Shown here: positions 1 to 64,000 of the stretch, one piece after another | How the letters are laid out: each line of letters starts with the position of its first letter | Numbering within the stretch: the stretch's first letter is position 1 | NCBI GenBank assembly: GCA_964628035.1 | Contig: CAZVPI010000013.1 | Location: 3,251-67,250, forward strand | Length of the DNA stretch: 64,000 nt | Reading direction: 5' to 3' | From: an uncultured Clostridia bacterium | Lineage (GTDB): Bacteria; Acidobacteriota; Aminicenantia; UBA2199 | Made by a program: the position numbers and the translations under genes | Notes under the pieces: generated by a model | What the model saw: the letters and a program-made list of their open reading frames with translations, nothing else | Database searches by the model: none | Told to the model about the DNA's origin: nothing

Positions 1-2
1 AA

Positions 3-3000
3 ATGAAGAAAAGAGAAGCGGGCAAAGAGAAGAAGAAGTCATTGAAAAAAAAGGCAACTAAAGGGCAAAACAAAGCGGGCAAGGCAAGCGAGCCACTGCG
101 GGTGCTGATCCTGGAGGACAGCGCCGCCGACGCCGAGCTGATGGAGCGCCAACTGCGGCGGGAGAAGACCGCGTACAGGTTCCTGCGGGCCGAGACGCGC
201 GCCGGATTCCTGAAGGGGCTGAAGAAGTTCAAGCCCGCTCTCATCCTGGCCGACTACACCCTGCCCGGGTTCGACGCCGTGAGGGCCCTGGCACTCGCAA
301 GGAAGCAGGATCCCCTGCTTCCCTTCATCATCGTCACCGGCTCCATCGGCGAGGAAAAGGCGGTGGCCTGCCTGCGCGCCGGGGCCGACGACTATCTGCT
401 CAAGGATCGCCTTGGACGCCTCGGCGAGGCGATGCGCCAGGCCCTGGAGCGAAGCCGGCAGCGGGGTGAAAGTGCCGCCATGCAGGAAACGCTGGTTGCC
501 AGCGAAGAGCTGCTGCGCGCCTTCATCAACTCCAGCACCGACATGGCCTTCCTCAAGGACGCCCGCTTTCGCCTCCTCGTCGCCAACCAGGCCCTGTGCC
601 GCTTTTTCGGCCGGACGCAAGAAGAGATCCTGGGGCGCACCGACCACCAGTTGATGGAACCGAAGGCGGCCGCCCGCTGCCGCCGCTCCGACCGCCTAGC
701 CTTGAAGGAGGGCGGGATAGTCGTTCAGGAGGAGACGGTAGGCGGCCGCGTGTTCGAAACGCGCAAGTTCCCGGTGCAGTTGGCCGACGGCAGCCGCGGC
801 GTGGGCGCTTACATCCGCGACATTACCGAGAACAGGAAGCTGGAGGCGGCGATCCGCCAGCGCGCCGACGAATGGATCGCCACTTTCGATTCCATCCGCG
901 ATCCCATCGCCCTGTTTGACGCCAAGGGCACCGTGCATCGCTGCAACCGAGCGTTTGCTCTTCTGTCCGGAAAGCCCTTCAAGCAAATCATCGGCCGGCC
1001 TTGCCACCTGTTCGCCGCCGCCGCGGGCGCCTCCTGCCAGTTCCTGCGCCGGGCGCTGAAATCGCACCGCCCCCTGCGCGCCGAAGTGGAACTCGCCGGC
1101 CGCTGGTTCGAACTGGCGATCGATCCGCTGTCAGGAGCCGCAAACAAGTTCCAGGGGGTGGTGCTGGCAATGAAGGACGTCAGCGAGCGCAGGCGGACCG
1201 AGGACGAGCGGTGCCGGCTTTCGCTGGCCGTCGAGCAGAGTCCTACAGCGGTGATCATCACCGATCCGGAAGGCCGGATCGAGTTCGTCAATTCCAAGTT
1301 CTCTGAGCTTACCGGTTACGCTCCGGCCGAAGTTCTGGGAAAGAACCCGCGGCTGCTCAAGTCGGGAGATACTCCGGCCGGCGAATACCGACGGCTATGG
1401 CGGACGATCCGCCGCGGAGGCACCTGGCGCGGCGAGTTCCACAATCGCCGCAAGGACGGCTCTCTGTATTGGGAGCGGGTTGCGATCTCCCCGGTTCTGG
1501 ACGGCCGGGGGCGGATCAACCATTACGTGGCTGTCAAGGAGGACGTCACCCAGCAGAAGCGAACCAACGATTCCCTGCGCGAGAGCGAGAACCGCTTCGC
1601 CGCCTTCTTCCGCTCCAATCCCGGCCCCATCGCCATCACCCGCCTGGACGACCACCGCATCCTCGACGTCAACGAGGCCTGGCAGAACGTCACCGGCTAC
1701 AGCCGCGACGAGGCCATCGGCCGCACGCCGACCGAGCTCGCGCTGTGGCCCGAGCCGGCGGCGCGCCAGCGCATAGTCGACGCCGTGCGTGCCGGCGCAT
1801 CCGTCCACAACTTGGAGATCAACATCCAGCGCAAAGACGGCGAAACACGGCGAATCCTGATGTCGGCCGACCGCATCGTCGTCGGCGGCAGCGCCTGCAT
1901 GATCACCATGGCCCTGGACATCAGCCAGCGCAAGCGCGCCGAGGACTCCCTGCGCGAGATGAACGAGATCTTCCGCCAGTTCCTCAGATACAACCCCCTA
2001 TACGTCTTTATCAAGGACGAGAACATCCGCTCCGTCTTCCTGAGCGACAACTACGAGCGCATGCTCGGACGCCCCCTTACCGAGATCATCGGAAAAACGA
2101 TGGACGAGTTGTTTCCCTCCGCGCTTTCGCGCCAGATGATCGAGGACGACAAGGGCATCCTGCGCGACGGCGCGGTGCGCGAGTTCCAGGAGGAGCTGCA
2201 CGGGCGGATCTATTCCACCATCAAGTTCCCGATCATCATCGACGGCAAGGCCAAGTACCTGGCCGGCTACACCATGGACATCACCGAGCGCACGCGCGCC
2301 GAGGATCTGCTGCGCGAGCGCGACCAGCTGCTGCAGAACCTGTCGGCCCAGATCCCGGGCATGATCTACACCTTCCTGCGCCGGCCCGACGGCAGCTACG
2401 CGCTCCCCTACTGCTCGAACATCATCCGCGAGATCTTCGGCATCGCCCCCCAGGACGTGTGCGAGGACGCCACACCGATCTTCGCCGCCATTTACCCCGA
2501 GGACCTCCCGGGAACCGTGTCTTCCATCGAGAAGTCGGCGCGGGACATGTCTCTCTGGCAGCACGAGTTCCGCGTCCAGGCCCCCGGCCAGCCGCCGAGC
2601 TGGATATGGGCGCGCTCCCAGCCTTTCCACTTGGCCGACGGTTCCATACTCTGGTACGGATTCATCGCCGACATCACCGAGCGCAAGCAGGCCGAGGAGC
2701 GTCTGGCCGCCTCGCTGAAGGAGAAGGAGATTCTGCTCAAGGAGATCCATCACCGGGTCAAGAACAACCTGCAGGTCATTTCCGGCCTGCTGACGCTGCA
2801 GGCGGGGCAAACCGATGACCCACGCCTGGCGCGCCTGGTCCAGGAGAGCCAGTCGCGAATCTGGACCATGGCCCTGATCCACCAGACCCTGTACCAGTCG
2901 GGCGACCTGGCGGCCATCGAGATGGCCGAGTATGTCCGCACGCTCGCCGGCAACCTGATCAGTTCCCAGGCCCGGGTGGCCATGCCCCCCTCCTGCCGCT

Positions 3001-3359
3001 GCGACGTGGAGCCGCTGCGCCTGCCCATCGACCAGGCCATCCCCCTGGCGCTGATCATCAACGAGCTCCTGACCAACGCCCTGAAGCACGCCTTTCCCGA
3101 CGGACGGCCAGGCGAGATCCGTATCCGCCTGCGCTCCCTGCTGCCCCCGGATGCCGGTCAGTGCGAGCTGATCGTCGCCGACGACGGCGTCGGCCTGCCC
3201 ACGGGCTTCGATCCCGGCGAGCAGAAGCACCTGGGCCTGCTGCTGATCGCCATGCTAGCCAGGCAGATCCGCGGCACCCTGGCCTGCGAGCAGGACAACG
3301 GCGCCCGCTTCCGCATCCGCTTCCCGCTCCAGGAAAGAAATGGAGAGCACCATGGTTGA
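3..3359 (+). CDS. Hybrid signal-transduction protein: N-terminal receiver (REC), about six tandem PAS domains, HisKA_2-type histidine kinase core plus HATPase_c. The 5' end touches the window edge.
   Basis: REC motif LRVLILEDSAADAEL...LILADYTLPG...IIVTG. Repeated PAS blocks with D..GR....N patterns. H-box EIHHRVKNNLQVISGLLTLQ is typical of HisKA_2. ATP-lid motifs (DDGVGLP...G.GL) follow. The ATG at 3 may not be the true start. Confidence 0.85.
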   Translation: MKKREAGKEKKKSLKKKATKGQNKAGKASEPLRVLILEDSAADAELMERQLRREKTAYRFLRAETRAGFLKGLKKFKPALILADYTLPGFDAVRALALARKQDPLLPFIIVTGSIGEEKAVACLRAGADDYLLKDRLGRLGEAMRQALERSRQRGESAAMQETLVASEELLRAFINSSTDMAFLKDARFRLLVANQALCRFFGRTQEEILGRTDHQLMEPKAAARCRRSDRLALKEGGIVVQEETVGGRVFETRKFPVQLADGSRGVGAYIRDITENRKLEAAIRQRADEWIATFDSIRDPIALFDAKGTVHRCNRAFALLSGKPFKQIIGRPCHLFAAAAGASCQFLRRALKSHRPLRAEVELAGRWFELAIDPLSGAANKFQGVVLAMKDVSERRRTEDERCRLSLAVEQSPTAVIITDPEGRIEFVNSKFSELTGYAPAEVLGKNPRLLKSGDTPAGEYRRLWRTIRRGGTWRGEFHNRRKDGSLYWERVAISPVLDGRGRINHYVAVKEDVTQQKRTNDSLRESENRFAAFFRSNPGPIAITRLDDHRILDVNEAWQNVTGYSRDEAIGRTPTELALWPEPAARQRIVDAVRAGASVHNLEINIQRKDGETRRILMSADRIVVGGSACMITMALDISQRKRAEDSLREMNEIFRQFLRYNPLYVFIKDENIRSVFLSDNYERMLGRPLTEIIGKTMDELFPSALSRQMIEDDKGILRDGAVREFQEELHGRIYSTIKFPIIIDGKAKYLAGYTMDITERTRAEDLLRERDQLLQNLSAQIPGMIYTFLRRPDGSYALPYCSNIIREIFGIAPQDVCEDATPIFAAIYPEDLPGTVSSIEKSARDMSLWQHEFRVQAPGQPPSWIWARSQPFHLADGSILWYGFIADITERKQAEERLAASLKEKEILLKEIHHRVKNNLQVISGLLTLQAGQTDDPRLARLVQESQSRIWTMALIHQTLYQSGDLAAIEMAEYVRTLAGNLISSQARVAMPPSCRCDVEPLRLPIDQAIPLALIINELLTNALKHAFPDGRPGEIRIRLRSLLPPDAGQCELIVADDGVGLPTGFDPGEQKHLGLLLIAMLARQIRGTLACEQDNGARFRIRFPLQERNGEHHG

Positions 3360-6300
3360 CGGGCGGCTGCGCGTCCTGCTGCTGGAGGACAACCCGGCCG
3401 ACGCCGAACTGGTCGAGCACGAACTGCGCCGGGGCAACCTGGAGGCGGACGTGCGCCTGACAACGGGCAAGCGCGAATTCGCCAAAGCCCTGAAGGACTT
3501 CCAACCCGACCTCATCCTCGCCGACTACAACGTGCCCGGCTTCTCTGGCCTGGACACGCTGGCCATGGCGCGGTCAGTAGCGCCGCAGGCGCCGTTCCTG
3601 TTCGTGTCGGGCTCGATCCGCGAGGAGCTGGCCATCGAGTCGCTCGCCCAGGGGGCCTCGGACTACATCTTCAAGAGCAACCTGGAGCGCCTGGTCCCGG
3701 CCGTGCGCCGCGTGCTGGCCGCCGCCGATCTGCAGCGTCGGAACCAGATCACGGAAAGAATGCTGCGCGAGAGCGAGACGAAATACCGCTCGCTGGTAGC
3801 GCAAAGCCCCGACGGCATCTTCATCGCCGACCTGAACGGGCGCTTCCTGTCGGTGAACCCGGCCATCTGCGCCACTCTGGGCTACCGCGAGGACGAGCTG
3901 CTGGGACGCAGCATCTGGGACATCATTCCGGCCGCCTACCGCCCGCTGCACGAACAAAGGCTGGCCGGCATTCTGCGCGGCAAGGAGCAGCGGGAAGCGG
4001 CGGAATATCTCGTAAAAGGCCGGGAGGGCGAGGAGCATGCCGTCGCCATCCTGTCGGCCCCGTTTTACAAGGACGGCGCCCTGATCGGCTTCCAGGGGAT
4101 TGCCCGCGACATCACCGAAAGGAAGAAGATGGAGGACCGCCTGCGCGAGTCCGAGGAGTATTACCGCACGCTGGTGGAAACCTCCCCCGACGCCATTGTC
4201 ATCGTCGACGCCGGGGGGCGGATCACGTACGCCTCACGGCGGGCCTACGGACTCTTCGGCGTCCCGGCCGGCGACGACATCCGCGGGACCTCCATCCTCA
4301 ACTTCGTCCAGGAGCAGGAAGCCCGCGCCGTGGAGGAGAGGCTGGCCGCGATCCTGTCCGGCCTTGAGCTCCCCGAGGTCCGCGAATACCGGCTGCTGCG
4401 CCGGGACCGCCGGCCGTTCTGGGGAGAAGTCGCCTCCTCCCCGCTCCAGAACGCCAAGGGGCACCGGACCGGGCTGCTGCTCGTCTGCCGCGACGTCAGC
4501 CAGCGCAGGGACACCGAGCTCAAGCTGCAGCAGGCGCTGGCCGAGGCGCAGCGCCTGCGCCAGGCGCTGGACCAGGTGCCGGTCCAAGTCTACATGAAGG
4601 ACCTGTAATCGCGCTACGTCTACGCCAACCAGCAGACCCTCAAGCTCTTCGGCTGCTCCGCCCTGGAGCTGGCCGGGAAGAGCGACCAGGACTTCTTCCC
4701 CCCCGAGACCGCGCGCCTGCTCCGCGACGTGGACCGCCGGGTGTTCGCCGGCGAATCGACGGTCGAGGAGATCGCGGTGCCGGACCCGCACAAGGGGGAA
4801 ACGCTCTATCACGAGGTCAAGACGCCGATCTACGCCGACCCGGATTCCAAGCGGATCACCGGCCTGCTGGGGATCTCCACCGACATCACCGAACGCAGGC
4901 GCTACGTCGAGGCGCTGCGCGAGAGCGAGCGCAAATACCGGCTGATCGCCGACAACACCGCCGAGACCATCACGGTGATGGACATGGGGCTGCGCTTCAC
5001 CTATGTCAGTCCCGCCATCGCCCGCCTACGGGGCTTCACGGTCGAGGAGGCCATGAAGCAGTCCCTGGAACAGGTCCTGGCGCCCGATTCGCTGGCCCTC
5101 GTGCGGCAGGTCCTGCAGGAGGAGCTGGGCCGAGAGGAAGCCGGCAGCGGAAGTCCCCACCGCAGCCGGACCCTCGAACTCCAGGAGCGCCACAAGGACG
5201 GCCGGCTCATCTGGGTCGAGAACTCCATCTCCATCCTCCGCGACGCCCAGGGAGCGCCCATCGGCTTCCTTGCCGTCTCCAAGGACGTCACCGAGCGCAA
5301 GCGGGCCGAGGAGCAGATCCGCTACCAGGCCGACCTGCTGCAGCGGGTGAGCGACGCCATCATCGCCACCGATCGCGAGGGGCGCATCCAGGTATGGAAT
5401 GCGGCGGCCCAGCGCATTTACGGCTGGACCGCCAGCGAAGCGATCGGCCGGAACTTTCATGAGCTGCTCGCCCCGGAGTACTTCACCCAGAGCCGGGAGG
5501 AAGTCGCCGGCAAGCTGGCCCGCGACGGGGCCTGGTCGGGCGAGCTCAGCCACCGCTTATGCGACGGCCGGCGCATCCAGGTCCACAGCACCATCACACT
5601 CCTGAGGGACTCCTTCGGCGCGGAAAGCGGCCGGGTTTCGATCAATCACGACATCAGTGAGCGCCTGCGGGCCGAAGCGGCGCTGCGCCACAGCGAGAAT
5701 CTTTTAAGCAAGATCTTCGACATACTGCCCATAGGCCTCTGGCTAGCCGATGGCCAGGGCCGGCTGGTGCGCAGCAACCGGGCCGGGCGCGAGATCTGGG
5801 GGGCCGAACCGCTGGTCGGCGCCGGCGACTACGGCGTGTTCAGGGCCCGCCGGCTGCCCGGGGGGGAAGAGATCGCGCCCGAGGACTGGGCGCTGGCCCA
5901 TTCCATCCGAGAAAGGATCACCGTTACCGACGAGATGCTCGAGATCGACACCTTCGACGGCCAGAAAAAAACCATCTTGAACTACACGGCGCCGGTGCTC
6001 GACGAGGAGGGCCGCGTGGAAGCGGCCATCGTCGTCAACCTCGACATCAGCGCCCGCAGGCAGGCGGAGGAGAGCATCCGCGCCTCGCTGCGGGAGAAGG
6101 ATGTTCTGCTGCAAGAGATCCATCACCGCGTCAAGAACAACCTGCAGATCGTCTCCGGCCTGCTGACCCTGCAGGCCGGATCTGTCGCGGATCCGGCCGT
6201 TGAGGAAATCCTCCGCTCCAGCCAGGACCGCATCCGCTCCATCGCCCTGGTGCACGAAAAGCTGTACCGCTCGCACAACCTGGCGGAAATCGCCTTCGAT

Positions 6301-6783
6301 GAGTACCTGCGCTCACTGGCCCACGAACTTCTCATCTCTCAAGGAATCGAGAGCAGCCGCATCCAGGTCCGCTTCGACACCGAGCCCATCCTGCTGGCCA
6401 TCGACAAGGCGATCCCGCTGGGTCTGATCGTCAATGAGCTTCTGACCAACTCCATCAAACACGCATTCACCAACGGAGGCTGCGGAACGATCCGCATCGG
6501 CTTGCGCGGCCGGAGGGAATTCCATTTTTCCGGCGTCAAAACCGATAGCGGCACGCTGTACCGCTGCTCCGCATACGAACTGTCCATCGAGGACGACGGC
6601 GTCGGGATGAGGCTTCCCGGCCCGGCCGCCCCCGCGAAATCATTGGGCATGCAACTGGTGACCATGCTCGCCAGCCAACTCCGCGCGGAACTGAAGGTTG
6701 AGAGGGGGCCGGGCACGCGCTTCATACTCAACCTGCCGGGACTGCCCGGCGCCCCCGACCCCGGCAAGACCCGGAACGGATAG
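3340..6783 (+). pseudogene. REC - PAS array - HisKA_2 kinase - HATPase_c gene interrupted by an in-frame TAA at 4606-4608. The ORF track splits it into 3340..4608 and 4729..6783, both in frame 1.
   Basis: Both pieces are in the same reading frame. The stop sits in the middle of a PAS core (MKDL*SRYVYANQQTLKLFG) and PAS-like coding continues across it. The downstream piece retains an intact H-box EIHHRVKNNLQIVSGLLTLQ and an ATPase domain. Alternative start at 3352 (MVDGRL), which has a GGAGAG RBS 4 nt upstream. Confidence 0.7.
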
Positions 6784-6793
6784 GAGAGGAACC

Positions 6794-9043
6794 ATGGCCA
6801 AATCCCGGATCCTGATCGTAGAGGATGAGGCGATCATCGCCTCGGTCATCGCCTCGGCGCTGCGCAAGTTCGACTACGAGGTGGTCGACATCCTCGACAA
6901 CGGCCCCGACGCGGTGGCCGTCGCGCTGGAGAAGCGTCCTGACCTGCTGCTGATGGACATCCGCATCCACGGCGACATGGACGGCATCAGCGTCGTCGAG
7001 CAGGTGCAGCGCCAGGCTGATATCCCGGTCATCTACCTCACTGCCTACGCCGACGACTCCACCCTGGAACGGGCCAAGCGCACAAAGCCCTACGGCTACA
7101 TCCCCAAACCCTTCCAGGAGATCGAGCTGCGCACCTCCATCGAAATGGCGCTGTACAAGCACGGCTTCGAACTGAAGTTGCGCGAGAGCGAAGCGCGCTT
7201 CCGCTCTCTGTTCGAGAACTCCCAGGACGTCATCTACATCAACGACCGCGACGGAGCGATGACAGAGATGAATCCGGCCGGATTGGCGCTGTTCGGATTC
7301 ACCCGCGAGGAGATCACTGGCGCCCAGGTGGATTTCCTGTATCAGGATCCCGCTGACCGACGCGCCTTCCTGGACGAGGTCCGCAAAAGGGAGCGGGTGA
7401 AGGACTACGAGATCCGCCTGCACAACAAGCAGGGCGAGCCCATCCTGGGACTGGTCACGGCCAATGTCATGCGCGACTCGAACGGCGGCTTTTCCGGTAT
7501 CCAGGGCATCATCCGCGACATCACCGAGAGGCGCAAGCGCGAGGAGACGCTACTTCTTCTGCAGACGGCCATTGACGCCTCCAGCGAGGCGGTGCTCATC
7601 ACCGACAACCGGGGAGCGATCGTCTACGGCAATGCCGCGGTGGAGACCATGACCGGCTATCCTCCCGTCGAGTACCTCGGCATGAACTTCAGCGAACTCG
7701 GCACCCGGATCGATTTTCCGGACGAGAAGATTCGCGAGATGTGGCAACGGATCCAGGGCGGACACTCCTGGAGCGGCGAGTTCCTCAAGCGCCGTAAGGA
7801 CGGTTCGATCTATCACCAGCGGACCATGATCTCGCCGGTGTGCACTGCCGACGGCCCGCCCAGCCACTACGTGAGCATCGCCTCCGACATCACCCGCGAG
7901 AAGAAACTCGAGGAGCAGATGCTGCAGGCGGCCAAGATGGACTCACTGGGGATGCTGGCCAGCGGCATTGCCCACGATTTCAACAACTATCTGGCCATCA
8001 TCAACGGCTACTCGGAGATGCTGCTTGCCGAGAACGAGGGCGGCAAGGACGCCGAGAACCTGAAGATCATCCTGCAAACGGGGAAAAGCGCCTCCAAGCT
8101 GGTGTCCAAGATCCTGGGCTTCAGCCGCCGCCAGGCGCCGGCGCCCGCCGTCCTGGAGGTGAACGCACTTCTAGTCGAGTTGGAACGCATGCTGCGCCGG
8201 CTGTTGGGCGAACGCGTCGAATTCCGCCTCGACCTCGCCCCCGATGCCGGCCGCATCTTCATGGACCCAGGCCAGCTCGAGCAGGCGCTCATTAACCTGG
8301 TCATCAATGCCCGCGACGCGATGCCCCAGGGCGGCACGCTGCGGCTGGCCTCGGCGTTTGTCCGGCTCGACGAGCAGGCCACCGCCCAGCACCCAGGGCT
8401 GAGCGCCGGCGACTATGCGGAGATATGCGTCGCCGACAATGGCGTCGGCATGGAGCCGCAGGTGCTGGCGCGCATCTTTGAGCCCTTCTTCACCACCAAG
8501 CCGGCCGGCGAGGGGACGGGGCTGGGCCTGGCCCTGGTGTTCGGCATCATCCATCAGAACGGCGGCTCCGTGTGGGTCGACAGCAAGCCGGGGAAAGGGT
8601 CGACCTTCCACGTCCTGCTCCCGCAATCGTTCGGCAGAGAGATCAGCGAGCCGGAGCACCGTCCCGGACGTCGTTTTGACGGCCGCATGGTGCTGCTCAT
8701 CGAGGACGAACCGAGCCTCCGCCAGTTTCTTCACGCCATCCTGGAGACGCTGGGCCTGCGGGTGTGTGAGGCTGGTGACGGCGAACTGGGGCTGAAGACC
8801 GCCGAAGGGATGCCTCATCTTGACCTGCTGTTCTGCGACGTTGTACTGCCCGGCCTCTCGGGCGTCGAGGTGGCCGAGCGCATCCGCAAAATCCATCCTC
8901 AGGCCGCCGTGATTCTCAGCTCGGGCCAGGGAGAAAATTACCTGAAGCGCGCCGGCCTCGACGTGGACAAGGTTCACTTCCTCCCCAAGCCCAGCTCGCG
9001 CCGGGCGATCGAGAAGGCGATCGCCGAGGCGCTGGGTGAATGA
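6794..9043 (+). CDS. Hybrid sensor histidine kinase: REC - PAS - PAS - HisKA (classical H-box) - HATPase_c - C-terminal REC.
   Basis: ATG at 6794 preceded by GGAGAGG. N-terminal REC (RILIVEDEAIIAS...LLLMDIRI). H-box LASGIAHDFNNYLAIINGY. N/G1/G2 boxes (NLVINARDAM, DNGVGM, GTGLGLALV). Second REC RMVLLIEDEPSLRQ...LLFCDVVLPG. Confidence 0.85.
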   Translation: MAKSRILIVEDEAIIASVIASALRKFDYEVVDILDNGPDAVAVALEKRPDLLLMDIRIHGDMDGISVVEQVQRQADIPVIYLTAYADDSTLERAKRTKPYGYIPKPFQEIELRTSIEMALYKHGFELKLRESEARFRSLFENSQDVIYINDRDGAMTEMNPAGLALFGFTREEITGAQVDFLYQDPADRRAFLDEVRKRERVKDYEIRLHNKQGEPILGLVTANVMRDSNGGFSGIQGIIRDITERRKREETLLLLQTAIDASSEAVLITDNRGAIVYGNAAVETMTGYPPVEYLGMNFSELGTRIDFPDEKIREMWQRIQGGHSWSGEFLKRRKDGSIYHQRTMISPVCTADGPPSHYVSIASDITREKKLEEQMLQAAKMDSLGMLASGIAHDFNNYLAIINGYSEMLLAENEGGKDAENLKIILQTGKSASKLVSKILGFSRRQAPAPAVLEVNALLVELERMLRRLLGERVEFRLDLAPDAGRIFMDPGQLEQALINLVINARDAMPQGGTLRLASAFVRLDEQATAQHPGLSAGDYAEICVADNGVGMEPQVLARIFEPFFTTKPAGEGTGLGLALVFGIIHQNGGSVWVDSKPGKGSTFHVLLPQSFGREISEPEHRPGRRFDGRMVLLIEDEPSLRQFLHAILETLGLRVCEAGDGELGLKTAEGMPHLDLLFCDVVLPGLSGVEVAERIRKIHPQAAVILSSGQGENYLKRAGLDVDKVHFLPKPSSRRAIEKAIAEALGE

Positions 9044-9107
9044 CCGCGGCTCGGCCCATGGGTTCCCTAGCGCGTCCAGCCCAGCCACCTGGTCGGCCGG
9101 ACGCCGA

Positions 9108-9614
9108 TCAGATCCCGGTCAGGCTGACCTCTTTTCCCATGATCCTGACGATGCCGTAGGTGATCCCGGCCGTGACGCCGGCAGCCGGGACCCGGCCGCA
9201 GGAAATGACCAAGAAGCATGCCGGCGAGCTGCAACGGATCTGGCAACCGGGTACGTTCGAAGGCTTGGGCAGAGTGAAACGAGCCATCTGTCTCCGGGAT
9301 GCTAGAATGATCAGTGCATCGACATGGTTCTCCTTGCCGCCCCAGTGGATGCCGACGGCATTGGCGCCGGGCAGGATGTATCCGATCCGATGGGAGCCGT
9401 TATTCCCGGTCGCCTCCGACTGACAGATGCGACCGGATGCCGTCTCACGCAACAGTACGATGGCATCCGTCAACGGCCTCCTGCCGTCGTCCCCATTGAC
9501 CAATCCGCTCAGTCTGCCGGGGCGGTCATCGTTGGGGGAGGCCGCGGATACTCCGGCCAGGGAAAGCGCCAGAACGATCATGGCACCGGCCAACCGGCCT
9601 GCGGAACGATCCAT
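9108..9614 (-). CDS. Hypothetical secreted protein (N-terminal signal peptide), the last gene of the PilT-containing gene string.
   Basis: Hydrophobic N-terminus MDRSAGRLAGAMIVLALSLAGVSAAS. GGAG 8 nt upstream of the ATG. Lies 30 nt downstream of the pilT stop. No recognisable domain. Confidence 0.4.
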   Translation of the reverse strand: MDRSAGRLAGAMIVLALSLAGVSAASPNDDRPGRLSGLVNGDDGRRPLTDAIVLLRETASGRICQSEATGNNGSHRIGYILPGANAVGIHWGGKENHVDALIILASRRQMARFTLPKPSNVPGCQIRCSSPACFLVISCGRVPAAGVTAGITYGIVRIMGKEVSLTGI

Positions 9615-9645
9615 GCTTCATCTCCGCGGCCTTGTTCGATCTTCA

Positions 9646-11028
9646 TCAGGCGGCCAGCACGCCTCGCGAACGCAGGCGCGCCTTCAGCGCTTCGCGGTCG
9701 ATGGCCTTGGACAGCGCCTCATCGACGGTCACCCCGCCCTTCTCGACCAGGTCGGCCAGCGATTCGTTCATCATGAGGTTGCCCAGCGCCTTGCCGGTCT
9801 GCATCATGGCCGGGATCTGGAACGTCTTGCCCTCGCGGATCAGGTTGGCCACGGCGGCATTGACCACCATCACCTCGTAGGCCGCCGCCCGGCCGCCCGC
9901 CTCCCTGCGGCACAGCATCTGCGAGACGACGCCGACCAGGGCGTCGGCCAGCATGGTGCGGATCTGATTCTGCTGGTCGGCGGGGAACTGGTCGATGATG
10001 CGGTCGACGGTGCCGCAGGCGGTCGATGTGTGCAGCGTGCCCAGTACCAGGTGGCCGGTCACGGCCATCTCCACGGCGATGGCGATGGTCTCCAGGTCAC
10101 GCATCTCGCCTACCAAGATGACGTCGGGGTCTTCGCGCAGGGCGGCGCGCAGCGCCTTCTTGAACGATACGGTGTGCGTGCCCACCTCGCGCTGGTTGAC
10201 CAGCGAGCGCTTGTTGGCATGGATGAACTCCACCGGGTCCTCGACGGTGATGATGTGGCCGGCGCGCGTCTCGTTGATATGGTCGATCAGCGCCGCCAGG
10301 GTGGTCGACTTGCCCGAGCCGGTCGGCCCGGTGACCAGGATCAGCCCCTTGGGCAGCCGGCAGAGGTCAAGCACGGCCTGGGGGACGTTCAGATCGGCGG
10401 CCGGCACGATGCGCGAGGGGATGACGCGCAGCACGGCGCCCAGGCCGCGCTGGTCGCGGAAGACGTTGACGCGGAAGCGCGCCAGCCCGGCGACCTCGTG
10501 GGCGAAGTCGGTGTCTTGCGCCGTGGCGAACTCCTGGCGGTTGCGTTCGGGCATGACGGCCCAGATCTGCTCGCGCAGCCAGGCCTCGTTCACCGCGGGC
10601 AATCCGGCCATCGGCGTCATGTCGCCGTCGATGCGCAGCACCGGCGCCGCACCGCAGGTCAGGTGCAAATCCGACGCCCGGCTCTCGACCATGGCCCGCA
10701 GCAGTCGCTCCAGGCCATGCAGCTCGGCCGATGCCGGCATCCGCGGGATCAGCGCCTCGGGGAGGGCCGATGCGATCTGCAGGCGGATGCGGCCGTCCTC
10801 ATTGGAGCGGCCGATCTCCTGGCCCATGTAGGTCAGCCACTCCTTGCCGGCGAAGACCTCCTCCAGTTCGGAGTCGATCTTGCGGATGAGGTCGTCGTTC
10901 AGCGGCGTCCGCATCAGGTAGCCCTTTCGGGCTTCGCGCCAGATGAAGGGCGGCTCGTCGCTGCCGATGATGAGGTGCTCGCCTTTGTACTTCACCAGGG
11001 CTTCCAGGAGCTGGCGGGCGGAGTTCAC
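9646..11028 (-). CDS. pilT: PilT-family type IV pilus retraction ATPase with an N-terminal extension of about 95 aa.
   Basis: Walker A GPTGSGKSTT, Asp box DVILVGEMRDLETI, His box GHLVLGTLHTSTA, and the PilT signature AYEVMVVNAAVANLIREGK. Conserved core starts around SDLHLTCGAAPVLRIDGDM. Start overlaps the stop of the upstream gene (ATGA). Confidence 0.85.
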   Translation of the reverse strand: MNSARQLLEALVKYKGEHLIIGSDEPPFIWREARKGYLMRTPLNDDLIRKIDSELEEVFAGKEWLTYMGQEIGRSNEDGRIRLQIASALPEALIPRMPASAELHGLERLLRAMVESRASDLHLTCGAAPVLRIDGDMTPMAGLPAVNEAWLREQIWAVMPERNRQEFATAQDTDFAHEVAGLARFRVNVFRDQRGLGAVLRVIPSRIVPAADLNVPQAVLDLCRLPKGLILVTGPTGSGKSTTLAALIDHINETRAGHIITVEDPVEFIHANKRSLVNQREVGTHTVSFKKALRAALREDPDVILVGEMRDLETIAIAVEMAVTGHLVLGTLHTSTACGTVDRIIDQFPADQQNQIRTMLADALVGVVSQMLCRREAGGRAAAYEVMVVNAAVANLIREGKTFQIPAMMQTGKALGNLMMNESLADLVEKGGVTVDEALSKAIDREALKARLRSRGVLAA

Positions 11029-11531
11029 AGGCCCTCCACGCGCGCGATGAAGCGCTTGTTGACGAGCACACGGAAGTGGTTTTCGTCGAGGAAGACCGCG
11101 AAACGCCCGGGCTCGTTCAGCAGATCGATGGGCCGCGCACGCCAGGCATGGCTCGGTCCGCAGGCATGAAGTACCTGCGAGCCACCGTTCTCCAGGACCA
11201 GGCGCAGTGGTTTCCCCGCGCCCTCGCCGACCGGCGCTGCTTCGCGCACCATCATCACCTGGTTCACGTGGACGATGAGAAACTCGCCGCTGGCCTTCTC
11301 GCGCAGCGGCAGGAACGCGTTCTGCGAGTCCAGGTACTCGGCAAGGCTCTCCTCGCCATGGCGCTGGGGCGAATAGTAGCTGAGGAAGAAAACGCAGGCC
11401 CGCGGCCGCTTATCGTCGAACAGGAAAGTCACCTCGGCTTCGACCTCACGCTTGGGGACACGCAGCTCGTTGTCCTGGTTCAGCTCTGTTCTCGGCCCCG
11501 TCTCGACCGCCAGATTCTGCAGCAGCTTCAT
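11025..11531 (-). CDS. Hypothetical protein, translationally coupled to pilT.
   Basis: ATG at 11531 preceded by AGGAGGG (MKLLQNLAV...). The ORF-track start at 11561 is a GTG overlapping the upstream gene. No recognisable domain. Confidence 0.5.
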   Translation of the reverse strand: MKLLQNLAVETGPRTELNQDNELRVPKREVEAEVTFLFDDKRPRACVFFLSYYSPQRHGEESLAEYLDSQNAFLPLREKASGEFLIVHVNQVMMVREAAPVGEGAGKPLRLVLENGGSQVLHACGPSHAWRARPIDLLNEPGRFAVFLDENHFRVLVNKRFIARVEGL

Positions 11532-11557
11532 CTTGCCCTCCTGCGCTTGGGGGATCA

Positions 11558-12373
11558 TCACTCCGAGGCAACCAGGGCGTAAGCCTCGGCCTCCTTCCAG
11601 TACTTGTCATAGGACTGGAACTTGGCCAGGGTCAGATCGTTGACCAAGCCGAGCGCCTGGGCGCGGAAACCTCGGAACGACAGCAGCTTCGTCCGTCCTT
11701 CCTCGCGGCGATGATTCTTGAGGAACGGTTCAGGGGAGACGGACATCAGCTGCAGACTCTGCAGCACATGCACCATCTCGTGGTTGAACACGCAGTCGGG
11801 CTTGCCGGCGACCACGGTGGGGAACATGCCGATGGCCCAGCCGCGCACACCTTCGGCCAGCGGCTCGTCGGCCTCGAAGCCCAGGATGCCGCCGCGCAGC
11901 TTGACGCGGTCAGCTTTGGCCAAGGAAAGCGCGATGCTGAGCGCGTCGCGGGGCGACACGGAGAAGTTCAGCAGCGCATGCGGCCGCCGGGCCAGGGGGG
12001 TGGCCAGCTCGACGCGCACCAGCGGCAGGGCGACGCCGATGTAGGAAAGGGGCCCTTCGCCCGACGCCACATTCTCGGCCACCGATGCCGAGAGGTTGGC
12101 CAGCAGCACGCCGCCAAAGGTGCTTCCAGAGGCGACCATCTTTTTGGCCTGGTAGAAGCCATAGCCCGAGGCCGCCCCGAAAGCCAGCATCCTGGCGGCA
12201 TCCCGGATATTGCGCACCTTGCCCTGGAGCAAACCGCTCGCCAACGTGCTCACGCTGCTGCCGATCACATTGCCCAGGGCAACGGTCTTCTCGGCCACCG
12301 CCTCAGCCCTGGCCACGGGAATGAAAACAAACATCGTCATTAGGATTACTATCGCCCATGCCCTCTTCTTCAT
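11558..12373 (-). CDS. Secreted protein with a C-terminal HExxH motif (possible zinc-metallopeptidase-like); first gene downstream of the sigma-54 promoter.
   Basis: ATG at 12373 preceded by GAGGAGG. Signal peptide MKKRAWAIVILMTMFVFIPVARA. Motif CVFNHEMVHVLQ. No secure family assignment. Confidence 0.55.
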   Translation of the reverse strand: MKKRAWAIVILMTMFVFIPVARAEAVAEKTVALGNVIGSSVSTLASGLLQGKVRNIRDAARMLAFGAASGYGFYQAKKMVASGSTFGGVLLANLSASVAENVASGEGPLSYIGVALPLVRVELATPLARRPHALLNFSVSPRDALSIALSLAKADRVKLRGGILGFEADEPLAEGVRGWAIGMFPTVVAGKPDCVFNHEMVHVLQSLQLMSVSPEPFLKNHRREEGRTKLLSFRGFRAQALGLVNDLTLAKFQSYDKYWKEAEAYALVASE

Positions 12374-12406
12374 CGCTGACCTCCTCAGGTTTGTCATGCC
12401 TGGAGG

Positions 12407-12423
12407 TGCAGAGGCAGTGCCAA
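12407..12423 (-). promoter_or_regulatory. Sigma-54 (-24/-12) promoter TTGGCAC-tgcct-CTGCA reading toward the 12373 gene.
   Basis: Reverse complement of 12407-12423 is TTGGCACTGCCTCTGCA, which fits the consensus YTGGCAC-N5-TTGCW, with GG and GC correctly spaced. It lies about 35 nt upstream of the ATG and immediately downstream of a sigma-54 activator gene. The -24 half is part of a perfect 14-bp palindrome GTGCCAATTGGCAC (12417-12430). Confidence 0.55.
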
Positions 12424-12562
12424 TTGGCACGATAGCTAAAAAGGCCCTGTTGAAGGCATTTCCCGTGAATTTGCCAAGAAAGGGCTTCTAGGGCGGGCAA
12501 GAGACCCAGGTTGCAGGGCCAGAAAATTTCTCTGCGCAGACTACCTATAAAACAAAAACTAT

Positions 12563-12575
12563 TTGCATTCTGCAA
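12563..12575. promoter_or_regulatory. Inverted repeat TTGCA-ttc-TGCAA about 150 bp upstream of the sigma-54 promoter; candidate enhancer (UAS) for the adjacent activator.
   Basis: Seen in the AT-rich stretch 12500-12640. Position relative to the -24/-12 element is typical of NtrC-family enhancers. Confidence 0.3.
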
Positions 12576-12644
12576 CTTTTGTCTTTTGGAAACGAATATC
12601 TCAGGGGCTGGCAGATGTCGAAACGCAAAGAGTAAGTTTCGACT

Positions 12645-14066
12645 TCAGGCCTTCTTCTTGCCGCGTACCAAGCGCTTGTTGAGGGCCTGGCGGGTGATGC
12701 CCAGGAGCTGGGCGGCAATTCCCTGGTTGCCCTTTGCCTGCTCCAGCGCCCGTCGCACCAGGAATTCCTCGGCCTGCTTCAGGGTCGGCTGGCTGGCGAG
12801 GAAGGCATCGGGGGCAAGATCGGCGCCAGGGGTCCCCCCGGGGGATGTCCGGCTGGCCAGCCGGTCGCCAACGACGGCACGGAAGCTCTCCATGGATAGA
12901 ACGCCGCTACGGTGGCGGGAAACAGCATCGGCAACCATGGTCTGCAGCTCGCGGACATTCCCCGGAAAATCGTAGGCGGACAGCAACCCCAGAAGTTCGG
13001 GGGGGGGGGTTGGCACGCGCTTACGCAGCAGGCGGGCCGACTCCTGGAGGAAATGGCCCAGCAGCAAGGGGAGATCCTCCCTGCGCTCGCGCAAAGGCGG
13101 CACCGCGATAACGTGGGTGTTGAGGCGGAAATAGAGATCGTTGCGGAAGGCCCCCTGCTCGACCCGGCGTCGGAGATCATGGTTGGTCGAGCAAATGAGG
13201 CGCGCATTGGTCTTCCTCGGCTGATCCATGCCCAGTGTGTAATACTCCTTCTCTTGGATCAGGCGTAGGAGCTTGACCTGCGAGGTCGGGCTCAAGTCGC
13301 CGATCTCGTCGAGGAAAAGCGTCCCGTCCTGGGCCTGGGAGATCAGGCCCTCGCGGCTGCTTTCGGCTCCGGTGAAGGCCCCCTTTTTATGCCCGAACAG
13401 GGTGTCGGAAAACATGTTGTCATCGAGGCCGGCGACGTTCACGGCGACGAAGGGCCGCGCCGGGTCGCCGGCGAGGTGGATGGCGCGGGCGATCAGCTCC
13501 TTGCCGGTTCCGGTCTCGCCGGTGATCAGCGCCGGGAAAGGCGAAGCGGCGATGACCTCGACGTACTTGAACAGGGCCAGCATCCTGCGGCTGCCGGCGA
13601 CCAGGTGGGCGAAGGCGCCGGGCTTGGCCAAGCCGTCGGCCAGGAGGTGGCGGGTCAACATTGACACCTGGTCCTGCAGCCGGGCGATTTCCAGCATCCG
13701 CTGCAGACTGGAGACCAGGCGGCTGCGCTCCACCGGTTTGACCAGGTAGTCGGAGGCCCCCAGTTTCATGCAGTCGACTGCGGTCCCGATGTCGTCAACG
13801 CCGGTGACCATGAGGACGGGCACCTCGGGGAATTCCTGTTTGACCTGGGCCAGCAGGTCCCGGCCGGAGAGGAACGGCATGTTCACGTCGGCAAGAACAG
13901 CCTGCACCCGGTTTTCGCGAAGGAACGGCAGCACGCGGCGGCTGTCGTCCAGGGTGACAAGCGGCTCGATGCCGGCCGCGCGCAACATGCCTCCATACAA
14001 GAGCAGGACTTGGGTCTCGTCGTCGACCAGCAGCACCGGCAACTGGTCGCTTCGTTTCTCTTCCAT
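12645..14066 (-). CDS. Sigma-54-dependent response regulator (NtrC family): REC - AAA+ sigma-54 activation domain - Fis-type HTH.
   Basis: ATG at 14066 with GGGAG RBS. REC: VLLVDDE...LADVNMP. Walker A GETGTGKE. GAFTGA motif present (KKGAFTGAES), diagnostic for sigma-54 contact. C-terminal HTH QGIAAQLLGITRQALNKRL. Confidence 0.9.
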   Translation of the reverse strand: MEEKRSDQLPVLLVDDETQVLLLYGGMLRAAGIEPLVTLDDSRRVLPFLRENRVQAVLADVNMPFLSGRDLLAQVKQEFPEVPVLMVTGVDDIGTAVDCMKLGASDYLVKPVERSRLVSSLQRMLEIARLQDQVSMLTRHLLADGLAKPGAFAHLVAGSRRMLALFKYVEVIAASPFPALITGETGTGKELIARAIHLAGDPARPFVAVNVAGLDDNMFSDTLFGHKKGAFTGAESSREGLISQAQDGTLFLDEIGDLSPTSQVKLLRLIQEKEYYTLGMDQPRKTNARLICSTNHDLRRRVEQGAFRNDLYFRLNTHVIAVPPLRERREDLPLLLGHFLQESARLLRKRVPTPPPELLGLLSAYDFPGNVRELQTMVADAVSRHRSGVLSMESFRAVVGDRLASRTSPGGTPGADLAPDAFLASQPTLKQAEEFLVRRALEQAKGNQGIAAQLLGITRQALNKRLVRGKKKA

Positions 14067-14176
14067 ATCAACTCCCGTTGCCATGATACTTTTTTGCCGG
14101 GCCGCTGTCAAACGCCCCTTATCTATGCCAAAGACGGGATCCCGGAACAATGCGCCGGTCTATGAGTGGGGAAAAA

Positions 14177-14194
14177 GCACATGTGCGTTTCGCA
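14177..14194. promoter_or_regulatory. Overlapping palindromes GCACATGTGC and TGCG-ttt-CGCA in the divergent intergenic region between the activator and the membrane kinase.
   Basis: Perfect 10-bp palindrome at 14177-14186, overlapping an inverted repeat at 14184-14194. Candidate operator or autoregulatory site. Confidence 0.3.
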
Positions 14195-14235
14195 TCCCCC
14201 CGAGGCCGGCCGCCGTGATCTCCCTGGTAAAAAGG

Positions 14236-14264
14236 TTGACTTAGCCGCAAGGGCAATGATATTC
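14236..14264 (+). promoter_or_regulatory. Candidate sigma-70 promoter (TTGACT -N17- ATATTC) for the membrane kinase gene.
   Basis: TTGACT at 14236-14241, A/T-rich -10 at 14259-14264, ATG at 14282. Confidence 0.35.
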
Positions 14265-14281
14265 TGTGTATTGGGGCGTGA

Positions 14282-15895
14282 ATGAACAAAGGCTTTGTCA
14301 TGCAATTGATCTTCAATGCCTCTCTGCTGCTCTCCCTGGCCGCCCTCTATGACCTGCTCGTTCTCCGCTGGCAGAGCAGACAGTCTTTGTTGCGCCAGAT
14401 CTCGGTTGGCATTGTTGTCGGCACCGTAGGGGTGATCGTCATGTTGGCTTCCTGGAGACTGGAGCCGGGGATTATTTTCGACACCCGCTCGATCCTGCTC
14501 GGGATGTCCGGCCTTTTCTTCGGGACGGTGCCTTCTGTGACCGCTATGGTGATCACGGCCGCTTATCGAGGTCTTCTGGGCGGTGCCGCCGCCGGCATGG
14601 GGATCGCGGTCATCCTCGCCTCCGGAGCCATCGGCATGGCCTGGAGGTATCGCAGCCGGCGACGTCTCGCCGCTATCACCTGGCATGAGCTCCTAGGTAT
14701 CGGGATGATCATCCATCTGGTGATGCTGACGTGCACCCTCTTTCTCCCCGGCCCCATCCGCTGGCGCGTGCTGCAGAATACAGCCCTGCCGGTGCTGGTG
14801 ATCTACCCCGCCGTGACCGCCATGCTCGGCAAGCTGATGGCCGGGCATCTGAAGAGGGAGATCACCAGCCAGCAGCTTCGCGAGAGCGAGGCGAAATTCC
14901 AGAACCTGGCCACCGTGTCACCGGTGGGGATCTTCCGAACCGATGCCGACGGCCGGACCACCTACGTGAATCCGATGTGGTGCGAGATCTCCGGCTTGGA
15001 CGCCGACGCCGCCCTGGGCGACGGCTGGCTGCAGGCGGTCCACCCGTCCGACCGGGAACTGCTGCGCAGGAACTGGGAGGATGCCGCCCGGGCGCACAGG
15101 CCATCCATGGCCGATTACCGTTTCCTGCATGCCGACAGGAAAGTCGTCTGGGTGATGGGCCGGGCAACTCCGGAAAAGGACAGCATGGGCCAGGTTACGG
15201 GATATGTAGGGACGATCACCGACATCAGCGAGCGGAAACAAGCCGAGGAAATCGTCCGCACCTCACTGAAAGAAAAGGAGATCCTGCTGAAGGAGGTCCA
15301 TCACCGTGTCAAGAACAACCTGATGACCATCATCGGCCTGATTAAGATGCAGAATGAAAAGACGGGGGGATCCCCCGAGAATACGCTGCTTCTGGAGCTG
15401 GAGGGGAGGATACGCTCCATGGCCATGATCCATGAAAGCCTGTACAAGTCCGACAACCTGGCCAGGATCGATCTGCGGAACTACATCAAGGACATGGTCC
15501 TGCACATCCAGGCCCAATTTAAGACGGCATACAATATCCGCCTGGAGATGCGTGCCGTGGGCATCGACGTCGGCCTGGACATCGCGGTTCCCTATGGATT
15601 GATCCTGAACGAGTTGATCACCAATGCCTTCAAGCACGCCTTTCCGGATGACCGCGTCGCCGAGGGCGACGGCGCGCCCGAGGTGAAAATCATCACCTCC
15701 GCCCAGGACGGCATGCTGATCCTTACCGTGGCCGACAACGGCGTAGGATTTCCGGTCAGCGGGGATCTAGGGGAAACGCAGACCCTGGGCCTCAACCTTG
15801 TCCGCATGTTGAGCCAGCAGCTCCGGGGCCGCGTGGAAAGCATCGGGAAAACCGGGACAGTCATCCGCGTGCAATTCCCCCTGCCTGTGAAATAG
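14282..15895 (+). CDS. Membrane sensor histidine kinase: N-terminal multi-TM domain (about 5-6 helices) - PAS - HisKA_2 - HATPase_c.
   Basis: Hydrophobic N-terminal 190 aa. PAS block (VGIFRTDADGRTTYVNPMW...). H-box EVHHRVKNNLMTIIGLIKMQ. ATPase motifs (LNELITNAFKHAF, DNGVGFP, TLGLNLV). Divergent from the sigma-54 activator gene. Alternative start at 14300 (MQLIF). Confidence 0.8.
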   Translation: MNKGFVMQLIFNASLLLSLAALYDLLVLRWQSRQSLLRQISVGIVVGTVGVIVMLASWRLEPGIIFDTRSILLGMSGLFFGTVPSVTAMVITAAYRGLLGGAAAGMGIAVILASGAIGMAWRYRSRRRLAAITWHELLGIGMIIHLVMLTCTLFLPGPIRWRVLQNTALPVLVIYPAVTAMLGKLMAGHLKREITSQQLRESEAKFQNLATVSPVGIFRTDADGRTTYVNPMWCEISGLDADAALGDGWLQAVHPSDRELLRRNWEDAARAHRPSMADYRFLHADRKVVWVMGRATPEKDSMGQVTGYVGTITDISERKQAEEIVRTSLKEKEILLKEVHHRVKNNLMTIIGLIKMQNEKTGGSPENTLLLELEGRIRSMAMIHESLYKSDNLARIDLRNYIKDMVLHIQAQFKTAYNIRLEMRAVGIDVGLDIAVPYGLILNELITNAFKHAFPDDRVAEGDGAPEVKIITSAQDGMLILTVADNGVGFPVSGDLGETQTLGLNLVRMLSQQLRGRVESIGKTGTVIRVQFPLPVK

Positions 15896-16092
15896 TCTAT
15901 TAATTTCCCGTCTGGATCGGCGACCAGGAAGCAGAGTATTCTGATGCGGCGGAACATTAAACTGTTTTTCGCGCTCCTTTACGCGATTTGCCACTCCACA
16001 ACCGGAAATGATAAAATCTTATCGTACGACCGCCACAGGCCGGAAAGAGCCGCCCGCCGCAGCAACCGAGTTTTGCCGGCGCAGGAGGGATC

Positions 16093-16497
16093 ATGTACGT
16101 GTTCGACCGCATGGACGAGAAGCTGGTCCGGGCGGTGATCGAGACCATCCCCGCCGAGATCACCGTCATCGACGCCAACGACGAGGTGGTGGCCTGGAAC
16201 AAGGGGGACACGCGCCTGTTCCACCGCCCGCAGAGCAGCATGGGGCTGAATTTCCGCAAGTGCCACCCGGCGACCAGCCTGGGCAAGGTGGAGCAGATCG
16301 TGGCCGAGATGAAGGCCGGCGACCGCGACAAGGCGCGCTTCTGGATCCAGGCCAAGGTCGGCGCTGAGCGCCACCTGGTGCTGATCGAGTTTTTCGCCCT
16401 GCGCGGCGAGGGCGGCGAGTACCTCGGCTGCCTGGAGGTCACGCAGGACCTGGAAGAGGCGCGGCGTCTCGAGGGCGAGCGGCGGCTGCTCGATTGA
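16093..16497 (+). CDS. Small single-domain PAS protein (134 aa) with a conserved Cys-His-Pro motif; paralog of 58789..59130.
   Basis: AGGAGGGA RBS. PAS-like ETIPAEITVIDANDEVVAWNKG...FRKCHPATS...GEYLGCLEVTQDL. Aligns with the second small PAS protein, including the CHP and G..[VL]E[VF] positions. Confidence 0.7.
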   Translation: MYVFDRMDEKLVRAVIETIPAEITVIDANDEVVAWNKGDTRLFHRPQSSMGLNFRKCHPATSLGKVEQIVAEMKAGDRDKARFWIQAKVGAERHLVLIEFFALRGEGGEYLGCLEVTQDLEEARRLEGERRLLD

Positions 16498-16523
16498 GCC
16501 CGCAGAGGCAAAGCGGGGATCTC

Positions 16524-17312
16524 ATGAAGACGGGCATGATCGCCAGGGTGACGCTGCTGGCCCTCCTTTTCGGAAGTCTGATCGGCGCCGGCAGGGAAAG
16601 GGCCGCCGGGCCGGCCGCCAACGGCCTGTGGCGCAAGGCGGTCGAGATCTACCGCCGCAACAGCGACTGGTATCCAGGCCGGGTGGCCATCCTGTCGGAG
16701 ATGCTGAACCGCCGCGGCGAGCCCTATTCGGTGACCGAAATGTACTTCACCCTGCGCCTCGACAACCAGGGCAAGATCCAGGCCGACCTGGAGCGGGCGC
16801 TGAAGAACGGCGAGGACACGACCGAGAAGGTGCGCTCCAAGGTGACCATCCGCGCCCCCGAGGAAGGAATGGAGCCCGGCGACGACAACACCTTCTCCGT
16901 TTCCCTCTCCGACAGCCCGTTCGACCCCGAGCGCCAGCACGACGTGACCGTCAGCGCCGCTCCGGAAAGGGTGCCATTGTTCGGCTGCCGCTGCAGACGC
17001 TTCGATTTCACCTACCGCACGCGCATCGTGCGCAAGGGCGAGCCGGTGGACCTGACGTGGCGCGGCATGGCCTGGCTGGAAGAAGGAAGCGGCATGCCGG
17101 TCAAGCTGGAGTTCACCCTCGATCCCCTGCCCAAGCTGCTGCGCAGCCTGTGGAGCATCTACCTCTTCGACACGGCGAGTCCCGAGCGCTGGGTGGTGAA
17201 CAAGGTCTCCCTCACCGGCCACGGCGGCTTCCTCTTCATCATCAAGCGCTTCCGCACCACCACCACCTTCAGCGACTACCGCCTGGCCCCCGCGGCACAG
17301 GCGTCCGAATGA
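16524..17312 (+). CDS. Hypothetical secreted protein (signal peptide), translationally coupled to arfB.
   Basis: Starts MKTGMIARVTLLALLFGSLIGAG. Its stop TGA (17310-17312) overlaps the arfB ATG (17309-17311). The large antisense ORF 15957..17222 is rejected. Confidence 0.55.
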   Translation: MKTGMIARVTLLALLFGSLIGAGRERAAGPAANGLWRKAVEIYRRNSDWYPGRVAILSEMLNRRGEPYSVTEMYFTLRLDNQGKIQADLERALKNGEDTTEKVRSKVTIRAPEEGMEPGDDNTFSVSLSDSPFDPERQHDVTVSAAPERVPLFGCRCRRFDFTYRTRIVRKGEPVDLTWRGMAWLEEGSGMPVKLEFTLDPLPKLLRSLWSIYLFDTASPERWVVNKVSLTGHGGFLFIIKRFRTTTTFSDYRLAPAAQASE

Positions 17313-17752
17313 CGGCCAGGCGCTGGGACGTCGGTTCCGGCATCGCCATCCAGGAAGAGGAGCTGGCCTTCGAGTTCGTGCGCGCCTCCGGCCCCGGCGG
17401 CCAGAACGTGAACAAGGTGGCGACGGCGGTCAAGCTCTACTTCGACGTCGAGCGCTCCCCCGCGCTGCCGTTGCCGGTGAAGCGCCGGTTGCGCCAGCTC
17501 GCCGGCCGGCGGCTCAGCCGCGCCGGCGTGCTGGTCATCGACGCCCGCCGCTTCCGCACCCAGGAAGCCAACCGCCAGGACGCCCTGGAGCGGCTGCTGG
17601 CCCTCCTGCGCCAGGCCGCCGTCGCTCCCAAGCCGAGGCGCCCGACCCGGCCCAGCGCCGCCGCCAGGGCGCGGCGGCTGGAGGCCAAGCGGCGCCGCGG
17701 CATTGTCAAGCAATCCAGGCGCGGCACGCGTCAGGGCGCGGAGCCGGTTTGA
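17309..17752 (+). CDS. arfB: Alternative ribosome-rescue factor ArfB (peptidyl-tRNA hydrolase, YaeJ family).
   Basis: GGQ motif in FVRASGPGGQNVNKVATAV. Basic C-terminal tail (KPRRPTRPSAAARARRLEAKRRRGIVKQSRRG), which is typical of ArfB. 147 aa. Confidence 0.85.
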   Translation: MTARRWDVGSGIAIQEEELAFEFVRASGPGGQNVNKVATAVKLYFDVERSPALPLPVKRRLRQLAGRRLSRAGVLVIDARRFRTQEANRQDALERLLALLRQAAVAPKPRRPTRPSAAARARRLEAKRRRGIVKQSRRGTRQGAEPV

Positions 17753-17813
17753 ATTTTTTTTCGGCTTCCCGTACAATCAACCGGCGCAAAAGCCAGCGAA
17801 CGAAGGAGCGACC

Positions 17814-19319
17814 ATGAGCATCCAAACGATCTTCCAGGAAGGGATGAAGGAGCGCCGGCGCCGCAGGTCGCTCGGCCAGCGCGGCCGGGAGCTCAGGGAA
17901 AAGGACCAGGCCCTGGCCTCGCGGCTGACCGAGTTGGGGCAGAAGGCCTGGGAGGCGAAACTCGACATCTCCGCCTTCTCCGCTCTGCGCGCCGCCCTGG
18001 CCGACGCGCAGCGGTCGATCGACGATCTCCGGGGCGAAGCGGAGCAGCTCCTGAGCCGGCAGCAGGAAGCCGAGGAGAAACGCAAGCGCGAGAGCTCCCG
18101 CCTGGCCGTTGCCCTGAAGGAGACCGAGGAGGGCCTGCAGGGCGTGCAGAAGAGCCTGAACGAGCAGAAGGGCACGCTGCAATCGGCGCAGAGGGAGGCG
18201 CAGCGCTCGCGCGAGCGCCTGGCGGCCATCGGCCGCGAGCGCAGCCAGCTGCAGGGCAAGGCCGCCGGCGCCGACGCCAGCGAGGCGGAGAAGGGCGAGA
18301 TCGCCAAGGGGCTGGCGCTGCTGGACAAAGAGGAAACGTCCCTGAAGTCGGGCCTGGACGCCAGCGAAGCCGCCGCCCGTCCGGCTGCGGCGCTCGTGAC
18401 CAGCCTGCAGGAGCAGGCCGAGGTGGCCAAGAAAAAGCTCGAGGCGCTTCGCCAGGAGCAGAAAAGAGTGCTGGGCGAGCTGGACAAGGAACTGGCGGCC
18501 CTGAAAGACAGCCTGGGCAAGAACGGGGACAAGGCCCGCGAGGCCGAGGCGAAGCGACGGGAGGCGTATCGCGAGCTGGGCGAAAAACTGGCCGACGCCA
18601 AGAGCGCCGATCCTGCCCTGGTTGCCGAAATGGCCGCCGCCGCCGCCGCCCGTTCCGAAAAGGAGGGGGTTCAGGCGATGATCGGCGGTCTGGAGCGCCA
18701 GAAGGACGACGCCCAGGTCGGCGCCTACAAGAAGATGATGGCCCTGATCATCGGCGGCCTGGTCCTGCTGGCGGCGCTGGCGGTCGTCCTCGTCCTGCTC
18801 CTCTCCCCCAAGAAGAGGACCCCGGAGGTCACGGGGCTGCCGCCCGGACAGGCCGAGGCGGTGCAGCAGATCCTCAACATGGCCGAAAGGGCGCGGAAGG
18901 AAATGGGCAAGCCGGCGGAGCTGGGAAAGGCGCAGACCGCCGCCGATGAAGCGGGCCTGGCGCTCGTCGACGAGATCCTGGCGACATTCGACCAGTGCGT
19001 GGCCGAGGCGGCGGCCCTGGCCAAGGACCGCCCCGCCGCCGCCATGCTCCTGCCCCAGCTGGAGAAGCTGTATGCCGGCTACGGGGAGAAAATGGCCGCC
19101 CTGAACTCCCGCTTCCTGGCCCTGCGCGACCGTGACCTCTTCGCCTTCCGCCGGGCCAGCGGCGCCATGAGCCAGAAGCGGCCGCAGCACGTCATCGCCA
19201 AGGACAACGCGCTGGGCCCGGCCGTCGCCTATTACAACTTCGAGAAGGGCGAACAGGAGGTCGTCGACATGCTGTCGCGGAGGATCGTCAAGCTGCTCGA
19301 CCAGGCGGTCCAGCCGTAG
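17814..19319 (+). CDS. Coiled-coil protein with a central transmembrane helix; hypothetical.
   Basis: ATG at 17814 with AAGGAG RBS. Long Ala/Glu/Lys/Arg-rich heptad-like N-terminal half. TM segment MMALIIGGLVLLAALAVVLVLLL. C-terminal alpha-helical region. Confidence 0.6.
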   Translation: MSIQTIFQEGMKERRRRRSLGQRGRELREKDQALASRLTELGQKAWEAKLDISAFSALRAALADAQRSIDDLRGEAEQLLSRQQEAEEKRKRESSRLAVALKETEEGLQGVQKSLNEQKGTLQSAQREAQRSRERLAAIGRERSQLQGKAAGADASEAEKGEIAKGLALLDKEETSLKSGLDASEAAARPAAALVTSLQEQAEVAKKKLEALRQEQKRVLGELDKELAALKDSLGKNGDKAREAEAKRREAYRELGEKLADAKSADPALVAEMAAAAAARSEKEGVQAMIGGLERQKDDAQVGAYKKMMALIIGGLVLLAALAVVLVLLLSPKKRTPEVTGLPPGQAEAVQQILNMAERARKEMGKPAELGKAQTAADEAGLALVDEILATFDQCVAEAAALAKDRPAAAMLLPQLEKLYAGYGEKMAALNSRFLALRDRDLFAFRRASGAMSQKRPQHVIAKDNALGPAVAYYNFEKGEQEVVDMLSRRIVKLLDQAVQP

Positions 19320-19350
19320 CAGCGCAGCGAACTGAACGGTAGTGGGAACG

Positions 19351-19405
19351 GTAGCAGCGGGCACTAAAACGGACTCTTTTCCTTACGATTGCCTTTTTCC
19401 TTTCG
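19351..19405 (+). repeat. CU-rich 3'-UTR element, copy A (GGGCACT...ACTCTTTTCCTT...TGCCTTTTTCCTTTC), immediately downstream of the 17814..19319 gene.
   Basis: Shares GGGCACT, a 12-mer ACTCTTTTCCTT and a 14-mer TGCCTTTTTCCTTT, in the same order and spacing, with the reverse complement of 29222-29285. Confidence 0.55.
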
Positions 19406-19549
19406 CGTGCCACCGTCAGCATGAAGCTCGATGAGTTTCTGTGGGCGTGTTCGTGATGGTGGGTGCAATGAGCACTGGATGGAGCGAACCCATCTCAAAG
19501 GATTTATTTCTTCCATTACCACAATCATGATCCGTTTTTTCGGCTGAGC

Positions 19550-19579
19550 TTGACAGTCTCTGCGCAAGGGAAATAGAAT
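19550..19579 (+). promoter_or_regulatory. Canonical sigma-70 promoter TTGACA -N18- TAGAAT upstream of the small membrane-protein gene.
   Basis: TTGACA at 19550-19555, TAGAAT at 19574-19579, GGGAGGG RBS, ATG at 19598. Confidence 0.5.
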
Positions 19580-19597
19580 AGCTGCTGGGAGGGCAAT

Positions 19598-19780
19598 ATG
19601 GCATTCAAGAAAATCTTGGTCATCTGGCTGCTGATCACCGCGGTGTCGGCGGCGTTGTTCTACCTGGTCAAGACCTTTTTCCAAGGGCATCCTCTTTGGC
19701 CTTGGGCCATACCCTACCTCTACATCGGCGTACTGATCCTGTTCGCCCTGTACGTACTCGCAGGGAAGAAAAAGGACTAA
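19598..19780 (+). CDS. Small membrane protein (60 aa, two predicted TM helices).
   Basis: MAFKKILVIWLLITAVSAALFYLV...IPYLYIGVLILFALYVLAGKKKD. Strong RBS and promoter directly upstream. Confidence 0.55.
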   Translation: MAFKKILVIWLLITAVSAALFYLVKTFFQGHPLWPWAIPYLYIGVLILFALYVLAGKKKD

Positions 19781-19793
19781 GGCCCGTTCGCGG

Positions 19794-19822
19794 TTGACAA
19801 GCGCCTGAAATCACCCTATATT
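19794..19822 (+). promoter_or_regulatory. Sigma-70-like promoter TTGACA -N17- TATATT placed so that transcription would start at or within a few nt of the msrBA ATG (leaderless candidate).
   Basis: TTGACA at 19794-19799, TATATT at 19817-19822, ATG at 19830, no SD sequence in between. Confidence 0.4.
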
Positions 19823-19829
19823 TATAACA

Positions 19830-20759
19830 ATGAAATATGCAACCATTATAATCTCATTTGTGGCGGCGGCGTTGCTGCTCATGCTGCCGTCACGATCCGG
19901 GGGGTATGTGAACATCGACCAAAAACTGACAAGCGAGGAAGAGCGGGTGATCGTCCAGCGCGGGACCGAACGGCCCTTCAGCGGGCGCTTTCACGATTTC
20001 AAGGAAAAGGGGACCTATGTCTGCAAACGCTGCGGCGCGCCCCTGTACCGGTCGTCGGCCAAGTTCGACTCGGGCTGCGGCTGGCCGAGCTTCGACGAGG
20101 AGATCGCCGGCGCCGTCGCCCGCCGCCGCGACCCCGACGGCCTGCGCACCGAGATCACCTGCGCCTCCTGCGGCGCCCACCTGGGCCATGTCTTCCTGGG
20201 CGAGGGCTTCACTGCCAGGAACACCCGCCACTGCGTCAATTCCATCTCCATGAATTTCATCCCCGCCGACGGCCGGGGCACAGCGACAGCGCTCTTCGCC
20301 TCGGGCTGCTTTTGGGGGACCCAGCACCACCTGCAGGCGGCGCGCGGGGTGCTGACCACCGCCGCCGGCTACACCGGGGGCCGCCTGCGCCGGCCGACCT
20401 ACGAGCAGGTGTGCGCCGGCGACAGCGGCCACGCCGAGGCGGTGCGCGTCGTCTATGACCCGGCCCAGGTCAGCTACGAGGAGTTGGCCAAACTCTTCTT
20501 CGAGACCCACGACTTCACCCAGCTGGACCGCCAGGGGCCCGACATCGGCCCCCAGTACCGCTCGGAGATCTTTTTCCTGGACGGGAATCAGAAGCAGGTC
20601 GCCGAAAAACTCATCGCCCAGCTGAGCGCCAAGGGCTACCGGGTCGCCACGCGCGTCACCGCCGCCGGCGAGTTCTGGCCCGCCGAGGACCACCACCAGA
20701 ATTATTATTGGCAGACCGGCGGCAGCCCTTACTGCCACGTCTACCGCAAGATCTTCTGA
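19830..20759 (+). CDS. msrAB: Secreted bifunctional methionine sulfoxide reductase, MsrB domain followed by MsrA domain.
   Basis: Signal peptide [20 protein letters not shown]. MsrB zinc and catalytic motifs ([20 protein letters not shown]). MsrA active site GCFWG. Confidence 0.9.
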
Positions 20760-20793
20760 CCCGCCTGGGCCGGCCGCGCGCGCCTCGCCGCGC

Positions 20794-21843
20794 TCAGCGG
20801 GACAGGACGACGTTCTCGATCTGGCGCACCTGGTCGCGGTAGAGCGAGGTGACGCGCGTGCCGTAGTCGGCCAGCAGCTGGATGATGTCGCGCGGGCGCT
20901 CGGGGCGGTCGGGCCCGTTGATGCGGTCGCCGGCGTCCCCCAGGCCGGGCAGGATGTAGGCCTTTTCGTTCAGCGCCGGATCCATCCACAACGTATAGAC
21001 CTCGGCCTCGGGCACGGCGCGCACGATGCGCAGCGCCCCCTTCAGCGTGGAGACGACGTTGAAGAAGCGGATGGAGCGCGGTCGCACCCCCTGGCCGCGC
21101 AGGTAATGGATGACCGTCACCAGGCTGCCGCCGGTGGCGTTCATGGGATCGGCGAAGAACAGGTCGCGGCCATGCAGGTCCTCGAGGCGGAAATAGGAGC
21201 GCCGCAGGTCGAGCACATAGGCCATGTCGCTCTCACGGCGGCTGTCGTCGCGGCTGATCTTGAACAGGGCGAAGGGAGCGACCACCCGGCCCGCGGTGTA
21301 CTCCTGTATCTCCTTGGCCACGATCATCGAGGGCAGGAGCGCCGCACGCAGCATGACGCACATGACGCCGCCCTGCGTCCAGGCGTCGATGTCGGGGATT
21401 TTGTGCAGCGCGTAATTCGACCGCGGTTCGCGCACCGGCGTGGGCACGAAGATCGGCCGCCGCTCGCGCACGTGCGGTCCGGCGAAGGCCAGGTTGAACA
21501 GCATCTCGTAGGCGCGCTGGATGTAATAGACGAACTCGGGGTTGGCCGTGCGTTCGTCGCGCAACTTGGCCACCAGCCGCGACGCTTCGCCGTGGATGAA
21601 CTCGGGGGTCTCCAGCGAGAAGACGTGGATGCGCTTTTCGGCAACGACGGCCGCCTGCATGCGCTCGCCTAAGCGGTTGAACACCTCCAGCAGCAGCGCC
21701 TCGGCGCCGGCCGCGTCCCGCTCCAGGCCGGCGAACCCTTCCAGGGCGCGGCCGTACAGCGACTCCACCTCGGCGATGGCCCTGGCGTCGTCCGCGCTCA
21801 GGGTGCCGTCGAGGTCGGCGGCCTGCAGAACGACCTTGTCCAT
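20794..21843 (-). CDS. Uracil phosphoribosyltransferase-family protein with an N-terminal extension of about 140 aa.
   Basis: ATG at 21843 with GAGGAGG RBS. C-terminal UPRTase signatures FFADPMNATGGSLV and YILPGLGDAGDRINGP. The N-terminal 140 aa has no recognised domain. Confidence 0.7.
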   Translation of the reverse strand: MDKVVLQAADLDGTLSADDARAIAEVESLYGRALEGFAGLERDAAGAEALLLEVFNRLGERMQAAVVAEKRIHVFSLETPEFIHGEASRLVAKLRDERTANPEFVYYIQRAYEMLFNLAFAGPHVRERRPIFVPTPVREPRSNYALHKIPDIDAWTQGGVMCVMLRAALLPSMIVAKEIQEYTAGRVVAPFALFKISRDDSRRESDMAYVLDLRRSYFRLEDLHGRDLFFADPMNATGGSLVTVIHYLRGQGVRPRSIRFFNVVSTLKGALRIVRAVPEAEVYTLWMDPALNEKAYILPGLGDAGDRINGPDRPERPRDIIQLLADYGTRVTSLYRDQVRQIENVVLSR

Positions 21844-21923
21844 GGCGGTCCTCCTCTGATTCACGGCCAGTATACTCCCCCGCGGGAGCCGCTGGCAAGA
21901 ACGAAGACGTTGGGAAGGATGGG

Positions 21924-23483
21924 TCAGCGCGGGCCGCGGTCGGGGCCTATCCGCGGAGCCCGCGGCCCGATGGCGAAGGGCAGGTCGCTTTCGTCGTGCA
22001 GGTCCGGGCGCTGCAGCGAGCGGACGCGCACGCGGTAGTCGCCGCCCGCGGGCGTGCCCGCCGGGACCCGCCAGCGCAGGGCGCCGCGGGCGAGGTCATA
22101 GGTGGGCGCCACCACCGCCTGGATCCGCGCTCCCGCCAGCAGCAGCACCTCCACCCGCTCCCCAACGGCCCCCATATGCTCCCAGGCGATCTCCTGGAAC
22201 GTTCCCGGGGCCCAGTACTCACCGCCGTTGGGCGCGATCAGGGTCAGGCGCGCCGGCGCCGAGGCCAGGGCAGAAAAGACCAGCATGCGCGACTCGTCGC
22301 GCGTGACCTGCCCGGCGTGGAGCCCCCATTCGGGATGCGCCAGGCCGCCGCGGGCGTTGATCAGCCGCTCGGCCGGCTCCAGCCAGGCCTGGATGTTGTC
22401 GTGGCCGGGATCGTGGCGGCGATTGCCGTCGATGGGGAACAGCACGTGGCGGGCGGTCCAATGATCGAGGGCCACCGGGTCCTGGGAGGCGGTCAGGACG
22501 TTCAGCTTGCGGGTCTTTCTTTCCGGGTATCCCGAGAGCGCCAGGTGCGAGACCCAGATGGCGTCGATGACATTCAGCACCGGCGGGCGGACCGAGACCA
22601 TCATCTTGGCGCAGGCCTCGCCCAGACCTGAATAGTGGCGGACGGTGCGGTGGCCGTCGCTCATCGACAGCAGGCCGTACATGTGCTTGAGGGAGGCGGT
22701 GATCTCCGAGCCGCCGGTGTCGTGGTGCTTGAGGACCGGCAGGTTGATCAGCTTCAGCTTCTGGTTGTGGCGGCGGCCGTCCCACACCCCCTCGCGCAGT
22801 TCGATGCGGCGGCCGCCGGCGGTCGTGAAACAGGGATACGAGACGTTCTCGAAGCGGCGGTAACCGTCGGTCTCGTGGTCGGCGGCGCCGATGAACACGG
22901 AGCGCAGCGGATCGAGCAGGAAGGCCGAGACGCGCGCGTCGGCAAAGACGCGCTCGACGAGGAAGCGGAAGGAATGGCTCTCGTCGACGGCATTGGCGTG
23001 GACCTGGGCGTCGGGATAGCCCGCGGCGTTGTCGCAGTCCAGGCTGCCCCGCCCCTGGCCGTTCTCGATCAGAACCACCTCGCCGCGGAAGCCGTCAGGG
23101 TGCTCCAGGACGCGCTGGACCAGGCCGCGCACAACGTCGCTGTTGGTGCAGCCGCGGTACTTCCACTGGGCGTTGATCTTGATGAGCACCACGTCGTCGG
23201 CCGCGATCATCCCCTGCGGCCCGGCCAGCCCCAGACCGGCACTCGAGCGGTAGAACGGGAGACCCTGGCCGGCCATCAGTTCCAGGAGGCAGTCCACGCC
23301 GGCATGGCGGTTGCCGCCGGCGCCGAAGGGAGCGTCGGGAATGCCGCTGACGTGAAAAATGCTGGAGAGGGGATCAACCGCCTGGAGTCGGTTGGCAGGA
23401 CGAGGCAGCAGCAGGGCCAGGCTTCCGGCGCCAAGGGCATGAAGGAACCTTCGTCTGGACGGCATGGCGGGCTTCTCTTTCAT
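21924..23483 (-). CDS. Tat-secreted DUF362-like protein; hypothetical.
   Basis: Twin-arginine signal MPSRRRFLHALGAGSLALLLP. Overall resemblance to DUF362. Function unknown. Confidence 0.6.
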   Translation of the reverse strand: MKEKPAMPSRRRFLHALGAGSLALLLPRPANRLQAVDPLSSIFHVSGIPDAPFGAGGNRHAGVDCLLELMAGQGLPFYRSSAGLGLAGPQGMIAADDVVLIKINAQWKYRGCTNSDVVRGLVQRVLEHPDGFRGEVVLIENGQGRGSLDCDNAAGYPDAQVHANAVDESHSFRFLVERVFADARVSAFLLDPLRSVFIGAADHETDGYRRFENVSYPCFTTAGGRRIELREGVWDGRRHNQKLKLINLPVLKHHDTGGSEITASLKHMYGLLSMSDGHRTVRHYSGLGEACAKMMVSVRPPVLNVIDAIWVSHLALSGYPERKTRKLNVLTASQDPVALDHWTARHVLFPIDGNRRHDPGHDNIQAWLEPAERLINARGGLAHPEWGLHAGQVTRDESRMLVFSALASAPARLTLIAPNGGEYWAPGTFQEIAWEHMGAVGERVEVLLLAGARIQAVVAPTYDLARGALRWRVPAGTPAGGDYRVRVRSLQRPDLHDESDLPFAIGPRAPRIGPDRGPR

Positions 23484-23551
23484 GGCTTATATATAACATT
23501 TTTGGTTATGTTTTTCAACAAATAAGGGATCCGGAGGCGGCTGGGAAAGAA

Positions 23552-24619
23552 TCAGTCGAGGGGGAGGAGGCTGACCGCCGTGGCCTTGAAGGAAAGGGAG
23601 ACCTCGCTGTCTGTTGCCAGGCGCATCGCCTCGCAGGAGACGCGGGTGACGAACACGGTGAAGGCGACCCCGGAGCAACCGACGTTCAGGGCCGTCACGG
23701 GGCCCAGGTCGGTCAGGGAACGCACCACCCCGCGAAAGGAGTTGCGTGCCGAAGAGGCGAGCGGTTGCAGGGAAACGAGGATGTCCTCTGGGCGGATGGC
23801 GGCGGCCGCCCGGCCCGCGCCGCGCTCGCTGACCACCTCGATGGACAGCCCGCCGCAGTCGAGGAAAACCCGGCCCTCGCGGCTGGACAGCTCTCCGGGC
23901 AGGATGTTCTCGGCGGCGGAAAACTCGGCCATGTCCAGGGAAAGTGGGCGGTTGAGCACCTCGGCAGCCCCGCCGGCCTGGGCCAGGCGCCCATCCTTGA
24001 GAAAGAAGACCCTCCCCGCCAGCAGCCGCGCCTGGGTGAGGTTGTGGGTGGCCAGGACGACCGTCCGTCCCTCCCGCGCCAGGCGGGCGATCGCCGTCTC
24101 GATGTTCTTCACGCTCAGCGGGTCGAGGTTGGCCGTGGGCTCGTCGAGCAGGATGAGCTCGGGATCGAGGAGCATCACCCGCGCCAGCTGCAGCCGCTGC
24201 TTCTCCCCGCCCGACAGCAGGCGGGCGTCCTGGTGCTCGCGGCCGGCCAGGCCGGTCCGCTCCAGGACCTGGCCGACGGCGGCCGCGGAGCGGGGCAGGC
24301 CGCGCAGCCGCAGGCCGAAACGCAGGTTGGCCTCGACGCTCGCCCCCAGCAGCAGCGGCGCCTGGAACACGAAACCGCAGCGCCGGCGCAGCCGCGTACG
24401 CTCGCCGCGCCCCAGCGAGCCCAACCGCAGCCCGTCGTAGAAGAGCTCGCCGCGGTCGGGGCGATCAAGGAGACCCAGCAGCCGCAGCAGGGTCGACTTG
24501 CCGGCGCCGTTGGCTCCGAGCACGACATGGACGCAGCCGGGCTCGAGGTCGAGGCTGACGCCGTCGAGGATGGGGCGCCGGCCCGCCATGCGCCCCAGAT
24601 TCTCGGCGCGGACCCGCAT
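23552..24619 (-). CDS. tupC: ABC transporter ATP-binding protein with a C-terminal TOBE/Mop-like domain (tungstate/molybdate-type, TupC-like).
   Basis: Walker A GANGAGKST, signature LSGGEKQRLQLAR, Walker B LILLDEPT, about 120-aa C-terminal extension. True ATG at 24619 overlaps the permease stop (TGATG); the 613-aa ORF in the track is a read-through artefact. Confidence 0.8.
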   Translation of the reverse strand: MRVRAENLGRMAGRRPILDGVSLDLEPGCVHVVLGANGAGKSTLLRLLGLLDRPDRGELFYDGLRLGSLGRGERTRLRRRCGFVFQAPLLLGASVEANLRFGLRLRGLPRSAAAVGQVLERTGLAGREHQDARLLSGGEKQRLQLARVMLLDPELILLDEPTANLDPLSVKNIETAIARLAREGRTVVLATHNLTQARLLAGRVFFLKDGRLAQAGGAAEVLNRPLSLDMAEFSAAENILPGELSSREGRVFLDCGGLSIEVVSERGAGRAAAAIRPEDILVSLQPLASSARNSFRGVVRSLTDLGPVTALNVGCSGVAFTVFVTRVSCEAMRLATDSEVSLSFKATAVSLLPLD

Positions 24620-25305
24620 CACTTGCCCTGCAGCGCCTGCAGGGCGACGTTGATGGCCAGCGCCGCAAGCAGCAGCACGATGCCCAGGGCGATGCCGATC
24701 TCGAAATTGCCCTTCATGGTTTCCAGGGAGATGGCCGTGGTCAGCACCCGCGTCTGGCCCTTGATGTTGCCGCCGACCATCAGCGTCATGCCGGTCTCGC
24801 CGATGACGCGGGAGAATCCGGCGATGAGGGCGGTGAGGAAGGCGAACCGCCCCTGGCGGATCACGGCGACCGCCAGCTGGCGGCGGTCGGCGCCGAGCGA
24901 CAGCGCCAGGTCGCGGGCCTCGCGCGCCACCCCTTTCAGGGCCGCCAGGGCCAAGGCCGTCATCAACGGGAAGGCCAGCAGCGCCTGGGCCAGGATCATG
25001 GCCCCGGGGGTGAACAGCAGCCCCAGCGGGCCGAGGGGACCGCGGCGGCTGACCAGGCCGTAGACCAGAAGGCCGATGAGCACGGCCGGCACGGCCATGG
25101 CGGTATTGGCCAGGCCGACCAGCAGGCGCTTGCCGCGGAACTCCTTCAGGGCCAGGAACAGGGCCGAGGGGATGGCCGCCAGCGCCGCCAGCGCCGTCGC
25201 CGCTCCCGAGACGGCCAGCGACAGGCCGATGATCTCCAGGATCTCCCTCCCGGGAGGCAGCAGCAGCCTCACCCCCTGGCGCAGCCCCTCCAGGATGTAA
25301 TCCAT
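24619..25305 (-). CDS. tupB: ABC transporter permease (TupB-like).
   Basis: Six-helix permease with an EAA-like loop (AAREARDLALSLGADRRQL). Located between the substrate-binding and ATPase genes. Confidence 0.8.
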   Translation of the reverse strand: MDYILEGLRQGVRLLLPPGREILEIIGLSLAVSGAATALAALAAIPSALFLALKEFRGKRLLVGLANTAMAVPAVLIGLLVYGLVSRRGPLGPLGLLFTPGAMILAQALLAFPLMTALALAALKGVAREARDLALSLGADRRQLAVAVIRQGRFAFLTALIAGFSRVIGETGMTLMVGGNIKGQTRVLTTAISLETMKGNFEIGIALGIVLLLAALAINVALQALQGK

Positions 25306-25334
25306 CTCCGGCCTCGCCGCGGTGCCTTCTTCCC

Positions 25335-26147
25335 TCAGCGGACCACGTCGGGGAAGAAGAGCGGGGCGCCGAAGCGCTCGCGGCCGAAATCACGGATGAT
25401 GGCCTGCCCGGCGGCCGAGCGGATGTAGGCGGCGAATTTCTTGGCCAGCTCCGCCTTCACCCAGGGGAAGCGCCGCGGCGAGACCACGATCACCGAATAG
25501 GGATTGAAGAGATCGGCATCGCCCTCGACCACGGCCGCCAGGGGCGCGCTCTCCTTGCGGTGCGACAGCCAGGTGGCGCGGTCGACCAGGCAATAGGCCA
25601 GCTTTTCGACGGCGATGCGCAGGGTGGATTCCATGCCGCCGCCGCTCTCCAGGTACCAGGGGCCGCCGGGGGCGACGCCCGCCTGCCGCCACAACCGCAG
25701 CTCCTTCTTGTGCGTGCCCGAGTCGTCGCCCCGGGAGACGAAGGGCGCGGCAACGGCGGCGATGCGCCCCAGGGCAACGGCCGCCTTCTGCCCCCTGGCC
25801 GCGGCCGGATCGCCTGCCGGCCCGACGAGCAGGAAATCGTTGTGCATCACGTCGAGCCGTTCCAGCCCGTAGCCCTCGGCCACGAATGTCTCCTCGGCCT
25901 CCCGGTCGTGGACCAGCAGCACGTCGGCGTTGCCGTCGCGGGCCAGGCGCATGGCCTGGCCGGTGCCGACGGCGATGATCTTGACGGCGCAGCCGTGCAT
26001 TCTCTCAAAGGGAGGGATCAGGGCGTCGAACAGGCCCGAATCCAGGGTGGACGTGGTCGAGGCCAGGGTCAGCGTCCCGGCGGCGCCGAGCGGCGCGGCC
26101 GCAACGATCCCCAGCAGGGTGCCTAGAATGAGAGAAGTCAGGCGCAT
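25335..26147 (-). CDS. tupA: Periplasmic substrate-binding protein of a tungstate-type ABC transporter (TupA-like).
   Basis: ATG at 26147 with AAGGAG RBS. Signal peptide. LASTTSTLDSGLFDAL resembles the TTTS..DSGL anion-binding motif of TupA. Confidence 0.75.
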   Translation of the reverse strand: MRLTSLILGTLLGIVAAAPLGAAGTLTLASTTSTLDSGLFDALIPPFERMHGCAVKIIAVGTGQAMRLARDGNADVLLVHDREAEETFVAEGYGLERLDVMHNDFLLVGPAGDPAAARGQKAAVALGRIAAVAAPFVSRGDDSGTHKKELRLWRQAGVAPGGPWYLESGGGMESTLRIAVEKLAYCLVDRATWLSHRKESAPLAAVVEGDADLFNPYSVIVVSPRRFPWVKAELAKKFAAYIRSAAGQAIIRDFGRERFGAPLFFPDVVR

Positions 26148-26493
26148 CAAGAACTCCTTTCCGCCAGCCGCCCCTGCCAGGGATGCTCGTGCCGCCAACC
26201 GGCCTGGCTGTCATGGCGGACAAAATGGACCCGCAGGTCGGCCTGGCTCTCGTAGGGGACGAAAAAAACCCGGACATCGGCCTCGCTCTCGGTTTTCACG
26301 AAGTGCCAGAGCTCGTCGCGGCCGCGGGCCTGGCTGCCGTGGCGCACGCGGCGCACGCACAAGTCGGCCTGGCTTTCGTAGCGGACCACGAAAACCTTGA
26401 CATCGGCCCGGCTCTCGACCTCGACGGTGCAGACCTCGGCGGCCGCCAGCGGCGCGGCCGCCAGCGCCAGCAGGAGCGCTGCCGCCGGCCCCC

Positions 26494-26497
<4 letters not shown>
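26147..26497 (-). CDS. Small secreted protein built from 4-5 tandem 13-residue repeats (ES.AD[VL].V..V.[YH]).
   Basis: Signal peptide MRGPAAALLLALAAAPLAAA followed by ESRADVKVFVVRY / ESQADLCVRRVRH / ESEADVRVFFVPY / ESQADLRVHFVRH / DSQAGWRHEHPW. Start overlaps the purM stop (ATGA) and its stop overlaps the tupA start (TGATG). Confidence 0.6.
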
Positions 26498-27513
<1,016 letters not shown>

Positions 27514-27641
27514 GGATTCCCCTCCTGGCGGTCGCGACAGGGGAATTCTATCACACTCGCCGTCGCCGCGCCAAGCCGTGCCTGGCGCTTGCAGGCAAGG
27601 CGTCACGGCCTTACAATGAAGCCCGGCGGCAGGGAGGAAGC

Positions 27642-28382
27642 ATGAATGCATGGCAAGGCTGGCGTTGGCCCGGTCCCGGTTCCTGGGCTCTGCGCCTCCT
27701 CCGTTGCGGCCTGTTCCGGCCCCGCTGCCCCCTGTGCGCCGCCGACCTGGTCCTTGCCGGCGAGACGGTGATCTGCCGCGAATGTCGGGGCCGCATCCGG
27801 CCGTCCCGCTCGAACCGCTGCCGCGTCTGCGGCGCCTTTCTGCCCGCGGCCGACCCGCTCTGCGGACTCTGCCGCCTGGCGCCGCCGCCCTTCGAGCGCC
27901 ACCGCTCCTACGCCGCCTACGAGGGGACGCTGCGTGAGGTCATCCTGCTGTACAAGTTCGGCCAGGTCGAGCCGCTGAAGCGCCTGCTGGCCGGTCTCTG
28001 GCTGGAGACCCTCCGGCGGGAGCTGCCCGGCCCCTATGACGTCGTGGTCCCGGTGCCGGCCGACCGCGGGCGGCGGGGCGGCTTCAGCCCCCTGGGCGAC
28101 GCCGGCCGGCTGCTGGCGCGGAGCCTGCGCACCCCTTACCGCCCCGCCTGGCTGCGCAAGACGAAAAGCACGCCGCCGCAGGTCGGCCTGACCCGGGCCC
28201 GGCGCCTGGCCAATCTCGACGGCGCCTTCGCGCTGGCGCCGGGCGCCCAGGTCAAGGGCCGCCGCGTGCTCCTGATCGACGACGTGACCACCACCGGCAC
28301 CACCCTGCGCCGCTGCGCCTCTGTTCTCGAGCGGGGCGGCGCCAGGGTGACGGCCCTCACCCTGGCGCAGGCGCAGCCCTGA
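27642..28382 (+). CDS. comF: ComF-family protein (double zinc ribbon plus phosphoribosyltransferase domain).
   Basis: N-terminal Cys clusters (CPLCAADL...CRECRGRI; CRVCGAFL...CGLC). PRTase P-loop VLLIDDVTTTGTTL. Confidence 0.8.
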   Translation: MNAWQGWRWPGPGSWALRLLRCGLFRPRCPLCAADLVLAGETVICRECRGRIRPSRSNRCRVCGAFLPAADPLCGLCRLAPPPFERHRSYAAYEGTLREVILLYKFGQVEPLKRLLAGLWLETLRRELPGPYDVVVPVPADRGRRGGFSPLGDAGRLLARSLRTPYRPAWLRKTKSTPPQVGLTRARRLANLDGAFALAPGAQVKGRRVLLIDDVTTTGTTLRRCASVLERGGARVTALTLAQAQP

Positions 28383-28459
28383 CCCGGGCGGCGCTGCCGC
28401 CCCGCGTTTGACTTTCGTTTTCTTTTCCTTTATATGGGAGGCTGAGGAGGAACCGCATC

Positions 28460-29095
28460 ATGAACACAGCCAAGAGAATGATCGCCTTGTTCGTGGCCGT
28501 TGCCTTCCTTTCCCTGCTGCAGATCTCGGCCGCGCCGCTGCGCGCCGGGGAGGCGCCGGGGGAGGCGGAGGCCGTGTTGGAGAACGCCGACCAGGGTCCT
28601 GTCGTCATTGAGGAGGAAGGGACCGCCGCCGCGCCGGCCAGGAAGAAAAGCATCCTGCCCATCGTCATCGGCGTGCTCGCCGTGGGCGCCATCGCCGCCG
28701 TCCTGGCCCTGGTGGTGCTGAAGACCAAGTACGACATCACCGGCACCTGGGAGTTCGACTTCGTCTCCACCTCGCCGGCGCACACCTGGAGCTGGACGCT
28801 GGTCTTCAGCGGCGACAGGAAGAGCGGCACCTTCGACGACTCGGGAGACAAGGGCAAATACACGGTCAACGACAAGAGCGTGACCCTCACCTACGATGAA
28901 TGGAACATCAAGCTGACCGGCCAGTTCGACGACAAGGACAAGATGTCGGGCAGCGCCACCTTCTCCGGGCTGACCATCGGCGGCAAGGAGATCACCACCG
29001 CCACCTGGACCGCCGCCCGCGTCGCCTCCGGCGGCTCGCTGCGGCCCGGGAACCTCGCCGGCGCCTCCTCGGGCGACCGCAAGGCCCAGAAATAA
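28460..29095 (+). CDS. Hypothetical membrane-anchored or secreted protein.
   Basis: GGAGG RBS. Signal peptide MNTAKRMIALFVAVAFLSLLQISAAPLRA plus a second hydrophobic segment ILPIVIGVLAVGAIAAVLALVVL. No known domain. Confidence 0.55.
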   Translation: MNTAKRMIALFVAVAFLSLLQISAAPLRAGEAPGEAEAVLENADQGPVVIEEEGTAAAPARKKSILPIVIGVLAVGAIAAVLALVVLKTKYDITGTWEFDFVSTSPAHTWSWTLVFSGDRKSGTFDDSGDKGKYTVNDKSVTLTYDEWNIKLTGQFDDKDKMSGSATFSGLTIGGKEITTATWTAARVASGGSLRPGNLAGASSGDRKAQK

Positions 29096-29134
29096 GCGCC
29101 GCCTGAGCGAGCGAACCCGAATCGATCTGCAGGG

Positions 29135-29161
29135 GAGGGGCGAAAGCCCCTCTTTTTTTTT
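29135..29161 (+). terminator. Rho-independent terminator: GAGGGGC-GAAA-GCCCCTC stem-loop followed by T9.
   Basis: Perfect 7-bp GC-rich stem with a GAAA tetraloop at 29135-29152, then nine T residues 29153-29161, about 40 nt after the 28460..29095 stop. Flanked by the direct repeat CGATCTGCAG (29121-29130 and 29176-29185). Confidence 0.7.
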
Positions 29162-29221
29162 AGAGAAAAAATTCCGATCTGCAGTGACCCATGAAGCTCA
29201 CCGGCTTTCGCGCTGAGAAAA

Positions 29222-29285
29222 GCCATCGAAAGGTAAAAGGAAAAAGGCAAAAGCAAGGAAAAGAGTTCGCTGCAGTGCCCGTCAC
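29222..29285 (-). repeat. CU-rich 3'-UTR element, copy B (inverted relative to copy A), in the 3' region of murB.
   Basis: Reverse complement reads GGGCACTGCAGCGAACTCTTTTCCTTGCTTTTGCCTTTTTCCTTTTACCTTTCG, matching copy A at 19351-19405. Confidence 0.55.
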
Positions 29286-29391
29286 CGCCCCTGCCACTAG
29301 CAGCTCATGGAGCCGCTTTGTGACACGGATGTTGTCCCTGTTGGTTCGCTGAGTCTCTTCCCAAGACGAACACGGACACCAAGTGATCGGG

Positions 29392-30360
29392 TTAATATTT
29401 CCTCCCGTCTGTGGTCACAAAGATGACTTCCCGCTCCAATTCGATCCCCGTTCGCGCGGCCACGGCGGCACGGATCTCCTCCTCCAGCCGCTGCAGTTCG
29501 GCGAAGGTGGCGCCGCCGCGGTTGATCACGAAATTGGCGTGCTCGCGGGCCAGGTACAGCGGGCCCAGGGCCGTCTCCTTCAGCCCGCATTCTTCGAGGA
29601 TCCTGCCGGCCGATTGCTTCGTCCCGTTGACCAGCGGGTTCTTGAAAAAACAGCCGGCCGATGCCAGCCGGTAGCTGGGATGGCGCTGGCGGCGGTATTC
29701 CAGGTGCTCGCGGCTGCGGCGGGAGATGGCCTCCGGGTCATCGGCCTCGAAGCGCAGGCGCAACGCCAGCGCCGTCCCGCCCCCCATCTTGAAGCGCGAA
29801 TCGCGGTAGCGGAAATCGAAGTACCCGGCGTCCACGCAACGGCGCGCTCCCTGCCCGTCGACGATTTCGGCCTCGAGCAGCACGTCGGAGATGGAACGGC
29901 CGAAGGCGCCGGCATTGACGGCGGCGGCCCCCCCCAGGGTGCCGGGGATGCCCGACAGGAACTCGAAGCCGCCGGCGCCGTGGTCGGCGCACCAGGCCAG
30001 GAACGACTGGTTGCGCGTGCCGGCGTCCACCTCCACGGTCCGGGCCCCGGCCGCCAGCGCCGGCGGCGGCGGCGCCGGAACCGGCAGCACCACCGCGGCG
30101 CGCACCGGTTCGTCGGGAAAGGCGATATTGGAGCCGCCGCCGAGGACCAGGAGAGGAAGCCGCTCCCCGTCGCTTTCGGCGGTCAGCCGTTGCAGGACGG
30201 CAAGGCGCTGGCCAGCGTCGGCGGGCGCGACCAGCAGCCGCACCGGGCCGCCGATGCGCAGGAGCAGGTGCGGCGAAATGGGGGCGTTCTCGCGGAAGGG
30301 GATGCCCTCCCCGCGCAGCCAGCCGCGGATGCCGGCGACGAACGACCGTCCCGTTGCCAT
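29392..30360 (-). CDS. murB: UDP-N-acetylenolpyruvoylglucosamine reductase.
   Basis: FAD-binding motifs (RIGGPVRLLV, LVLGGGSNIAFPD) and C-terminal MurB domain (YRRQRHPSYRLASAGCFFKNP). Confidence 0.9.
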   Translation of the reverse strand: MATGRSFVAGIRGWLRGEGIPFRENAPISPHLLLRIGGPVRLLVAPADAGQRLAVLQRLTAESDGERLPLLVLGGGSNIAFPDEPVRAAVVLPVPAPPPPALAAGARTVEVDAGTRNQSFLAWCADHGAGGFEFLSGIPGTLGGAAAVNAGAFGRSISDVLLEAEIVDGQGARRCVDAGYFDFRYRDSRFKMGGGTALALRLRFEADDPEAISRRSREHLEYRRQRHPSYRLASAGCFFKNPLVNGTKQSAGRILEECGLKETALGPLYLAREHANFVINRGGATFAELQRLEEEIRAAVAARTGIELEREVIFVTTDGRKY

Positions 30361-30379
30361 GGTTTTCCTTGGTCCTCTC

Positions 30380-31738
30380 TCAAAACTGCAGGAAAAGGAA
30401 GGGCGCGGCGCGCAGGGGATCGTGCACCTGCACCGTGGCCTCCGCCTGGCCCTCGCGGTTGCGTCCCTGCGCCCGGGCGCGGATGCGGTACGCGCCGGGC
30501 CGCGGCGGCACCCAGGCCAGGTCCACGTTGTCTGCGGCAGTCAGGCGGCGCTGGAACACCGCCTTGCCCTCGGCGTCGAGCACCGTGCACTCCCAGCTCG
30601 GCGCCACCAGGTTGTGGGCGCGCAGGGTGAAGCGCAGCGATTTTCCGGCCCAGTAGGCCGCAGCCGGCTCGAGCTCGACGTCGACGCCGTAGCGGTTGCC
30701 CAAGCGCAGCAGCCGGAAGTCCTCCCCTTCGCCGGACAGATAATACAAGGAGCCCTCACGGCTCAGCGGCGGCCCGAAGAGCCGTGGGGCGTCGGCGAAA
30801 ACGGTCGAACGCCCTTGGCGCGGGTCCAGGAAGCGGATCGTGCGGTTCAGCAGCACCGCCGCCAAGTTCTCCTCCATGGCAACGAGATCGAAGTCCAGCG
30901 TCGCCCCCAGCGGCCGCCACCACAGGATGGTGCCGCGGCGGTTGACGCGCAGCACGGTATGATCGGCGGGGCTGGCCACCACGGCGCCTGCGAAAGCCAG
31001 GGGGCGCCGCTCCAGGGCCTGCCCCAGCGACAGCTCCCACTCGGCTCGCGTCCAGTCCCTGGCCAGTTTCACCAGCGTGCGCCGGCCGGAGCCGTAATAC
31101 AAGGCGCCCTCGTCGCACAGCCCCGGAGAGGCGGCCGGGACGGGGAGCGGACGCGATGCGAAACGACGGCCGCCCGCCGGCAGATAAAAAAGCCGGTTCT
31201 GGCCGAGGACCACGACGCGTTCGGGCAGGAAATGGCAGCTGAGGAACCGCTCGTCGCGCTCATCGGCGCGGACGGCCTCCTGGGGGGAGGCCCAGGGGCG
31301 CAGCGCCGGGCTTCCCTCCTCCAGGCAGACCAGCCCCTCGGCCCCGGCGCCCAAAAGCGGCCCGGCACCGGGAACGATCGCGTCCATCTTCACTTGGCCT
31401 TCCTCCAGGTCGAAGGCCAGGAACCGCCCCGAAGCCTCTTCACGCCACACCAGGAAACGGCCGTGCAGGGACGGGAGCGAGGGAGCGAGCGCAGGGGCGA
31501 AGATCTCGCGGATGGCGGCTCCGGGTGCGTCGCAGGCGACGACCCGGCCCCTGGGGTCGATCCAGCCGATCCCGCCGGCGCAGGGGAAAAGGACGTTCCA
31601 GGCCGGCGCGCCCTTCCAGGCGCAGACCTCCTCCTGGGCCAGCGGCGGGCTGATCTCGGGCAGCAGCCGCGGATGCGGGCGGCGGCAGGCGCCGGCAAGG
31701 GCCAGGAGCAACGACAGAAGGAGCGCTTTGAATCTCAT
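30380..31738 (-). CDS. Hypothetical lipoprotein or secreted protein, possibly beta-propeller-like.
   Basis: Signal peptide with lipobox MRFKALLLSLLLALAGAC. No recognisable catalytic motif. Confidence 0.5.
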   Translation of the reverse strand: MRFKALLLSLLLALAGACRRPHPRLLPEISPPLAQEEVCAWKGAPAWNVLFPCAGGIGWIDPRGRVVACDAPGAAIREIFAPALAPSLPSLHGRFLVWREEASGRFLAFDLEEGQVKMDAIVPGAGPLLGAGAEGLVCLEEGSPALRPWASPQEAVRADERDERFLSCHFLPERVVVLGQNRLFYLPAGGRRFASRPLPVPAASPGLCDEGALYYGSGRRTLVKLARDWTRAEWELSLGQALERRPLAFAGAVVASPADHTVLRVNRRGTILWWRPLGATLDFDLVAMEENLAAVLLNRTIRFLDPRQGRSTVFADAPRLFGPPLSREGSLYYLSGEGEDFRLLRLGNRYGVDVELEPAAAYWAGKSLRFTLRAHNLVAPSWECTVLDAEGKAVFQRRLTAADNVDLAWVPPRPGAYRIRARAQGRNREGQAEATVQVHDPLRAAPFLFLQF

Positions 31739-31856
31739 TGCTAGGGTTGAATTATAGGGAAAAGGCCGAGGGCCGTCAAATCCGATATCCGCGACGATCT
31801 CTCCTGCGATGCATGCGCCGAGCTTCTTGCTGACACTGACATTGACACCGAAAAAG

Positions 31857-33152
31857 TCAGTCGGTCGCGACCGGCGGTTGGGAGTTCCGCCTGCGGCGCC
31901 GCCGGCGCCTGCGTCCGCCTCCTTCCAGGGGCTTGCCGGGGAACGCCTGCTGGAAGAGGGATTCGAAGGATTCCTCCGCCAGCGGCGCCCGCCCCAGGGC
32001 GATCGCCGCGCACAGGCGCGAGGCCTGGGCGAAGTTGGGGCGCTGGCGCAGCGAGCCGCGCCAGGCGCCGTCGCGCAAAGCCCGCCGCAGGCGGGCGGTC
32101 AGGGCCAGCAGGTCGATGACCTGGGCGCGCATCCCCTTGGGCAGCGGCACCAGCATGCCCGCGGCCAGGAAAGCCTTCTTCAGCAGCGGGAAGGGATCGG
32201 CGCCGCCGGCGCCCAGCTGGGGCTCCGCCCAGGGCCAGAGCAGCAGCGTCATCATCTCGTCCAGGCCCGGGGCGCGGCCGGCCTCCTTCTCGCCGTCGGC
32301 CACGGCCAGCAGCGAGGCGCTGGCGGCAAACAGCGCCCCGTCCTCCTCCAGCGCCTCGCCGATGCGCCCGAGCAGCAGCCGCAGCACGCCGAAATCGCGA
32401 TGGCCGGCGAAGACCTCGCGCGAACGCGCCCCCAGCAGGTCCTTGGAGAACTCCTCGTAGAGCCGGGCCTGGGAGCAGCCGCTGAGCAGGCTGCGCTGCC
32501 TGCGGATGGCTGCGGCGAGGTCCTCGTCGATGGCGAAGCCGAGGCGGGCCGCGTAGCGGATGACCCGCCAGATGCGCACCGGGTCCTCGCCGAAGCGCTC
32601 GCCGGCGTTGCCGATGACGCGGATGCGCCCTTCGCGCAGGTCGTCCACGCCGCCCACGTAGTCGAGGATCGAGGCCGCGGCCGGATCGTAGAACAGGGCG
32701 TTGACGGTGATGTCGCGGCGCCGGGCGTCCTCTGCCGGCGTGCCGAAGGCGTAGCCGTGCGCCGTCTCGCGCGCCGGCCCGGCCGGCTCTTCCCCGGCGG
32801 CGGGCGGGCCCGGATCGCGGCGGAAGGTGGCCACCTCGACGACCTTGCCGCCGCGGAAGCGGATGTGGGCCAAGCGGAAGCGGCGGCCGATGATGAAGGC
32901 GTTGGCGAAGTACTTGCGGATCTGGTTGGGCCGGGCGTCGGTGGCGACGTCGAAGTCCTTCGGCCGGCGCCCGAGCAGCAGGTCGCGCACGGCGCCGCCG
33001 GTCAGATAGGCGGTGAAGCCGAGACGCTGCAGACGGAACAGGATCTTGAGGGCGTCGGCGTCGATGTCGCGGCGCGAGACCGAGTGCTCGGCGCGCGGCA
33101 GGATGCGCGGCAACCGCGCCTCGTTGCCCGCGGCGATCTCCTGCCCGCTCAT
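31857..33152 (-). CDS. pcnB: Poly(A) polymerase / tRNA nucleotidyltransferase family protein (PcnB-like).
   Basis: ATG at 33152. Head-domain motifs YLTGGAVRDLLLGRRPKDFDVAT. Arg-rich C-terminal tail [15 protein letters not shown] typical of PcnB. Confidence 0.75.
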   Translation of the reverse strand: MSGQEIAAGNEARLPRILPRAEHSVSRRDIDADALKILFRLQRLGFTAYLTGGAVRDLLLGRRPKDFDVATDARPNQIRKYFANAFIIGRRFRLAHIRFRGGKVVEVATFRRDPGPPAAGEEPAGPARETAHGYAFGTPAEDARRRDITVNALFYDPAAASILDYVGGVDDLREGRIRVIGNAGERFGEDPVRIWRVIRYAARLGFAIDEDLAAAIRRQRSLLSGCSQARLYEEFSKDLLGARSREVFAGHRDFGVLRLLLGRIGEALEEDGALFAASASLLAVADGEKEAGRAPGLDEMMTLLLWPWAEPQLGAGGADPFPLLKKAFLAAGMLVPLPKGMRAQVIDLLALTARLRRALRDGAWRGSLRQRPNFAQASRLCAAIALGRAPLAEESFESLFQQAFPGKPLEGGGRRRRRRRRRNSQPPVATD

Positions 33153-33159
33153 GCGCCGC

Positions 33160-33975
33160 TCACCAGACGACCAGGCTGGCATAGCCGACGACCTGGTCCA
33201 GGTCGCCGCTGGCCTCGCCCGAGTGGCTGTAGCAGACCAGCTCGGAATGGGAGGCGCCGGCATGGCGCGCCGCCTGGAGCATGATCACGGCCGGGGCCAC
33301 GCCGCACATGGAGATGCGCCGGTCGCGGACGACGCGGTACAGCCCCTCGGGATCGATCTGCAACATGCGCTCGATGGCCAAGAAGTCGAGTTCCCGCGCC
33401 CGGGGGGCCGGGATGTAGTGGCTCATGTCGCTGGAGGCGACGACCGTCAGTTCCTCCCCGGCGAGCAGGGAGGAGAGAGCGGCGCCGGCCGCCAGCAGGT
33501 CCTCCAGCCTCCAGGCGGCGACGGTGACCGGCAGGATGCGGGCGCCGGGGCGGACATGCTGGATGAAGGGCACCTGCACCTCCAGCGAATGCTCCTGGAG
33601 CCCGGCCTCGCTGTCGAGGCGGAACAGCGGCGAGGCGGCGAGCAGGCGTTGGCGCAGCCCGGAGTCCACTTCGATCATGCCCAGCGGTGTGCGCCAAAAG
33701 TCGTGGCCGTCGACGGCCATCTCGGCCCCGGCGCCGCGATGGTTGACCCCCAGCACGACGACCGTCGGCGTCAGCGCCACCCGGGCATAGGCCTGGCCGG
33801 CGCAGCCGCCCGAATAAACATATCCGGCGTGCGGCGCCAGCATGCCCAGCACGCGGCGGCGCGACGCGCGTGCCGTCACGGGCACAAGCTCGGCCAGTTC
33901 CCGCTTCAGCGGGCGCGAGCCGGCCGGATAGAAATGGCCGGCCACCGCCGGCGGCCGCACTCCGCCGCCGCTCAT
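33160..33975 (-). CDS. MEMO1-family protein (AmmeMemoRadiSam system protein B-like).
   Basis: Motifs AGHFYPAGS, APHAGYVYSGGCAGQAY and SSDMSHY are characteristic of the Memo fold. Overlaps the amidohydrolase stop (ATGA). Confidence 0.75.
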   Translation of the reverse strand: MSGGGVRPPAVAGHFYPAGSRPLKRELAELVPVTARASRRRVLGMLAPHAGYVYSGGCAGQAYARVALTPTVVVLGVNHRGAGAEMAVDGHDFWRTPLGMIEVDSGLRQRLLAASPLFRLDSEAGLQEHSLEVQVPFIQHVRPGARILPVTVAAWRLEDLLAAGAALSSLLAGEELTVVASSDMSHYIPAPRARELDFLAIERMLQIDPEGLYRVVRDRRISMCGVAPAVIMLQAARHAGASHSELVCYSHSGEASGDLDQVVGYASLVVW

Positions 33976-35252
33976 GCCTCCTCCGCCAGCCGCCGCTCTC
34001 GCACCACCACCCTCCCCGACTTGATCACCGCCCGCAGCGGGTCGATGCCCAGGTGGTAGGCCAGGTACGGGTAATCGGGAACGTCGAGCAGCAGCAGGTC
34101 GAGCTCCTTGCCCAGCGCCAGCGAGCCGACGCGGTCCTGGCGGTCGATGGCATAGGCGGCGTTGATGGTCACCGCGTTCAGCGCCTGCTCGATGGTCAGC
34201 CCCAGGTGGAAAATCCCCAGCTGGAAGACGAACAGCTGCGAGGAGACCATGGAGCTGCCGGGGTTGAAATCGCTGCCCAGGGCCACGATCGCCCCCGCGT
34301 CCAGCAGGCGGCGCGCCGGGGCGTAGCGCCCGAGGCGCAGGAAGAAGGAAACCCCCGGCAGCAGCACGCAGGCGGTGCCGGAAGCGGCCAGGGCGGCGAT
34401 CTCGTCGTCGCCGACCGCGATCAGGTGCTCGGCCGATACCGCCCCCAGGCGCGCCGCCAGCTCGCCGGCGCCGTTGGCGGTGAACTCGTCGGCGTGCATC
34501 TTGAGGCGGAAGCCCAGGGCGGCGGCCTGGCTCAGGTAGGCCTCCGCCTCGCCGTAGGAAAAGTAGCCCTCCTCGCAGAAAATGTCGACGAACTCGGCCA
34601 GGTTCTCCGCGCGCACGCGGGGCAGGACATCGGCGGCCAGGTGATCGAGGAAGTCGCGGCTGCGGCCGCGGAACTCGTCGGGCACCTCGTGGGCGCCCAT
34701 GAAGGTGGGAACGGTGGCCAGGGGATGGCGGCCCGCCAATTCCCGCACCACCCGCAGCTGCTTGAGCTCGCTCTCCAGGTCGAGGCCGTAGCCGCTCTTG
34801 GCCTCGGCGGTGGTGGTGCCGGCCAGCAGCATGCGGTCCATGCGCCAGCGGCAGGCCGCGGCCAGGTCGGCCGCCGGGATCTCACGCGTGCGCCGCACCG
34901 TGCTGCGGATGCCGCCGCCGCGGGCGGCGATCTCCTGGTAGCTCACTCCCTGCAGCTTCTGCTGGAACTCGTCCTGGCGCGTACCGGCGAACGGCAGGTG
35001 GGTGTGGGGATCGACCAGCCCGGGCAGGGCCACCGCCCCGCCCGCGTCGATCTCCACGGCGTCCGGCGCCGGGTGGCAGCGCTCCTTCAGGCCGCGCTCG
35101 GGGCCGATGTAGCAGATCCGCCCCTGGCGGGCGGCGATGCAGACATCGCGCTCCAGGCGCAGGGCGTCGGCCTCGCGCCCCCGGGCCACGCGGTCGGAGG
35201 CGGGATTGACCAGCTGGCCGATGCGGCGGACGACGACGTCGGCGACGGTCAT
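33972..35252 (-). CDS. Amidohydrolase-superfamily protein (imidazolonepropionase-like).
   Basis: Metal-binding HxH (VDPHTHLPFAG), internal KMHADEF and GSDFNPGSS motifs typical of HutI-like amidohydrolases. No other hut genes nearby, so the physiological substrate is uncertain. Confidence 0.7.
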   Translation of the reverse strand: MTVADVVVRRIGQLVNPASDRVARGREADALRLERDVCIAARQGRICYIGPERGLKERCHPAPDAVEIDAGGAVALPGLVDPHTHLPFAGTRQDEFQQKLQGVSYQEIAARGGGIRSTVRRTREIPAADLAAACRWRMDRMLLAGTTTAEAKSGYGLDLESELKQLRVVRELAGRHPLATVPTFMGAHEVPDEFRGRSRDFLDHLAADVLPRVRAENLAEFVDIFCEEGYFSYGEAEAYLSQAAALGFRLKMHADEFTANGAGELAARLGAVSAEHLIAVGDDEIAALAASGTACVLLPGVSFFLRLGRYAPARRLLDAGAIVALGSDFNPGSSMVSSQLFVFQLGIFHLGLTIEQALNAVTINAAYAIDRQDRVGSLALGKELDLLLLDVPDYPYLAYHLGIDPLRAVIKSGRVVVRERRLAEEA

Positions 35253-36472
35253 TTCTTCTTGATCGGGTTCAGGCGCTGGAAGGTGGGCACATCCAGCGGA
35301 TCGTCGAAGCTTTCCGGACCATGGGTCATGTTGGGCATGGTGCCGTCGTTGACGTAATGGCGCAGGTCGGCCGCGGCGCCGGCGCCTCGTCCCTGCCCCA
35401 GGAAGAGCTGGGCCTGCGGCGTCGGCTGGCGATAGGCCGGCTCGACGGGCGCGAAGGCCGGGGTGGGCGTCTTGGCCCGCGGCGTGTTCTCGCGCCGCCC
35501 CTGCGGGAAGCCGGTGGCGATCACCGTCACGCGCAGCATGTCGCCGGCGTCGGCGTCCTCGATGACGCCGAACTTGATGGTGGCGTCGGGATCGGCATTC
35601 TCGGTGATCAGCGCCGAGATCTTCTCGATCTCGGCCATGGTCAGCGTGGAGGAGGCGGTGATGTTGTACAGGATGCCGGTGGCGCCGCTGATCGACTGGT
35701 TGTCCAGCAGCGGCGAGTTCAACGCGCGCATCGTGGCCTCCTCGGCCCGGTTGTCGCCCTTGGCCTCGCCGGTGCCCATCAGGGTGACGCCGCGCACGGC
35801 CATCGTGGCCTTGACGTCGGCGAAGTCGACGTTCTGCACGCCGGTGGAGGAAATGATGTCGGCGATGCCGCGCACCGCCTGCAGCAGAACCTCGTCGGCC
35901 TTCTTGTAGGCCTGGCGGTAGGTGAGGTTGGCGTCGCCCAGCTCGAGCAGCTTCTGGTTGGGGATGACGATGATGGCGTCGACGTTCTCCTTCAGCTTGC
36001 GGATCCCCTCCTCGGCCACGCGCATGCGCTTTTCCTTCTCGAAGTGGAAGGGCTTGCTGACCACGGCCACGGTGAGGATGCCCATGGTCGAGGCGTGGTT
36101 GGCGATGACCGGCGCGGCGCCGGTGCCGGTGCCGCCGCCCATGCCGGCGGTGATGAAGACCATGTGCGCCCCCTCCAGCACCTCGATGATCTGCCCGGTG
36201 TCCTCCAGGGCCGCCTGCTCCCCGATCTCGGGATTCGAGCCGGCGCCCAGCCCCTTGGTGATCTTGTCGCCGATCTGCAGGCGCAGGGCGGGGGGGGCGA
36301 TGGTCGACAGCACCTGCAGGTCGGTGTTCACGGCCACGAACTCGACCCCCTTGAGGTCCTCCTCGATCATGCGGTTGACGGCGTTGCCGCCGGCGCCGCC
36401 GACGCCGAGAACCTTGAGCACGGCTCCGCGCTGGCGCTCGCGCCCGAACGTGATCTTGATGTCGTCTTCCAT
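35249..36472 (-). CDS. ftsZ: Cell division GTPase FtsZ.
   Basis: GTP-binding motif GVGGAGGNAVNRM and T7 loop region NVDFADV. C-terminal conserved peptide DVPTFQR. Confidence 0.95.
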   Translation of the reverse strand: MEDDIKITFGRERQRGAVLKVLGVGGAGGNAVNRMIEEDLKGVEFVAVNTDLQVLSTIAPPALRLQIGDKITKGLGAGSNPEIGEQAALEDTGQIIEVLEGAHMVFITAGMGGGTGTGAAPVIANHASTMGILTVAVVSKPFHFEKEKRMRVAEEGIRKLKENVDAIIVIPNQKLLELGDANLTYRQAYKKADEVLLQAVRGIADIISSTGVQNVDFADVKATMAVRGVTLMGTGEAKGDNRAEEATMRALNSPLLDNQSISGATGILYNITASSTLTMAEIEKISALITENADPDATIKFGVIEDADAGDMLRVTVIATGFPQGRRENTPRAKTPTPAFAPVEPAYRQPTPQAQLFLGQGRGAGAAADLRHYVNDGTMPNMTHGPESFDDPLDVPTFQRLNPIKKK

Positions 36473-36481
36473 GTTCCCCTC

Positions 36482-37702
36482 CTAGATTCCGAAGTAGTCC
36501 TTGACGCGCTGCAGGACGTTCTTCGGCGTATGGCGAATGTAGCCCTTGTCCTTCATGTCGGCGAAGCCGTACTTGATCAGCCCCACGGCCGTGGCGAAGT
36601 CGGGGGTGTTGACCTTGTCGATCAGGCCGCCGACCCCGTGGGGATAGCCGATGCGCACCGGGATGGAGAAGATGCCGTCGGCCACCTCGAGGATGCCGTC
36701 GAGCAGGGCCGTGCCGCCGCTGATCACCACCCCGGCGTTGATCGAGTTCTGCAGCCCCTCCTTCTCGATCTCCATCTTGACCATCTCGAAGATCTCATAG
36801 GCCCGCGGCTTGAGGATGTTCATCAGGATCGAGGTGGAGATCTGCCGCGGCTTCTTGCTGCTGATCGAGGGCACCTCGATGGTCTCGTCCTTGAGGTTGG
36901 GGTCCATGGCGCAGCCGTAGCGGCGCTTGATCTTCTCGGCGCGGTCGATGGCGGTGCGGATGCCGATCGACAGGTCGGTGGTGAAGTTGTCGCCGCCCAG
37001 GGGGATGGTGCCCGAGTAGCTGATGGAGCCCTTCTCGAAGACGGCGATGTCGGTGGTGCCGCCGCCGATGTCGATGGAGAGCACGCCGAGCTCCTTTTCA
37101 TCCGGGGTGAGCACCGCCTCGGCGGTGGCGATATGCGACAGCACCGTGCCCAGCACGCTGACCTTGGCCTTTTTCAGGCAGAGCAGCAGGTTCTTGGTGG
37201 CGGTCAGCGAGCCGGTGATGATGTGGATGTAGACGTCGAGATTGCTGCCGACCATGCCCACCGGGTTCTTGATGCCGTCCTGCGAGTCGACGATGTATTC
37301 CTGGGGCAGCACGTGCAGCACGGCGCGGTCGGCCGGCAGCATGATGGCGCTGGCGTGGGTGATGGCCCGCTCCAGGTCCTCGCGGCTGATCTCCTTGCTG
37401 CGGCCGGTGATGTTGATGCTGCCCTTGGCGTTGATGCTCTGGACGTGCTTGCCGGAGATGTTCACGTAGGCCTGCTCGATCATCACGCCGGCGGTCAGCT
37501 CGGCGTCCTTGATCGATTTCTTGATGTCCTCGACCGTCCCCTCCATGTTGACGATGTTGCCCTTGCGCAGGCCGCGCGACTCGGCCACGCCGTAGCCGAT
37601 GATCTCCACGTCCTCCTTGTCGCCCTCGTTCTTGATCTGGGCGATCAGCGTGCAGATCTTCTTGGTGCCGATGTCAATGCCGACCAGATAATTGCTCTTC
37701 AT
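36482..37702 (-). CDS. ftsA: Cell division protein FtsA.
   Basis: Actin-fold ATPase motifs (VGIDIGTKKI, DIGGGTTDIAVF, VISGGTALL). Confidence 0.95.
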   Translation of the reverse strand: MKSNYLVGIDIGTKKICTLIAQIKNEGDKEDVEIIGYGVAESRGLRKGNIVNMEGTVEDIKKSIKDAELTAGVMIEQAYVNISGKHVQSINAKGSINITGRSKEISREDLERAITHASAIMLPADRAVLHVLPQEYIVDSQDGIKNPVGMVGSNLDVYIHIITGSLTATKNLLLCLKKAKVSVLGTVLSHIATAEAVLTPDEKELGVLSIDIGGGTTDIAVFEKGSISYSGTIPLGGDNFTTDLSIGIRTAIDRAEKIKRRYGCAMDPNLKDETIEVPSISSKKPRQISTSILMNILKPRAYEIFEMVKMEIEKEGLQNSINAGVVISGGTALLDGILEVADGIFSIPVRIGYPHGVGGLIDKVNTPDFATAVGLIKYGFADMKDKGYIRHTPKNVLQRVKDYFGI

Positions 37703-38496
37703 GTCTCCCCCCGTAGTTCCTCATGCAGCTCAAAGTAGATGCGCCCGGGAATGCGCAGGTCGACGCGGGCGATGGCGGCTCCAGGCGCCAGGAGGTCGCG
37801 GAGGCGCAGGTAATGTCCGATGCGGCCGGAAAAATCGCTGTCCCCAGGGTGGAAGACCTCGGGCAGGCCGCGCAGCTTCAACTCGATGCCGCGGGGCTCG
37901 TCCCAGGCCACGTACTCGATGCGCCCGGCGAGCGGCCGCAGCTGGCCGGCAAACGGGGCGACGGCGGCCACGTTCTCGTCGCCGCCGCGAACCGCCACCA
38001 GCCCGGGCGGCGCCGTCGCTTCGCGTCCCAGCTCGCGCCCGCTCTCGTCCAGAAGGCGGAACGAGCCCTCGCGCTCCTGGAGGAAGAAGGGTCGGCGCAG
38101 GGAGAAGGCGATCTCGACCGTGTCGGGCAGGACCCGGCGCAGCGAGACCGCGGCCACCTCGGGGATCTCGAGCAGCCGGGCCTGGATGCGCTTGAGGTCC
38201 AGGGCGAGGATGCTGCCGGTGTGCCGGCGCAGAACGGCCTCGACCTGGCCGCGGGCGTAGCGCGGCGGGCGCTGCAGGCGGAAGCGCCGCACCTGCAGGG
38301 CCTCGCAGCCCAGGAGAAAATCGGCCGCCCGCGAGACCGCCAGCGCCGACGCCAGCGCCAGGGCCAGCAGCAGCAGCAGGTGTACGCTGCGCATCTGGAT
38401 CGAATGGATCTTCTTCTCGCGGCTCACCGTCAGGTTGTTGCTCTTGCGGAAGAAGTCGGCCTCGAAGCGCAGCGGCCCCTCCATGGCGGGTCTCAT
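37699..38496 (-). CDS. ftsQ: Cell division protein FtsQ/DivIB (TM helix plus POTRA).
   Basis: ATG at 38496 with GGAGGGGG RBS, overlapping the murC stop. TM segment VHLLLLLALALASALAV. Position between murC and ftsA. Confidence 0.75.
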   Translation of the reverse strand: MRPAMEGPLRFEADFFRKSNNLTVSREKKIHSIQMRSVHLLLLLALALASALAVSRAADFLLGCEALQVRRFRLQRPPRYARGQVEAVLRRHTGSILALDLKRIQARLLEIPEVAAVSLRRVLPDTVEIAFSLRRPFFLQEREGSFRLLDESGRELGREATAPPGLVAVRGGDENVAAVAPFAGQLRPLAGRIEYVAWDEPRGIELKLRGLPEVFHPGDSDFSGRIGHYLRLRDLLAPGAAIARVDLRIPGRIYFELHEELRGET

Positions 38497-39878
38497 GGCG
38501 CCCCCTCCTTCCACGCCGCGGCGAACTCGTGGCCCAGGCGGGTGAGGTTGCCGGCCGAGAGGAACACCAGCCCGTCCCCCGGGCGCAGCTCGCGGCGCAG
38601 GAAATCGGCGATGGCCGGGAAGCTCTCCAGGCAATGGACGTTTTCCTGCCCGCCGGCGCGGACGGCGTCGGCCAGGGCGCGGCTGCTGACGCCGGCGATT
38701 TCAGGCTGGTTGGCCGTGTACAGCGGAGCGACGACCAGCACGTCGGCGCGGCGGAAGGCGGCGGCCAGCGGCTTCATCAGCAGTCTCAGGCGCGTGTAGC
38801 GGTGTGGCTGGAACACGGCGACGATGCGCCGGCGTTTGCAGGCGGCGAGCGTGCGCAGTGTGGCCTTGATCTCGCTGGGATGATGGGCGTAGTCGTCGAC
38901 GATCAGCAGCTCGGGCGAGGAGAACAGGACCTGGAAGCGCCGCTCGGGCAGGGCGAAGCGCGCCAGGCTCTCCAGGATGGTCTCCAGGCCGACGCCCACC
39001 TCCAGGGCGGCGGCGATGGCGGCCAGCGAGTTGGAGGCGTTGTGCCGGCCGCCGATGGCGAGGCGCACCGGGCCCAGCGCGCAGCCGTCGCGCACGAGCT
39101 CGTAGGCGGCGGCGAGGCCCCGCGTCCGCACCCGCACCGCCCGAAGGTCGGCGCCGGGGGCGAAGCCGTAGGTGACCACCTTTTTGCGGATCTGCGGCAG
39201 GATGCGCCGCACCTGGGCGCTGTCATGGTTGAGGATCACCGCCCCGTAGAAGGGGACCTTGTCGGCGAAGCGCCGGAAGGCCTGGCGCAGGTTTTTCATG
39301 TTCCCGTAGAATTCCAGGTGGTCGTTCTCGATGTTGGTCACCACGGCGATGGTCGGGAACAGTTCCAGGAAGCTGCCGTCCGACTCGTCGGCCTCCGCCA
39401 CCAGGTAGCGCGAGGAGCCCAGCTTGGCGCCGCTGCCGGCGGTGTGCAGACGCCCGCCGACCACGTAGGTGGGATCCAGGCCGGCCTGGGTGAGGATCGT
39501 GGCCAGCATCGAGGTGGTGGTGGTCTTGCCGTGGGTGCCGGCCACCGCCAGGGAGAACTTCATGCGCATGAGCTCGGCCAGCATCTCGGCCCGCGGGATG
39601 ACCGGCAGCTTGCGCCGCAGCGCCTCGGCGACCTCGACGTTCTCCTCGGTGACGGCGCTGGAATAGACCAGCACCTCGGCGTCGCCGAGGTTGGCCGCGT
39701 CGTGGCCGATGGCGATGCGCAGGCCCAGGGCGCGCAGGCGGCGCACGGCCTCGCTCTCGGCCAGGTCCGAGCCGCTGACGCGGAAGCCCATGTTGTGCAG
39801 CACCTCGGCGATGCCCGACATACCCGAGCCGCCGATGCCGGCGAAGTGGATCTTCTGGATGCGGCTGCTCTCAATCAT
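38493..39878 (-). CDS. murC: UDP-N-acetylmuramate--L-alanine ligase.
   Basis: N-terminal IHFAGIGGSGMSGIAEVL and Mur ligase P-loop VAGTHGKTTTTSM. Confidence 0.9.
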   Translation of the reverse strand: MIESSRIQKIHFAGIGGSGMSGIAEVLHNMGFRVSGSDLAESEAVRRLRALGLRIAIGHDAANLGDAEVLVYSSAVTEENVEVAEALRRKLPVIPRAEMLAELMRMKFSLAVAGTHGKTTTTSMLATILTQAGLDPTYVVGGRLHTAGSGAKLGSSRYLVAEADESDGSFLELFPTIAVVTNIENDHLEFYGNMKNLRQAFRRFADKVPFYGAVILNHDSAQVRRILPQIRKKVVTYGFAPGADLRAVRVRTRGLAAAYELVRDGCALGPVRLAIGGRHNASNSLAAIAAALEVGVGLETILESLARFALPERRFQVLFSSPELLIVDDYAHHPSEIKATLRTLAACKRRRIVAVFQPHRYTRLRLLMKPLAAAFRRADVLVVAPLYTANQPEIAGVSSRALADAVRAGGQENVHCLESFPAIADFLRRELRPGDGLVFLSAGNLTRLGHEFAAAWKEGAP

Positions 39879-40977
39879 GGGTGAAGACCACCTTGCGCTG
39901 GCGCGAGACGTTCAGGATGATGCCGGTGATGATCAGGCTGCCGAGCAGCGACGTGCCGCCCGAGGAGATGAAGGGCAGCGGGATGCCCTTGGTGGGAAAC
40001 AGGCCGACGGCCACCGAGACGTTCATCAGCGCCTGGAACACGAGCAGCGTCACCAGGCCGGCGACCAGCAGGTAGGTGTGCGGGTTGTCCGACTGGCGGG
40101 CGATGGCCATGCCGCGCAGGAAATAGAGGGCGAAGAGGGCGATCACCGCCAGGGCGCCGAAGAATCCCAGCTCCTCGGCGATGATGGCGAAGATGAAGTC
40201 GGAGTAGGCGTAGGGCAGGTAGAAAAGTTTCTGGGTGGAGTTGCCGATGCCCTGGCCGAACAGCCCCCCCGAGCCGATGGCGTAGGTCGACTGCGTGGCC
40301 TGGAAGCCGTGGGTGCTGGCGTAGCTTTCCGGGTTCAGGAAACTGCGGATGCGGTCCTGGCGCATGGGGCTGCTCTGGATCAGCAGCGCCAGCAGCGGCG
40401 CCAGCACCAGGAAGACGGCGGCGAAGTAGCGCAGGCGCAGGCCGGCGAGGAACAGCAGGACCAGGGTGACGACGGCGATGATCACGAAGTTGCCGAAGTC
40501 GGGTTCCTTGAGCACCAGCCCCTCCATGAAGGCCACCGGCAGCAGCAGCAGCCCCAGGCTCCTGGGCTGGTTGACGTCGACGTCGCGCCGGCTGAGCATC
40601 ATGGCCAGGTAGAGCACCAGGGCGATCTTGGCGAACTCCGAGGGCTGCAGGGAAAGGGAGCCGATGCGGATCCAGCGGCTGGTGTTGTTGACCTTCTCGA
40701 AGAAGAAGACCAGCGACAGGCCGGTGAAGGCCAGGGCCATGGCCAGCAGGACCAGGCGCGGATTGAGGTAGAACGGGGCGCGGAACAGGACCAGCGAGGC
40801 GAGCACCAGCAGGCCCAGGACAAGGAAAAGCAGCTGCTTGTTGAGGAAGTGCAGGCTGTCGCCGTACTTTTCGCGGGCGATCACCGGCGTGGTGCTGAAG
40901 ATCATGAGGAAGCCGATGGCGATCAGCAGCAGCGAGACGGCGAGCAGCGTGCGGTCGATGCCGCTGGGCTTAACCAT
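39871..40977 (-). CDS. ftsW: Lipid II flippase / peptidoglycan polymerase FtsW (SEDS family).
   Basis: True ATG at 40977 (MVKPSGIDRTLL). Ten TM helices. SEDS signature GIPLPFISSGGTSLL. The track N-terminal extension overlaps murD and is rejected. Confidence 0.9.
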   Translation of the reverse strand: MVKPSGIDRTLLAVSLLLIAIGFLMIFSTTPVIAREKYGDSLHFLNKQLLFLVLGLLVLASLVLFRAPFYLNPRLVLLAMALAFTGLSLVFFFEKVNNTSRWIRIGSLSLQPSEFAKIALVLYLAMMLSRRDVDVNQPRSLGLLLLPVAFMEGLVLKEPDFGNFVIIAVVTLVLLFLAGLRLRYFAAVFLVLAPLLALLIQSSPMRQDRIRSFLNPESYASTHGFQATQSTYAIGSGGLFGQGIGNSTQKLFYLPYAYSDFIFAIIAEELGFFGALAVIALFALYFLRGMAIARQSDNPHTYLLVAGLVTLLVFQALMNVSVAVGLFPTKGIPLPFISSGGTSLLGSLIITGIILNVSRQRKVVFTHD

Positions 40978-42340
40978 GCCGGGCCTCCCGCTCGCCGAGC
41001 CGCGCCACTTCGCGCTTGAACGTGTCGCCGCGATGCTCGAAGTTGTCGAACATGTCGAAGCTGGCGCAGGCCGGCGCCAGCAGCACCGTGCCGCCGCCGG
41101 ACCGCAGCTCGGCGTAGCCCCGCGACACGGCCTCCTCCAGGTCGCGGACGGGCGCCAGCCGCTCGCGCAGGTCCTGCAGCTGCGCGGCGATCCGCGGCGC
41201 CGCCGCCCCCAGCAGCAGCACGCGGCGTGCGCGCCGGCGCAGCGGCTCGACCAGCGGGGTGAAGTCGCTTCCCTTGTCCTTGCCGCCCAGGATGACGACC
41301 AGTTCACCGTCCAGTCCGGCCACCGACTTCAACGCCGCGTCGACGTTGGTGGCCTTGGAGTCGTTGATGAACTCGACGGCTCCGACCCGCCCCGCCGCCT
41401 CCATGCGGTGGGGCAGGCCGCGGAAGGACGGCAGCCCGGCGGCGATGGCCCCGGCGTCCAGACCGGCGGCGCGGCAGGCCAGGGCGGCGGCCATCACGTT
41501 CTCCAGGTTGTGGCCCCCGCGCAACGGGTTGCGGCTCAGCGGGATCCGCTCCTCGCCCCCGTCCAAGGCCAGGACGAGGTCCCCGCCGTCGGCGCAGGCT
41601 CCGCGCTCCAGCCGGCGGCTCGAGGAGAACCACAGCGGCCGGCCGCGCCCCAGGCGCCCGGCATCGGCCAGGCGCGGATCGTCGGCGTTGAGCACCATCC
41701 AATCCTCGGGGCGCTGGTTGCGGAAGAGGTTGAACTTGGCGGCGGCGTATTCCTCCATCGAGGCATAGCGGTCGAGGTGGTCGGGGGTGATGTTGAGCAG
41801 CGCGGCAACCTCGGGCCGGAAGCTTTCGATCTCCTCCAGCTGGAAGCTGGACAGCTCCAGCACCGCCCACGATCCGGCGGCGACCTCGTTGACCTCGGCG
41901 ATCAGCGGCACGCCGATGTTGCCGGCCAGGCGGCTGGCCCGGCCGGCGCGCTCCAGCAGGTGGTGGATCAGGCTGACCGTGGTCGACTTGCCGTTGCTGC
42001 CGCTGACGGCGATGACGCGCCCGCGCAGCTGGCGGAAGGCGAATTCGATCTCGGAGACGATCTCGACGCCGGCGCGGCGCAGGGCGGCGAAGCGCGGGCT
42101 GCGGCCGTCAAAGCCGGGGCTGACGATCGCCTGCCGGCAGGCGGCGAGGCCGGCGAAGGCGGCGGCCCCGTCCAGGAAGCGCACGCCGCGGCGCTCGAAG
42201 GCCAGGCGCGCCGCGGCGTCGTTCACCGGCTCGTCGGTGAACAGCAGAAGCGGCGACCCGGGGTCGCGCGCAAGCAGGTGCTCCAGCACGGCGCGGCCGG
42301 TCTTGCCGAAGCCCAGCACCGCGACCGGCCGCTTATCCAT
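40970..42340 (-). CDS. murD: UDP-N-acetylmuramoylalanine--D-glutamate ligase.
   Basis: MurD-type N-terminus VAVLGFGKTGRAVLEHLLA. P-loop VSGSNGKSTTVSLI. Sits directly between murF and ftsW, with no mraY in between. Confidence 0.9.
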   Translation of the reverse strand: MDKRPVAVLGFGKTGRAVLEHLLARDPGSPLLLFTDEPVNDAAARLAFERRGVRFLDGAAAFAGLAACRQAIVSPGFDGRSPRFAALRRAGVEIVSEIEFAFRQLRGRVIAVSGSNGKSTTVSLIHHLLERAGRASRLAGNIGVPLIAEVNEVAAGSWAVLELSSFQLEEIESFRPEVAALLNITPDHLDRYASMEEYAAAKFNLFRNQRPEDWMVLNADDPRLADAGRLGRGRPLWFSSSRRLERGACADGGDLVLALDGGEERIPLSRNPLRGGHNLENVMAAALACRAAGLDAGAIAAGLPSFRGLPHRMEAAGRVGAVEFINDSKATNVDAALKSVAGLDGELVVILGGKDKGSDFTPLVEPLRRRARRVLLLGAAAPRIAAQLQDLRERLAPVRDLEEAVSRGYAELRSGGGTVLLAPACASFDMFDNFEHRGDTFKREVARLGEREARHG

Positions 42341-43724
42341 GGCAGAGCTCCGCGAGGGCTTGTTCCAGGGCCATGCCGCGCGATCCCTTGAGCAGGACGG
42401 CGGCCGGCCGGCGGCGATCCAGTTCCCGGCTCAGATGGCGGCCGGCGGCGGCGGCGTCGGCGAAGCAGGAGATGCGCCCGGCCGGGAAGCCGGCAGCGCG
42501 CGCGGCGGCGGCGAGTTCGGCGGCCAGGGGGCCGACGGCCAGCAGCCGGCGGAAGGACAGGCGGGCGAAGTAGCGGCCGGCCTGGCGGTGGAACGCCGCG
42601 GCCTTCTCCCCGAGCTCGAGCATGTCGCCGAGCACCGCGACCTTGTCGCCTGTGAACTCACGGTCGACCCAGGACAGCGCCAGGCGCAGCGCCTTGGGGT
42701 TGGAGTTGTAGGTCTCGTCGATGAGGGTGACGCGGCCCAGGCGCCGGAACTCGCCCCGCCCGGCCAAGGGGCGCAGCCTGGCCGCGGCGCGGCGGATCTC
42801 GTCGTTCTTCATCCCCAGGTGCTGGGCGGCCAGGATGGCGGCGAACAGGTTCTCGACATGGGAGCGGCTGACCACCGGCGCGAAAAATTCGTCCTCGATG
42901 CCGAAAAAGCGGATGACCAGGCGGCTGCCCTGCCCCTGCCGCTCCACGCGCCGCAGCACGACGTCGTTGCCGCGTTCGCGGCAGCCGAAAAAGACGATGC
43001 GCCCGCGGCGGCCCTGAACCACCCGGCGCAACAGCGGCCCGTCGCCGTTGACGAAGGCGCAGGAGTCGGCCGCCAAATGGTTGAGGATCTCGCCCTTGGC
43101 CCGGGCCACGTTCTCCACCGTCTTGAGGAACTCGAGGTGGGCCGGGAAGGCGTTGAGCAGCAGGGCGACGTCGGGGCGCAGGATGGTTGCCAGGCGGTCG
43201 ATCTCGCCGATGCCCGGGTCGCTCATGGCCAGCTCGAAGACGGCCGCCCCCTCGTTTCCGCCCATCTCCAGCAGGGAGAAGGGGACGCCGATCCAGTTGT
43301 TCCAGTTGCGCGGGGCGCGGAAACAGGCCATGCGCGCCGACAGGATCTGGTGCAGGAACTCCTTGGTGGTCGTCTTGCCGGCGCTGCCGGTGATCCCCAC
43401 GTAGCGGACCGCGGCGAAGCGCGAGCGCACGTGGGCGGCCAGGTCTTGGGCGGCGCGCAGCGGATCGGCGACGCGCAGCAGCGGCAGGCCCGGCCCGGAG
43501 GCGGCGAAATCGCGGCGCACGACGGCGGCGGCGCCGGGCAGACCCCGGAGGTCGCGGACATGGTCGTGCCCGTCGCCCGTGGCCGAACGCAGGGCGAAGA
43601 ACAGCATGCCGGGCTCCATGGCGCGCGAGTCGAAGCGGAAACCGCGGAAGCGTGCGCCGCGCGGGACGCCCTCGGCGCGGCCGTTGACGGCGCGGGCGAT
43701 CTCGACCAGGGACAGCTCAGGCAC
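42333..43724 (-). CDS. murF: UDP-N-acetylmuramoyl-tripeptide--D-alanyl-D-alanine ligase.
   Basis: P-loop ITGSAGKTTTKEFL. Mur ligase middle and C domains. Confidence 0.9.
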   Translation of the reverse strand: MPELSLVEIARAVNGRAEGVPRGARFRGFRFDSRAMEPGMLFFALRSATGDGHDHVRDLRGLPGAAAVVRRDFAASGPGLPLLRVADPLRAAQDLAAHVRSRFAAVRYVGITGSAGKTTTKEFLHQILSARMACFRAPRNWNNWIGVPFSLLEMGGNEGAAVFELAMSDPGIGEIDRLATILRPDVALLLNAFPAHLEFLKTVENVARAKGEILNHLAADSCAFVNGDGPLLRRVVQGRRGRIVFFGCRERGNDVVLRRVERQGQGSRLVIRFFGIEDEFFAPVVSRSHVENLFAAILAAQHLGMKNDEIRRAAARLRPLAGRGEFRRLGRVTLIDETYNSNPKALRLALSWVDREFTGDKVAVLGDMLELGEKAAAFHRQAGRYFARLSFRRLLAVGPLAAELAAAARAAGFPAGRISCFADAAAAGRHLSRELDRRRPAAVLLKGSRGMALEQALAELCHG

Positions 43725-45171
43725 GGCGCTCCCCCAGCAGCTCGCGCACCACTTCCAAATCGTCGAAATGGACGGTGCGGTCCCGGAAGATCTGGTAGTC
43801 CTCGTGACCCTTGCCGGCGATCAGCACCACGTCGCCGGGGGCGGCCAGGTCCAGGGCCAGGCCGATGGCCGACCGGCGGTCGGGTTCGCTGCGCCAGGAG
43901 GCGAAGCCGGGCTCGAAGCCGGACCGGACGTCGGCCAGGATGGCCAGCGGGTCTTCCTGGCGCGGGTTGTCGCTGGTCAGAACCACCCAATCCGCCAGCC
44001 GGCTGGCGACGCGTCCCATGCGCGGCCGCTTGGTCTTGTCGCGCGAGCCGCCGGCGCCGAAGACCAGGATCAAACGGCCGCGGGCGATCTCGCGGAACGA
44101 GCGCAGCAGGTTTTCCAGGGCGTCGTCGGTGTGGGCATAGTCGACCACGACCAGGAAGTCGCCGGCGTGGGCGATGCTGGCCCGCCCCTTGACCGGCCGC
44201 AAGGAGGACAGGGCGGCGGCGATGCGCTCGGCGGCGACGCCGTTGACCAGGGCCGAGCTGACCGCGGCCATGATGTTCAGCAGGTTGAAGCGGCCCAGCA
44301 ACGGGCACTGGAACTCCAGCCGGCCGCGAGGCGTCTGCAGCGTTCCGCGGATGCCTTCGGGGCCGAAGGCGGCCTTCAGCGGCCGGATATCGGCCTGCTC
44401 CGAGAAGCCGAAGGTGACGTAGCGGCAGTTGAGTTCGCGGATGATGCGCGCCCCGGCCGGGTCGTCGCCATTCAGGATCGCCCACTGGTCGCTGCCGAGG
44501 CGCTTGAACAGCGAGAGCTTGGCCTCGAAATAGTTCTCCATCGTGCCGTGGAAGTCCAGGTGATCGCCGGAAAAGGAGGTGAAAACGGCCTGCGTGAAGT
44601 GGACGTCGTCGACGCGATGCAGGCTGAGCGAAGCCGAGGAGACCTCCATGGCCAGGTGGGTGCCTCCGGCGCGCAGCGTCTCGGCCATGAAGGCGAACAG
44701 CTCGGGCGCCTCGGGAGTGGTGAGCTTCGTGGGCCGGTCGAGGCCGGAAAAGTTCATGCCCAGGGTGCCGACGGCGGCGGTGCCGGGGCCGAGCAGGGCC
44801 TGGACCAGGCTCACGGTGGTCGTCTTGCCATTGGTGCCCGTGACGCCGATCACGTTCAGGCTGCGCGAGGGGTCGCCGTAGAAACGGCTGGCCATGGCGC
44901 TGAGCGCCCGGCGGTCGTTCTTGACCTGCACCCAGGTGATGCCGGGGAAGCCGTCGGGCGGCGGATGCACCGACACGACGGCGACGGCTCCCCGCTCCAC
45001 CGCGTCCCCGGCGAAGCGCACCCCGTCCTCGCGGAAGCCCTTGATGGCCACGTAGCAGGATCCCGGGACGACCTGGCGCGAATCGTAGGCCACGCCGCTC
45101 ACCGCCACGCCCAGGTCGCCGCGCCAGGCCAGCGATTCGTGTCGGCTCAGCAGTTCGTCCAGGCGCTTCAT
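43717..45171 (-). CDS. murE: UDP-N-acetylmuramoyl-L-alanyl-D-glutamate--2,6-diaminopimelate ligase.
   Basis: True ATG at 45171, overlapping the ftsI stop (ATGA). P-loop GVTGTNGKTTT. DNPR motif (TSDNPRQEDP) that selects meso-DAP. Confidence 0.9.
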   Translation of the reverse strand: MKRLDELLSRHESLAWRGDLGVAVSGVAYDSRQVVPGSCYVAIKGFREDGVRFAGDAVERGAVAVVSVHPPPDGFPGITWVQVKNDRRALSAMASRFYGDPSRSLNVIGVTGTNGKTTTVSLVQALLGPGTAAVGTLGMNFSGLDRPTKLTTPEAPELFAFMAETLRAGGTHLAMEVSSASLSLHRVDDVHFTQAVFTSFSGDHLDFHGTMENYFEAKLSLFKRLGSDQWAILNGDDPAGARIIRELNCRYVTFGFSEQADIRPLKAAFGPEGIRGTLQTPRGRLEFQCPLLGRFNLLNIMAAVSSALVNGVAAERIAAALSSLRPVKGRASIAHAGDFLVVVDYAHTDDALENLLRSFREIARGRLILVFGAGGSRDKTKRPRMGRVASRLADWVVLTSDNPRQEDPLAILADVRSGFEPGFASWRSEPDRRSAIGLALDLAAPGDVVLIAGKGHEDYQIFRDRTVHFDDLEVVRELLGERRA

Positions 45172-46859
45172 AGGCGGATCTCGCGGATGGCCGGCTGGGC
45201 GGGCAGGATGCCCAGCTGCAGCATGATCTTCTCGGCGATGGCCTTGAACAAGGGGGCGGCGACGTCGCCGCCGAAATACTCCCCCTGCGGCTCGTCGAGG
45301 ACGACGAAGACGGTCACGCGCGGGTCGCGGACCGGGAAGAAGCCCCCGAAGGAAGCGACATAGGCGCCGGCGTAGCGCCCGCCCTTGATCTTGTGGGCCG
45401 TCCCGGTCTTGCCGGCGATGTCCAGCCCGGCGATGGCGGCCCTGCGCCCGGTGCCGCGGCGGACGACCTCGGTCAGGATCTCGGCCAGCTGCTCGCTGCT
45501 GCCGGGAGAGAGCACGCGCTCGCGCTCGCCCGCCGGCCCGGCGTCGCGCAGGATCTGCGGCGTTACGCGGAACCCTCCCGAGGCGGCCACGTTGAAGGCC
45601 ACCGCCATCTGCAGCGGCGTCACGGCGATCTCGTAGCCGAAGGAGAGGTAGGCCAGCGAGACGCCGCTCCAGCGCTCGGGCGGATGGAGGATGCCGCGCT
45701 CCTCGGCGGGCAGGCCGATGCCGGTGCGGCGGCCGAAGCCGAAGCGGCGGATGGTGGCGAAATAGCGGTCGCCGCCCAGCCGCAGGCCGACCTGAGTGGC
45801 GCCGATGTTGCTCGACTGCACGAAGATATCGTCGAAGCTGAGGCGGGCGAAGGGGTGAACGTCGGTGATCTGCCGGTCGTGGAAAGTGAAAACGCCGTTG
45901 TGGCAGTCGAACGTCTCCTGGCGGCCGCAGGCGCGGTTCTCCAAGGCCGATGCCGCCAGCACCACCTTGAAGGTGGAGCCGGGGTCGTAGAGGAAGGAGA
46001 GAGCCCTGTTTTTCAGGCGCGGCGGCGGCGTGCTCCATATGGTTTCCGGGTTGTAGCCGGGGCAGGAGGCCAGGGCCAGGACCTGGCCGCTGCGGCTGTC
46101 GAGGACGACGACCGCACCGCCGCCGGCGCGGCTGCGGCCGACGGCGGCCTCCAGCTCGCGCTCCACGAAAAACTGCAGCGCGGCGTCGAGGCTCAGGTGG
46201 ATGTCCCGGCCCGGCACCGGCGGCTCCAGGACCTTGAAATCGAAAATGCGCCGGCGCGCGTCGATGAGAACCTTCAGCCGGCCGCCGCGCCCCTTGATCT
46301 CGGAGTCGAGCCCCGTCTCGATCCCCCCCAGCGCCTGCTCATCGATGCCCACGCCGCCGAGCACGTGGGCGGCAAGCGGTCCCTGCGGGTACACGCGGCG
46401 GTACTCGTCCAGGAAATCGATGGCCCCGGCCGTGGCCGGGTCGGCGGCCAGCGGTTTCACCCGGGCGTACTCCTCGTCGCTCAGCTTGCGCTTCAGCCAG
46501 ACGAACTTCTCGCCGCGGCGGATGCGCCTGGCGATGGCCGTTCTCTGCAGCGGCGACAGGGGCAGCGCGGCGCAGAACCCGCGCAGGACCGACAGCGAGT
46601 GCGCCTCGTCCTTGTTGCGGATGTACGCCGACTTCGACTGCAGGGAGATGGCCAGGATCTCGCCGTGGCGGTCGGTGATGGTGCCGCGCTTGGAATGGAG
46701 CTCCTCCACGCGGTGGGTCTGGGCCTTGATCTTCGCCGTATAGGTGGTGTACTCGAGCACCTGCAGCCCGAAGAGGCGGAAGACGATGGCCAGGATCCAG
46801 GCAAAGAGGAAAAGGCAGAGGGAGAAGAAACGCTGTTTGCCGAGGCGGCTAGCGTTCAT
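45168..46859 (-). CDS. ftsI: Peptidoglycan D,D-transpeptidase FtsI (PBP3).
   Basis: ATG at 46859 with GGAGG RBS. N-terminal TM anchor. Transpeptidase motifs (STFKVV, SSN, KTGTA). Confidence 0.9.
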   Translation of the reverse strand: MNASRLGKQRFFSLCLFLFAWILAIVFRLFGLQVLEYTTYTAKIKAQTHRVEELHSKRGTITDRHGEILAISLQSKSAYIRNKDEAHSLSVLRGFCAALPLSPLQRTAIARRIRRGEKFVWLKRKLSDEEYARVKPLAADPATAGAIDFLDEYRRVYPQGPLAAHVLGGVGIDEQALGGIETGLDSEIKGRGGRLKVLIDARRRIFDFKVLEPPVPGRDIHLSLDAALQFFVERELEAAVGRSRAGGGAVVVLDSRSGQVLALASCPGYNPETIWSTPPPRLKNRALSFLYDPGSTFKVVLAASALENRACGRQETFDCHNGVFTFHDRQITDVHPFARLSFDDIFVQSSNIGATQVGLRLGGDRYFATIRRFGFGRRTGIGLPAEERGILHPPERWSGVSLAYLSFGYEIAVTPLQMAVAFNVAASGGFRVTPQILRDAGPAGERERVLSPGSSEQLAEILTEVVRRGTGRRAAIAGLDIAGKTGTAHKIKGGRYAGAYVASFGGFFPVRDPRVTVFVVLDEPQGEYFGGDVAAPLFKAIAEKIMLQLGILPAQPAIREIRL

Positions 46860-47148
46860 GGGCAGCCTCCACGACCTTGATGATCTGTCCCGGCTCGGGG
46901 TACTGGTAGCCAAGCTCCTCGCGGGCGACGCGCTCGATGCGTTCCAGGCTGAGGAGCGCGGCGCGGCGCGCCCGCAGCGCGTCGATCTCGCGGCGCAGGC
47001 GGGCCTCCTCCCGCAGCAGCCCGTGCTGGCGGTAGCCCAGGTCGACGGTGGCCAGGTTCAGGCTGGAGTAGATGAACAGGACAAGGAAGATGAAAAAGGC
47101 CAGCACGGCTAGGCGCACGGCGGAGCGGGAAGGGCCGAGCCGGCTCAT
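46849..47148 (-). CDS. ftsL: Cell division protein FtsL (septum formation initiator family).
   Basis: Short bitopic protein: TM helix LAVLAFFIFLVLFIYS followed by a coiled coil. Located between rsmH and ftsI. Confidence 0.7.
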   Translation of the reverse strand: MSRLGPSRSAVRLAVLAFFIFLVLFIYSSLNLATVDLGYRQHGLLREEARLRREIDALRARRAALLSLERIERVAREELGYQYPEPGQIIKVVEAAHER

Positions 47149-48035
47149 GCCACCTCCAGGGCCCGCAGCCTGGCCGAACGCGACGCCAGGTTCTCGGCGA
47201 TCTCGTCGCTGCGCGGCCGGGCGGGGAAGGGGCGCAGCAGCCGCACCCGCTGCCGCCGCTCCAGTCCCAGGAAGCCGCGCTTGACCAGCCGGTCCTCCAG
47301 CGAATGGTAGGTGAGGAACGCCACGCGCGCCCCGGCGGGCAGGTGGTCGGGGATGCGCTCCAGCCAGGACTCCAGCCCCTCCAGCTCCTGGTTGACCTCG
47401 ATGCGCAGCGCCTGGAAGACCTGCGCCGCAGGGTGGACCCGCCCCGGGCGGGGGTGCCAGCGGGTCAGCCGTTCCACCAGCAGGCGCAGCGGACCGGTCG
47501 TGCTCCAGGGCGCGAACAGGCGCTTCTCGATCACCGCCTTGGCCAGGCGCCGCGCATAGCCCACCTCGCCGAAGCGGGAAAAAAGGCCGGCCAGCCGCTC
47601 CTCGCTCCAGGTGTTGAGCAGATCGGCCGCGGTCGGGCCTTTTCCGCCGGGATCCTTGCGCATGTCGAGGGGGCCGTCCACGCTGTGGGAAAAGCCGCGG
47701 CGGCCGTCCTTCAGCTGCGGGGTGGAGATCCCCGGGTCGATCAGGATCCCGGCGACGGCCAGGCTGCGGCAGTCGAACTCCTCGAACAGGTCCAGGTAGG
47801 AGCCGCGGTGGAAGCGGACGCGGCCGGCGAACGGGCGCAGCGCCTCGCGGGCCTGCTCCAGGCTGGCCTCGTCCAGGTCCATGGCGATCAGGCTCGCCCG
47901 GGGAAAGGCCTCCAGGATGAGCCGGCTGTGGCCGCCGGCGCCGACCGTGCCGTCGACGAAGACCCCATCCTGCGGCGCGCCCGCGAAGATCTCCAGGACC
48001 TCCCTACTCATGACGGGGTAGTGCCGCGGATTCAT
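47145..48035 (-). CDS. rsmH: 16S rRNA (cytosine1402-N4)-methyltransferase.
   Basis: SAM-binding motifs (VDGTVGAGGHS, DLGISTPQL equivalent) and position after mraZ. Confidence 0.9.
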   Translation of the reverse strand: MNPRHYPVMSREVLEIFAGAPQDGVFVDGTVGAGGHSRLILEAFPRASLIAMDLDEASLEQAREALRPFAGRVRFHRGSYLDLFEEFDCRSLAVAGILIDPGISTPQLKDGRRGFSHSVDGPLDMRKDPGGKGPTAADLLNTWSEERLAGLFSRFGEVGYARRLAKAVIEKRLFAPWSTTGPLRLLVERLTRWHPRPGRVHPAAQVFQALRIEVNQELEGLESWLERIPDHLPAGARVAFLTYHSLEDRLVKRGFLGLERRQRVRLLRPFPARPRSDEIAENLASRSARLRALEVA

Positions 48036-48507
48036 TGAGCAACCTCGAGACCCGGTGCAGCTTCTCGTCGCTGAACTGGCCGCCCATGTAGCGCGTCTCG
48101 AAGACCTCCTTGTTCCAGATCACCAGGGTGTCGATCTTGCCCAGGATCAGCAGCGAGCCCTGAAGCTGGCTGGAGGCGCGCAGGTCGGCGGGGATCAGGA
48201 TGCGCCCCTTGGAATCGATCTCGCTCTCGGACCCCCAGTAGCTGCTGCGGCTGACGAACTCCTCCATGTCGGGATCGCGCATGGGGATGGCGGCGATCTT
48301 TCTCTCGATCTCCAGCCACACTTGCATGGGATAGAAAAGGACGTGGTCTCCGTTGAGCGAGGTCAGGTAGACCTCGCGGCCGAATCCCTGCTCCAGGACC
48401 GACAGGTATTTGGCGGGGATCTTCACCCGGCCGCGATCGTCGATCGTGGCGATATAGCTGCCGCGGAAACGCTCAATTATCCCACTTTGTCCCATTTTCG
48501 CCCACAT
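48004..48507 (-). CDS. mraZ: Transcriptional regulator MraZ.
   Basis: Two MraZ repeats (FRGSYIATIDDRGRVKIP; DSKGRILIP). The start is either GTG 48507 or ATG 48495; neither has a good SD. Confidence 0.85.
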   Translation of the reverse strand: MWAKMGQSGIIERFRGSYIATIDDRGRVKIPAKYLSVLEQGFGREVYLTSLNGDHVLFYPMQVWLEIERKIAAIPMRDPDMEEFVSRSSYWGSESEIDSKGRILIPADLRASSQLQGSLLILGKIDTLVIWNKEVFETRYMGGQFSDEKLHRVSRLLNESAALPRHE

Positions 48508-48529
48508 AATAATATATACAAATATGCCT

Positions 48530-48535
48530 TGTCAA
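48530..48535 (-). promoter_or_regulatory. -35 TTGACA of the mra promoter region (minus strand) in the AT-rich divergent intergenic region.
   Basis: Reverse complement of 48501-48540 reads ...TTGACAaggcatatttgtatatattattatg..., that is TTGACA followed after 16-17 nt by an A/T-rich -10 just upstream of mraZ. Confidence 0.4.
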
Positions 48536-48571
48536 GAAATTTTTAGCAAAAAAAAATTCCGAAAAACCGTA

Positions 48572-48600
48572 TTGACACGCTATATTTAGCGCCTTATAAT
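48572..48600 (+). promoter_or_regulatory. Canonical sigma-70 promoter TTGACA -N17- TATAAT for nrdJ.
   Basis: TTGACA at 48572-48577, TATAAT at 48595-48600, AAGGAGAG RBS, ATG at 48638. Confidence 0.55.
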
Positions 48601-48637
48601 CGGGTGTCAACTAGATTTGCCGCTCAAGGAGAGCCGA

Positions 48638-50719
48638 ATGGAGAACTTTCCCGAAAATGCGATGAAAATTCTGCGCGCCCGTTATTTCAAGAAGGACGAG
48701 AAGGGAAACCTGATCGAGAACAAGCCCTCCGAACTGTTCCGCCGCGTCACCCGCTTCGTCGCCCAGGCCGAGAAGGATCCCGCCGACAGGAAGCGCTGGG
48801 AGGAGAAGTTCTTCCAGGCCATGATGCGCAAGGACTTCATGCCCAATTCGCCCACCCTCACCGGCGCCGGCCGGCAGATGTGCCTTTCCGCCTGCTTCGT
48901 CCTGCCCATCGAGGATTCTCTCGACGGCATCTTCGAGACGGTCAAGAACGCCGCCCTGGTCCACAAGGAGGGGGGCGGCACCGGCTTCGACTTCTCGCGC
49001 ATCCGCCCGGCGGGCAGCTTCGTGCGCAAGACCCAGGGCATCGCATCGGGGCCGGTCTCCTTCCTGAAGGTCATCGACGCCGGCACCGAGGCGGTCAAGC
49101 AGGGCGGCACGCGCCGCGGCGCCAACATGGGCGTGCTGCGCGTCGACCACCCCGACATCCGCCATTTCATCACCATGAAGCACGACGGCGTCACCGCACA
49201 GAACTTCAACATCTCGGTGACCATCACCGACGCCTTCATCGAGGCCATCCAAAACCGGGCCCCCTACGACCTGATCAACCCCATGGACGGCGCGCCCGCA
49301 GGCCAGGCCAGCGCCCAGGAGATCTTCGACCTGATCGTCGACTCGGCCTGGAGCAACGGCGACCCCGGCCTGATCTTCATCGACAAGGTCAACCGCCTGA
49401 ATCCGACCGCCCCCCAGGGCCCCATCCGCGCCACCAACCCCTGCGGCGAGCAGCCGCTGCACGACTACGAGGCCTGCAACCTGGGCTCGATCAACCTGCT
49501 GAACCTCTACGACGAGAAGGACCCGGACGGCCTGGACTGGAACCGCTTCCGAGAGATCATCCAGCTGGGCATCCGCTTCCTCGACGACGTCATCGACGTC
49601 AACCTCTACCCGCTGGAAAAGATCGACCGCATGGCCAAGGCCAACCGCCGCATCGGCCTGGGGGTGATGGGTTTCGCCGACCTGCTCATCCGCTGCGCCA
49701 TTCCCTATGCCAGCGAGGAGGCCCGCGCCCTGGGTCGCAAGATCATCTCCTTCCTGAAGCAGGAGGCGGTCGCCGCGTCGCGCCGCCTGGGCGAGGAGCG
49801 CGGGAACTTCCCGAACATCGAGAAATCGGTCTACCGCGGGCAGACCATGCGCAACGCCGCCGTCCTGACCATCGCCCCCACCGGCACCATTTCCCGCATT
49901 GCCGGCTGCTCCTCCAGCATCGAGCCCATCTTCGCCTTCGAGGTGATCTCCAAGATCCTCGACGGCGAGATCATCGACATCCACCCCCTGTACCGCGAGT
50001 GGCGGGAGCGCCACCCCGGCGAGGCGCCGCCCGCGCATTTCGTCACCGCCCAGGAGATCTCGCCCCTCGACCACCTGAAGATGCAGGAGGTGTTCCAGGA
50101 GCACGTGGACAGCGCCGTTTCCAAGACCATCAACTTTCCCCATTCGGCCACGCGCGAGGACATCGCCTCGGCCTACCTGCAGGCCTTCGCCATGAACATC
50201 AAGGGCATCACCGTCTACCGCGACGGCTGCCGCGCCGTGCAGGTGCTGAACAAGGCCGGCGAGGACAAGCCCAAGCCGCTGGGCCGCCCTGACGCCATCC
50301 CCTCCACCACCCACAAGATCTCCACCGGGCTGGGCAACCTGTACATCACGGTCACCTATTTCAACCAGAAGCCCTTCGAGGTCTTCGCCTCCATTGGCAA
50401 GAGCGGCTATTCGACCATGGCCGACGCCGAGGCCATCGGCCGCCTGATCTCGCTGGCCCTGCGCAGCGGCATCCCGGCCGAGGAGCTGGTCAACCAGCTC
50501 AAGGGCATCGGCGGCGCCGAGCCGATCTTCTCCAACGGCCAGCTCATCCAGTCCATTCCCGACGCCATCGCCAAGGTGCTGGAAACCCATGTCGGCAAGG
50601 TCAACACCCGCCACCAGGACCTCAACCTGCCCTCCTGCCCGATCTGCGGCGGCAGCGTCAGCGACGAGAAGTGCCCCACCTGCGCCAACTGCGGCTGGTC
50701 CAAGTGCAACGGCGTGTGA
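48638..50719 (+). CDS. nrdJ: Adenosylcobalamin-dependent (class II) ribonucleotide reductase NrdJ with a C-terminal zinc ribbon.
   Basis: Ten-strand barrel motifs (CFVLPIEDSLDGIF, NPCGEQPLHDYEACNLGSINL). C-terminal Cys cluster CPICGGS...CPTCANCGWSKC. Length and organisation typical of monomeric class II RNR. Confidence 0.9.
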   Translation: MENFPENAMKILRARYFKKDEKGNLIENKPSELFRRVTRFVAQAEKDPADRKRWEEKFFQAMMRKDFMPNSPTLTGAGRQMCLSACFVLPIEDSLDGIFETVKNAALVHKEGGGTGFDFSRIRPAGSFVRKTQGIASGPVSFLKVIDAGTEAVKQGGTRRGANMGVLRVDHPDIRHFITMKHDGVTAQNFNISVTITDAFIEAIQNRAPYDLINPMDGAPAGQASAQEIFDLIVDSAWSNGDPGLIFIDKVNRLNPTAPQGPIRATNPCGEQPLHDYEACNLGSINLLNLYDEKDPDGLDWNRFREIIQLGIRFLDDVIDVNLYPLEKIDRMAKANRRIGLGVMGFADLLIRCAIPYASEEARALGRKIISFLKQEAVAASRRLGEERGNFPNIEKSVYRGQTMRNAAVLTIAPTGTISRIAGCSSSIEPIFAFEVISKILDGEIIDIHPLYREWRERHPGEAPPAHFVTAQEISPLDHLKMQEVFQEHVDSAVSKTINFPHSATREDIASAYLQAFAMNIKGITVYRDGCRAVQVLNKAGEDKPKPLGRPDAIPSTTHKISTGLGNLYITVTYFNQKPFEVFASIGKSGYSTMADAEAIGRLISLALRSGIPAEELVNQLKGIGGAEPIFSNGQLIQSIPDAIAKVLETHVGKVNTRHQDLNLPSCPICGGSVSDEKCPTCANCGWSKCNGV

Positions 50720-50767
50720 GCGGCTGAGCGCCGGCCCGGGCGCCGCCGCGGATCGGGCCCTGGCAAA

Positions 50768-50797
50768 TTGACATTGGGAAATCTCTTGCGGTAGAAT
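50768..50797 (+). promoter_or_regulatory. Sigma-70 promoter TTGACA -N18- TAGAAT; predicted transcription start is within about 10 nt of the downstream ATG (near-leaderless).
   Basis: TTGACA at 50768-50773, TAGAAT at 50792-50797. The first in-frame ATG outside the -10 element is at 50814. Confidence 0.45.
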
Positions 50798-50813
50798 GGA
50801 TGGCGAAGCGAAC

Positions 50814-51569
50814 ATGGACCTATTGAAGAAGTTCATCAGCAAGTACGCCGCCGGCGACGTCATCTACAAGCAGGGCGACATGCAGAGCGACTTCTTCATC
50901 ATCAACAAGGGCAAGGTGCAGCTGAAGCACGACGGCCAGGGCCAGATCCTGGCCACCCTCAGCAAGGGCGACTTCTTCGGCGAAGAATCGCTCAACAGCG
51001 AACAGACCGCCATCTACACCGTCGAGGCCGTCGAGGAAAGCTTCCTCATCAAGATCCCCTATACCTCCCTGACCGACATGCTCAAGCAGACGCCCGACAT
51101 CGCCCTCAAGATCCTCAAGAAACTGAGCGAAAAGCACATCAAGATCCAGACGGTCTTGATGTCGGCCGCCGCCGCGCCGGCGGCGAAGGAAAAAGGGGCC
51201 GGCAAGGAACCGCGCCGCGAGGACTCGACCTCGGAGAAGATCGGCGGCGAGGTCAAGGCCTACCTGATCATCCAGCGCTCCAACCGCCTGGTGCAGCTGA
51301 CCAAGACACAGACCTTCCTGGGCCGCCGCGACTACACCACAGGCTTTGTCCCCGATATCGACCTTACCGACGAGGACGAGGAAAAATACATCTCGCGCAA
51401 GCACGCCAAGATCCAGTTCCGCGACGGCAAGTTCTACCTCTCCGAGGAGCCGGGCGCCATCAACGGCACCTTCCTCAACGGCAACAAGCTGCAGACCGGG
51501 GTCAAGCACGAACTGAAGGCCGAGGACGAGATCACCCTCTGCCACCTGAACATCATCTTCAAGGTCTGA
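50814..51569 (+). CDS. Cyclic-nucleotide-binding domain protein with a C-terminal FHA domain.
   Basis: cNMP-binding fold (GDVIYKQGDMQSDFFIINKGKV...GDFFGEESL). FHA core (ISRKHAKIQFRDGKFYLSE...GAINGTFLNGNKL). The track start at 50796 lies inside the promoter -10 element. Confidence 0.75.
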   Translation: MDLLKKFISKYAAGDVIYKQGDMQSDFFIINKGKVQLKHDGQGQILATLSKGDFFGEESLNSEQTAIYTVEAVEESFLIKIPYTSLTDMLKQTPDIALKILKKLSEKHIKIQTVLMSAAAAPAAKEKGAGKEPRREDSTSEKIGGEVKAYLIIQRSNRLVQLTKTQTFLGRRDYTTGFVPDIDLTDEDEEKYISRKHAKIQFRDGKFYLSEEPGAINGTFLNGNKLQTGVKHELKAEDEITLCHLNIIFKV

Positions 51570-52314
51570 GCCCGGACGATTTCAGAGGCCGATTTCCCCG
51601 CCGTAGAAAACCGTCTCCTCGCCGCCGGGCGTTTCCAGGCGCAGCCCGCCGTCGTCGGCCAGGCCGCGGAAGATCCCTTCGCGCAGTTGCCGGCCTTGGT
51701 GGAAACGCACCCGGCGCCCCAGGAAGGAGCGGCTCCAGTGCCGGGCCCGCTCCAGGAGCGGGGCCGGGTCGGCGGCGGCCAAGCGCCGCAGCGCGAGGCC
51801 CATGGCGGCGGCCAGGCGCCCGCGACCTTCCTCGGGCGGCCAGGTGCGGCCGCTGAGCATGAACAGCGAGGCGGCCCGCCCGCGCAGCTCAGGGGGGAAA
51901 TCCTCGGGACGCTGGTTCAGGTTGACGCCGATGCCCACCAGGCAGGCGGCGCCGCCGCCGCCGACCCGGTTCTCGCACAGGATGCCGGCGACCTTGCCGC
52001 CCGCCGCCAGAACGTCGTTGGGCCATTTCAGGACGAAGTCCCGCCGCGTCCAGCCGGAAAGCGCCTCGCAGACGGCGACGCCGGACGCGACGGCCAGCAG
52101 CGACAGCCGGCGCGCGTCGTTCAGGCGGAAGGCGAAGGTGAGGGCCAGGCTCAGTCCGGGCGCCGAGAACCAGCCGCGGCCGTCGCGGCCCCGGCCCGCC
52201 GTCTGCTCGACGGCGCTGACCAGAAGCGGCAGCTCGGCCTGGAGGCGGGAAAAGTTCTCGCGCACGTAGTCGTTGGTGGAACGGCAGGATTCCAGGCGCA
52301 GGTGGCGGAAAGGC

Positions 52315-54942
<2,628 letters not shown>

Positions 54943-54963
54943 GTCGGGGCTCCCGGAAATTAA

Positions 54964-56247
54964 TTACAGGACGCTGTCGTCCAGCTGGGACTTGATCTTG
55001 TCTATTTCTTCCTTGATGATCTTTTCGGCCAGGGGCGGCACGATCTCCCACAGCAGCTCGCGGATGGACTGGTTCAGCCGGCTCTCCAGCTTGTCGGTCA
55101 TCTCGAAGCGCTGGGGCGCCGGCGGCTTGGCCGGCGGTTCCGGGCGGCTCTCCCGCTTGGTCAGGTGGCTGAGGCGCGCCAGTTCGTCCTGGGGCGAGAG
55201 GACATCGCCCCGGTGCCGGTCCTTCTCCTGGGTCTTGTCCGCGGGCAGGTCCAGGCTGATCTCCATCTCGCCCACGGGCGACGGCGGGAAAAGGTCGCCG
55301 GCGGGGCGCCCCCCCGGACCGGCGAAGACGGTCGACGCCGGGGCCCCCAGGTCGGTCTGCTCGAATTCCAGGGAGAGCTTGTCGGTGGCGGGCATTTCCA
55401 GCGGCGGCTTCAAAAGGTCATCCGCGGCGTCTTCGCCGGCCATCTCCAGGAAGCGGTCGTGGAACTCGTCGGACACGTCGCGGGGCGCGGAGGCCACCGC
55501 CGCGGCTGCGGCCGGCGCCGGGGGCTCCAGCTCGTACTCGAGCGGGGACGCAGGCTCGCTGGCCGGCGGAGCGGAGCGGATCTCCTCGAAGGGCGGCTCC
55601 TCATCGAAGGGATTCTTGAGCGGCTCCTCGCTTTCCTGGGGCATCAGGTTGTCCTTGGCGGGCTGGGTCTGGGTGATCTCCTCCGAGGGCAGGATCTCGT
55701 CGCGATCGGGGACGGCCGCGGCCGCCGGGCGCTCGAAGGCGGGCGGCGCCTCCATCTCGCTGCGGATGTCCGAGAAGCTGATGTCCTCGCTTTCGGGCAT
55801 TTCCGTCTCGATCTCCGGGAAATCCTCCGGGAAGGTCGTCGGCCCCTCGCCGGCGGTTTCGGCCGGCGCCGCCTCCTGGTTGATGATCCTCATGACGGCG
55901 GCGACCAGGGCGTTGGAGTCGAAGGGCTTGGTGACGAGGTCCTCGTAGCGCAGGCCCTTGATCATCTCGCTGTCCACGGGCTCGAAGCTGCCTTTCATCA
56001 GGAATACCCGGCAGGAACGCAGGGAGGGCGTCTCGTTGACGAAGCGGCAGACGTCGTAGCCGCTGGTCTCGGGCAGCTTGACGTCGACGATCACCACGGC
56101 GGGATTGAGCTGCAGCAGCTTTTCCTTGATGCCGGAGCCGTTCTCGAAGCTGCGCACCTCGATGGTGTCGATTTCCGAGAACGACAGCTCGATGATGCGG
56201 CGGATTGTATAGCTGTTGTCAGCCAGAACAATCACTTTTTTGCTCAT
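54964..56247 (-). CDS. Receiver (REC) domain protein with a long acidic, Pro/Glu-rich linker and a C-terminal helical segment.
   Basis: GAGGAGGG RBS. REC-like N-terminus ([16 protein letters not shown]...[16 protein letters not shown]...LVTKPF). About 250 aa of low-complexity PE-rich sequence. C-terminal [33 protein letters not shown]. Confidence 0.65.
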
Positions 56248-56320
56248 GCTAGCCCTCCTCGAATCGTCCCATCTCCGCTACTTTTTATCACTTTTTCAAT
56301 GATAATGTCAAGCGTCCTCA

Positions 56321-56350
56321 TTGACAAATCGTTTTTTTTGGGCGAAAATG
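56321..56350 (+). promoter_or_regulatory. Candidate sigma-70 promoter TTGACA -N17- GAAAAT directly abutting the ATG of the B12-binding gene (leaderless candidate).
   Basis: TTGACA at 56321-56326, T-rich spacer, -10-like GAAAAT at 56344-56349, ATG at 56359, no SD. Confidence 0.35.
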
Positions 56351-56358
56351 GGGCCAAC

Positions 56359-56748
56359 ATGCACAGGATAAAGGTCTTAATCGCCAAACCCGGGCTGGAC
56401 GGGCACGACCGTGGCGCCAAGATCGTGGCCAAGTACCTCCGCGACGCCGGCATGGAGGTCATCTACACCGGCCTGCGCCAGTCCCCCGAGACGATCGTCA
56501 ATACCGCGATCCAGGAGGACGTTTCCATCATCGGCCTGAGCATCCTCTCCGGGGCCCACCTCCAGCTGTGCCGCAAGATCATGGCCGTTTACCGCGAGAA
56601 GGATGTCGCGCCGCCGCCGATGTTCCTGGGCGGCATCATTCCCGCCGCCGACCTCGCCGAGCTGAAACAGATCGGCATCCGCGAAGTGTTCCCCCCGGGC
56701 ACGCCCCTGGAGCGCATCGCCGCCAGCGTGCGCGAAATCGCCGGCTGA
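56359..56748 (+). CDS. Stand-alone cobalamin (B12)-binding domain protein (methylmalonyl-CoA mutase C-terminal domain-like).
   Basis: [33 protein letters not shown]...[11 protein letters not shown] matches the DxHxxG B12-binding Rossmann motif. 129 aa. Confidence 0.75.
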
Positions 56749-56810
56749 ATGGACGCCCGGGTTGACAAGCCGCGCCGCCTGGCATACAATGGGGTGATCC
56801 GGACAGCATC

Positions 56811-57743
56811 ATGGCGCTGAAACACGACAAGAAGGTCCGCAAGTACTCGGTCATCATCGTGTCCGACGCCACCGCGACGAACAAGGAATTCACCGTCTCC
56901 TCCAAGCTGATCCGCAACGCCCTGCTGGGATTCTCCTCGCTGATGGTCTTCTTCGGCTTCATCCTGTTCTCCTACCTGAGCATGACCCTGGACGAGCAGA
57001 AGATGCGGCGCCTGGAGCTCGACTCCCGGCAGAAGCACCGGCAGATCAGCGAGATGTCCTCCACCATCGAGCTGCTCAACGACCGCCTGCGCAAGATGGA
57101 AATCTACAAGGAGAGGATCATGGTGGCCACCGGGCTGACCTCGCCGCTGGCCCTGCGTGAAGTCGGCAGCGGCGGGCCGGCCGTCAGTGTGGAAGGCGGC
57201 TTCGCCGCCCCGGCGCCCGTTCTCCCCGGCGCCCCATCCCTGAAAGACGGGCGGCCCTCTCCGGCCGACGTCCGCGACAAGGCGCTGAAGATCGAGGAAT
57301 CCCTCAAGACGGTGGAGAAATACGTCAACCAGCAGAAGCTGCAGCTGGCCGCCACCCCGGCCATCTGGCCCACGCGCGGCTACCTGTCCGGGGCCTTCGG
57401 CAACCGCATCCATCCCTTCACCGGGCGCAACGAGTTCCACGGCGCCATCGACATCGCCACCCAGCTGGGCAACAAGGTCATCGCCCCTGCCGACGGCGTC
57501 GTGCTGGTGGCCGAAACGCGCGATTATTACGGCAAGATGATCATCCTCGACCACGGCTTCGGCTACACCACCCGCTACGGCCACCTCTCCGGCTACAACG
57601 TCAGGGAGGGCCAGCGCATCAAGCGCTTCGACGTCATCGGCTTCGTGGGCACCACCGGCCGCAGCAACGGCCCCCACCTGCACTACGAGGTCCGCTATTA
57701 CGACAAGCCGGTGAACCCCATCGACTTCATCCTGGACGACTGA
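56811..57743 (+). CDS. M23-family metallopeptidase (LytM / EnvC-type) with an N-terminal TM anchor and coiled coil.
   Basis: TM FSSLMVFFGFILFSYL. Coiled-coil linker. Catalytic motifs HGAIDIA, HLHYEV and an ...LDHG segment. Confidence 0.85.
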   Translation: MALKHDKKVRKYSVIIVSDATATNKEFTVSSKLIRNALLGFSSLMVFFGFILFSYLSMTLDEQKMRRLELDSRQKHRQISEMSSTIELLNDRLRKMEIYKERIMVATGLTSPLALREVGSGGPAVSVEGGFAAPAPVLPGAPSLKDGRPSPADVRDKALKIEESLKTVEKYVNQQKLQLAATPAIWPTRGYLSGAFGNRIHPFTGRNEFHGAIDIATQLGNKVIAPADGVVLVAETRDYYGKMIILDHGFGYTTRYGHLSGYNVREGQRIKRFDVIGFVGTTGRSNGPHLHYEVRYYDKPVNPIDFILDD

Positions 57744-57909
57744 CCGGCAGCCGGCGAATTTTCCCCTGCGCCTTGACTTGATTTTCCGTTTTGGATTCCT
57801 TATAATCGCAGGCGATGAGCTACACGCTGCCGGGCACGTTTCCACGATGCGCGCGAAGAAATTCGCCGCCGCCAGCGGCCACGCAGACAATATTTTTAGG
57901 AGGAGTTTC

Positions 57910-58605
57910 ATGAAAAAAGCATTGGTTCTAGCCGCCTTGCTGTTCCTGATCGTCATCACCACGTCCTGCCAGAAGCCGGAGGAAATCACGATCTCCAAAT
58001 ACTTCCAGGCCATGAAGGCCAAGGACCGCGACACCATGGCCGCCATGGCCGCCGAGCCCTTCGCCGTGGAGTTCAAGTCCTGGAAGCTTCTTTCCAGCGA
58101 CGAGCCGGTCAGCGAGGAGTTCGGCCTGCCCAAGATGATCGAGGAGATGAACGCCGCCCGCAAAAAGAAGGACGACCAGGTGCTGATGGTGCGCGACAAG
58201 AGAGACCTGCTGGACCAGCTGAAGACCAAGCTGAGCGAAACGCGGGGAAGCCGGGCCAAGGCGGACGTGCAGAAGGAGATCGCCGCCATGGAGGCCGAGG
58301 TGGAGACCGAGACCGCCAACTACAAGCGCGACCAGGCCAACTACACCCAGGTGAAGACCCAGGTGGAGAACGAGAAAAAGATGGTCGCCCTCTCCACCAA
58401 CATCGAGCAGAACCAGGAACTGCTCAACGGCAAGACCGTCACCACCAAGGCCCACGTCACCATCGACGGCGCCGAGGGTTCCAAGGAATACGTGTTCACG
58501 CTCCGCAAGTACGAGCTGATCAATCCCGTGACCAACAAGGTCCACTCCAACCGCTACATCATCCTGAAGATCCAGCCCGCGGAAGAGGCCGGCGCCGCGG
58601 AATAA
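57910..58605 (+). CDS. Hypothetical lipoprotein with a coiled-coil segment.
   Basis: AGGAGGAG RBS. Lipobox MKKALVLAALLFLIVITTSCQ. ATG at 57910, in frame with the track ORF 57778..58605. Confidence 0.6.
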   Translation: MKKALVLAALLFLIVITTSCQKPEEITISKYFQAMKAKDRDTMAAMAAEPFAVEFKSWKLLSSDEPVSEEFGLPKMIEEMNAARKKKDDQVLMVRDKRDLLDQLKTKLSETRGSRAKADVQKEIAAMEAEVETETANYKRDQANYTQVKTQVENEKKMVALSTNIEQNQELLNGKTVTTKAHVTIDGAEGSKEYVFTLRKYELINPVTNKVHSNRYIILKIQPAEEAGAAE

Positions 58606-58788
58606 GCCCCGGCCTCCCCTCTTCCCGCGTCCCCTGCGGCGCGGGGGCCGTTGACGGCTCCCGCGCCTTTTTCCATTCCCAAGGCGGCGCATCGTGCCTG
58701 TTCACGGGCGGGGGGCGGGCATGCATCGGGGATGCTTGTTTCTCTTGCTCCGGCCTGACGCCTGACATTTCTGGAAGGGGAAGAACCC

Positions 58789-59130
58789 ATGAACCAACTG
58801 CTTTGGGCGGAAAGCGTGGATGTGGCCATGACCGTCTGCGACCGCGAGGGGATCGTCCTGTACATGAATGACAGGGCCGCGGCCGCCTTCGCCCCCGAGG
58901 GGGGCAAGGCTCTGGTGGGGACATGCCTGATGCCCTGCCACCCCGAGCCGGCGCGGCGCAGGATCCAGGAGATCCTGGCCACGCGGCGGGCCAACACCTA
59001 CACCATCGAGAAGAACGGGGTGAGGAAGCTCATCCACCAGGCGCCCTGGTTCGAGAACGGCGAGCTGGGCGGGCTGGTGGAGTTTTCCATCGTCCTGCCC
59101 GCGGAGATGCCGCATTACAAAAGGACCTAG
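58789..59130 (+). CDS. Small single-domain PAS protein (113 aa) with a conserved Cys-His-Pro motif; paralog of 16093..16497.
   Basis: AMTVCDREGIVLYMNDRAAAAF...CLMPCHPEPA...GGLVEFSIVL aligns with the 16093 protein. Its stop TAG (59128-59130) is the first unit of the heptamer array. Confidence 0.65.
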   Translation: MNQLLWAESVDVAMTVCDREGIVLYMNDRAAAAFAPEGGKALVGTCLMPCHPEPARRRIQEILATRRANTYTIEKNGVRKLIHQAPWFENGELGGLVEFSIVLPAEMPHYKRT

Positions 59131-59366
59131 ACGTTAGACGTCAGACGTTAGCAGGAAACTCAATGAGATCAGACGTTAGACGTCAGACGTTAGCAGGAAA
59201 AAGCCCTTTAAGAGAACTCGGGTGAAAGATCTGAGGCGCTGGCTGAGGACGACGGATGCCGGAAAACAAACATCCGACATCAGTCGCCAGACGTCAGACG
59301 TTAGCCGGAAACGAAATGAGATCAGACGTTAGACGCTAGACGTTAGACGTTAGTGGATAGCAAGAA
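59128..59366 (+). repeat. Heptamer (AGACGTY)n tandem arrays organised as a higher-order repeat: two identical 30-mers AGACGTTAGACGTCAGACGTTAGCAGGAAA (59129-59158, 59171-59200) plus arrays at 59289-59312 and 59324-59366.
   Basis: Direct reading of 59121-59370. Each array is followed by an AGCMGGAAA(C) A-rich motif and/or AATGAGATC. Confidence 0.8.
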
Positions 59367-59373
59367 GCATATC

Positions 59374-59709
59374 TGTCCAAAATAACTTCAAACCTGGGAA
59401 GACTGAAGCACCAAGTTCCAAGCACCAAATTCCAAACAAGCACCAAGCCCCAATGACCCAATGACCAAAACAAAGGCCATATAGGTTCAAGTTCTATACA
59501 CCTAAAGTGCGTTTTGGCCTCCTTTTGGGTCACAACGTCCCCGCCAGGGGATTGGAATTTGGAACTTGGAATTTTTTTGGGATTTGATGCTTGGTGCTTG
59601 GAATGTTAGTCTTACCAGCATCAGACCTCGCCGCAAAAAATACTGTGGCTAGCCCCGAAACCCTTTACAGTGCTAGTTGTCTGTCAAAAAGGCAATTTAT
59701 TTTGGACAG
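59374..59709. repeat. About 336-bp low-GC segment bounded by a perfect 13-bp inverted repeat (CTGTCCAAAATAA / TTATTTTGGACAG); contains long imperfect inverted repeats (59409-59438 vs 59553-59608) and a hairpin at 59681-59709. MITE-like or structured-RNA-like.
   Basis: The words TTCCAAGCACCAA / TTGGTGCTTGGAA and the AATGACCCAATGACCAAA direct repeat are visible in the sequence. GC content is far below flanking DNA. Confidence 0.5.
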
Positions 59710-59768
59710 CAATGAGCAAGAAGAATCCCTTAGGAGCTTGAATTGCCCTTTTTCTTGCTAACGTCTGA

Positions 59769-59954
59769 CTACTTCTTTTTGATCGTTGAGATCTTGAACG
59801 GCACGTACAGCGGGCAAAAGCCGAGCAGGGCCGTGACCAGCGGGATCAGCGCGAAAAGCCCCCACCAGGTCTGGAAATAGATGCCCAGGGCGATGCCGGC
59901 GAGGCCGATGACGCCCCGGACGATGCGGTCCGTACTTCCCATGTTGCGCTTCAT
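59769..59954 (-). CDS. DUF2892-like small inner-membrane protein (61 aa), embedded in the repeat island.
   Basis: MKRNMGSTDRIVRGVIGLAGIALGIYFQTWWGLFALIPLVTALLGFCPLY resembles the YgaP-associated DUF2892 fold. Its stop TAG is followed directly by TCAGACGTTAGCAAGAAAAAG. Confidence 0.55.
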   Translation of the reverse strand: MKRNMGSTDRIVRGVIGLAGIALGIYFQTWWGLFALIPLVTALLGFCPLYVPFKISTIKKK

Positions 59955-60043
59955 GTCGCACCTCCACGAACCCGCACATTAGATGCCAAATGCGGGATGG
60001 ATGCAAGGCAAAAAGGCATGCCGATCCCCGTACAGGGCTTTTT

Positions 60044-60080
60044 TTCTTGCTAATGTCTAACGTCTAACGTCTACCGTCTG
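60044..60080 (-). repeat. Inverted (minus-strand) heptamer array AGACGGT AGACGTT AGACGTT AGACATT AGCAAGAAAAAAA that includes the stop codon of the Ser/Thr kinase gene.
   Basis: Reverse complement of 60044-60080. The last codons TCA GAC GGT AGA CGT TAG of the kinase are built from the repeat. Confidence 0.75.
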
Positions 60081-63000
60081 AGTTCGGATAGAGCTTGTCC
60101 AGCTCGGCCGCGATCTCGGCCAGCGTCGGCCTCTTCGCCGGATCCTTGTCGATCATGGCCGCGATCAACGCCTCCAGCGCCGGCGGCGTCTCCGGGTTGA
60201 TCTCCCGCGCCGGCACCGGGTAGGTCTCGAGGATGCGGTGGATCACCTCGCCGGTCGCCTCGGACCAGAACGGCTTGGCCGCGGTCAGCATCTCGTAGAG
60301 GATGATGCCGGCCGAATAGATGTCGCCGGCGACCGACGAGACGCCCCGCTGGATGCGCTCGGGAGGCAGGTAGCGGACGGTGCCCATGACCACTCCCGAC
60401 ATCGTCAGCCGCGACTGGGCAGGGGTGATGGCCAGTCCGAAGTCGAGGAGCTTGACGAGCGGCCGGCCGCCGCCGCCGTCCAGAACCATGATGTTTTCGG
60501 GCTTCAGGTCGCGGTGCAGGATCTCCCGGCCGTGGATGGCCTTCAGGGCCTCTACGACCTGGCGCATGACCACGACGGCCTCCTGCGGCCGGAAGCGCCC
60601 GCGCTCGCGTATGAGGCGGGCCAGCGTGGCGCCCGACAGCAGCTCCATGGCGATGTAGAAGCAGTCGTCGCTCTCGCCGCGCTCGAAGACGCGCACGATG
60701 TGCGGGTGGTCCAGGCCGGCGGTGATCTGCGACTCGTGGCGGAAGCGGCGCTTCTGGGCCTCGTCGTGGAAATTCTCCTCCTTCAGCAGCTTGAGGGCCA
60801 CCACCCGTTTCTCGCCCAGCAGGTCCTGGGCCTTGTAGACCGTGGCCATGCCGCCGCTGCCGATCGTTTCCAGGATCTTGTAGTGGCCGACCTGCGTCTT
60901 CTTTTTCCAGAATTTCACGGCGCGCAGGTATTTCCGCAGCAGCTGCCAGGAGAAGGCCGACAGCGCGGCGAAGGCCAGGGCGGCCAGGGAGAGGAACCAC
61001 CAGGTCTGGTGAACGAAGGGCCGCAGGACGAAGAGGAACTCGGCGCCGGACCGGTTCCACACGCCGTCGGCGTTGGCGGCGATGACGCGGAAGCGGTAGC
61101 GGCCGGGCCGCAGGTCGTTGTAGAAGGCCTGGCGCCGGTTGCCGGCGTCGACCCAGTCCCGTTCATAGCCCTCCAGCTTGTAGCGGAAGACGATCTTGTC
61201 GGAGCGGACGAGGCTCAGGGCGGTGTAGGCGAACTCGAGCTTGCGGCGGCCGGCAGGAAGCGAACAGGGGCCGGCCGCGCCGGCGCCCGGCAGGGGCAGG
61301 CTGCGGCCGTCGGCCAGGGCCCGCTCGATGCGCACCGCCGGCACGCGCCCATTGCGGCGGATGCGGGCGGGATCGATGCCGGCCACGCCGGCGAGGTTGG
61401 CGAACCACAACCTCCCCTGCTCGTCGCGCCAGCCGGCCGGGTCGCCGTAGTTGCAGATCCGGCTGGCCATGCCGTCGGTCTCGTCAAAAAGGCGGCCGCT
61501 CACCCTGGGTCTGCGGCCGAAAGCCGCCGCCTCAAGATCGCCGGCCGCGACGCGGAACAGGCCGCGCTCGCTGCTCAGCCACAAGTGGCCCAGGCCGTCG
61601 GCGAGGATGGCGTAGATCCGGCTGTCGAACAGCCCCTGCCCGGCCGACACCGAACCCCAGCGGCCCTGGCGGAGGACCTTGATCCCCTGATGCGTGCCGA
61701 TCCAGAGGCCGCCTCCGCCATCATCGAAAAAAGACGTCACATGACAACCGGCAAGGAAGGGCTCGGCGACGAACCGGGCCCCGGGCCCGGGCGCCATCAC
61801 CGCCATGCCGTTCTCGCAACCGGCCCAGATGCCGCCGCCGGGGCCGGCGTGCAGCGCCGAGACGAAGTTCCCGGGCAGACCGTCGGCCGCGGAGTAGGCG
61901 GTGACGTTTCCGCCGCTCAGGCAGTGCACGCCCATGCCCCAGGTGCCGATCCACAGCCTTCCCTGCCGGTCGCTGGCGAGGCAGCGCACCTCGACATCGT
62001 GGGCGACGCCGGGAAGCCCCCGCCGCTCGACGCGCCCGCGGCGCAGGCGCATCAGTCCCGCGGAGGTTCCCAGCCACAGCGCGCCGCCGGGGCCGGCCTC
62101 CAGGGCGTAGACCGCGTGGTCGCGGTCCGCCCCCGGCAGCCGCAGCCCGTCGCAGCGCCCGCCGCGGATCCGGTTCAGGGTCCCGCCGCTGCCGCCCACC
62201 CAGAGCATCCCGTTCCCGTCGCCATGGAGGCAGCGGAACTTGTTGCCGACCAATCCTTCGCGGTCGGTGAAGGAGGTGATCTTCTCGTCGCGGATCTGGA
62301 TCAATCCCCCGTCCAGGGCCCCCACCCACAGCGAGCCCTCGGCGTCCTCGCACAGGGCGTACACCCAGTCGCTCCCCAGCCCCCGGTTTTTGCCGATGGC
62401 CTGCCAGTCGCTCCGGTTCCAGCGGTACAGCCCGCTTTCGCTGCCCACCCAAAGGTTGCCGTCGCGGTCCTCGACCAGCGAAGTAACCAGGGAGCGGAAA
62501 CCTCCCGGAGGCGCGATCTCCTGCCAGCTTCCTTCGCGGGTGCGGGCCAGCCCGTCCTCACAGCCCAGCCACAGCCAGCCGTCACGGCCGGGGAGGATGG
62601 CATAGATGTCGCCGCCCTTCAGCCCGGAGGCGGGCAGGACGCGGTTCCATTCGTCGCCTTCCAGCCGCAACAGCCCATCCCCGGCCACACTGGCCAGGAG
62701 CCGACCGGAGCGGTCCTTGGCCAGGGTCAGAATCGCAGCGCCGCCCAAGCCGGGATCCCGGGCCAGCTCGCCGCCAGCGCCGGCAAGGCGGCGGAAGAGC
62801 CCGGCCGAGGTCCCGACCCAAAGATCTCCGCGGCCGTCCTCGGTGATGCAGGAGAACGAGATGCGCGAAACCTCCGGGGCAAGCGCATGCGAGCGAAAGA
62901 CGCCCTGCTCCAGGCTGAGCAGCTTTCCGCGCATGGTGCCGATCCAGAGGACACCGCGGCGGTCGAAGTAGAGGTTGCCGACAAGATTGTCCTGGAAAAC

Positions 63001-63258
63001 GGGAGTGTTGCCGCTGTGGAAAATGTCGAAGTTCGCCCCGTCGAAGCGCACCAGCCCCTCGGCCGTGCCCAGCCACAGGAAGCCGGAACGGTCCTGGGCG
63101 ATCGCCATGACCGAGCTGTTGGGCAGTCCCCTCTCGCTCTTCCAGACGTTGACGGCGTACTGGGTGATCCTTTTTTCGGGATCCAGCCCTGCCAGCGTCC
63201 CCGCCTGCAGCAGCAGCCAGGCAAGAGCCAGCGCCGGGACCGCCCCGTTCCGCCTCAT
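60064..63258 (-). CDS. Transmembrane Ser/Thr protein kinase with a large periplasmic sensor region made of Reg_prop (two-component regulator propeller) repeats and a Y_Y_Y domain.
   Basis: Signal peptide. At least ten W.GT..GL-type propeller repeats. Y_Y_Y segment FRYKLEGYERDWVDAGNRRQAFYNDLRPGRYRFRVIAANADGVW. TM helix WWFLSLAALAFAALSAFSW. Hanks kinase subdomains GSGGMATVYKA, ALKLL, HRDLKPENIM, DFGLA, GTVRYLPPE. Confidence 0.85.
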   Translation of the reverse strand: MRRNGAVPALALAWLLLQAGTLAGLDPEKRITQYAVNVWKSERGLPNSSVMAIAQDRSGFLWLGTAEGLVRFDGANFDIFHSGNTPVFQDNLVGNLYFDRRGVLWIGTMRGKLLSLEQGVFRSHALAPEVSRISFSCITEDGRGDLWVGTSAGLFRRLAGAGGELARDPGLGGAAILTLAKDRSGRLLASVAGDGLLRLEGDEWNRVLPASGLKGGDIYAILPGRDGWLWLGCEDGLARTREGSWQEIAPPGGFRSLVTSLVEDRDGNLWVGSESGLYRWNRSDWQAIGKNRGLGSDWVYALCEDAEGSLWVGALDGGLIQIRDEKITSFTDREGLVGNKFRCLHGDGNGMLWVGGSGGTLNRIRGGRCDGLRLPGADRDHAVYALEAGPGGALWLGTSAGLMRLRRGRVERRGLPGVAHDVEVRCLASDRQGRLWIGTWGMGVHCLSGGNVTAYSAADGLPGNFVSALHAGPGGGIWAGCENGMAVMAPGPGARFVAEPFLAGCHVTSFFDDGGGGLWIGTHQGIKVLRQGRWGSVSAGQGLFDSRIYAILADGLGHLWLSSERGLFRVAAGDLEAAAFGRRPRVSGRLFDETDGMASRICNYGDPAGWRDEQGRLWFANLAGVAGIDPARIRRNGRVPAVRIERALADGRSLPLPGAGAAGPCSLPAGRRKLEFAYTALSLVRSDKIVFRYKLEGYERDWVDAGNRRQAFYNDLRPGRYRFRVIAANADGVWNRSGAEFLFVLRPFVHQTWWFLSLAALAFAALSAFSWQLLRKYLRAVKFWKKKTQVGHYKILETIGSGGMATVYKAQDLLGEKRVVALKLLKEENFHDEAQKRRFRHESQITAGLDHPHIVRVFERGESDDCFYIAMELLSGATLARLIRERGRFRPQEAVVVMRQVVEALKAIHGREILHRDLKPENIMVLDGGGGRPLVKLLDFGLAITPAQSRLTMSGVVMGTVRYLPPERIQRGVSSVAGDIYSAGIILYEMLTAAKPFWSEATGEVIHRILETYPVPAREINPETPPALEALIAAMIDKDPAKRPTLAEIAAELDKLYPNSDGRR

Positions 63259-63271
63259 GGCAGGCGATGCC

Positions 63272-63469
63272 TTACATGGCCGGGATCGTGGAACGGCAGA
63301 CCCTCAGCTCGAGCATGCCCTCCTCGCCGGCGAAGATCTTCTCCAGCCTGGCCAGGGCCCGGGAGGCTTCGGCGTACTTCTTGCCCTTGCGCTTCTCCGC
63401 TGGAACGGAATCGAGATAGGCGCGCATCTTGGCCAGGAGCAGATTGACATTGGCTTTCTTGATATCCAT
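63272..63469 (-). CDS. Small hypothetical protein (65 aa) just upstream of, and probably co-transcribed with, the Ser/Thr kinase.
   Basis: GAGGAGG RBS. 13-nt gap to the kinase start. No recognisable domain. Confidence 0.4.
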   Translation of the reverse strand: MDIKKANVNLLLAKMRAYLDSVPAEKRKGKKYAEASRALARLEKIFAGEEGMLELRVCRSTIPAM

Positions 63470-63578
63470 CCATTACCTCCTCGAACAGCATGTGCCCGAA
63501 TTGTACGCGAAAAGAAGAGCGAACTCAACGCGCGGCCCTCTTGCCCGCGGCGGCGTGGACGGCTACAATGGCGGCGGC

Positions 63579-64000
63579 ATGAACCGCCTCTCCTCCCTGT
63601 CCCTGGTCACGGGCACGGCCTGCAATTTTTCCTGCCCGTACTGCCTGCAGAGGCGGGACGCGAAGCGGCTGCGCTTCGCCGACATCGCGCGGTTCCTCGA
63701 CTGCCTGAAGCCGCACCTGGCCGACGAGGTCTGGCTGGGGTTCCACGGCGGCGAGCCCCTGCTGCAGTGGCCGCTGATCGAGCGCGTGACGCGGCACGCG
63801 GCCCGGGCCGGCGGCGTGCGCTTCCGCTTCGCCCTGACCAGCAACGGCTCGCGGCTCGGCCGCGAGCACATCCGCTTCTTCCGCCGGCACGGCTTCGACC
63901 TGGGGATCAGCTGCGACGGCCTGGCCCAGGCGCAGCGCGACGCCGGCAGCGTCGCTGCCGTCGAGAGGGCGCTGGAGGAGCTGCGCCGCCTTTATCCCGG
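63579..64000 (+). CDS. Radical SAM protein (anaerobic sulfatase-maturase / SPASM-like), 3'-truncated at the window edge.
   Basis: ATG at 63579. CxxxCxxC cluster GTACNFSCPYC. Downstream GGEPLL and TSNG motifs typical of the SPASM/AnSME subfamily. Confidence 0.7.
   Translation, partial: MNRLSSLSLVTGTACNFSCPYCLQRRDAKRLRFADIARFLDCLKPHLADEVWLGFHGGEPLLQWPLIERVTRHAARAGGVRFRFALTSNGSRLGREHIRFFRRHGFDLGISCDGLAQAQRDAGSVAAVERALEELRRLYP

Follow-up and report, generated by a model that had tools for sequence, protein, structure and literature searches.

The operon described here encodes three proteins on the minus strand, in the order X, Y and a PilT paralogue, and from the sequence comparisons made it is a lineage-specific, sigma-54-controlled unit found only in the uncultured Candidatus Aminicenantes. 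On balance, the best overall explanation is that it supplies X, Y and an optional extra PilT that would most likely work on pili encoded elsewhere. The sequence-only reading of this DNA had proposed a self-contained module. The core formed by the activator gene, X and Y is indeed constant across the Candidatus Aminicenantes loci compared, but in relatives pilT proved variable, and neither the divergent sensor kinase, present in three lineages only, nor the small downstream open reading frame, specific to this species, was conserved. In Thermoanaerobaculia X stands alone, beside unrelated housekeeping genes and without a sigma-54 promoter. The window, meaning the whole 64 kb stretch analysed, places the operon among signalling kinases, housekeeping genes and a dcw cluster, and as previously read it contains no pilin, PilB, PilC or secretin gene, nor any other type IV pilus gene. 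The features are collected in Table 1.

Table 1. Positions in the window of the operon genes, their neighbours and the control elements
Feature	Position	Strand	Basis
Convergent hybrid kinase, REC - PAS - PAS - HisKA - HATPase - REC, 749 aa	6794..9043	+	Pfam, gene call
Species-specific ORF, 168 aa, signal-peptide-like N-terminus	9108..9614	-	ORF, no family match
PilT-family hexameric ATPase paralogue, 460 aa, GTG start	9646..11028	-	TIGR01420
Y, predicted cytoplasmic protein, 168 aa, two small beta-barrels, DUF6812-like	11025..11531	-	Profile, model
X, exported HExxH..Q protein, 271 aa, orphan putative zinc peptidase	11558..12373	-	Motif, homologues
Sigma-54 -24/-12 promoter TGGCACTGCCTCTGCA	12407..12422	-	Single match in 64 kb
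Short hairpin followed by T-run, between proximal enhancer site and -24 element	12444..12457	-	Terminator scan
Proximal enhancer site GCAACCTGGGTC, matching the distal site in inverted orientation except at 3 positions	12503..12514	-	Aligns with GCAACTTTTGTC in relatives
Distal enhancer (UAS) site GACAAAAGTTGC	12572..12583	-	Invariant block, 14-locus alignment A8
NtrC-family enhancer-binding protein, REC - AAA+ (GAFTGA) - HTH_8, 473 aa	12645..14066	-	Pfam
Sigma-70-type promoter of the activator, TTGACA-17-TATCAT	14083..14111	-	11/12 consensus matches
Divergent sensor kinase, 5TMR_LYT - PAS - HisKA_2 - HATPase	14282..15895	+	Pfam

Sigma-54 control of the operon

The proposed NtrC-family activator was confirmed, with Sigma54_activat (192.5 bits), Response_reg (79.5), AAA_lid_14 (64.7), HTH_8 (26.8) and the GAFTGA motif all present. 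Its start is the ATG at 14066 (MEEK), which gives the same length as in the orthologues, and wherever an Aminicenantes locus extends far enough, the gene immediately precedes X. NtrC and AtoC are among its best NCBIfam matches, all of them far under the equivalog cutoffs. Sigma-54 classically controls nitrogen assimilation and X is an exported, HExxH-bearing protein, so that X could be pictured as a secreted peptidase scavenging nitrogen under NtrC-like control, with Y and PilT as unrelated co-transcribed passengers. However, the activator resembles many other members of the family at least as closely as NtrC, glnA, glnB, amtB and ntrB are missing near the operon and the Thermoanaerobaculia homologues of X have no sigma-54 promoter at all; we regard this explanation as highly improbable.

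The activator has a promoter of its own, in which TTGACA and AAAAAGTAT(C/T)AT do not vary across 8 orthologous loci (alignment A9). The region separating it from the divergent kinase measures 215 bp, as had been reported, but the palindromes noted there (GCACATGTGC and TGCG-N3-CGCA) occur near chance frequency (146 10-bp palindromes in the window vs 107 expected) and are not conserved in the two other kinase-bearing loci. Pfam bears out the description of the divergent gene as a multi-TM PAS/HisKA_2 kinase. It was found in the window, L014 and L015, and elsewhere a PAS_10 gene abuts the activator in its place; it is a lineage-specific neighbour and a possible partner of the activator. In each Aminicenantes locus of sufficient length a homologue of the convergent hybrid kinase follows the operon immediately, encoded on the other strand, and this conserved hybrid HisKA kinase is more likely to be the cognate kinase than the sporadic HisKA_2 one.

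Between the activator gene and X is a spacer of 271 bp (12374..12644) with 48% GC against 67% for the window, in agreement with the AT-rich spacer of 270 bp first described. The near-consensus promoter read there, TTGGCAC-N5-CTGCA, was located at 12423..12407, about 50 bp upstream of where X starts, with GG at 12421-12420, GC at 12409-12408 and a predicted transcript start near 12397. A promoter scan with the pattern TGGCACNNNNNYTGCW returned one match in 64 kb vs 0.13 expected, the only TGGCAC-N5-YTGCW site in the window is 12422..12407, and all 18 related loci inspected retain TGG-N9-TGC at an unchanged distance from the start codon.

Upstream of this promoter, at about 160 and 90 bp, are two enhancer sites whose starts are 69 bp apart. 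The exact distal 12-mer occurs once in the window, and in the 29 loci where it was detected it is confined to the intergenic region between activator and X; in 12 loci both sites are exact copies, arranged as an inverted pair with 68-69 bp spacing. The TTGCA-N3-TGCAA inverted repeat proposed for this spacer holds in part, since conservation covers its first half, which forms the end of another, longer site, but not its second half. The 14-bp palindrome GTGCCAATTGGCAC said to embed the -24 half is present, but palindromes of this kind are near chance frequency (12 in the window vs 8.2 expected) and it is missing from all orthologous promoters. The hairpin closer to the promoter keeps its position and its stem while its sequence changes (A8), and may be a weak terminator of the activator gene or a DNA-bending site. 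The -24/-12 element, both enhancer sites and the activator's sigma-70 promoter thus behave as phylogenetic footprints across many Aminicenantes loci, in line with the sigma-54 regulation originally suggested, and a regulatory architecture made of activator, enhancers and sigma-54 promoter is very probable.

The exported protein X and the second protein, Y

Translation of X begins at 12373, preceded by GAGGAGG as ribosome-binding site, and the protein carries the signal peptide (KKR / hydrophobic / ARA-EA, with a conserved A-x-A cleavage site) and the HEMVH motif that had been recognized in it. None of its 73 homologues is named, no relative with a known activity was detected, and the family amounts to 120 cluster representatives among 1.84 billion proteins. 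Residues H198, E199, H202, Q205, E261 and E263 are invariant in 38 members with identity down to 21%. In the AF2 model (pLDDT 82.5) a beta-sheet is followed by the HExxH helix and a later helix with the invariant glutamates, an order of secondary structures compatible with a gluzincin. A fold search of the model against PDB and viral structures gave no match, and profile searches gave sub-threshold matches to PF13699/DUF4157 at the HExxH helix (profile positions ~35-75) in five distant members of the family. Because the fold search was negative and the Pfam matches sub-threshold, the term peptidase is founded on motif and topology, from which X is most likely a small zinc peptidase, periplasmic or extracellular.

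Y begins with an ATG at 11531 behind a GGAGGG ribosome-binding site. The searches proposed for this protein placed it near DUF6812, with a score (21.6 bits) under the 27.1 cutoff of PF20660, a family precomputed as a match on twelve Y homologues, and gave no significant PDB match. Its AF2 model (pLDDT 77) comes closest to tandem Tudor, KOW or Hfq-like barrels, with E > 0.06 in every case, and for one barrel the best local fold match is Synechocystis Hfq (probability 0.99 over 61 residues, E = 0.33). The operon genes had been described as translationally coupled, which applies to Y and pilT, where the GTG start overlaps the TGA stop of Y by 4 nt (GTGA), but not to X and Y, separated by 26 nt, nor to pilT and the small reading frame, separated by 31 nt. 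The coordinates give the same 4-nt overlap in L010, L015, L022 and L054, and Y and pilT overlap in every genome with both genes, including L025, where the pilT start falls within a Y homologue (hhalign probability 99%) and the pair lies 5 kb from X. From this gene overlap we infer that Y may be an adaptor or regulator of the PilT paralogue, possibly docking on its N-terminal extension. Since Y is kept where pilT is lost, it must also have a PilT-independent role or another ATPase.

In sister lineages the module is placed among c-di-GMP genes, which raises the idea that Y is a second-messenger receptor, PilZ-like in function with another fold, that gates the PilT paralogue on c-di-GMP. On this reading, cells would pass between an attached and a motile state by a c-di-GMP switch, with the operon among its outputs. 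In L008 and L009 the place of Y after X is taken by a genuine Zn-ribbon-PilZ protein (30 bits, cutoff 22.5), REC-GGDEF and HD_5 genes adjoin X or Y in L023 and L025, and in L008, L023 and L025 X or Y-PilT is flanked by REC-GGDEF, HD_5 and Hpt-REC genes. Y itself has an invariant L-R-V-P-K-R-E segment, RxxxR-like, in the disordered stretch just before its first barrel. However, Pfam detected no PilZ domain in Y, a comparison of Y with the neighbouring PilZ protein by hhalign gave a probability of 0.2%, no PilZ fold was among the top 50 PDB matches listed, the D/NxSxxG motif is absent from Y and no c-di-GMP genes were found near the operon of the window. Signalling genes are very dense in these genomes, which makes adjacency weak evidence. 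We consider a c-di-GMP receptor unlikely and keep to Y as a candidate adaptor or regulator.

The PilT paralogue and the role of the operon

The third gene encodes, as judged from its sequence, a bona fide retraction-type ATPase. It matches TIGR01420 with 449 bits (cutoff 319) over residues 106-445 and Pseudomonas aeruginosa PilT (3jvu) with 349 bits over residues 109-443, about as near to canonical PilT as other PilT proteins are. The nucleotide-binding GPTGSGKST, the other blocks of the ATPase core and NLIRE are invariant among 5 orthologues. The N-terminal extension first put at about 95 residues comprises about 105, and has no detectable homologue.

An intact gene is present in the window and in L010, L015, L022 and L054. 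Remnants are left of it in L013, L014, L016 and L046, L051 and L052 carry a TAG in place of the invariant E148 codon, and at least eight loci (L017-L020, L048, L050, L039 and L042) lack the gene altogether. In three long-read MAGs (L007, L021 and L024) pilT is split, but so are neighbouring genes, and sequencing errors may account for these splits. Since the ATPase has been lost repeatedly in relatives in which activator, X and Y are intact, it is probably an accessory that the cell can do without rather than a motor driving a new device.

The earlier suggestion that this ATPase powers something other than a pilus does not fit these losses. In its full form, X, Y and the extended PilT would make up a new self-contained ATP-driven apparatus distinct from type IV pili, such as a machine for export or processing of X. 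Co-transcription of the three genes from one sigma-54 promoter, the lack of pil genes in 64 kb, an extension conserved in four orthologues and the uncharacterised families of X and Y agree with such an apparatus, but X and Y persist where pilT is deleted, truncated or inactivated, X occurs alone in Thermoanaerobaculia, the ATPase core stays close to canonical PilT and the operon has no polytopic membrane platform, secretin or pilin-like gene. X also has an ordinary Sec signal peptide and therefore needs no dedicated exporter. Altogether, we find a new apparatus quite improbable. The same losses, with independent deletions and a nonsense allele next to an activator-X-Y core universal in the clade, could mean instead that pilT of the window is a decaying passenger without function and that X and Y are the real cargo. 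Against this, the window gene is an intact frame with every catalytic block invariant, 70-77% identical to three other intact orthologues and with its start/stop overlap with Y preserved, which indicates purifying selection where pilT is kept; we find a decaying pilT quite improbable as well.

The small reading frame 9108..9614, previously taken as a secreted protein of the module, does exist and has a suitable N-terminus, but it was found in same-species contigs only (L001-L006) and in none of about 40 related loci. Profile searches gave no family match for it, and it probably represents a gene fragment rather than a conserved component of the module.

The activator is made from its own conserved sigma-70 promoter. 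Keeping PilT as an optional accessory, we propose that, by known NtrC-family action, a sensor kinase would phosphorylate its receiver domain, the phosphorylated activator would assemble on the two enhancer sites and its ATPase would remodel the sigma-54 holoenzyme, leading to transcription of X, Y and pilT. X would be exported via its Sec signal peptide to work in the periplasm or outside the cell, and Y would remain cytoplasmic and adapt or regulate the PilT paralogue, which would most likely act as an inducible extra retraction motor on type IV pili assumed to be encoded elsewhere in the genome. An exported protease combined with increased pilus retraction could change the cell surface, and we tentatively suggest an induced change of this kind, for example detachment or remodelling, as the role of the operon.

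Relation to known systems

The activator has the REC-AAA+(GAFTGA)-Fis-type HTH organization of NtrC, ZraR, AtoC and PilR, and as in those systems paired sites lie about 90-160 bp upstream of a GG-N10-GC promoter and the activator gene adjoins its target operon. Here, however, the targets are two uncharacterised families and a pilT paralogue and not a pilin, nitrogen or metal gene, the binding-site sequence is specific to the Aminicenantes clade, and conservation does not extend to the adjacent kinase, which is of HisKA_2 type. The likeness to PilS/PilR of type IVa pili, which the sequence-only reading had stressed, extends to a receiver-domain sigma-54 activator beside a membrane sensor kinase and to a type IV pilus family gene within the regulon. 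It fails on the target, as the first gene of the operon encodes an HExxH protein and not a pilin, and on the kinase, which is 5TMR_LYT-PAS-HisKA_2 and not PilS-type HisKA; pilin, PilB, PilC and secretin genes are also missing nearby.

X shares with DUF4157/eCIS_core (PF13699, 'PVC-metallopeptidase') an HExxHxxQ motif after a short beta-hairpin. However, all matches of the X family are under the gathering score, no contractile injection system genes accompany X, and X is a separate protein, exported by Sec and with a three-helix domain at its N-terminus, not a toxin's N-terminal module.

PilZ-type adaptors act on pilus ATPases, as in Xanthomonas PilZ-FimX-PilB, and cyanobacterial Hfq binds PilB1. 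Y resembles them as a predicted small beta-barrel protein genetically tied to a pilus ATPase, and a true PilZ protein replaces it in one sister lineage, but it belongs to neither PilZ nor Sm/Hfq by sequence or by significant fold score. We take this resemblance as a lead, drawn from gene context and from the known biology of such adaptors.

Orphan pilT paralogues away from pil clusters are common and already well known (PMC5065972, PMC13584747). With Geobacter PilT1-4, the PilT-like proteins of Myxococcus including PilU, and Neisseria PilT2/PilU, the paralogue described here has in common a PilT/PilU core with all ATPase motifs and NLIRE, and a gene that is apart from any pil cluster, dispensable and variably present. 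Unlike them, it carries an N-terminal extension that is conserved, its translation is coupled to that of a DUF6812-like beta-barrel protein, and it is under predicted sigma-54 control alongside an exported HExxH protein.

Gene layout and the conserved unit

On the minus strand an NtrC-family activator gene is followed by the operon genes: X, which codes for an HExxH protein with a signal peptide, Y, which codes for a DUF6812-like two-barrel protein, and pilT, which codes for a PilT-family ATPase paralogue. A longer ORF begins at a TTG upstream of the true activator start, MEEK. The activator matches Sigma54_activat (PF00158, 192.5 bits) together with Response_reg, AAA_lid_14 and HTH_8 in Pfam/NCBIfam, and GAFTGA is visible in the translation. 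A GAGGAGG ribosome-binding site precedes the start codon of X, and exact copies of the proteins of this region are present on dozens of metagenome contigs. The genes had been described as translationally coupled, but an overlap (GTGA) exists at the Y-pilT junction only; X and Y are 26 nt apart, with a ribosome-binding site between them, and pilT is separated from the small ORF behind it by 31 nt. The small secreted-protein ORF does exist as proposed, but it is confined to this species and is no conserved gene of the module. Its N-terminus is signal-peptide-like and its C-terminal half is low-complexity and Cys-rich, and it is probably a piece of a larger secreted-protein gene.

Features of the operon and its surroundings, in window coordinates
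Feature	Position	Strand	Remarks
PAS-rich signalling proteins	1..9043		four consecutive genes, convergent to operon
Small ORF	9108..9614	-	168 aa
PilT-family ATPase (pilT)	9646..11028	-	460 aa
Y	11025..11531	-	168 aa
X	11558..12373	-	271 aa
Spacer	12374..12644		271 bp, between activator and X
-24/-12 promoter	12422..12407	-	TGGCACTGCCTCTGCA
GC hairpin, then TTTTT	12444..12457	-	between proximal site and -24 element
Proximal enhancer site (predicted)	12514..12503	-	GCAACCTGGGTC, 3 mismatches to 12-mer; 69 bp from distal copy
ATATAG-like block	~12545..12550	-	midway between enhancer sites
Distal enhancer site (predicted)	12583..12572	-	perfect 12-mer
NtrC-family activator	12645..14066	-	473 aa; start at MEEK in orthologues and gene calls
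Region of shared contig breakpoints	13500..14300
Activator promoter	14111..14083	-	TTGACA-17-TATCAT, 11/12 consensus positions
Sensor kinase	14282..15895		5TMR_LYT-PAS-HisKA_2-HATPase (Pfam), divergent from activator
PAS_10-to-UPRTase block	16093..17752		also in L008, L010, L011
Kinase/Reg_prop protein	60064..63258	-	1064 aa

All six-frame ORFs of 55 fetched related loci (L001-L055) were searched with the window proteins. Every Aminicenantes locus that was long enough showed the gene order activator-X-Y, whereas the state of pilT varied.

State of pilT in Aminicenantes loci
State	Loci	Remarks
Intact, overlapping Y	window, L010, L015, L022, L054
Present at contig end	L040, L044, L045, L047, L055
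TAG at the invariant E148 codon	L051, L052	two independent metagenomes
Codons 51-397 deleted internally	L013
Reduced to first 36-41 codons	L014, L016, L046
Absent	L017, L018, L019, L020, L048, L050, L039, L042

The in-frame TAG lies at 6990..6992 of L051, with the same allele in L052, and the remaining gene is 68% identical to the window pilT; it looks like a young pseudogene. Since L014, with a remnant, and L015, with an intact gene, are close relatives, at least some losses of pilT were recent and independent. The gene is also split in three long-read MAGs (L007, L021 and L024), which may reflect assembly errors because adjoining genes are split as well. In Thermoanaerobaculia, X occurs alone, next to methylmalonyl-CoA mutase and amine oxidase genes, and those loci lack the activator, Y, PilT and a sigma-54 promoter. 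The closest named genomes with X are Candidatus Aminicenantes MAGs (64-71% identity), the Thermoanaerobaculia copies being at ~35%, which assigns the window to an uncultured Aminicenantes bacterium (Acidobacteriota). A tblastn search of X against plasmids gave no match.

The constant activator-X-Y order, the variable pilT and the solitary X of Thermoanaerobaculia indicate that activator-X-Y is the conserved unit, that X is independent and that pilT is an optional passenger. The sequence-only reading had proposed a self-contained module whose ATPase might power something other than a canonical pilus. The module narrows to activator-X-Y, the kinase being sporadic and the small ORF species-specific, and the proposed role of the ATPase is not supported, since pilT was repeatedly lost while activator-X-Y was kept, a pattern hard to reconcile with an apparatus that has this ATPase as its motor.

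The divergent 5TMR_LYT kinase is a real gene, but its place in the module did not stand, as it is limited to the window, L014 and L015, and elsewhere a PAS_10 gene adjoins the activator. A hybrid REC-PAS-PAS-HisKA-HATPase-REC kinase is convergent to the operon in every sufficiently long locus. In the window it belongs to the four PAS-rich proteins, which are syntenic in all Aminicenantes loci (REC-5xPAS-HisKA_2-HATPase; REC-PAS-PAS; PAS-HisKA_2-HATPase; and the hybrid kinase) and may form a multi-step phosphorelay. Beyond the activator, a conserved syntenic Aminicenantes block holds PAS_10 (134 aa), a ~270-aa protein and an RF-1-domain (ArfB-like) protein, then MsrAB and UPRTase. Many independent operon contigs start at one point inside the activator gene (~residue 187; position 1 of L001-L005), contig L011 ends inside the 5TMR-LYT kinase gene, and an exact match to the activator protein occurs on 3 contigs, compared with 62 for X; together these observations suggest either polymorphism between strains or a repeat near the kinase and the N-terminal part of the activator. 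Farther off, the 1064-aa protein joins a Ser/Thr protein kinase domain to Reg_prop/Y_Y_Y repeats, and its gene adjoins a radical SAM gene and a CsgG-like gene.

The sigma-54 promoter and the spacer

The near-consensus -24/-12 promoter proposed for the X operon is the only match to TGGCACNNNNNYTGCW in the 64-kb window, against 0.13 expected, and lies 34 nt 5' of the X start codon. TGG-N9-TGC is kept at a constant distance from the X start in 18/18 related loci inspected while the flanking bases differ (TTGGAACGATCCATGCA, TTGGTACGCACCGTGCA, ATGGCAGTCGTCGTGCA and others), the pattern expected from selection on a -24/-12 promoter. On these sequence comparisons a sigma-54 architecture, with a real promoter ahead of X, is well supported, in agreement with the earlier proposal. 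The -24 element of the window (TGGCAC) is the nearest to consensus of all loci compared.

Two more blocks of the spacer, GACAAAAGTTGC and its reverse complement GCAACTTTTGTC, are invariant in a 14-locus alignment (A8). The exact 12-mer GACAAAAGTTGC occurs in 29 fetched loci, each time in the activator-X spacer and nowhere else in those loci, and 12 loci have both exact copies as an inverted pair, 68-69 bp from start to start. This pair represents the expected, predicted binding sites of the activator. The proximal site of the window is imperfect, though 12 relatives have both copies perfect. The promoter of the activator gene itself is invariant across eight loci, including loci with another upstream neighbour.

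The GC hairpin of the spacer keeps its position in the 14-locus alignment with a changed stem sequence, and might serve to bend the DNA or as a weak terminator of the activator gene. The ATATAG-like block (columns ~131-136 of A8) is kept in most loci. An Rfam scan of 9000..16500 returned chance-level matches only, which gives no indication of a riboswitch in the spacer or leader.

The palindromes pointed out in the sequence-only reading were less durable than the promoter. The TTGCA-N3-TGCAA inverted repeat shares bases with the distal enhancer site, at the right end of the latter, and lacks conservation in its second half. The 14-bp palindrome over the -24 element was rejected as an operator, being one of 12 in the window against 8.2 expected, no more than chance frequency, and absent from every orthologous promoter. 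In the divergent region, GCACATGTGC and TGCG-N3-CGCA are 10-bp or shorter, at chance level (146 palindromes of 10 bp in the window versus 107 expected) and not conserved in the two other kinase-bearing loci, and they too were discarded. Perfect 16-bp GC-rich palindromes number 7 in the window (at 42128, 53965, 12849, 18203, 33704, 43993 and 45256) against 2.1 expected from mononucleotide shuffles, one of them, CGCCTGCCGGCAGGCG, being present twice; the excess is probably a composition or dinucleotide effect.

Proteins of the operon

Searches of Pfam, NCBIfam and PADLOC placed no family above threshold on X, Y, residues 1-105 of the ATPase or the small ORF, the DUF6812 match of Y being sub-threshold. 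For X, Y and the small ORF, NCBIfam gave no match and PADLOC pointed to no defence system, and the PADLOC matches of PilT and the activator were generic ATPase or RtcR-type.

The X family is small (73 word-indexed matches; 120 cluster representatives among 1.84 billion proteins), with similar lengths throughout and a conserved signal peptide and A-x-A cleavage site. Across 38 members, with identity down to 21%, the invariant residues are N35, S97, N101, H198, E199, H202, Q205, E261, E263 and A264, and E261 and E263 are candidates for a third metal ligand, with H198, E199 and H202 belonging to the HExxH motif. In the AF2 model (pLDDT 82.5, pTM 0.83), three helices at the N-terminus precede a beta-sheet, after which come the HExxH helix and C-terminal helices bearing the invariant glutamates, a predicted order that fits a minimal gluzincin. 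A fold search returned no significant PDB (zincins included) or viral structure match, and the X profile found nothing below E = 1 among PDB sequences. A membrane protein with these N-terminal helices was considered and rejected, as the signal segment alone passes the Kyte-Doolittle threshold. PF13699 (DUF4157, eCIS_core) has no match on the window X even at E <= 10, and 5/38 family members, distant ones, match it below threshold (best E-value 7e-4; 14 and 16 bits in the two inspected, versus a gathering score of 22 bits), exactly over the hairpin and HExxH helix. DUF4157 is likewise an HExxH domain of unknown role (PMC8213781); it is the nearest known relative of X, and X is not a DUF4157 member. 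Given the signal peptide, the invariant HExxH, the gluzincin-like order and the PF13699 hints, X is classed here as a putative zinc peptidase that is exported and belongs to a family not described before.

Y lacks a signal peptide. Its AF2 model (pLDDT 77) is disordered at the N-terminus, where an invariant LRVPKRE lies, and continues into two five-stranded barrels. It scores 21.6 bits (E = 2e-4) against PF20660 (DUF6812), below the gathering score of 27.1 bits, and twelve Y homologues at 55-63% identity carry a precomputed PF20660 match. The barrels align in register (E = 0.045), which is suggestive of an internal repeat; the PDB fold matches were generic tandem Tudor/KOW/Agenet and local Hfq-like, none significant. 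Identification of Y as a PilZ protein was rejected, with no Pfam PilZ match, an hhalign probability of 0.2% against the PilZ protein of L008 and no PilZ structure among the top 50 PDB matches listed; of the RxxxR and D/NxSxxG motifs, Y has just an RxxxR-like RVPKR.

The Y-pilT start/stop overlap recurs in each intact locus, and in L025 a clear Y homologue (hhalign probability 99%) overlaps the pilT start, with X 5 kb off. This recurrent coupling is the basis for proposing that Y acts with the PilT paralogue. In the sister lineage L008 a true Zn-ribbon-PilZ protein occupies the position of Y after X, and in L008, L023 and L025 the genes beside X or Y-PilT include REC-GGDEF, HD_5 (REC-HD_5 among them) and Hpt-REC; the neighbours of the window operon are PAS kinases only. 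This is no more than a hint of a c-di-GMP-linked network for surface behaviour to which the module would belong. The segments with X and Y-PilT amid c-di-GMP genes in these divergent lineages are L008 3016..7599, L025 6..7329 and L023 31..4031. L023, labelled as a Clostridia MAG perhaps through an error of binning, carries X twice, with 2.6 kb between the copies.

The ATPase belongs to the PilT/PilU family (TIGR01420, 449.3 bits versus a cutoff of 319.1, residues 106-445) and scores 349 bits with P. aeruginosa PilT (3jvu), above PilU, GspE and PilB. The N-terminal extension noted earlier was confirmed, as residues 1-105 lie outside all profiles; it is conserved in four orthologues of the X-Y-PilT clade and, as a query in the word-indexed homologue search, found one close relative only. 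Its origin as a degenerate duplicate of the PilT N-terminal domain is not established, residues 5-48 matching the beginning of that domain in register at E = 0.14 and a probability of 0.4% (hhalign). The motifs for ATP binding and hydrolysis (Walker A/B, Asp and His boxes) are present, and every catalytic block, GPTGSGKST and DPDVILVGEMRD among them, is unchanged across the five PilT orthologues aligned (A5). The C-terminal AIRNLIRE-type motif is present as AVANLIREGK, with N-L-I-R-E invariant in 5 orthologues. Judged by its full length and by these catalytic blocks and motif, the ATPase is not junk here. The earlier statement that the locus holds no pilin, PilB, PilC or secretin is correct, none of PilB, PilC, PilMNOPQ or pilins being found within the 64-kb window.

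Proposed mechanism and comparison with known systems

At sequence level, the locus has a sigma-54 promoter with paired sites, an adjacent activator predicted to be phosphorylatable and to be transcribed from a separate sigma-70 promoter, and the genes X, Y and pilT in one orientation, the last two overlapping. By analogy with established NtrC-family behaviour, a kinase would phosphorylate the receiver domain of the activator, which would oligomerise on the two enhancer sites and open the sigma-54 complex. Family membership suggests that X would be exported and cleave an envelope or extracellular substrate and that the PilT paralogue would retract type IV pili encoded elsewhere, and gene coupling suggests that Y may modulate this paralogue. 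More speculatively, the three proteins might jointly execute an induced surface change, e.g. detachment. The boldest reading, which we consider unlikely, is that Y is a new adaptor, possibly a nucleotide second-messenger receptor, docking on the clade-specific PilT extension and switching retraction on when the activator fires, with X as founder of a new exported zincin family remodelling the surface in the same response. If true, this would be an undescribed wiring of a retraction motor into a sigma-54/c-di-GMP circuit in an uncultured phylum.

For a lineage without cultured members, the regulatory region, with its promoter, paired sites 68-69 bp apart and activator promoter, is defined with exceptional clarity, and it could be a template for finding the activator's regulon in Aminicenantes genomes. 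The operon also ties two families of no known function, the exported HExxH family and DUF6812, to a well-understood motor, and so gives both a first testable context; our literature search found nothing specific on DUF6812 or on pili or sigma-54 in Aminicenantes. Nature has in effect done the experiment by losing pilT repeatedly, and it shows that X and Y can do their work, whatever it is, without the ATPase. This argues against a new ATP-driven device, and the locus should therefore not be listed among new secretion or pilus-like systems.

The resemblance to PilS/PilR suggested from the sequence fails for both target gene and kinase type. Whereas the target in PilS/PilR is a type IV pilin, here it is X, with a Sec-type signal peptide and HExxH and no pilin profile match, and unlike the multi-TM HisKA kinase of the PilS type, the kinase here is 5TMR_LYT-PAS-HisKA_2 and absent from most orthologous loci. 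PilT and PilU are two-domain proteins of ~345-400 aa with no extra domain, in contrast to the 460 aa found here. Orphan pilT paralogues have precedents, and so do sigma-54 operons under the control of an activator (PMC5065972, PMC13584747). New here are the gene combination, the tying together of two uncharacterised families and the clade-specific PilT extension.

Follow-up and report, generated by a model that had tools for sequence, protein, structure and literature searches.

REP/BIME elements are built on an imperfect palindrome of 20-40 bp that forms a stable hairpin, often exceed 100 copies per genome and are associated with a RAYT transposase. Pneumococcal BOX elements follow the order boxA-boxB(n)-boxC, with a variable tandem middle in which the boxB unit is about 45 nt long. 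Rho utilisation (rut) sites are typically 70-80 nt long, C-rich and G-poor, and are not normally repeated sequence families. REPs are mostly found downstream of genes, are transcribed, and have a palindrome one end of which bears a GTAG or CGTC tag that stays unpaired (PMC3733652). One of them, REP325, terminates transcription in a partly Rho-dependent way and also acts as an mRNA stabiliser (bioRxiv 10.64898/2026.03.23.713779). Our search of the literature on Aminicenantes repeats and non-coding RNA found nothing relevant.

The 64-kb stretch of DNA analysed here (the window) harbours two CU-rich stretches that share the exact 31-nt pattern ACTCTTTTCCTT-N5-TGCCTTTTTCCTTT, at 19373-19403 (+, copy A) and 29236-29266 (-, copy B). 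These were the only matches in the window, and the pattern was absent from 100 dinucleotide-preserving shuffles of it. The 12-mer with up to one mismatch and the exact 14-mer also matched the window at copies A and B only. The same order and spacing of the two words had been described as beyond chance, and these counts bear that out. Copy A against copy B is the longest inverted repeat of the window (19340-19403 vs 29236-29299, 64 nt, 77%), and the similarity reaches non-repetitive flanks (GGGCACT, which is common to both copies inside the 64 nt, and CGAAC). Coordinates confirmed that both copies lie in gene-sense orientation after unrelated genes, a coiled-coil gene and murB (Table 1).

Copy A begins 36-54 nt past the stop codon of the coiled-coil gene, in a 278-nt spacer between two same-strand genes, and does not lie at a simple transcript end. 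The G-rich array in front of it begins 16 nt past the same stop codon and aligns with GTGATA/GTGGTA arrays before the copies of a relative (L078) and with the 5' arm of a hairpin in another one (L070). The 31-nt core is 87% pyrimidine and contains 2 G. It is followed, in this order, by a hairpin with a T6 run (about 130 nt from copy A), a promoter, a 60-aa gene and msrBA. By alignment this hairpin is the orthologue of a near-perfect one in L070, and it probably serves the coiled-coil gene as its intrinsic terminator. Copy B begins 107-126 nt past the stop codon of murB, the last gene of a dcw-type cluster. Its core is a period-7 repeat (TRF period 7, 3.6 copies, 29229-29253), and its 41 nt contain 12 C, 3 G and 23 T. 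The Rho-independent terminator of the convergent gene, already described near copy B, was recovered (29131-29156 plus a T-run). Intrinsic terminator prediction found no terminator-like site at either copy, the nearest being this terminator and the T6 hairpin of locus A, and no credible sigma-70 or sigma-54 promoter was found in or across the core.

Table 1. Features of the two loci and of a related array, with window positions.
Feature	Position	Strand	Remarks
Coiled-coil gene, 501 aa (coiled-coil/membrane protein)	TAG stop 19317-19319	+	No Pfam match
G-rich short-period array 5' of copy A, AACGGTAG TGGG AACGGTAG CAGC	19335..19358	+	Read directly
Copy A unit, linker AGCGGGCACT-AAAA-CGGAC then pyrimidine core	19355..19408	+	R1 55.8 bits (in training set)
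GTCAGCATGAAGCTCG, separate array-end module containing CATGAAGCTC	19415..19430	+	1 mismatch from GTCAGCAAGAAGCTCG at 31819-31834 (-)
Long imperfect hairpin, T6 end at 19535-19540	~19443..19540	+	Alignment with L070; fold -37.4 kcal/mol, z = -0.9
Sigma-70-type promoter TTGACA-18-TAGAAT, near-consensus	19550..19579	+	Upstream of 60-aa gene and msrBA; conserved in L070 and L074
Intrinsic terminator GGGGAGGGGC-GAAA-GCCCCTC + T9	29131..29165	+	Of convergent 211-aa gene (28460-29095)
CATGAAGCTC adjoining copy B, within CAGTGAC-CCATGAAGCTCACCGG	29190..29199	+	Strand opposite to element
Copy B unit, GTGACGGGCACT-GCAG-CGAAC then pyrimidine core	29228..29285	-	R1 61.3 bits
murB, last gene of dcw-type cluster	TAA stop 29394-29392	-	
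(GTCAAT GTCAGT GTCAGC)AAGAAGCTCG array and motif	31819..31848	-	After poly(A)-polymerase gene, without CU core

A CATGAAGCTC-type motif had also been described next to both copies. It does adjoin both, and the window contains exactly two matches (19420-29 and 29190-99, both on the + strand; 0.12 expected), but it is part of another repeat module, in the same orientation as the element at copy A and inverted at copy B. The motif belongs to the module (GTCAGN)n-GCAWGAAGCTCG, which is present again at 31819-31834 (-). At copy B, CAGTGAC-CCATGAAGCTCACCGG resembles this array-end module in the orientation of the convergent gene. In one relative (L073, 36-55) the array-end motif lies directly 3' of a CU core. 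Other copies have AAG where CATGAAGCTC has ATG; this ATG is therefore no conserved start codon. The two genomes differ at the poly(A)-polymerase site: L073, an 89% relative, has a CU core (1-26) immediately upstream of the array-end motif, while the window has the motif without the core.

In the aligned copies a common linker, (G)YAGCGGGCACT-N4-CGAAC, leads into CTCTTTTCYTTRCTTTTRCCTTTTWCCTTT, and the consensus of the unit is GYAGCGGGCACT-N4-CGAACTCTTTTCYTTRCTTTTRCCTTTTWCCTTT. The CU core is a degenerate heptad repeat, (CTTTTNC)n, preceded by a G-rich hexamer/heptamer array and the GCGGGCACT..CGAAC linker; the upstream array is poor in C (AACGGTAG in copy A, GTGATA/GTGGTA in L078). Read in the sense of the upstream gene, the full unit would run from the stop codon through a C-poor, G/T/A-rich hexamer/heptamer array (GTGATA/GTGGTA, AACGGTAG and similar) and the linker AGCGGGCACT-N4-CGAAC to the heptad tract (CTTTTNC)n, often with the array-end motif (GTCAGN)n-GCAAGAAGCTCG after it.

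Proteins identical to those of the window are encoded on many digester-type metagenome contigs, and the homologues of these proteins carry the label Aminicenantes or Acidobacteriota. Contigs of the same species, taken from many samples, do not differ in either spacer, so there was no population variation to use; in relatives synteny is conserved, which makes the orthologous spacers readable. With the further copies found in related genomes (L078, L127/L083 and L073) the total is six, spread over five loci of four related Aminicenantes-like genomes, and every copy is in the sense of the upstream gene (sign test over the five loci, p ~0.03). The genes in front of the five loci are the coiled-coil gene (window), murB (window), murB (L078), that of a cyclophilin and, as judged from synteny, that of a poly(A) polymerase; the gene arrangement is tandem at locus A, L127 and L073 and convergent at murB in the window and in L078. 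L078 (74% MurB identity) carries two tandem units after murB, at 2779-2830 and 2888-2944, in murB sense. The copy after the cyclophilin gene (L127 7632-7688, the same element as in L083 on overlapping contigs) came from the metagenome scan. A sequence model built from five copies (R1) matched the partial copy at the start of contig L073, which lies outside the training set (E = 0.0013); this copy stands upstream of a PQQ-like gene, which by synteny places it after the poly(A)-polymerase gene. R1 found no copy in L070, L074-L077, L137 or L138, and the window with its added flanks of about 12 kb had no third one. The source genome, covered over about 76 kb, showed just these two copies, too few to demonstrate a high copy number.

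Core identity between copies ranges from 71 to 91%. The highest value of any pair is that of copy B and L078 unit 2 (32/35 core positions, 91%), where the remaining spacer does not align. Conservation at orthologous loci thus holds at murB of L078; it fails at locus A of the 88% relative and at both loci of relatives at 65-68% identity. In the 88% relative (L070, protein identity) locus A keeps the post-stop array, GCGGGCACT and the promoter; the CU core is absent, and a near-perfect GTGATA/GTGGTA hairpin stands in its place. In the alignment of the window with L070, about 100 extra nt in the window carry the CU unit, between GGGCACT and GAGCACT. The assembled sequence of the 65-68% relatives (L074, L076, L137 and L138) contains other repeats and no CU core at either locus; the murB spacer of L137 has an assembly gap. 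A test for the terminal inverted repeats and target-site duplication of MITEs or transposon-derived repeats was negative, the extra segment of about 100 nt having the direct GGGCACT/GAGCACT of adjacent units at its bounds and no inverted ends.

Wider scans added little. The pattern CTTTTCCTT-N3-8-GCCTTTTTCCTT gave 53 single matches in genome contigs of unrelated taxa, none with the flanks and mostly in lysine/glutamate-rich coding sequence on the opposite strand; the source genome was not among the matches. A family-derived pattern gave 52 matches in metagenome contigs, of which only L127/L083 was credible; the JGI samples holding the source organism were not among them. A CU-rich run at window 1-54 (-) was rejected as a copy, as it is the lysine-rich N-terminus of the first gene on the other strand. 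This gene (response regulator/PAS kinase, 1118 aa) has a lysine-rich opening made up of purines only (3-90, +), which mimics a CU-rich tract on the other strand. Purine-rich modules (GGCAAACGTAAG and similar) in L074, L076, L127 and L133 were considered as reverse complements of the core, which neither blastn nor R1 supported.

A few other spacers of the source genome and its relatives are filled with similar arrays of short period, which usually begin at a stop codon or close to it and in many cases have AGCARGA at their end (window 59128-60081; L133 9291-9516; ten arrays in L074 11507-12168). Heptamer arrays of AGACGTT/AGACGTC, each followed by AGCAGGAAA or AGCAAGAAAAA, occur at window 59128-59353 (+), 59748-59770 and 60040-60081 (inverted). 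They begin exactly at the TAG stop codons of a PAS gene (59128) and of a kinase gene (60066-60064), one comes after a YgaP-like gene, and all are in the sense of the preceding gene. In the source genome just upstream of the window (L133 9291-9516 and 9955-10000), (GGTATAG)n and (GGTACAG)n arrays stand right after stop codons, and the (GGTATAG)n array is paired with a complementary arm, CU-rich and C-rich (TTCCTCTTCTCTTCACCCTGCGCCCCGCACCCTATC), across the spacer. The L070 hairpin (2908-3010) is made of GTGATA/GTGGTA hexamers and their complement, with arms of about 26-29 nt, followed by TTTCTTTC; it folds at -55.8 kcal/mol (z = -8.1; z = -8 on both strands), and the window has a degenerate version at this site.

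Other repeats were seen in the same genomes. Nested inverted low-complexity arms (ccaaattccaaa... vs ...ttggaatttgg) occur at window 59390-59600, L074 11689-11960, L076 11075-11235 and L127 5100-5200. In these four genomes they enclose a conserved core (ccaaaacgaaagc ... cgtttgggt, gtccccgYcaggggattgg) without an Rfam match, and may represent a MITE-like element or a structured RNA that is yet to be described. At window 26200-26291 and L074 18810-18900, a 39-nt tandem repeat of about 2.4 copies that contains AAAAAAAA lies in or adjoins a 116-aa gene between AIRS and substrate-binding-protein genes and is conserved in the 66%-identity relative. Downstream of the CU core of L127, at 7697-7875, are three short palindromes (CTGTCCCAAAATGGGACAG type) of a REP-like family of which none was seen in the window. 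Contigs of relatives (L073, L080; L137 4064-4173) break or are gapped about 30 nt past the murB stop codon, inside (AGTGTT)n arrays, and contig L073 also starts inside a CU core. Since these contigs end or gap inside arrays, the repeats are implied to be multi-copy in those genomes.

We read the CU stretches as paralogues, both copied from a single module of an extragenic repeat family that is modular and specific to this lineage, transcribed into 3' UTRs and with a core that acts at the RNA level, and give this statement as a whole a probability of about 0.6. Taken alone, the assignment to an extragenic repeat family module of an Aminicenantes-like clade is highly probable. The copies form a family, lie in sense orientation, are polymorphic for presence and absence, are non-coding and have no significant fold. 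What the preliminary description had presented as a conserved 3'-UTR element is non-random, in gene sense and shared by unrelated genes; it is not a stand-alone signal, being one module of a dispersed repeat family with gain and loss. Units would be duplicated, gained and lost between close relatives, and this would be the reason why unrelated genes share them. The family reading is tempered by the low copy count in the source genome and the single further copy from the scans, by low-complexity sequence, which inflates the apparent similarity of the copies, and by the orthologous murB locus, where purifying selection acting on a specific signal, instead of repeat dynamics, could account for the 91% identity.

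An RNA-level role as a pyrimidine platform is suggested by the position of the core in the 3' UTR and by its predicted, unusually unpaired state in a genome of about 68% G+C. The core was among the least paired 31-nt stretches predicted for its transcript in three copies (ranks 16/496 and 10/537 in the window copies, with a mean unpaired probability of 0.56-0.57, and 6/493); the mean reached 0.97 in L127, and the L078 pair ranked 95-112 of about 567. The exposed platform may load a termination or turnover factor, with Rho as the leading candidate, ahead of the downstream hairpin, a use demonstrated for some E. coli REP elements. This functional part is doubtful and proposed tentatively, because the 78-nt C/G ratio is 1.3/1.6 and the tract is short and U-rich.

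A dedicated rut site could instead have been selected independently at each gene end, with Rho loading on the C>G tract after the ribosome leaves and terminating at the next pause hairpin. A rut-like composition had been proposed, and within the 31-41-nt core it stood: the core is strongly C>G (C/G 4-5), 85-87% pyrimidine, with 2-3 G and a YC dinucleotide about every 7 nt. Over 78 nt, however, C/G on the rut-prediction scale is only 1.3 in copy A (top 17% of all windows) and 1.6 in copy B (top 4%), the tract covers just 31-41 nt, is rich in U and not in C, and is flanked by G-rich sequence, so that composition gives weak support to a putative rut site. The setting is also consistent with Rho loading: the core is predicted to be weakly paired, is untranslated and past the stop codon, stands upstream of a hairpin at both copies, and is conserved at the orthologous murB locus, and the terminator scan found no sense-strand intrinsic terminator belonging to murB. 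However, independent selection would not yield identical 12- and 14-mers together with the shared GGGCACT linker and the shared flanking modules, and the 88% relative manages without the element at locus A. We consider independently selected rut sites unlikely.

The arrays described above could be parts of a clade-wide, sense-strand gene-end system, in which stop-abutting hexamer/heptamer arrays, the AGCARGA end motif and pyrimidine/purine heptad tracts would be read at the RNA level by a periodicity-recognising factor (ring-shaped, e.g. Rho, or Hfq-/TRAP-like) to terminate or process transcripts, with the CU core as the loading module. The sequences of the units would drift between orthologous loci while the periodic architecture persists. 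We regard such a system as quite unlikely.

The core might also pair with the G-rich array upstream and make up the descending strand of a G·U-rich RNA hairpin; such a stem-loop, existing on the sense strand only, would stabilise or terminate the transcript. RNAalifold proposed 15 pairs between array and CU tract, 2 of them with compensatory changes, but the consensus energy was only -7.6 kcal/mol, from four sequences. The sense strand folded better in 10 of the 13 array-bearing spacers, and for L078 unit 2 the difference was marked (-29.0 vs -14.3 kcal/mol in antisense); this asymmetry was, however, reversed for copy A and L078 unit 1. The related L070 unit is a near-perfect hairpin (z = -8), whereas individual CU copies never folded better than their own shuffles (z from -0.23 to +1.01 for the two window copies on both strands; z from -0.7 to +1.0, not significant, across copies) and the core is predicted to be mostly unpaired. 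Rfam had no match in the whole window at gathering thresholds; at E up to 1, copy A had none and copy B only Histone3 (18 bits vs the 34-bit threshold). A sense-strand stem-loop is improbable.

A small RNA or sponge derived from the 3' UTR would act by pairing of the CU tract with purine-rich sequences (AAGGAG-type Shine-Dalgarno, GA-rich modules) in other transcripts. The core exposes UUCCUU and CUCUUUUCC stretches complementary to AAGGA(A/G), yet it has no CCUCC anti-SD core. GA-rich modules are present in related spacers, but they are not detectably the reverse complement of the core, and no GA-rich intergenic partner was found within the window. At copy A a hairpin with a T6 run about 130 nt downstream fits an sRNA, while copy B has no sense-strand terminator to set the 3' end. 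Such a regulatory RNA is highly improbable.

That the copies are low-complexity sequence similar by chance, or that they hide a small protein-coding sequence, is effectively refuted: T/C-rich patterns do recur in large collections (the 53 and 52 matches above, nearly all unrelated) and the reverse strand of the element does read as K/E/G-rich peptides, but the shuffles gave zero matches, similarity extends beyond the repetitive core into the flanks, the copies keep their core identity, the shared 14-mer falls in different reverse-strand frames (KEKG in copy A vs KGKR in copy B) interrupted by stop codons, the core of L078 unit 1 has a 2-nt indel, and no start codon opens the sense-strand frames. 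A small ORF at the element was rejected on the differing reverse-strand frames, the indel and the ATG of CATGAAGCTC, which is not conserved.

If the family reading is true, there is a class of 3'-UTR repeats particular to an uncultured phylum of high G+C content, made of short-period arrays instead of palindromes. These repeats come and go between close relatives and could adjust read-through or the stability of mRNA while leaving coding sequence and promoters untouched. They also fragment metagenome assemblies, since contigs end in them. Natural alleles with and without the repeat would be a ready comparison for metatranscriptomes of digester communities. Nothing known on termination or small RNAs is overturned, and the wider array system is more unusual than the CU element itself.

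The CU element shares several features with known systems. Like rut sites, including artificial polypyrimidine ones, its core is pyrimidine-rich, G-poor and predicted to be weakly structured, and it comes after a stop codon and before a potential pause hairpin; unlike them, it is much shorter and U-rich, has an ordinary C/G at the 78-nt scale and belongs to a repeat family. Like BOX elements, which are often co-transcribed with a neighbouring gene, the units are intergenic and consist of separable modules in varying combinations and numbers. Unlike BOX, to which they have no sequence relationship, their repeat units are 6-8 nt rather than about 45 nt long, the arrays begin at a stop codon or close to it, and the CU-containing units have no predicted stable overall fold. 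The likeness to the REP/BIME elements of Proteobacteria goes further: these too are short dispersed non-coding repeats, mostly downstream of coding regions and between tandem or convergent genes (PMC3733652), and at all five loci the CU copies are extragenic and downstream of genes in tandem or convergent arrangement. Both are composite mosaics whose presence varies between strains, and REP/BIME elements are transcribed into 3' UTRs, as the CU unit presumably is. In contrast to REP/BIME, the CU core is a pyrimidine heptad repeat on one strand that is not palindromic and does not fold significantly; GTAG is present within the arrays upstream of it (AACGGTAG, GTGGTAG) and not as a tag beside a palindrome, and no GTAG- or CGTC-tagged stem was seen. 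As the palindrome is lacking, the CU element is not filed as a REP, although it is REP-like in position and dynamics. Among known extragenic repeats the REP/BIME class comes closest, and beside it the CU element stands as a lineage-specific small extragenic repeat.

Follow-up and report, generated by a model that had tools for sequence, protein, structure and literature searches.

Heptameric SSRs are over-represented in bacteria (PMC4692102). Rehm et al. (2015) described intergenic heptameric repeats with the unit GGGAATC in Xanthomonas and GGGGAYT in Nostoc; the Xanthomonas repeats follow the preceding ORF at a mean distance of 28 nt, on its coding strand, in some cases extend over the stop codon, and are often arranged as convergent inverted pairs (PMC4692102). 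Cyanobacterial STRR and the TAACTGA repeats of Beggiatoaceae, Cyanobacteria and Bacteroidetes are likewise dispersed non-coding tandem heptamers, with several unit families per genome, and MacGregor noted that the all-frame stops of TAACTGA limit its overlap with coding ends (PMC4679880). The AGACGTY repeats described here share these traits with STRR and TAACTGA, but STRR units differ in sequence, neither repeat has an AGCAAGARA anchor or a palindrome as a rule, and in a Beggiatoaceae strain TAACTGA sits mostly just ahead of start codons, in direct rather than inverted arrangement (PMC4679880). With the Xanthomonas and Nostoc repeats they have in common 7-nt tandem units, typically in 3-4 copies, about 90% intergenic placement, inverted arrays capable of forming stem-loops, and a unit number that differs between close relatives (PMC4692102). 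On the other hand, the Xanthomonas/Nostoc unit is G-rich, quadruplex-forming and stop-free, occurs in another lineage and has no conserved non-repeat anchor described, whereas AGACGTY arrays carry TAG/TAA and supply stops (PMC4692102). The repeats reported here are thus a new family of an already known class, stop-proximal intergenic heptameric SSRs that often form inverted pairs, and not a new principle; the remark in the initial annotation of this DNA that no named family resembles them was too strong.

The REP/BIME and REPIN elements of Proteobacteria, known from the work of Higgins, Gilson, Bertels and Rainey, offer a second comparison. They resemble the present family as short, conserved, imperfect extragenic palindromes that often occur as inverted pairs and form long hairpins. 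Shared, too, are the setting, which is a 3' UTR or the space between convergent genes, the conservation of sequence, and the dispensability of single copies. Liang, Rudd and Deutscher reportedly placed REPs within 15 nt of stop codons in 2015. REP arms, however, are not tandem heptamers, and a REPIN combines a conserved spacer with a cognate RAYT, whereas the loops of the AGACGTY family are unrelated between copies. RAYTs are usually single-copy, and none (IS200/IS605-like Y1 transposase) was among the Pfam matches in the 64-kb stretch of DNA that was analysed as a whole, hereafter the window.

The locus itself occupies 59128-60080 of the window. We consider it rather likely that this 933-nt island is the expanded descendant of one palindromic intergenic element, situated between the convergent 3' ends of a PAS gene and a Ser/Thr kinase gene and belonging to a lineage-specific dispersed family. 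On the plus strand the island is entered from a single-domain PAS_4 gene of 113 aa (58789-59130), and on the minus strand from a Reg_prop/Y_Y_Y/Pkinase gene of 1064 aa (60064-63258). The window as a whole has 66.9% GC; the island has 49.5%, and its non-coding part 59131-59768 has 46%, in line with the low-GC island first described. Although described at first as almost entirely repeat, it is not all repeat, since it also holds a real gene, a minus-strand minigene of 61 aa with a YgaP-like_TM (DUF2892) profile match (59769-59954), as well as the 86-nt region upstream of it (59955-60040, minus strand), which is not repeat-derived and gave no convincing match in a promoter/terminator scan.

Read directly from the sequence, the island contains six AGACGTY arrays, four on the plus strand (59129-59149, 59171-59191, 59282-59302 and 59324-59358) and, on the minus strand, one at 60052-60079 and a 9-nt remnant at 59760-59768. 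TRF reports the same period-7 arrays. A 14-mer of two AGACGTY units with at most one mismatch is matched 11 times in the window against 0.04 expected from shuffles, and all 11 matches fall at the island. Read in its own sense, every array runs into an anchor motif, AGCMRGARR (the initial annotation had noted AGCARGAAA), which takes the form AGCAGGAAA, AGCCGGAAA, AGCAAGAAG or AGCAAGAAA. In the ancestral palindrome, array A1, three units with anchor AGCAGGAAA (59129-59158, plus strand), would have formed the outer left arm; its counterpart is the outer right arm at 60041-60079, with anchor AGCAAGAAAAA on the minus strand and four inverted units, and the two are complementary over 31 nt at 90% (59128-59158 against 60043-60073). 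Array A2 (59171-59200, plus strand; three units, anchor AGCAGGAAA) is a perfect 30-nt copy of A1 placed 42 bp downstream, as was already recognised. Array A3 (59282-59311, plus strand), composed of AGTCGCC AGACGTC AGACGTT and anchor AGCCGGAAA, begins the second copy of a 153-bp internal duplication, in which 59129-59193 and 59282-59346 are 88% identical. Array A4 (59324-59367, plus strand), with four units, a variant unit AGTGGAT and anchor AGCAAGAAG, forms the left arm of a hairpin on the DUF2892 side, the remainder of which lies at 59715-59768 (minus strand) and consists of a right copy of AGCAAGAAG at 59715-59723, a loop, the right anchor TTTTTCTTGCT at 59749-59759, and the inverted array remnant AACGTCTGA at 59760-59768. 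Elsewhere in the window there is one further trace of the family, a decayed relic upstream of the PAS gene (58741-58770, plus strand) that has kept the right anchor TCTCTTGCT, followed by three degenerate units, CCGGCCT GACGCCT GACATTT; no other array-anchor loci were found in the 64 kb.

Aminicenantes/Acidobacteria MAGs and metagenome contigs yielded about 20 related elements, with at least 2-3 loci in each related MAG. They repeat one layout (loci L025, L066, L086, L092, L112, L116 and L141-L154): a gene stop, (AGACGTY)n, AGCAAGARA, a variable loop, TYTCTTGCT, and (RACGTCT)n. Each arm is a tandem array ending in the anchor, and the two inverted arms can close a 30-40 bp hairpin. The elements lie about 30 nt from the flanking stops and mostly between convergent genes, which supports the earlier suggestion of an intergenic repeat family tied to gene 3' ends. 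Their loops measure 23-120 nt and are variable, and their units drift (AGACATT, AGTGGTC, CAGTGAC). The stems, 30-40 bp long at about 43% GC, can fold on either strand; hairpin MFE ranges from -21 kcal/mol, for the window's own element minus its insertion, to -69, and in the arms 85.7% of cells pair, compared with 23-49% in slid controls. A metagenome scan for array plus anchor returned 15 loci, a number that gives no copy number because the window's own contigs are not among them. The array-repeat sequence was not found in the literature searched. What emerges is a clearly defined repeat family, with heptamer arrays, a conserved anchor and a palindrome, from a poorly studied uncultured lineage, probably Aminicenantia.

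The orthologous locus is compact. In L149 and L142 the PAS and kinase orthologs are convergent, their stops are 101 nt apart, and a single element lies between them; the DUF2892 minigene is not present there. The PAS ortholog in L149 has equal length and 64.6% aa identity, and its TAG falls at the same codon and is followed by an array. The kinase ortholog, 53% identical, ends in the array-encoded tail ARRKTLDVRR*. Upstream of the PAS ortholog in L149 stands an intact element with which the relic at 58741-58770 aligns, and this pairing of relic and intact copy shows element turnover. With the compact orthologous state at hand, growth to a 1-kb island can be reconstructed through duplication, gene capture and MITE insertion. 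In the reconstruction that we favour, an ancestral element of about 100 nt would have grown to 933 nt in this lineage by three events: the 153-bp duplication of the left arm doublet; the gain of the DUF2892 minigene, which came to lie between two right-arm copies in direct orientation, probably via recombination of repeat copies; and the arrival of a MITE-like element of 347 bp, which would have duplicated 9 bp of its target and brought in a hairpin of second-family heptamers.

Array length has changed between these relatives: three units follow the PAS gene in the window against eight in L149, and the kinase tail comprises five array-encoded residues against ten. Array length would change in both directions through slippage, to which heptamer SSRs are prone. 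One could accordingly imagine a contingency, or phase-variable, locus in which slippage moves the flanking signalling genes between alternative C-termini or expression states, and the unit numbers just given would suit it. All assemblies that span the 1-kb island, drawn from five samples or more, agree on it base for base, however, with no length variation within the species. The arrays, moreover, sit at or after the stops, and as a stop recurs every unit or two, a change in copy number touches a few C-terminal residues at most. We regard phase variation here as very unlikely.

The PAS stop (TAG 59128-59130) is formed with the first unit of A1, and both the stop of the kinase (TAG 60064-60066, in the outer right arm) and its last five codons (SDGRR) are array-encoded; the PAS and kinase stops are canonical array TAGs. 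The initial annotation had three genes ending in a heptamer TAG, and this stands for the PAS and kinase genes, while the DUF2892 TAG belongs to a degenerate unit, AGTAGTC, 2 nt ahead of a 1.3-unit array remnant. A TTAGACG unit contains TAG and its reverse complement contains TAA, so that an array reaching the last codons of a gene would merely re-set its stop, and genes would seem to end in an array because a creeping array has done so. Repeat arrays can in this manner seize the stop codon and the last codons of adjoining genes, and such array-borne stops bear on gene-end annotation in MAGs and on assembly breaks.

The same arithmetic led to the earlier proposal that the arrays act as six-frame stops. 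It is correct for the two longest arrays (59324-59358 and 60052-60079), which are the only two of five with stops in all three sense frames; three-unit arrays with a TCAGACG unit stop one or two sense frames. The all-frame property is better read as a presumable by-product, because the stop-free Xanthomonas heptamers share the stop-proximal, coding-strand placement (PMC4692102).

Wider sampling bears on the same point. In a cross-genome sample, AGACGTT-rich arrays are in the sense orientation in 41 cases and antisense in 10 (by genome, 30 against 5), so that the agreement of array orientation with gene sense noted at first holds beyond the window as well. Arrays within 35 nt of a gene lie beside its 3' end 78 times and beside its 5' start 12 times, and 19 of the 41 sense-abutting AGACGTT arrays, across phyla, contain the stop codon. 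Gene calling based on GC3 agreed with the JGI calls. AGACGTC-rich arrays have no sense stop, yet are equally common. One may ask on these grounds whether the arrays are selected translational stop cassettes, kept for all-frame ribosome stop at gene ends, for example to keep ribosomes that have read through or shifted frame out of the hairpin or the convergent gene. The PAS and kinase TAGs inside arrays, the DUF2892 stop next to a remnant, the preservation of the PAS and kinase junctions in an ortholog at 53-65% identity, and the stops and orientation bias of the AGACGTT arrays are all what such selection would leave. The incomplete frame coverage in the window, the abundance of stop-free AGACGTC-rich arrays, the like placement of stop-free GGGAATC repeats, the occurrence of elements directly ahead of start codons, and the decay of one copy in this lineage with no replacement weigh against it. 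A dedicated translational stop device is the less likely interpretation, and we hold selected cassettes of this kind to be unlikely.

The gene-sense bias of AGACGTT arrays is unexplained by a purely neutral model, and the bias of stop-bearing heptamer arrays across phyla poses a small question that is testable genome-wide. A broader proposal would make stop-bearing, gene-sense heptamer arrays a functional 3'-end module across phyla, in which period-7 UAG at the stop recruits a putative RNA-binding factor (HutP/TRAP-like), or forces termination and ribosome release inside a long stem, tuning the expression or decay of the upstream gene. Were this so, the Aminicenantes palindromes with AGCAAGARA would be one elaborated form of the module, and the sense bias, along with junctions kept at 53-65% protein identity, would reflect selection and not tolerance. 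We consider such a module improbable. Separately, (AGACGTY)3 occurs at more than 119 loci across phyla, and its status as one conserved cross-phylum element was rejected: permuted heptamers are equally common in viral contigs (6 vs 4 and 22), adjoining arrays use many other units, and the six viral matches are generic SSRs.

A narrower version sees the repeats as an RNA-protein landing pad: UAG recurring with period 7 in the 3' UTR would be bound by a putative RNA-binding protein, multimeric or ring-shaped (HutP/TRAP-like), through which a signal could act on the upstream gene's termination, stability or translation. By inspection, the HutP recognition motif UAGNNNNUAGNNNNUAG (PMC2425495) is matched by (UAGACGU)3; what is conserved in the arms is sequence and not structure, and the gene-sense bias would also agree. 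Against this, neither a HutP-like nor another candidate protein was found by Pfam in the window, UAG is missing from UCAGACG units, unit sequences drift freely, permuted heptamers match AGACGTY in abundance in viral contigs, and inverted partner arrays would hide single-stranded UAGs. The landing pad appears quite improbable to us.

With the palindromic element remaining the preferred reading, the elements are most likely transcribed as 3'-UTR hairpins of the REP/BIME or STRR kind. Their role may be that of a 3'-end barrier or an mRNA-end structure with a weak, copy-dispensable benefit, or they may be purely selfish or neutral repeats. A covariation test on the arms of 14 elements gave no compensatory signal, the observed value lying below shuffles, and in view of this lack of compensatory change selection for RNA structure is not demonstrated. 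Rfam gave no match at the gathering threshold over the whole window, with the best E-value matches in 55500-61000 far under threshold, and nothing at permissive thresholds; no tRNA or tmRNA genes were found. The structured sRNA once suggested for this locus is accordingly not supported. As to termination, an intrinsic (Rho-independent) terminator has a short GC-rich stem with a U-tract after it, unlike the long stems at about 43% GC found here; a T-run follows the right arm in some family members only, and comparison of MFE between strands in co-directional contexts is mixed, with L025, L116 and L141 favouring the sense strand and L112 the opposite. The promoter/terminator scan yielded three weak terminator sites against 1.9 expected, none of them at a gene end, and nothing convincing as an intrinsic terminator in the island. 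In L149 and in L025/L116 an element ends 13-22 nt ahead of the next start codon, which speaks against efficient termination.

The DUF2892 cassette invites yet another comparison. It lies between 21-nt direct repeats (59749-59769 and 60041-60061, 90% identical), an arrangement reminiscent of integron-type recombination sites. In attC sites the consensus heptamers are an inverse core RYYYAAC followed by a core GTTRRRY, with an IntI nearby and cassettes in an array; by inspection GTTAGAC fits the core and GTCTAAC the inverse core, but here each strand has the core ahead of the inverse core, opposite to the attC order. Short tandem repeats also recall iteron-like DNA-binding arrays at a replication origin or partition site, as the initial annotation had entertained. 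Iterons and parS, however, are 17-22 bp repeats beside rep or par genes at a replicon origin, far longer than a 7-bp unit. The neighbourhood, with the dcw cluster, ValRS, RNR, an M23 peptidase, PAS and kinase genes, is core chromosome, and single dispersed copies lie mostly between convergent chromosomal genes in several genomes. Pfam gave no Rep, ParA/B, integrase or transposase domain in the 64 kb; the scans covered called ORFs of 99 aa or more as far as 48.5 kb, plus the genes surrounding the island, with precomputed Pfam labels of identical JGI contigs used for 48.6-54.9 kb. We regard the iteron, origin or integron interpretation as extremely unlikely and largely refuted.

The island also contains a 347-bp MITE-like insertion (59368-59714). 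Its ends, CATATCTGTCCAAAATAA (59368-59385) and TTATTTTGGACAGCAATG (59697-59714), match in inverted orientation at 16 of 18 positions, with the terminal inverted repeat (TIR) sequence CATWKCTGTCCAAAATAA, and the 13-bp inverted repeat CTGTCCAAAATAA first noticed around 336 bp is indeed present at 59374-59386 and 59697-59709. A 9-bp direct repeat, AGCAAGAAG, stands on either side of the insertion, at 59359-59367 and 59715-59723. When 59368-59723 is deleted in silico, the remainder becomes colinear with the intact elements of L116, L141, L112 and L142, which serve as paralogous copies and not as an orthologous empty site. The insertion folds into one long hairpin (z = -8.4 and -6.9), and ORFs inside it have no Pfam match. 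It resembles bacterial MITEs (Correia, ERIC, RUP and cyanobacterial Nezha) in being small and non-coding with terminal inverted repeats, in its 9-bp target duplication and long hairpin, and in splitting a sequence that homologous copies keep uninterrupted; it differs in that neither a second full copy nor a cognate transposase was found. The anchor of A4, AGCAAGAAG, doubles as the left copy of the target-site duplication.

Nested within the insertion is a hairpin made of a second heptamer family (59399-59613), with AAGCACC/AATTCCA units facing TTGGAAT/TTGGTGC units and with the ends AAGACTGAAG...TTAGTCTT. Among the loci compared there is no second full copy of the whole 347 bp, and only this inner hairpin has homologs, in other Aminicenantes MAGs (L125 7190-7380, L077 2965-3035, and L143). 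Logan contigs from several samples end inside the insertion, near 59430, 59551 and 59591, which suggests that k-mers there are shared with other sites.

The low-GC repeat island at 59128-60080 was read directly within 58800-60400. Together with TRF calls of period 7, this reading gives five tandem AGACGTY arrays, on the plus strand at 59129-59149, 59171-59191, 59282-59302 and 59324-59358 and on the minus strand at 60052-60079; direct reading adds a 9-nt minus-strand array remnant at 59760-59768. A two-unit pattern allowing at most one mismatch has 11 matches in the 64-kb window, all in the island, where shuffled sequence would give 0.04. Downstream of each array, in its own sense, comes AGCAGGAAA, AGCCGGAAA, AGCAAGAAG or AGCAAGAAA, an AGCMRGARR-type motif termed here the anchor; array and anchor together make up an arm. 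GC content is 49.5% across the island and 46% in its non-coding part, compared with 66.9% for the window. The pair of perfect 30-mers separated by 42 bp and the gene neighbours described in the initial annotation are present, and its observation is real and its first interpretation right in outline.

The island is flanked by a PAS_4 gene (58789-59130, plus strand), one among many PAS paralogs, and by a Reg_prop/Y_Y_Y/Pkinase gene (60064-63258, minus strand), and it contains a YgaP-like_TM/DUF2892 minigene (59769-59954, minus strand). All three genes had been described as ending in a heptamer TAG. This holds for the PAS and kinase genes, whose stop codon is the TAG of a canonical array, and the five C-terminal codons of the kinase (SDGRR) are array sequence as well, but in DUF2892 the TAG belongs to a degenerate unit, 2 nt short of the array remnant. 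The term "six-frame stop cassette" proved overstated, since just two of the five arrays stop all three sense frames and the others fall short; that the arrays are a selected all-frame stop device is unlikely.

A tblastx comparison of the window with all fetched loci recovered the same neighbourhood on two metagenome contigs, L149 and L142. The PAS ortholog of L149 (64.6% identity, 113 aa as in the window) stops with TAG at the corresponding codon, after which comes an eight-unit array, and the kinase ortholog (53% identity) ends within the opposite array, with the tail ARRKTLDVRR* as against SDGRR* in the window. The two stops are 101 nt apart in L149 and 933 nt apart in the window; between them L149 has one element, consisting of array, AGCAAGAGA, 31-nt loop, TCTCTTGCT and array. 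Because this element is compact and the outermost arms of the window (59128-59158 and 60043-60073; inverted pair I5, 31 nt) are still 90% complementary, the island is best explained as an expansion of a single ancestral hairpin between convergent genes.

On this account, three events enlarged it. The segments 59129-59193 and 59282-59346 are 88% identical (direct pair D1), evidently through a 153-bp duplication of an arm-spacer-arm doublet. L149 is without the DUF2892 minigene and its 86-nt upstream region; in the window this cassette lies between two direct copies of a 21-nt stretch of the right arm (59749-59769 and 60041-60061, 90% identical; pair D5), and we infer that it was captured through recombination between repeat copies. 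The 336-bp segment with inverted repeats noted initially is real, but it is just the core of a 347-bp insertion at 59368-59714, the inverted ends of which (CATATCTGTCCAAAATAA and TTATTTTGGACAGCAATG) match at 16 of 18 positions and which lies between perfect 9-bp direct copies of AGCAAGAAG (59359-59367 and 59715-59723). With 59368-59723 removed, the element is colinear with the intact members L116, L141, L112 and L142, even in the variant unit beside the anchor. The insertion is predicted to form a single long hairpin (z = -8.4 and -6.9), and no Pfam match was found for its small ORFs. The insertion encloses, at 59399-59613, a hairpin that belongs to another heptamer family, AAGCACC/AATTCCA, with homologs in Aminicenantes UBA6072 (L125) and UBA2190 (L077) and in L143. 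In several samples, short-read contigs stop near 59430, 59551 and 59591, as expected if the k-mers recur elsewhere, and breakpoints in this inner hairpin are found in the Logan contigs L007-L010, L014, L016, L017, L019 and L020; since independent short-read assemblies of the species all break inside the island, its repeats fragment MAG assemblies at the PAS-kinase locus.

All spanning assemblies of the species, from at least five samples, agree on the island base for base. This invariance speaks against a phase-variable locus, and a contingency locus is highly improbable. Upstream of PAS, at 58741-58770, lies a relic, a decayed right arm composed of TCTCTTGCT and three degenerate, GC-enriched units; at the same position L149 has an intact element (440-565) that stops 22 nt short of the start codon of PAS. 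The element being intact in L149 and decayed in the window, individual copies are dispensable. Compared with window 59588-63500, L005/L006 represent a diverged relative, with only about 50-60% nucleotide identity in the N-terminal part of the kinase, as against 92-98% over the kinase domain and 100% over 59588-60064 (DUF2892 and island). Such a mosaic points to an island-bearing segment that recently recombined or passed between lineages, or else to a chimeric contig.

A scan for (AGACGTY)3 with one genome per species gave more than 119 loci in many phyla, and most of those listed are generic heptamer repeats, often adjoining arrays of quite different heptamers. A subset (L025, L066, L077, L086, L092, L112 and L116) has the anchor and the full architecture, namely gene stop, (AGACGTY)n, AGCMRGARA, loop, TYTCTTGCT and (RACGTCT)n; its hosts are Candidatus Aminicenantes UBA6072 and UBA2190, an Acidobacteria MAG and a 60-65% GC MAG labelled Clostridia. 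Searching metagenomes for the array and anchor pattern added 15 further loci. Loops between the anchors span 23-120 nt and are unrelated in sequence between copies, and the predicted stems reach 30-40 bp (MFE -21 to -69 kcal/mol, the value of -21 being that of the window's own element after removing the insertion). Flanking stops lie about 30 nt away, mostly in convergent gene pairs. Drifted units, e.g., CAGTGAC and GTGTCAG, also precede the anchor, and AGCAAGAAA follows such arrays in L143, L151, L077 and L148. The shared anchor suggests an Aminicenantia-like source for the window. Several arrays of different heptamers adjoin one another in Aminicenantes-type intergenic regions (GGACAGA, ACGAATC, AGTGATA, GAGGGGY). 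In L125 (Aminicenantes UBA6072), 1383-1560 holds an AGACGTY array of seven units and its short inverted partner, about 50 nt from a putative tRNA gene on the opposite strand; the elements are thus not confined to protein-coding gene ends. The AGACGTY unit itself is probably not special: viral contigs have (AGACGTY)3 at 6 loci and two permuted units at 4 and 22.

A GC3-based ORF caller, which reproduces the JGI calls in the window, was run on 126 arrays from the genome scan (L021-L139, GTDB genomes of many phyla). Among these listed arrays, 78 lie 35 nt or less from a gene 3' end, compared with 12 that are as close to a 5' start. The AGACGTT-rich arrays listed at 3' ends are gene-sense in 41 cases and antisense in 10 (30 versus 5 by genome among the genomes listed, p = 2e-5), and 19 of the 41 sense-abutting ones contain the stop. 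As the AGACGTT unit carries stops on both strands, ORF truncation alone cannot account for the sense bias. The AGACGTC-rich arrays listed show the opposite tendency (8 versus 19), which is partly trivial, with TGA on the antisense strand only. Flavobacteriaceae typically have the gene stop first, then the array and then an intrinsic terminator (e.g., L044, L047, L101, L102, L115).

Rfam gave no match at gathering or permissive thresholds, and no tRNA or tmRNA genes were found. In 14 arm pairs, 85.7% of cells pair, as against 23-49% in slid controls, and compensatory changes are not above shuffles. The arms seem to be kept as sequence; selection on RNA structure is not borne out by the compensatory-change test, and the suggested structured sRNA was not upheld. 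That an RNA-binding protein uses the arrays as a period-7 UAG landing pad is distinctly unlikely: the heptamer motif literally fits HutP UAGNNNNUAGNNNNUAG (PMC2425495), but no HutP-like protein was seen in the window. Scanning for terminators gave no site at the gene ends of the island, a T-run follows the right arm in some family members only, and in L149 and L025/L116 the next start codon is 13-22 nt from the element end; efficient termination is therefore unlikely as a general role. With mraZ-mraW-ftsI-mur-ftsW-ftsA-ftsZ, ValRS, ribonucleotide reductase and numerous PAS/response-regulator genes, the window belongs to the core chromosome. Pfam revealed no Rep, Par, integrase or transposase domain in the 64 kb; the direct scan covered the island-side genes and, up to 48.5 kb, ORFs of 99 aa or longer, and precomputed JGI Pfam labels covered 48.6-54.9 kb. 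Together these remove the support for the iteron, partition and origin readings offered at first, and for an integron. The heptamer unit does match the attC core consensus GTTRRRY, yet in the arrays core and inverse core come in the opposite order to attC; an iteron or attC-like site is extremely unlikely.

REP/REPIN sequences have conserved palindromic arms, a 3'-UTR location and dispensable copies, and the AGACGTY family resembles them in all of these; the classical heptamer families are the cyanobacterial STRRs. Heptameric SSRs are reported to be over-represented in bacterial genomes (PMC4692102). Xanthomonas has about 185 GGGAATC arrays per genome, about 90% of them intergenic, which lie on average 28 nt past the upstream ORF, prefer its coding strand, overlap its stop codon at times and form convergent inverted pairs in 70-75 cases (PMC4692102). 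TAACTGA repeats of Beggiatoaceae, Cyanobacteria and Bacteroidetes were noted to carry stops in all frames, limiting overlap with coding ends (PMC4679880). The AGACGTY repeat was not found in the literature searched; the family's unit, anchor and lineage are new, but its kind, the heptameric intergenic repeats, is already known. We hold with good confidence the structural and evolutionary account of a repeat family with a compact ancestral state, three expansion events and stops taken over, the arrays presumably having crept into gene ends. For function, we infer a transcribed 3'-UTR hairpin of REP/STRR type, which may bring weak or no benefit per copy. Both parts taken together are fairly probable.

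Elsewhere in the window, a 39-nt periodic repeat at 26200-26420 (CGGCCTGGCTCTCGTAGCGGAC...AAAAACCCGxACAT, copies about 77% identical) sits in a coding ORF (26147-26497, minus strand, DUF6150) and probably encodes a repeated peptide motif. A strong terminator-like hairpin with a T10 run at 29133-29161, followed by a purine-rich AAAGGNA stretch (region 29130-29270), and an 18-nt near-duplicate TTTTCCTTACGAGTGCCT at 19377-19411 (region 19360-19410) are both unrelated to the heptamer family. Positions 1-17300 hold a dense PAS-rich signalling gene cluster with a hybrid histidine kinase containing several PAS domains, response-regulator-PAS proteins, a sigma-54 activator and a 5TMR-LYT kinase, and the dcw cell-division cluster lies downstream of it, at about 29-48.5 kb.

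Follow-up and report, generated by a model that had tools for sequence, protein, structure and literature searches.

A Reg_prop/Y_Y_Y sensor joined to a Hanks-type Ser/Thr kinase, a likely single-pass receptor kinase of an uncultured Aminicenantia bacterium

Among the glycan receptors of Bacteroides, those with a Reg_prop/Y_Y_Y sensor are understood best. In BT4663 and BT3049 of Bacteroides thetaiotaomicron (4a2l/4a2m, 3v9f), two seven-bladed Reg_prop propellers and a Y_Y_Y domain are followed by one transmembrane (TM) helix and a HisKA-HATPase_c-REC-HTH_AraC output. A scissor-like closing of the dimer was reportedly put forward by Lowe et al. in 2012 as the transmembrane mechanism of BT4663. 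Among receptor Ser/Thr kinases (STKs), PknD of Mycobacterium tuberculosis has an extracytoplasmic beta-propeller sensor, a single six-bladed NHL propeller located C-terminal to the kinase. The survey of prokaryotic STK architectures from 2005 lists WD40, PQQ and CHASE2 partners, and Reg_prop is absent from it. That a Reg_prop/Y_Y_Y sensor can drive an output outside two-component signalling is known from BguR, a GerE one-component protein (bioRxiv 10.64898/2026.01.10.698779). The scissor-closing model, proposed for histidine-kinase outputs, is cited in PMC8534201. Our literature search on Reg_prop or Y_Y_Y combined with a Ser/Thr kinase, or on protein kinases of Aminicenantes, returned no relevant report.

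The receptor gene was located at positions 60064..63258 on the minus strand of the window (the whole 64-kb stretch of DNA that we analysed), as an ATG-started ORF of 1064 aa. The encoded protein begins with a signal sequence, which is followed by 14 Reg_prop blades, a Y_Y_Y domain and a single TM helix; a Hanks kinase makes up its C-terminal part. The positions given below for these parts are all on the minus strand. The N-terminal signal sequence or anchor, MRRNGAVPALALAWLLLQAGTLAG (aa 1-25, 63184..63258), showed a hydropathy peak at aa 7-25 and a helix at aa 6-20 in the AF2 model. Hydropathy revealed only one further hydrophobic segment besides that at aa ~7-25, at aa ~755-775, modelled by AF2 as a helix of residues 753-779 (60922..61002) and followed by a Lys/Arg-rich juxtamembrane stretch. 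Since this second segment is succeeded by RKYLRAVKFWKKK, the kinase is placed in the cytoplasm, at the end of a juxtamembrane linker of ~15 residues. The identical protein was present on 22 contigs from independent NCBI, JGI, ENA and Logan assemblies, so an assembly artefact can be dismissed; moreover, phmmer alignments ran unbroken across the TM junction. Its closest named relatives came from Candidatus Aminicenantes / Acidobacteriota MAGs. Neither a second kinase nor a Reg_prop paralogue was found in the window, and Rfam gave no match anywhere in it.

The ectodomain was matched by the Pfam models of Reg_prop (PF07494, 168.5 bits in 10 stretches, cutoff 20.4) and Y_Y_Y (PF07495, 48.5 bits at aa 686-743, cutoff 26.6). 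The first seven-bladed propeller (aa ~35-330, 62269..63156) carried the blade motif LW[IVL]G[TS] at aa 61, 104, 146, 187 (degenerate), 229, 269 and 310; in the AF2 model its blades were four-stranded and superposed on 4a2l. The second propeller (aa ~331-630, 61369..62268), also supported by the AF2 model and the fold match, had the motif at aa 352, 394, 435, 477, 518, 559 and 617, which brings the two propellers to 14 blades. The membrane-proximal, Ig-like Y_Y_Y domain (aa 641-745, 61024..61338) was modelled as a beta-sandwich with strands over the same residues. Residues 41-751 aligned continuously with the periplasmic domain of BT4663 in 4a2l (phmmer, E 1.6e-42). Based on a predicted AF2 monomer with pLDDT of 85.8, Foldseek superposed the ectodomain on 4a2l with TMt 0.83 and rmsd of 3.6 Å, and on BT3049 (3v9f) with TMt 0.82; the matches to the two sensors had E of 1e-46, TMt of 0.82-0.83 and rmsd of 3.6-4.0 Å. 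With its two seven-bladed propellers and Y_Y_Y, the periplasmic region corresponds to the COG3292-like module of the Bacteroides hybrid two-component sensors, and the scissor-closing transmembrane mechanism is probably common to them. The ligand class of BT4663 cannot be transferred, because the sequence identity is only ~21%. Unlike the genes of BT4663 and BT3049, the one described here lies outside a polysaccharide utilisation locus, and its conserved neighbourhood contained no glycan-utilisation genes. The output differs as well. The cytoplasmic part held Pkinase only, with no Pfam match to HisKA, HATPase_c, Response_reg or HTH_AraC in the receptor even at E<=1; therefore, the protein is not a hybrid two-component system (HTCS) member.

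The kinase domain (aa 793-1050, 60109..60882) was matched by Pkinase (PF00069) with 185.6 bits (cutoff 31.7). It shared 34% identity with PknB, and its AF2 model superposed on PknB structures with TMt of 0.91 (Foldseek). Across 65 homologues, G800/G802, K823, E842, H915-R916-D917, K919, N922, D939-F940-G941, T952, T960 and P966-E967 were invariant. Within the activation loop, the invariant T952 and S954 (conserved in ≥ 90%) aligned opposite T171/T173 of PknB. Around the counterparts of the N-lobe dimer-interface residues R10, L33 and D76 of PknB, read by eye, the local alignment was ambiguous. The loop was the sole low-confidence part of the modelled kinase, as expected for its unphosphorylated state. 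Judged from these residues, the domain is a catalytically complete PknB-like RD kinase with both activation-loop phospho-acceptor positions kept. The kinase domains of PknB, PrkC and StkP are the closest to ours, and the receptor kinase is probably activated as they are, by dimerisation and trans-autophosphorylation. Their topology is the opposite, whereas the receptor described here has an N-terminal sensor, a C-terminal kinase and no PASTA repeats (Pfam). The best NCBIfam match, the PknB/Stk1 PASTA-kinase model NF033483 (282.4 bits, below its cutoff of 450), was confined to the kinase domain, at profile positions 7-267 of 563. Likewise, the match to the PknD model PRK13184 (124 bits, cutoff 839) did not extend beyond the kinase; in contrast to PknD, two seven-bladed Reg_prop propellers and Y_Y_Y precede the kinase here, and these propellers belong to an unrelated family. 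The first-pass annotation had read this ORF as a Reg_prop/Y_Y_Y sensor fused through a single TM helix to a complete Hanks kinase without a histidine kinase core. Every part of that reading is borne out by the ORF listing, Pfam, hydropathy, the 22 contigs and the invariant catalytic residues, and the alignment to 4a2l identifies the repeats as true Reg_prop rather than a generic WD40 or PQQ propeller.

The architecture is less rare than the same annotation had implied. Among the best 148 representatives at 50% identity from a library of 1.84 billion proteins, 69 shared it (with kinase presence scored by a custom kinase HMM), including proteins from Myxococcota and other MAGs, and ~60 clusters came from Aminicenantes-labelled MAGs. 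In these proteins the kinase was always C-terminal to the sensor. The taxonomic range obtained from the contig search is a lower bound, and most of the loci listed there matched the ectodomain only. The sensor-kinase fusion is thus a fairly common family in environmental bacteria, of at least 69 clusters. Its membership in a large, well-annotated family had been named as grounds for rejecting the idea; the family proved to be sizeable, but its names are all generic and automatically assigned, and none of its members is characterised. The nearest kinase-free relatives of the ectodomain, with 36-40% identity, were proteins of the HisKA/HATPase, HisKA_3 and GGDEF types, which fits the earlier suggestion of a module swap between signalling systems. 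Histidine kinase, HisKA_3, GGDEF and GerE outputs were all found on the Reg_prop/Y_Y_Y sensor. HisKA/HisKA_3 kinases, GGDEF cyclases and BguR share this sensor-TM chassis, with Ser/Thr phosphorylation as the predicted output here. The family probably originated when a Hanks kinase took the place of the HisKA/HATPase (or GGDEF) output, and such a replacement probably happened more than once. In a neighbour-joining tree of ectodomains, a rough one without support values that gives a hint only, long-linker kinases were nested among GGDEF and histidine kinase sensors and short-linker kinases formed separate groups.

Directly upstream of the kinase gene and co-oriented with it, we found an ORF of 65 aa (63272..63469, minus strand), which ends 13 nt ahead of the start codon of the kinase gene. 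From the homologue alignment and the AF2 model, its product is predicted to form a helical hairpin and a disordered tail with the invariant Cys58; the 47 N-terminal residues are highly conserved, and the tail is variable apart from this one Cys. None of its 158 homologous clusters had a Pfam match; the protein itself belonged to no Pfam or NCBIfam family, and its best fold match was not significant (E 4.8). Since none of the Ser or Thr columns was conserved, the protein is unlikely to be phosphorylated at a conserved site, and we rejected it as a conserved-site phospho-substrate. The order of the two genes was kept in 27 of 27 testable loci, and they were duplicated in tandem as a unit. In one genome, two such pairs of distinct subtypes stood beside a single radical SAM gene. 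The 65-aa ORF is a real, clade-restricted gene. Upstream of it, a consensus scan located a promoter-like site, TTGAGT-17-TACAAT (63528-63500), and a strong Shine-Dalgarno (SD) sequence, GGAGG (63480-63476), which as pattern matches mark out 63476..63528 on the minus strand; no terminator and no separate SD were found between the ORF and the kinase gene. Co-transcription of the pair, proposed in the first-pass annotation, is supported by these sequence features together with the conserved order and the tandem duplication.

On the other side of the small ORF, a divergent radical SAM gene with a CNFSCPYC motif begins at 63578 on the plus strand; the window end cuts it after its 5′ part (63578..64000), and the full gene was available in locus L001. 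It was present in 32 of 32 testable loci. A 311-aa gene without a Pfam match in L012 was considered as its replacement and rejected, being the same gene (52% identity) with a truncated start call. The best partial NCBIfam matches of the radical SAM protein were peptide (RiPP) maturases, PapB with 79.5 bits (cutoff 340) and then nif11, CcpM, HxsB, QhpD and SCIFF, all far below the curated cutoffs. Pfam detected no SPASM domain in it; a C-terminal Cys cluster, CX2CX5CX2C, was seen by eye.

Downstream of the kinase gene and on the same strand lies a gene for a YgaP-like membrane protein of 61 aa (59769..59954, minus strand; PF11127, 74.3 bits), whose position was kept in L005, L007 and L012. A small stand-alone PAS_4 protein of 113 aa (58789..59130, plus strand; PF08448) was a recurrent neighbour. 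Its gene was on the kinase strand in L007 and L012, and also in L006, where it overlapped the kinase stop by 4 nt. The conserved neighbourhood had a cell-envelope flavour, with Amidase_3, GerM, an adjacent CsgG/LpoB-like lipoprotein and an M23 peptidase, and the dcw cluster (MraW, Mur ligases) was 12-16 kb from the kinase gene in the window. The whole region of ~15 kb was syntenic in this clade, and synteny took in many unrelated housekeeping genes (ValRS, BirA, RNR). No PP2C phosphatase or FHA gene adjoined the kinase gene in this Aminicenantes-related clade; the gene of a cNMP-binding/FHA protein lies in the window at a distance of 8.5 kb. Beside a distant member with 35% identity (P0073), the gene of an FHA-sigma54 enhancer-binding protein overlapped the start of the kinase gene by 4 nt. 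The neighbours of distant members differed from one another and thus point to no shared output partner; beside these distant Reg_prop kinases, both the small ORF and the radical SAM gene were missing.

Taken together, we consider it likely that the protein serves a diderm bacterium as a single-pass receptor Ser/Thr kinase, working as follows. The receptor would be a dimer, and its propellers would bind a ligand in the periplasm, for which an oligosaccharide or another glycan fragment is the likeliest candidate. By analogy with BT4663, binding would cause scissor-like closing that brings the C-terminal ends and the TM helices together. The kinase domains would then be juxtaposed and could trans-autophosphorylate T952/S954. 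Once active, the kinase may phosphorylate targets in the cytoplasm, to be recognised by pThr-binding (FHA) proteins or other regulators, and the 65-aa helical-hairpin protein may serve as its dedicated cytoplasmic partner, as a regulator, an adaptor or a substrate. We infer the ligand binding, the dimer, the autophosphorylation and the substrates by extension from the anatomy.

Other readings of the locus can be weighed against this one. That the ORF encodes a catalytically dead pseudokinase or is a misassembled chimera is effectively refuted already; it was weighed only because metagenomic sequence can contain artefactual fusions, nothing was found in its favour, and it conflicts with the intact motifs invariant in 65 homologues, the recovery of the same ORF from independent assemblies, the same domain order in at least 69 clusters and the unbroken alignments over the TM junction. 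A functional receptor could instead monitor the cell envelope, sensing peptidoglycan- or envelope-derived glycan fragments and regulating wall remodelling, as an analogue of PASTA kinases with a different sensor. The envelope genes nearby, the dcw cluster and the PknB/Stk1 model as the best NCBIfam match of the kinase are in line with this. However, that score is under the PASTA-kinase cutoff and the PASTA domain is missing, the proximity may be incidental given that the synteny extends over ValRS, BirA and RNR, and the neighbours of family members from other phyla are unrelated. We regard an envelope monitor as unlikely.

A further reading makes the locus a quorum-sensing-like pair of peptide signal and receptor, in which the 65-aa protein is a RiPP-like precursor that is modified by the radical SAM enzyme, released and sensed by the propeller ectodomain. 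Such a role would agree with the maturase-like matches and both Cys motifs of the enzyme, with the conserved N-terminal part and variable, single-Cys tail of the small protein, and with the adjoining CsgG/LpoB-like lipoprotein gene. It would also agree with the invariant gene order and with the two small-ORF/kinase pairs of distinct subtypes beside one radical SAM gene. On the other hand, every one of these matches falls well short of its curated cutoff, and Pfam shows no SPASM domain in the enzyme; the locus has no RRE, leader protease or exporter; and the 65-aa protein has neither a signal sequence nor, besides its single Cys, a conserved acceptor residue. Adjacency is weak evidence in a region that is syntenic as a whole, both genes are absent beside distant Reg_prop kinases, and the ligands of known Reg_prop sensors are glycans, not peptides. 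The peptide reading thus seems quite improbable to us, and we would give equally little credence to its broader form, a self-contained peptide-signalling module of radical SAM enzyme, leader/tail peptide and receptor kinase, with pairs diversifying by tandem duplication.

The layout of the receptor kinase, with a signal peptide, an extracellular ligand-binding domain, one TM helix, a short juxtamembrane segment and a C-terminal kinase, is that of plant receptor-like kinases (RLKs) and TGF-beta receptors. The likeness goes no further than analogy; by its kinase the receptor belongs with bacterial PknB-like enzymes, and its ectodomain is that of a bacterial two-component sensor. The family would illustrate how bacteria came to a type-I (eukaryote-like) receptor-kinase topology through domain shuffling. 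With the same sensor placed on a Ser/Thr kinase that is probably activated by dimerisation, via a linker of ~15 residues, it offers a clean test of whether the scissor-closing mechanism is independent of the output, and the family could be a chassis for engineered sensors with Ser/Thr outputs. The most novel element of the locus is the trio of radical SAM gene, 65-aa ORF and kinase gene, and its two uncharacterised members, the partner ORF and the peptide-maturase-like gene, could bring to light an accessory or a ligand that is new for bacterial receptor kinases. If the peptide-signalling module were true, it would give bacteria an equivalent of the peptide-RLK signalling of plants and would add a new class of Reg_prop ligands. 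The sensor-kinase family also opens a way into the signalling of Aminicenantes, a lineage that is uncultured yet abundant worldwide.

The ORF at 60064..63258 (minus strand) opens with an ATG and encodes a 1064-residue protein. Pfam assigned Reg_prop in ten separate stretches (168.5 bits), Y_Y_Y at residues 686-743 (48.5 bits) and Pkinase at residues 793-1050 (185.6 bits), whereas HisKA, HATPase_c and receiver domains gave no match even at E ≤ 1. NCBIfam models matched the kinase domain only, none of them reaching its equivalog cutoff (282 bits for the PknB/Stk1 model, whose cutoff is 450). Hydropathy revealed only two hydrophobic segments, at residues ~7-25 and ~755-775, the second followed by RKYLRAVKFWKKK; therefore, the propellers are extracytoplasmic and the kinase is cytoplasmic. 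The first-pass annotation had described a Reg_prop/Y_Y_Y sensor joined by a single TM helix to a Hanks-type kinase, with no histidine kinase core, and these analyses bore out every detail. The fusion is not an assembly artefact, since 22 contigs drawn from four independent data sources encode the identical protein.

The AlphaFold2 model of the receptor, built with an alignment of 65 same-architecture proteins, was confident (pLDDT 85.8). It comprised an N-terminal signal helix, 14 four-stranded blades, an Ig-like sandwich (residues 641-745) and a TM helix (residues 753-779). The blade motif LW[IVL]G[TS] was located at residues 61, 104, 146, 187 (degenerate), 229, 269, 310, 352, 394, 435, 477, 518, 559 and 617. 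In Foldseek searches of the PDB, the model matched the periplasmic domain of BT4663, a heparin-sensing hybrid two-component system (HTCS) of Bacteroides thetaiotaomicron (4a2l; TMt 0.83, rmsd 3.6 Å, ~745 residues), and a second sensor, BT3049 (3v9f; TMt 0.82). Among PDB sequences, phmmer aligned residues 41-751 with residues 36-786 of 4a2l without a break (E 1.6e-42). At the level of sequence and predicted fold, the full-length alignment and the two fold matches identify the ectodomain, as had been proposed on first pass, as a bona fide HTCS-type sensor and not a generic WD40/PQQ propeller.

The catalytic subdomains, previously described as intact, indeed retain every catalytic residue. The Gly-rich loop (G800/G802), K823 and E842, H915-R916-D917-x-K919-x-x-N922, D939-F940-G941 and P966-E967 were invariant in all 65 aligned proteins. 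The domain shared 34% identity with that of PknB (BLASTP; the alignment quality supports the PknB sequence used), and the C-terminal part of the model matched PknB structures with TMt up to 0.91 (Foldseek, PDB). In the same BLASTP alignment, T952 and S954 lay opposite T171 and T173 of PknB, its activating autophosphorylation sites; T952 was invariant and S954 at least 90% conserved in the 65 proteins. The activation loop (residues 942-959) was the sole disordered stretch of the kinase domain in the AlphaFold2 model. At the sequence level, the kinase appears catalytically competent.

A word-indexed search returned ~60 clusters at the 90% identity level that combine the same four Pfam domains and share 54-82% identity with the query. 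Where a source was named, it was a MAG of Candidatus Aminicenantes or Acidobacteriota, with a few labelled Chrysiogenales. Four proteins from 'Chrysiogenales'-labelled MAGs (P0018, P0046, P0301 and P0350) belong to the same kinase and small-ORF cassette as in Aminicenantes MAGs, and the label of these bins is probably a taxonomic mislabel. Further members, at 32-38% identity, included versions of 1270-1310 residues with a ~250-residue linker ahead of the kinase, for example in a Nannocystaceae MAG, and the next ectodomain relatives (36-40%) were HisKA/HATPase hybrids, HisKA_3 kinases and GGDEF proteins. Among the matches listed in species-representative genomes, Pfam confirmed full-length members in MAGs carrying the labels Aminicenantes, Myxococcota and 'uncultured Clostridia'.

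We also ran an exhaustive phmmer search against 1.84 billion 50%-identity representatives, followed by hmmsearch with a kinase HMM made from the 65-protein alignment. A kinase domain was present in 70 of the best 148 sequences (query counted), invariably C-terminal to the sensor; without the query this leaves at least 69 representatives among the best 148, a fraction biased upward because the query itself contains a kinase. This count includes P0254, a 2573-residue protein with six tandem kinase domains that is probably unrelated in layout to the query. Two Reg_prop receptors, P0138 and P0205, carried two kinase domains each. The kinase-bearing sequences formed three linker classes, with the kinase starting roughly at residues 760-870, 860-915 and 960-1080. 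In a rough neighbour-joining ectodomain tree, drawn without support values, long-linker kinases nested among GGDEF and histidine kinase sensors and short-linker ones fell into separate groups, which suggests at least two independent sensor-kinase fusions.

As to whether the architecture already forms a large, well-annotated family, a point raised in the first-pass annotation, it is numerous in metagenomes, but its annotation is generic. NCBI automatic names read 'two-component regulator propeller domain-containing protein' or 'protein kinase', and the JGI name is 'ligand-binding sensor domain-containing protein/...Bud32', where '...tRNA A-37 threonylcarbamoyl transferase component Bud32' wrongly names what is a Hanks kinase domain. 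Full-text literature searches found no paper on the combination of a Reg_prop/Y_Y_Y sensor with a Ser/Thr kinase. A 2005 survey of bacterial STK architectures named WD40, PQQ and CHASE2 partners, Reg_prop not among them. In BguR, this sensor is coupled to a GerE DNA-binding output (2026 preprint, bioRxiv 10.64898/2026.01.10.698779), which underlines that the Reg_prop/Y_Y_Y sensor is a promiscuous module.

Synteny was conserved across the orthologous loci (55-71% identity). Upstream of the core lie genes for a Fer4/CCG oxidoreductase, GerM, Amidase_3, a CsgG/LpoB-like lipoprotein and a divergent radical SAM protein. The core runs from a 65-residue ORF through the kinase to a YgaP-like 61-residue membrane protein (59769..59954, minus strand, in the window) and/or a ~113-residue PAS_4 protein (58789..59130, plus strand); in one locus, L006, the PAS_4 gene and the kinase stop overlap by 4 nt. 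Downstream follow an S9 peptidase (missing from the window's strain), a hypothetical protein, an M23 peptidase, a B12-binding protein, a REC protein, ValRS, BirA and a cNMP-binding/FHA protein. The window held no further kinase of this type and no further Reg_prop gene; a 1118-residue cytoplasmic sensor kinase with a receiver, five PAS, HisKA_2 and HATPase_c domains is encoded at 3-3359 (plus strand). Arrays of the heptamer ACGTCTR at 59129-59350 (minus strand) and 60050-60079 (plus strand) flank the YgaP-like gene in opposite orientation, one overlapping the kinase stop codon (11 13-mer matches vs 0.05 expected). They were present in the identical-strain contigs L001-L004, gave one match in the orthologous locus L005 and were absent from the remaining orthologous loci. 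The region 59131-59768 (~640 nt) is non-coding and lower in GC, has no Rfam match, and contains heptamer arrays of AAGCACC (59406-59453) and TTGGAAT (59552-59574).

The 65-residue ORF (63272..63469, minus strand) is a real gene. On the same strand, 13 nt separate its stop from the kinase ATG, as first noted. A promoter-like TTGAGT-17-TACAAT (pattern match, 63528-63500, minus strand) precedes it, and a putative Shine-Dalgarno GGAGG stands 6 nt before its ATG; the 13-nt gap ahead of the kinase contains no Shine-Dalgarno sequence, and no terminator-like site separates the two genes, all of which supports the suggestion that they are probably co-transcribed. A profile search found homologues in 158 clusters (60-114 residues), none with a Pfam domain, and every named cluster traced to the MAG lineages that also hold the kinase orthologues. 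In the alignment, the N-terminal 47 residues were highly conserved (MDIKKANVNLLLGK...EAEKALAKLE..F) and the last ~15 variable except for a single invariant Cys58. AlphaFold2 predicted a helical hairpin (residues 3-21 and 30-47) with a disordered tail, and this model had no significant fold match. The small-protein profile recovered 33 metagenomic loci; when these were scanned with purpose-built HMMs, a Reg_prop ectodomain directly followed the small ORF in all 27 loci that extended far enough, and the radical SAM gene was divergent and ahead of it in all 32 testable loci. A tandem cassette (65 residues, kinase of 1041, 67 residues, kinase of 1040) occurs on a 1.03-Mb Aminicenantes contig (ENA ERZ25039527 contig_5963; loci L011/L012). 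Both of its small proteins are homologous to that of the window and represent two sequence subtypes tracking the kinase clades; the duplication adjoins one radical SAM gene.

The radical SAM gene is cut by the window end (63578-64000, plus strand); the full gene (L001:817-1929, minus strand) encodes an N-terminal CNFSCPYC and a C-terminal Cys-rich region, C..G....C followed by CX2CX5CX2C, in which Pfam found no SPASM domain. A 311-residue orthologue at L012:1012-1947 (minus strand; 52% identity, no Pfam match) lacks the CxxxCxxC motif because its start was called too far downstream. The best partial NCBIfam matches were peptide maturases only (PapB, 79.5 bits; nif11, CcpM, HxsB, QhpD and SCIFF), all far below cutoffs. 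Together with the leader-like conservation of the small protein, they allow a RiPP-like reading, with the small protein as a peptide modified by the radical SAM enzyme. We consider this improbable, however: exporter, protease and RRE are all absent from the locus, the peptide contains just one Cys and lacks a conserved acceptor residue, and adjacency is weak evidence because the whole region is syntenic. The small-protein alignment contained no conserved Ser or Thr column, so a regulator or adaptor is more likely than a substrate with a conserved phosphosite.

Lowe and colleagues reportedly proposed in 2012 that ligand closes the BT4663 sensor dimer like a pair of scissors and brings its C-termini together. 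By analogy, our receptor would dimerise, and ligand bound to the propellers would close the dimer and draw the Y_Y_Y C-termini together. For PknB and PknD, the meeting of kinase domains and trans-autophosphorylation are established; here, the short linker would let the kinase domains meet and trans-autophosphorylate T952/S954, and the signal would pass on to pThr readers. The default ligand class would be a glycan because of the sensor family; alternatively, peptidoglycan-derived fragments may be sensed, as the receptor neighbourhood is envelope-related.

In the window's clade, candidates for output or partner include the small hairpin protein and the PAS_4 protein, along with the cNMP/FHA protein (50796-51569, plus strand; 257 residues, cyclic-nucleotide-binding and FHA domains). 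The last, 8.5 kb from the kinase and separated from it by housekeeping genes, is a possible pThr reader. The neighbours of distant same-architecture genes differ from these, and the Nannocystaceae, Myxococcota and 'Clostridia' members had no neighbour in common among the loci compared. Within the family, an output route is directly hinted at only by an FHA-sigma54-activator (bEBP) gene (L009:502-2289, plus strand), which shares 4 nt with the start of P0073, a distant Reg_prop kinase (35% identity); the two are likely an output pair in which the STK signals to the FHA-bEBP. In another locus, a canonical 1348-residue HTCS (L008:1844-5890, minus strand; Reg_prop, Y_Y_Y, HisKA, HATPase_c, REC, HTH_AraC) stands back-to-back with kinase P0063, so that two output types of one sensor kind adjoin each other.

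The outside of the receptor works like an HTCS sensor and its inside like a PknB-type kinase, yet it is neither a member of the HTCS family, as the defining HK/REC/AraC modules were searched for and are absent, nor a PASTA kinase. It is laid out like a eukaryotic type-I receptor kinase, running from signal peptide through sensor and TM helix to a C-terminal kinase, since the sensor's own topology is kept, and this is the reverse of the topology of PknB, PknD and PrkC. The sensor-kinase family is real and uncharacterised; it would not surprise a specialist, because bacterial signalling proteins are known to exchange outputs on common sensor modules and metagenomes contain many members of the family. 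It is useful for testing whether the scissor mechanism is independent of output, and follow-up would be most worthwhile for the clade-specific trio of radical SAM gene, 65-residue gene and kinase.
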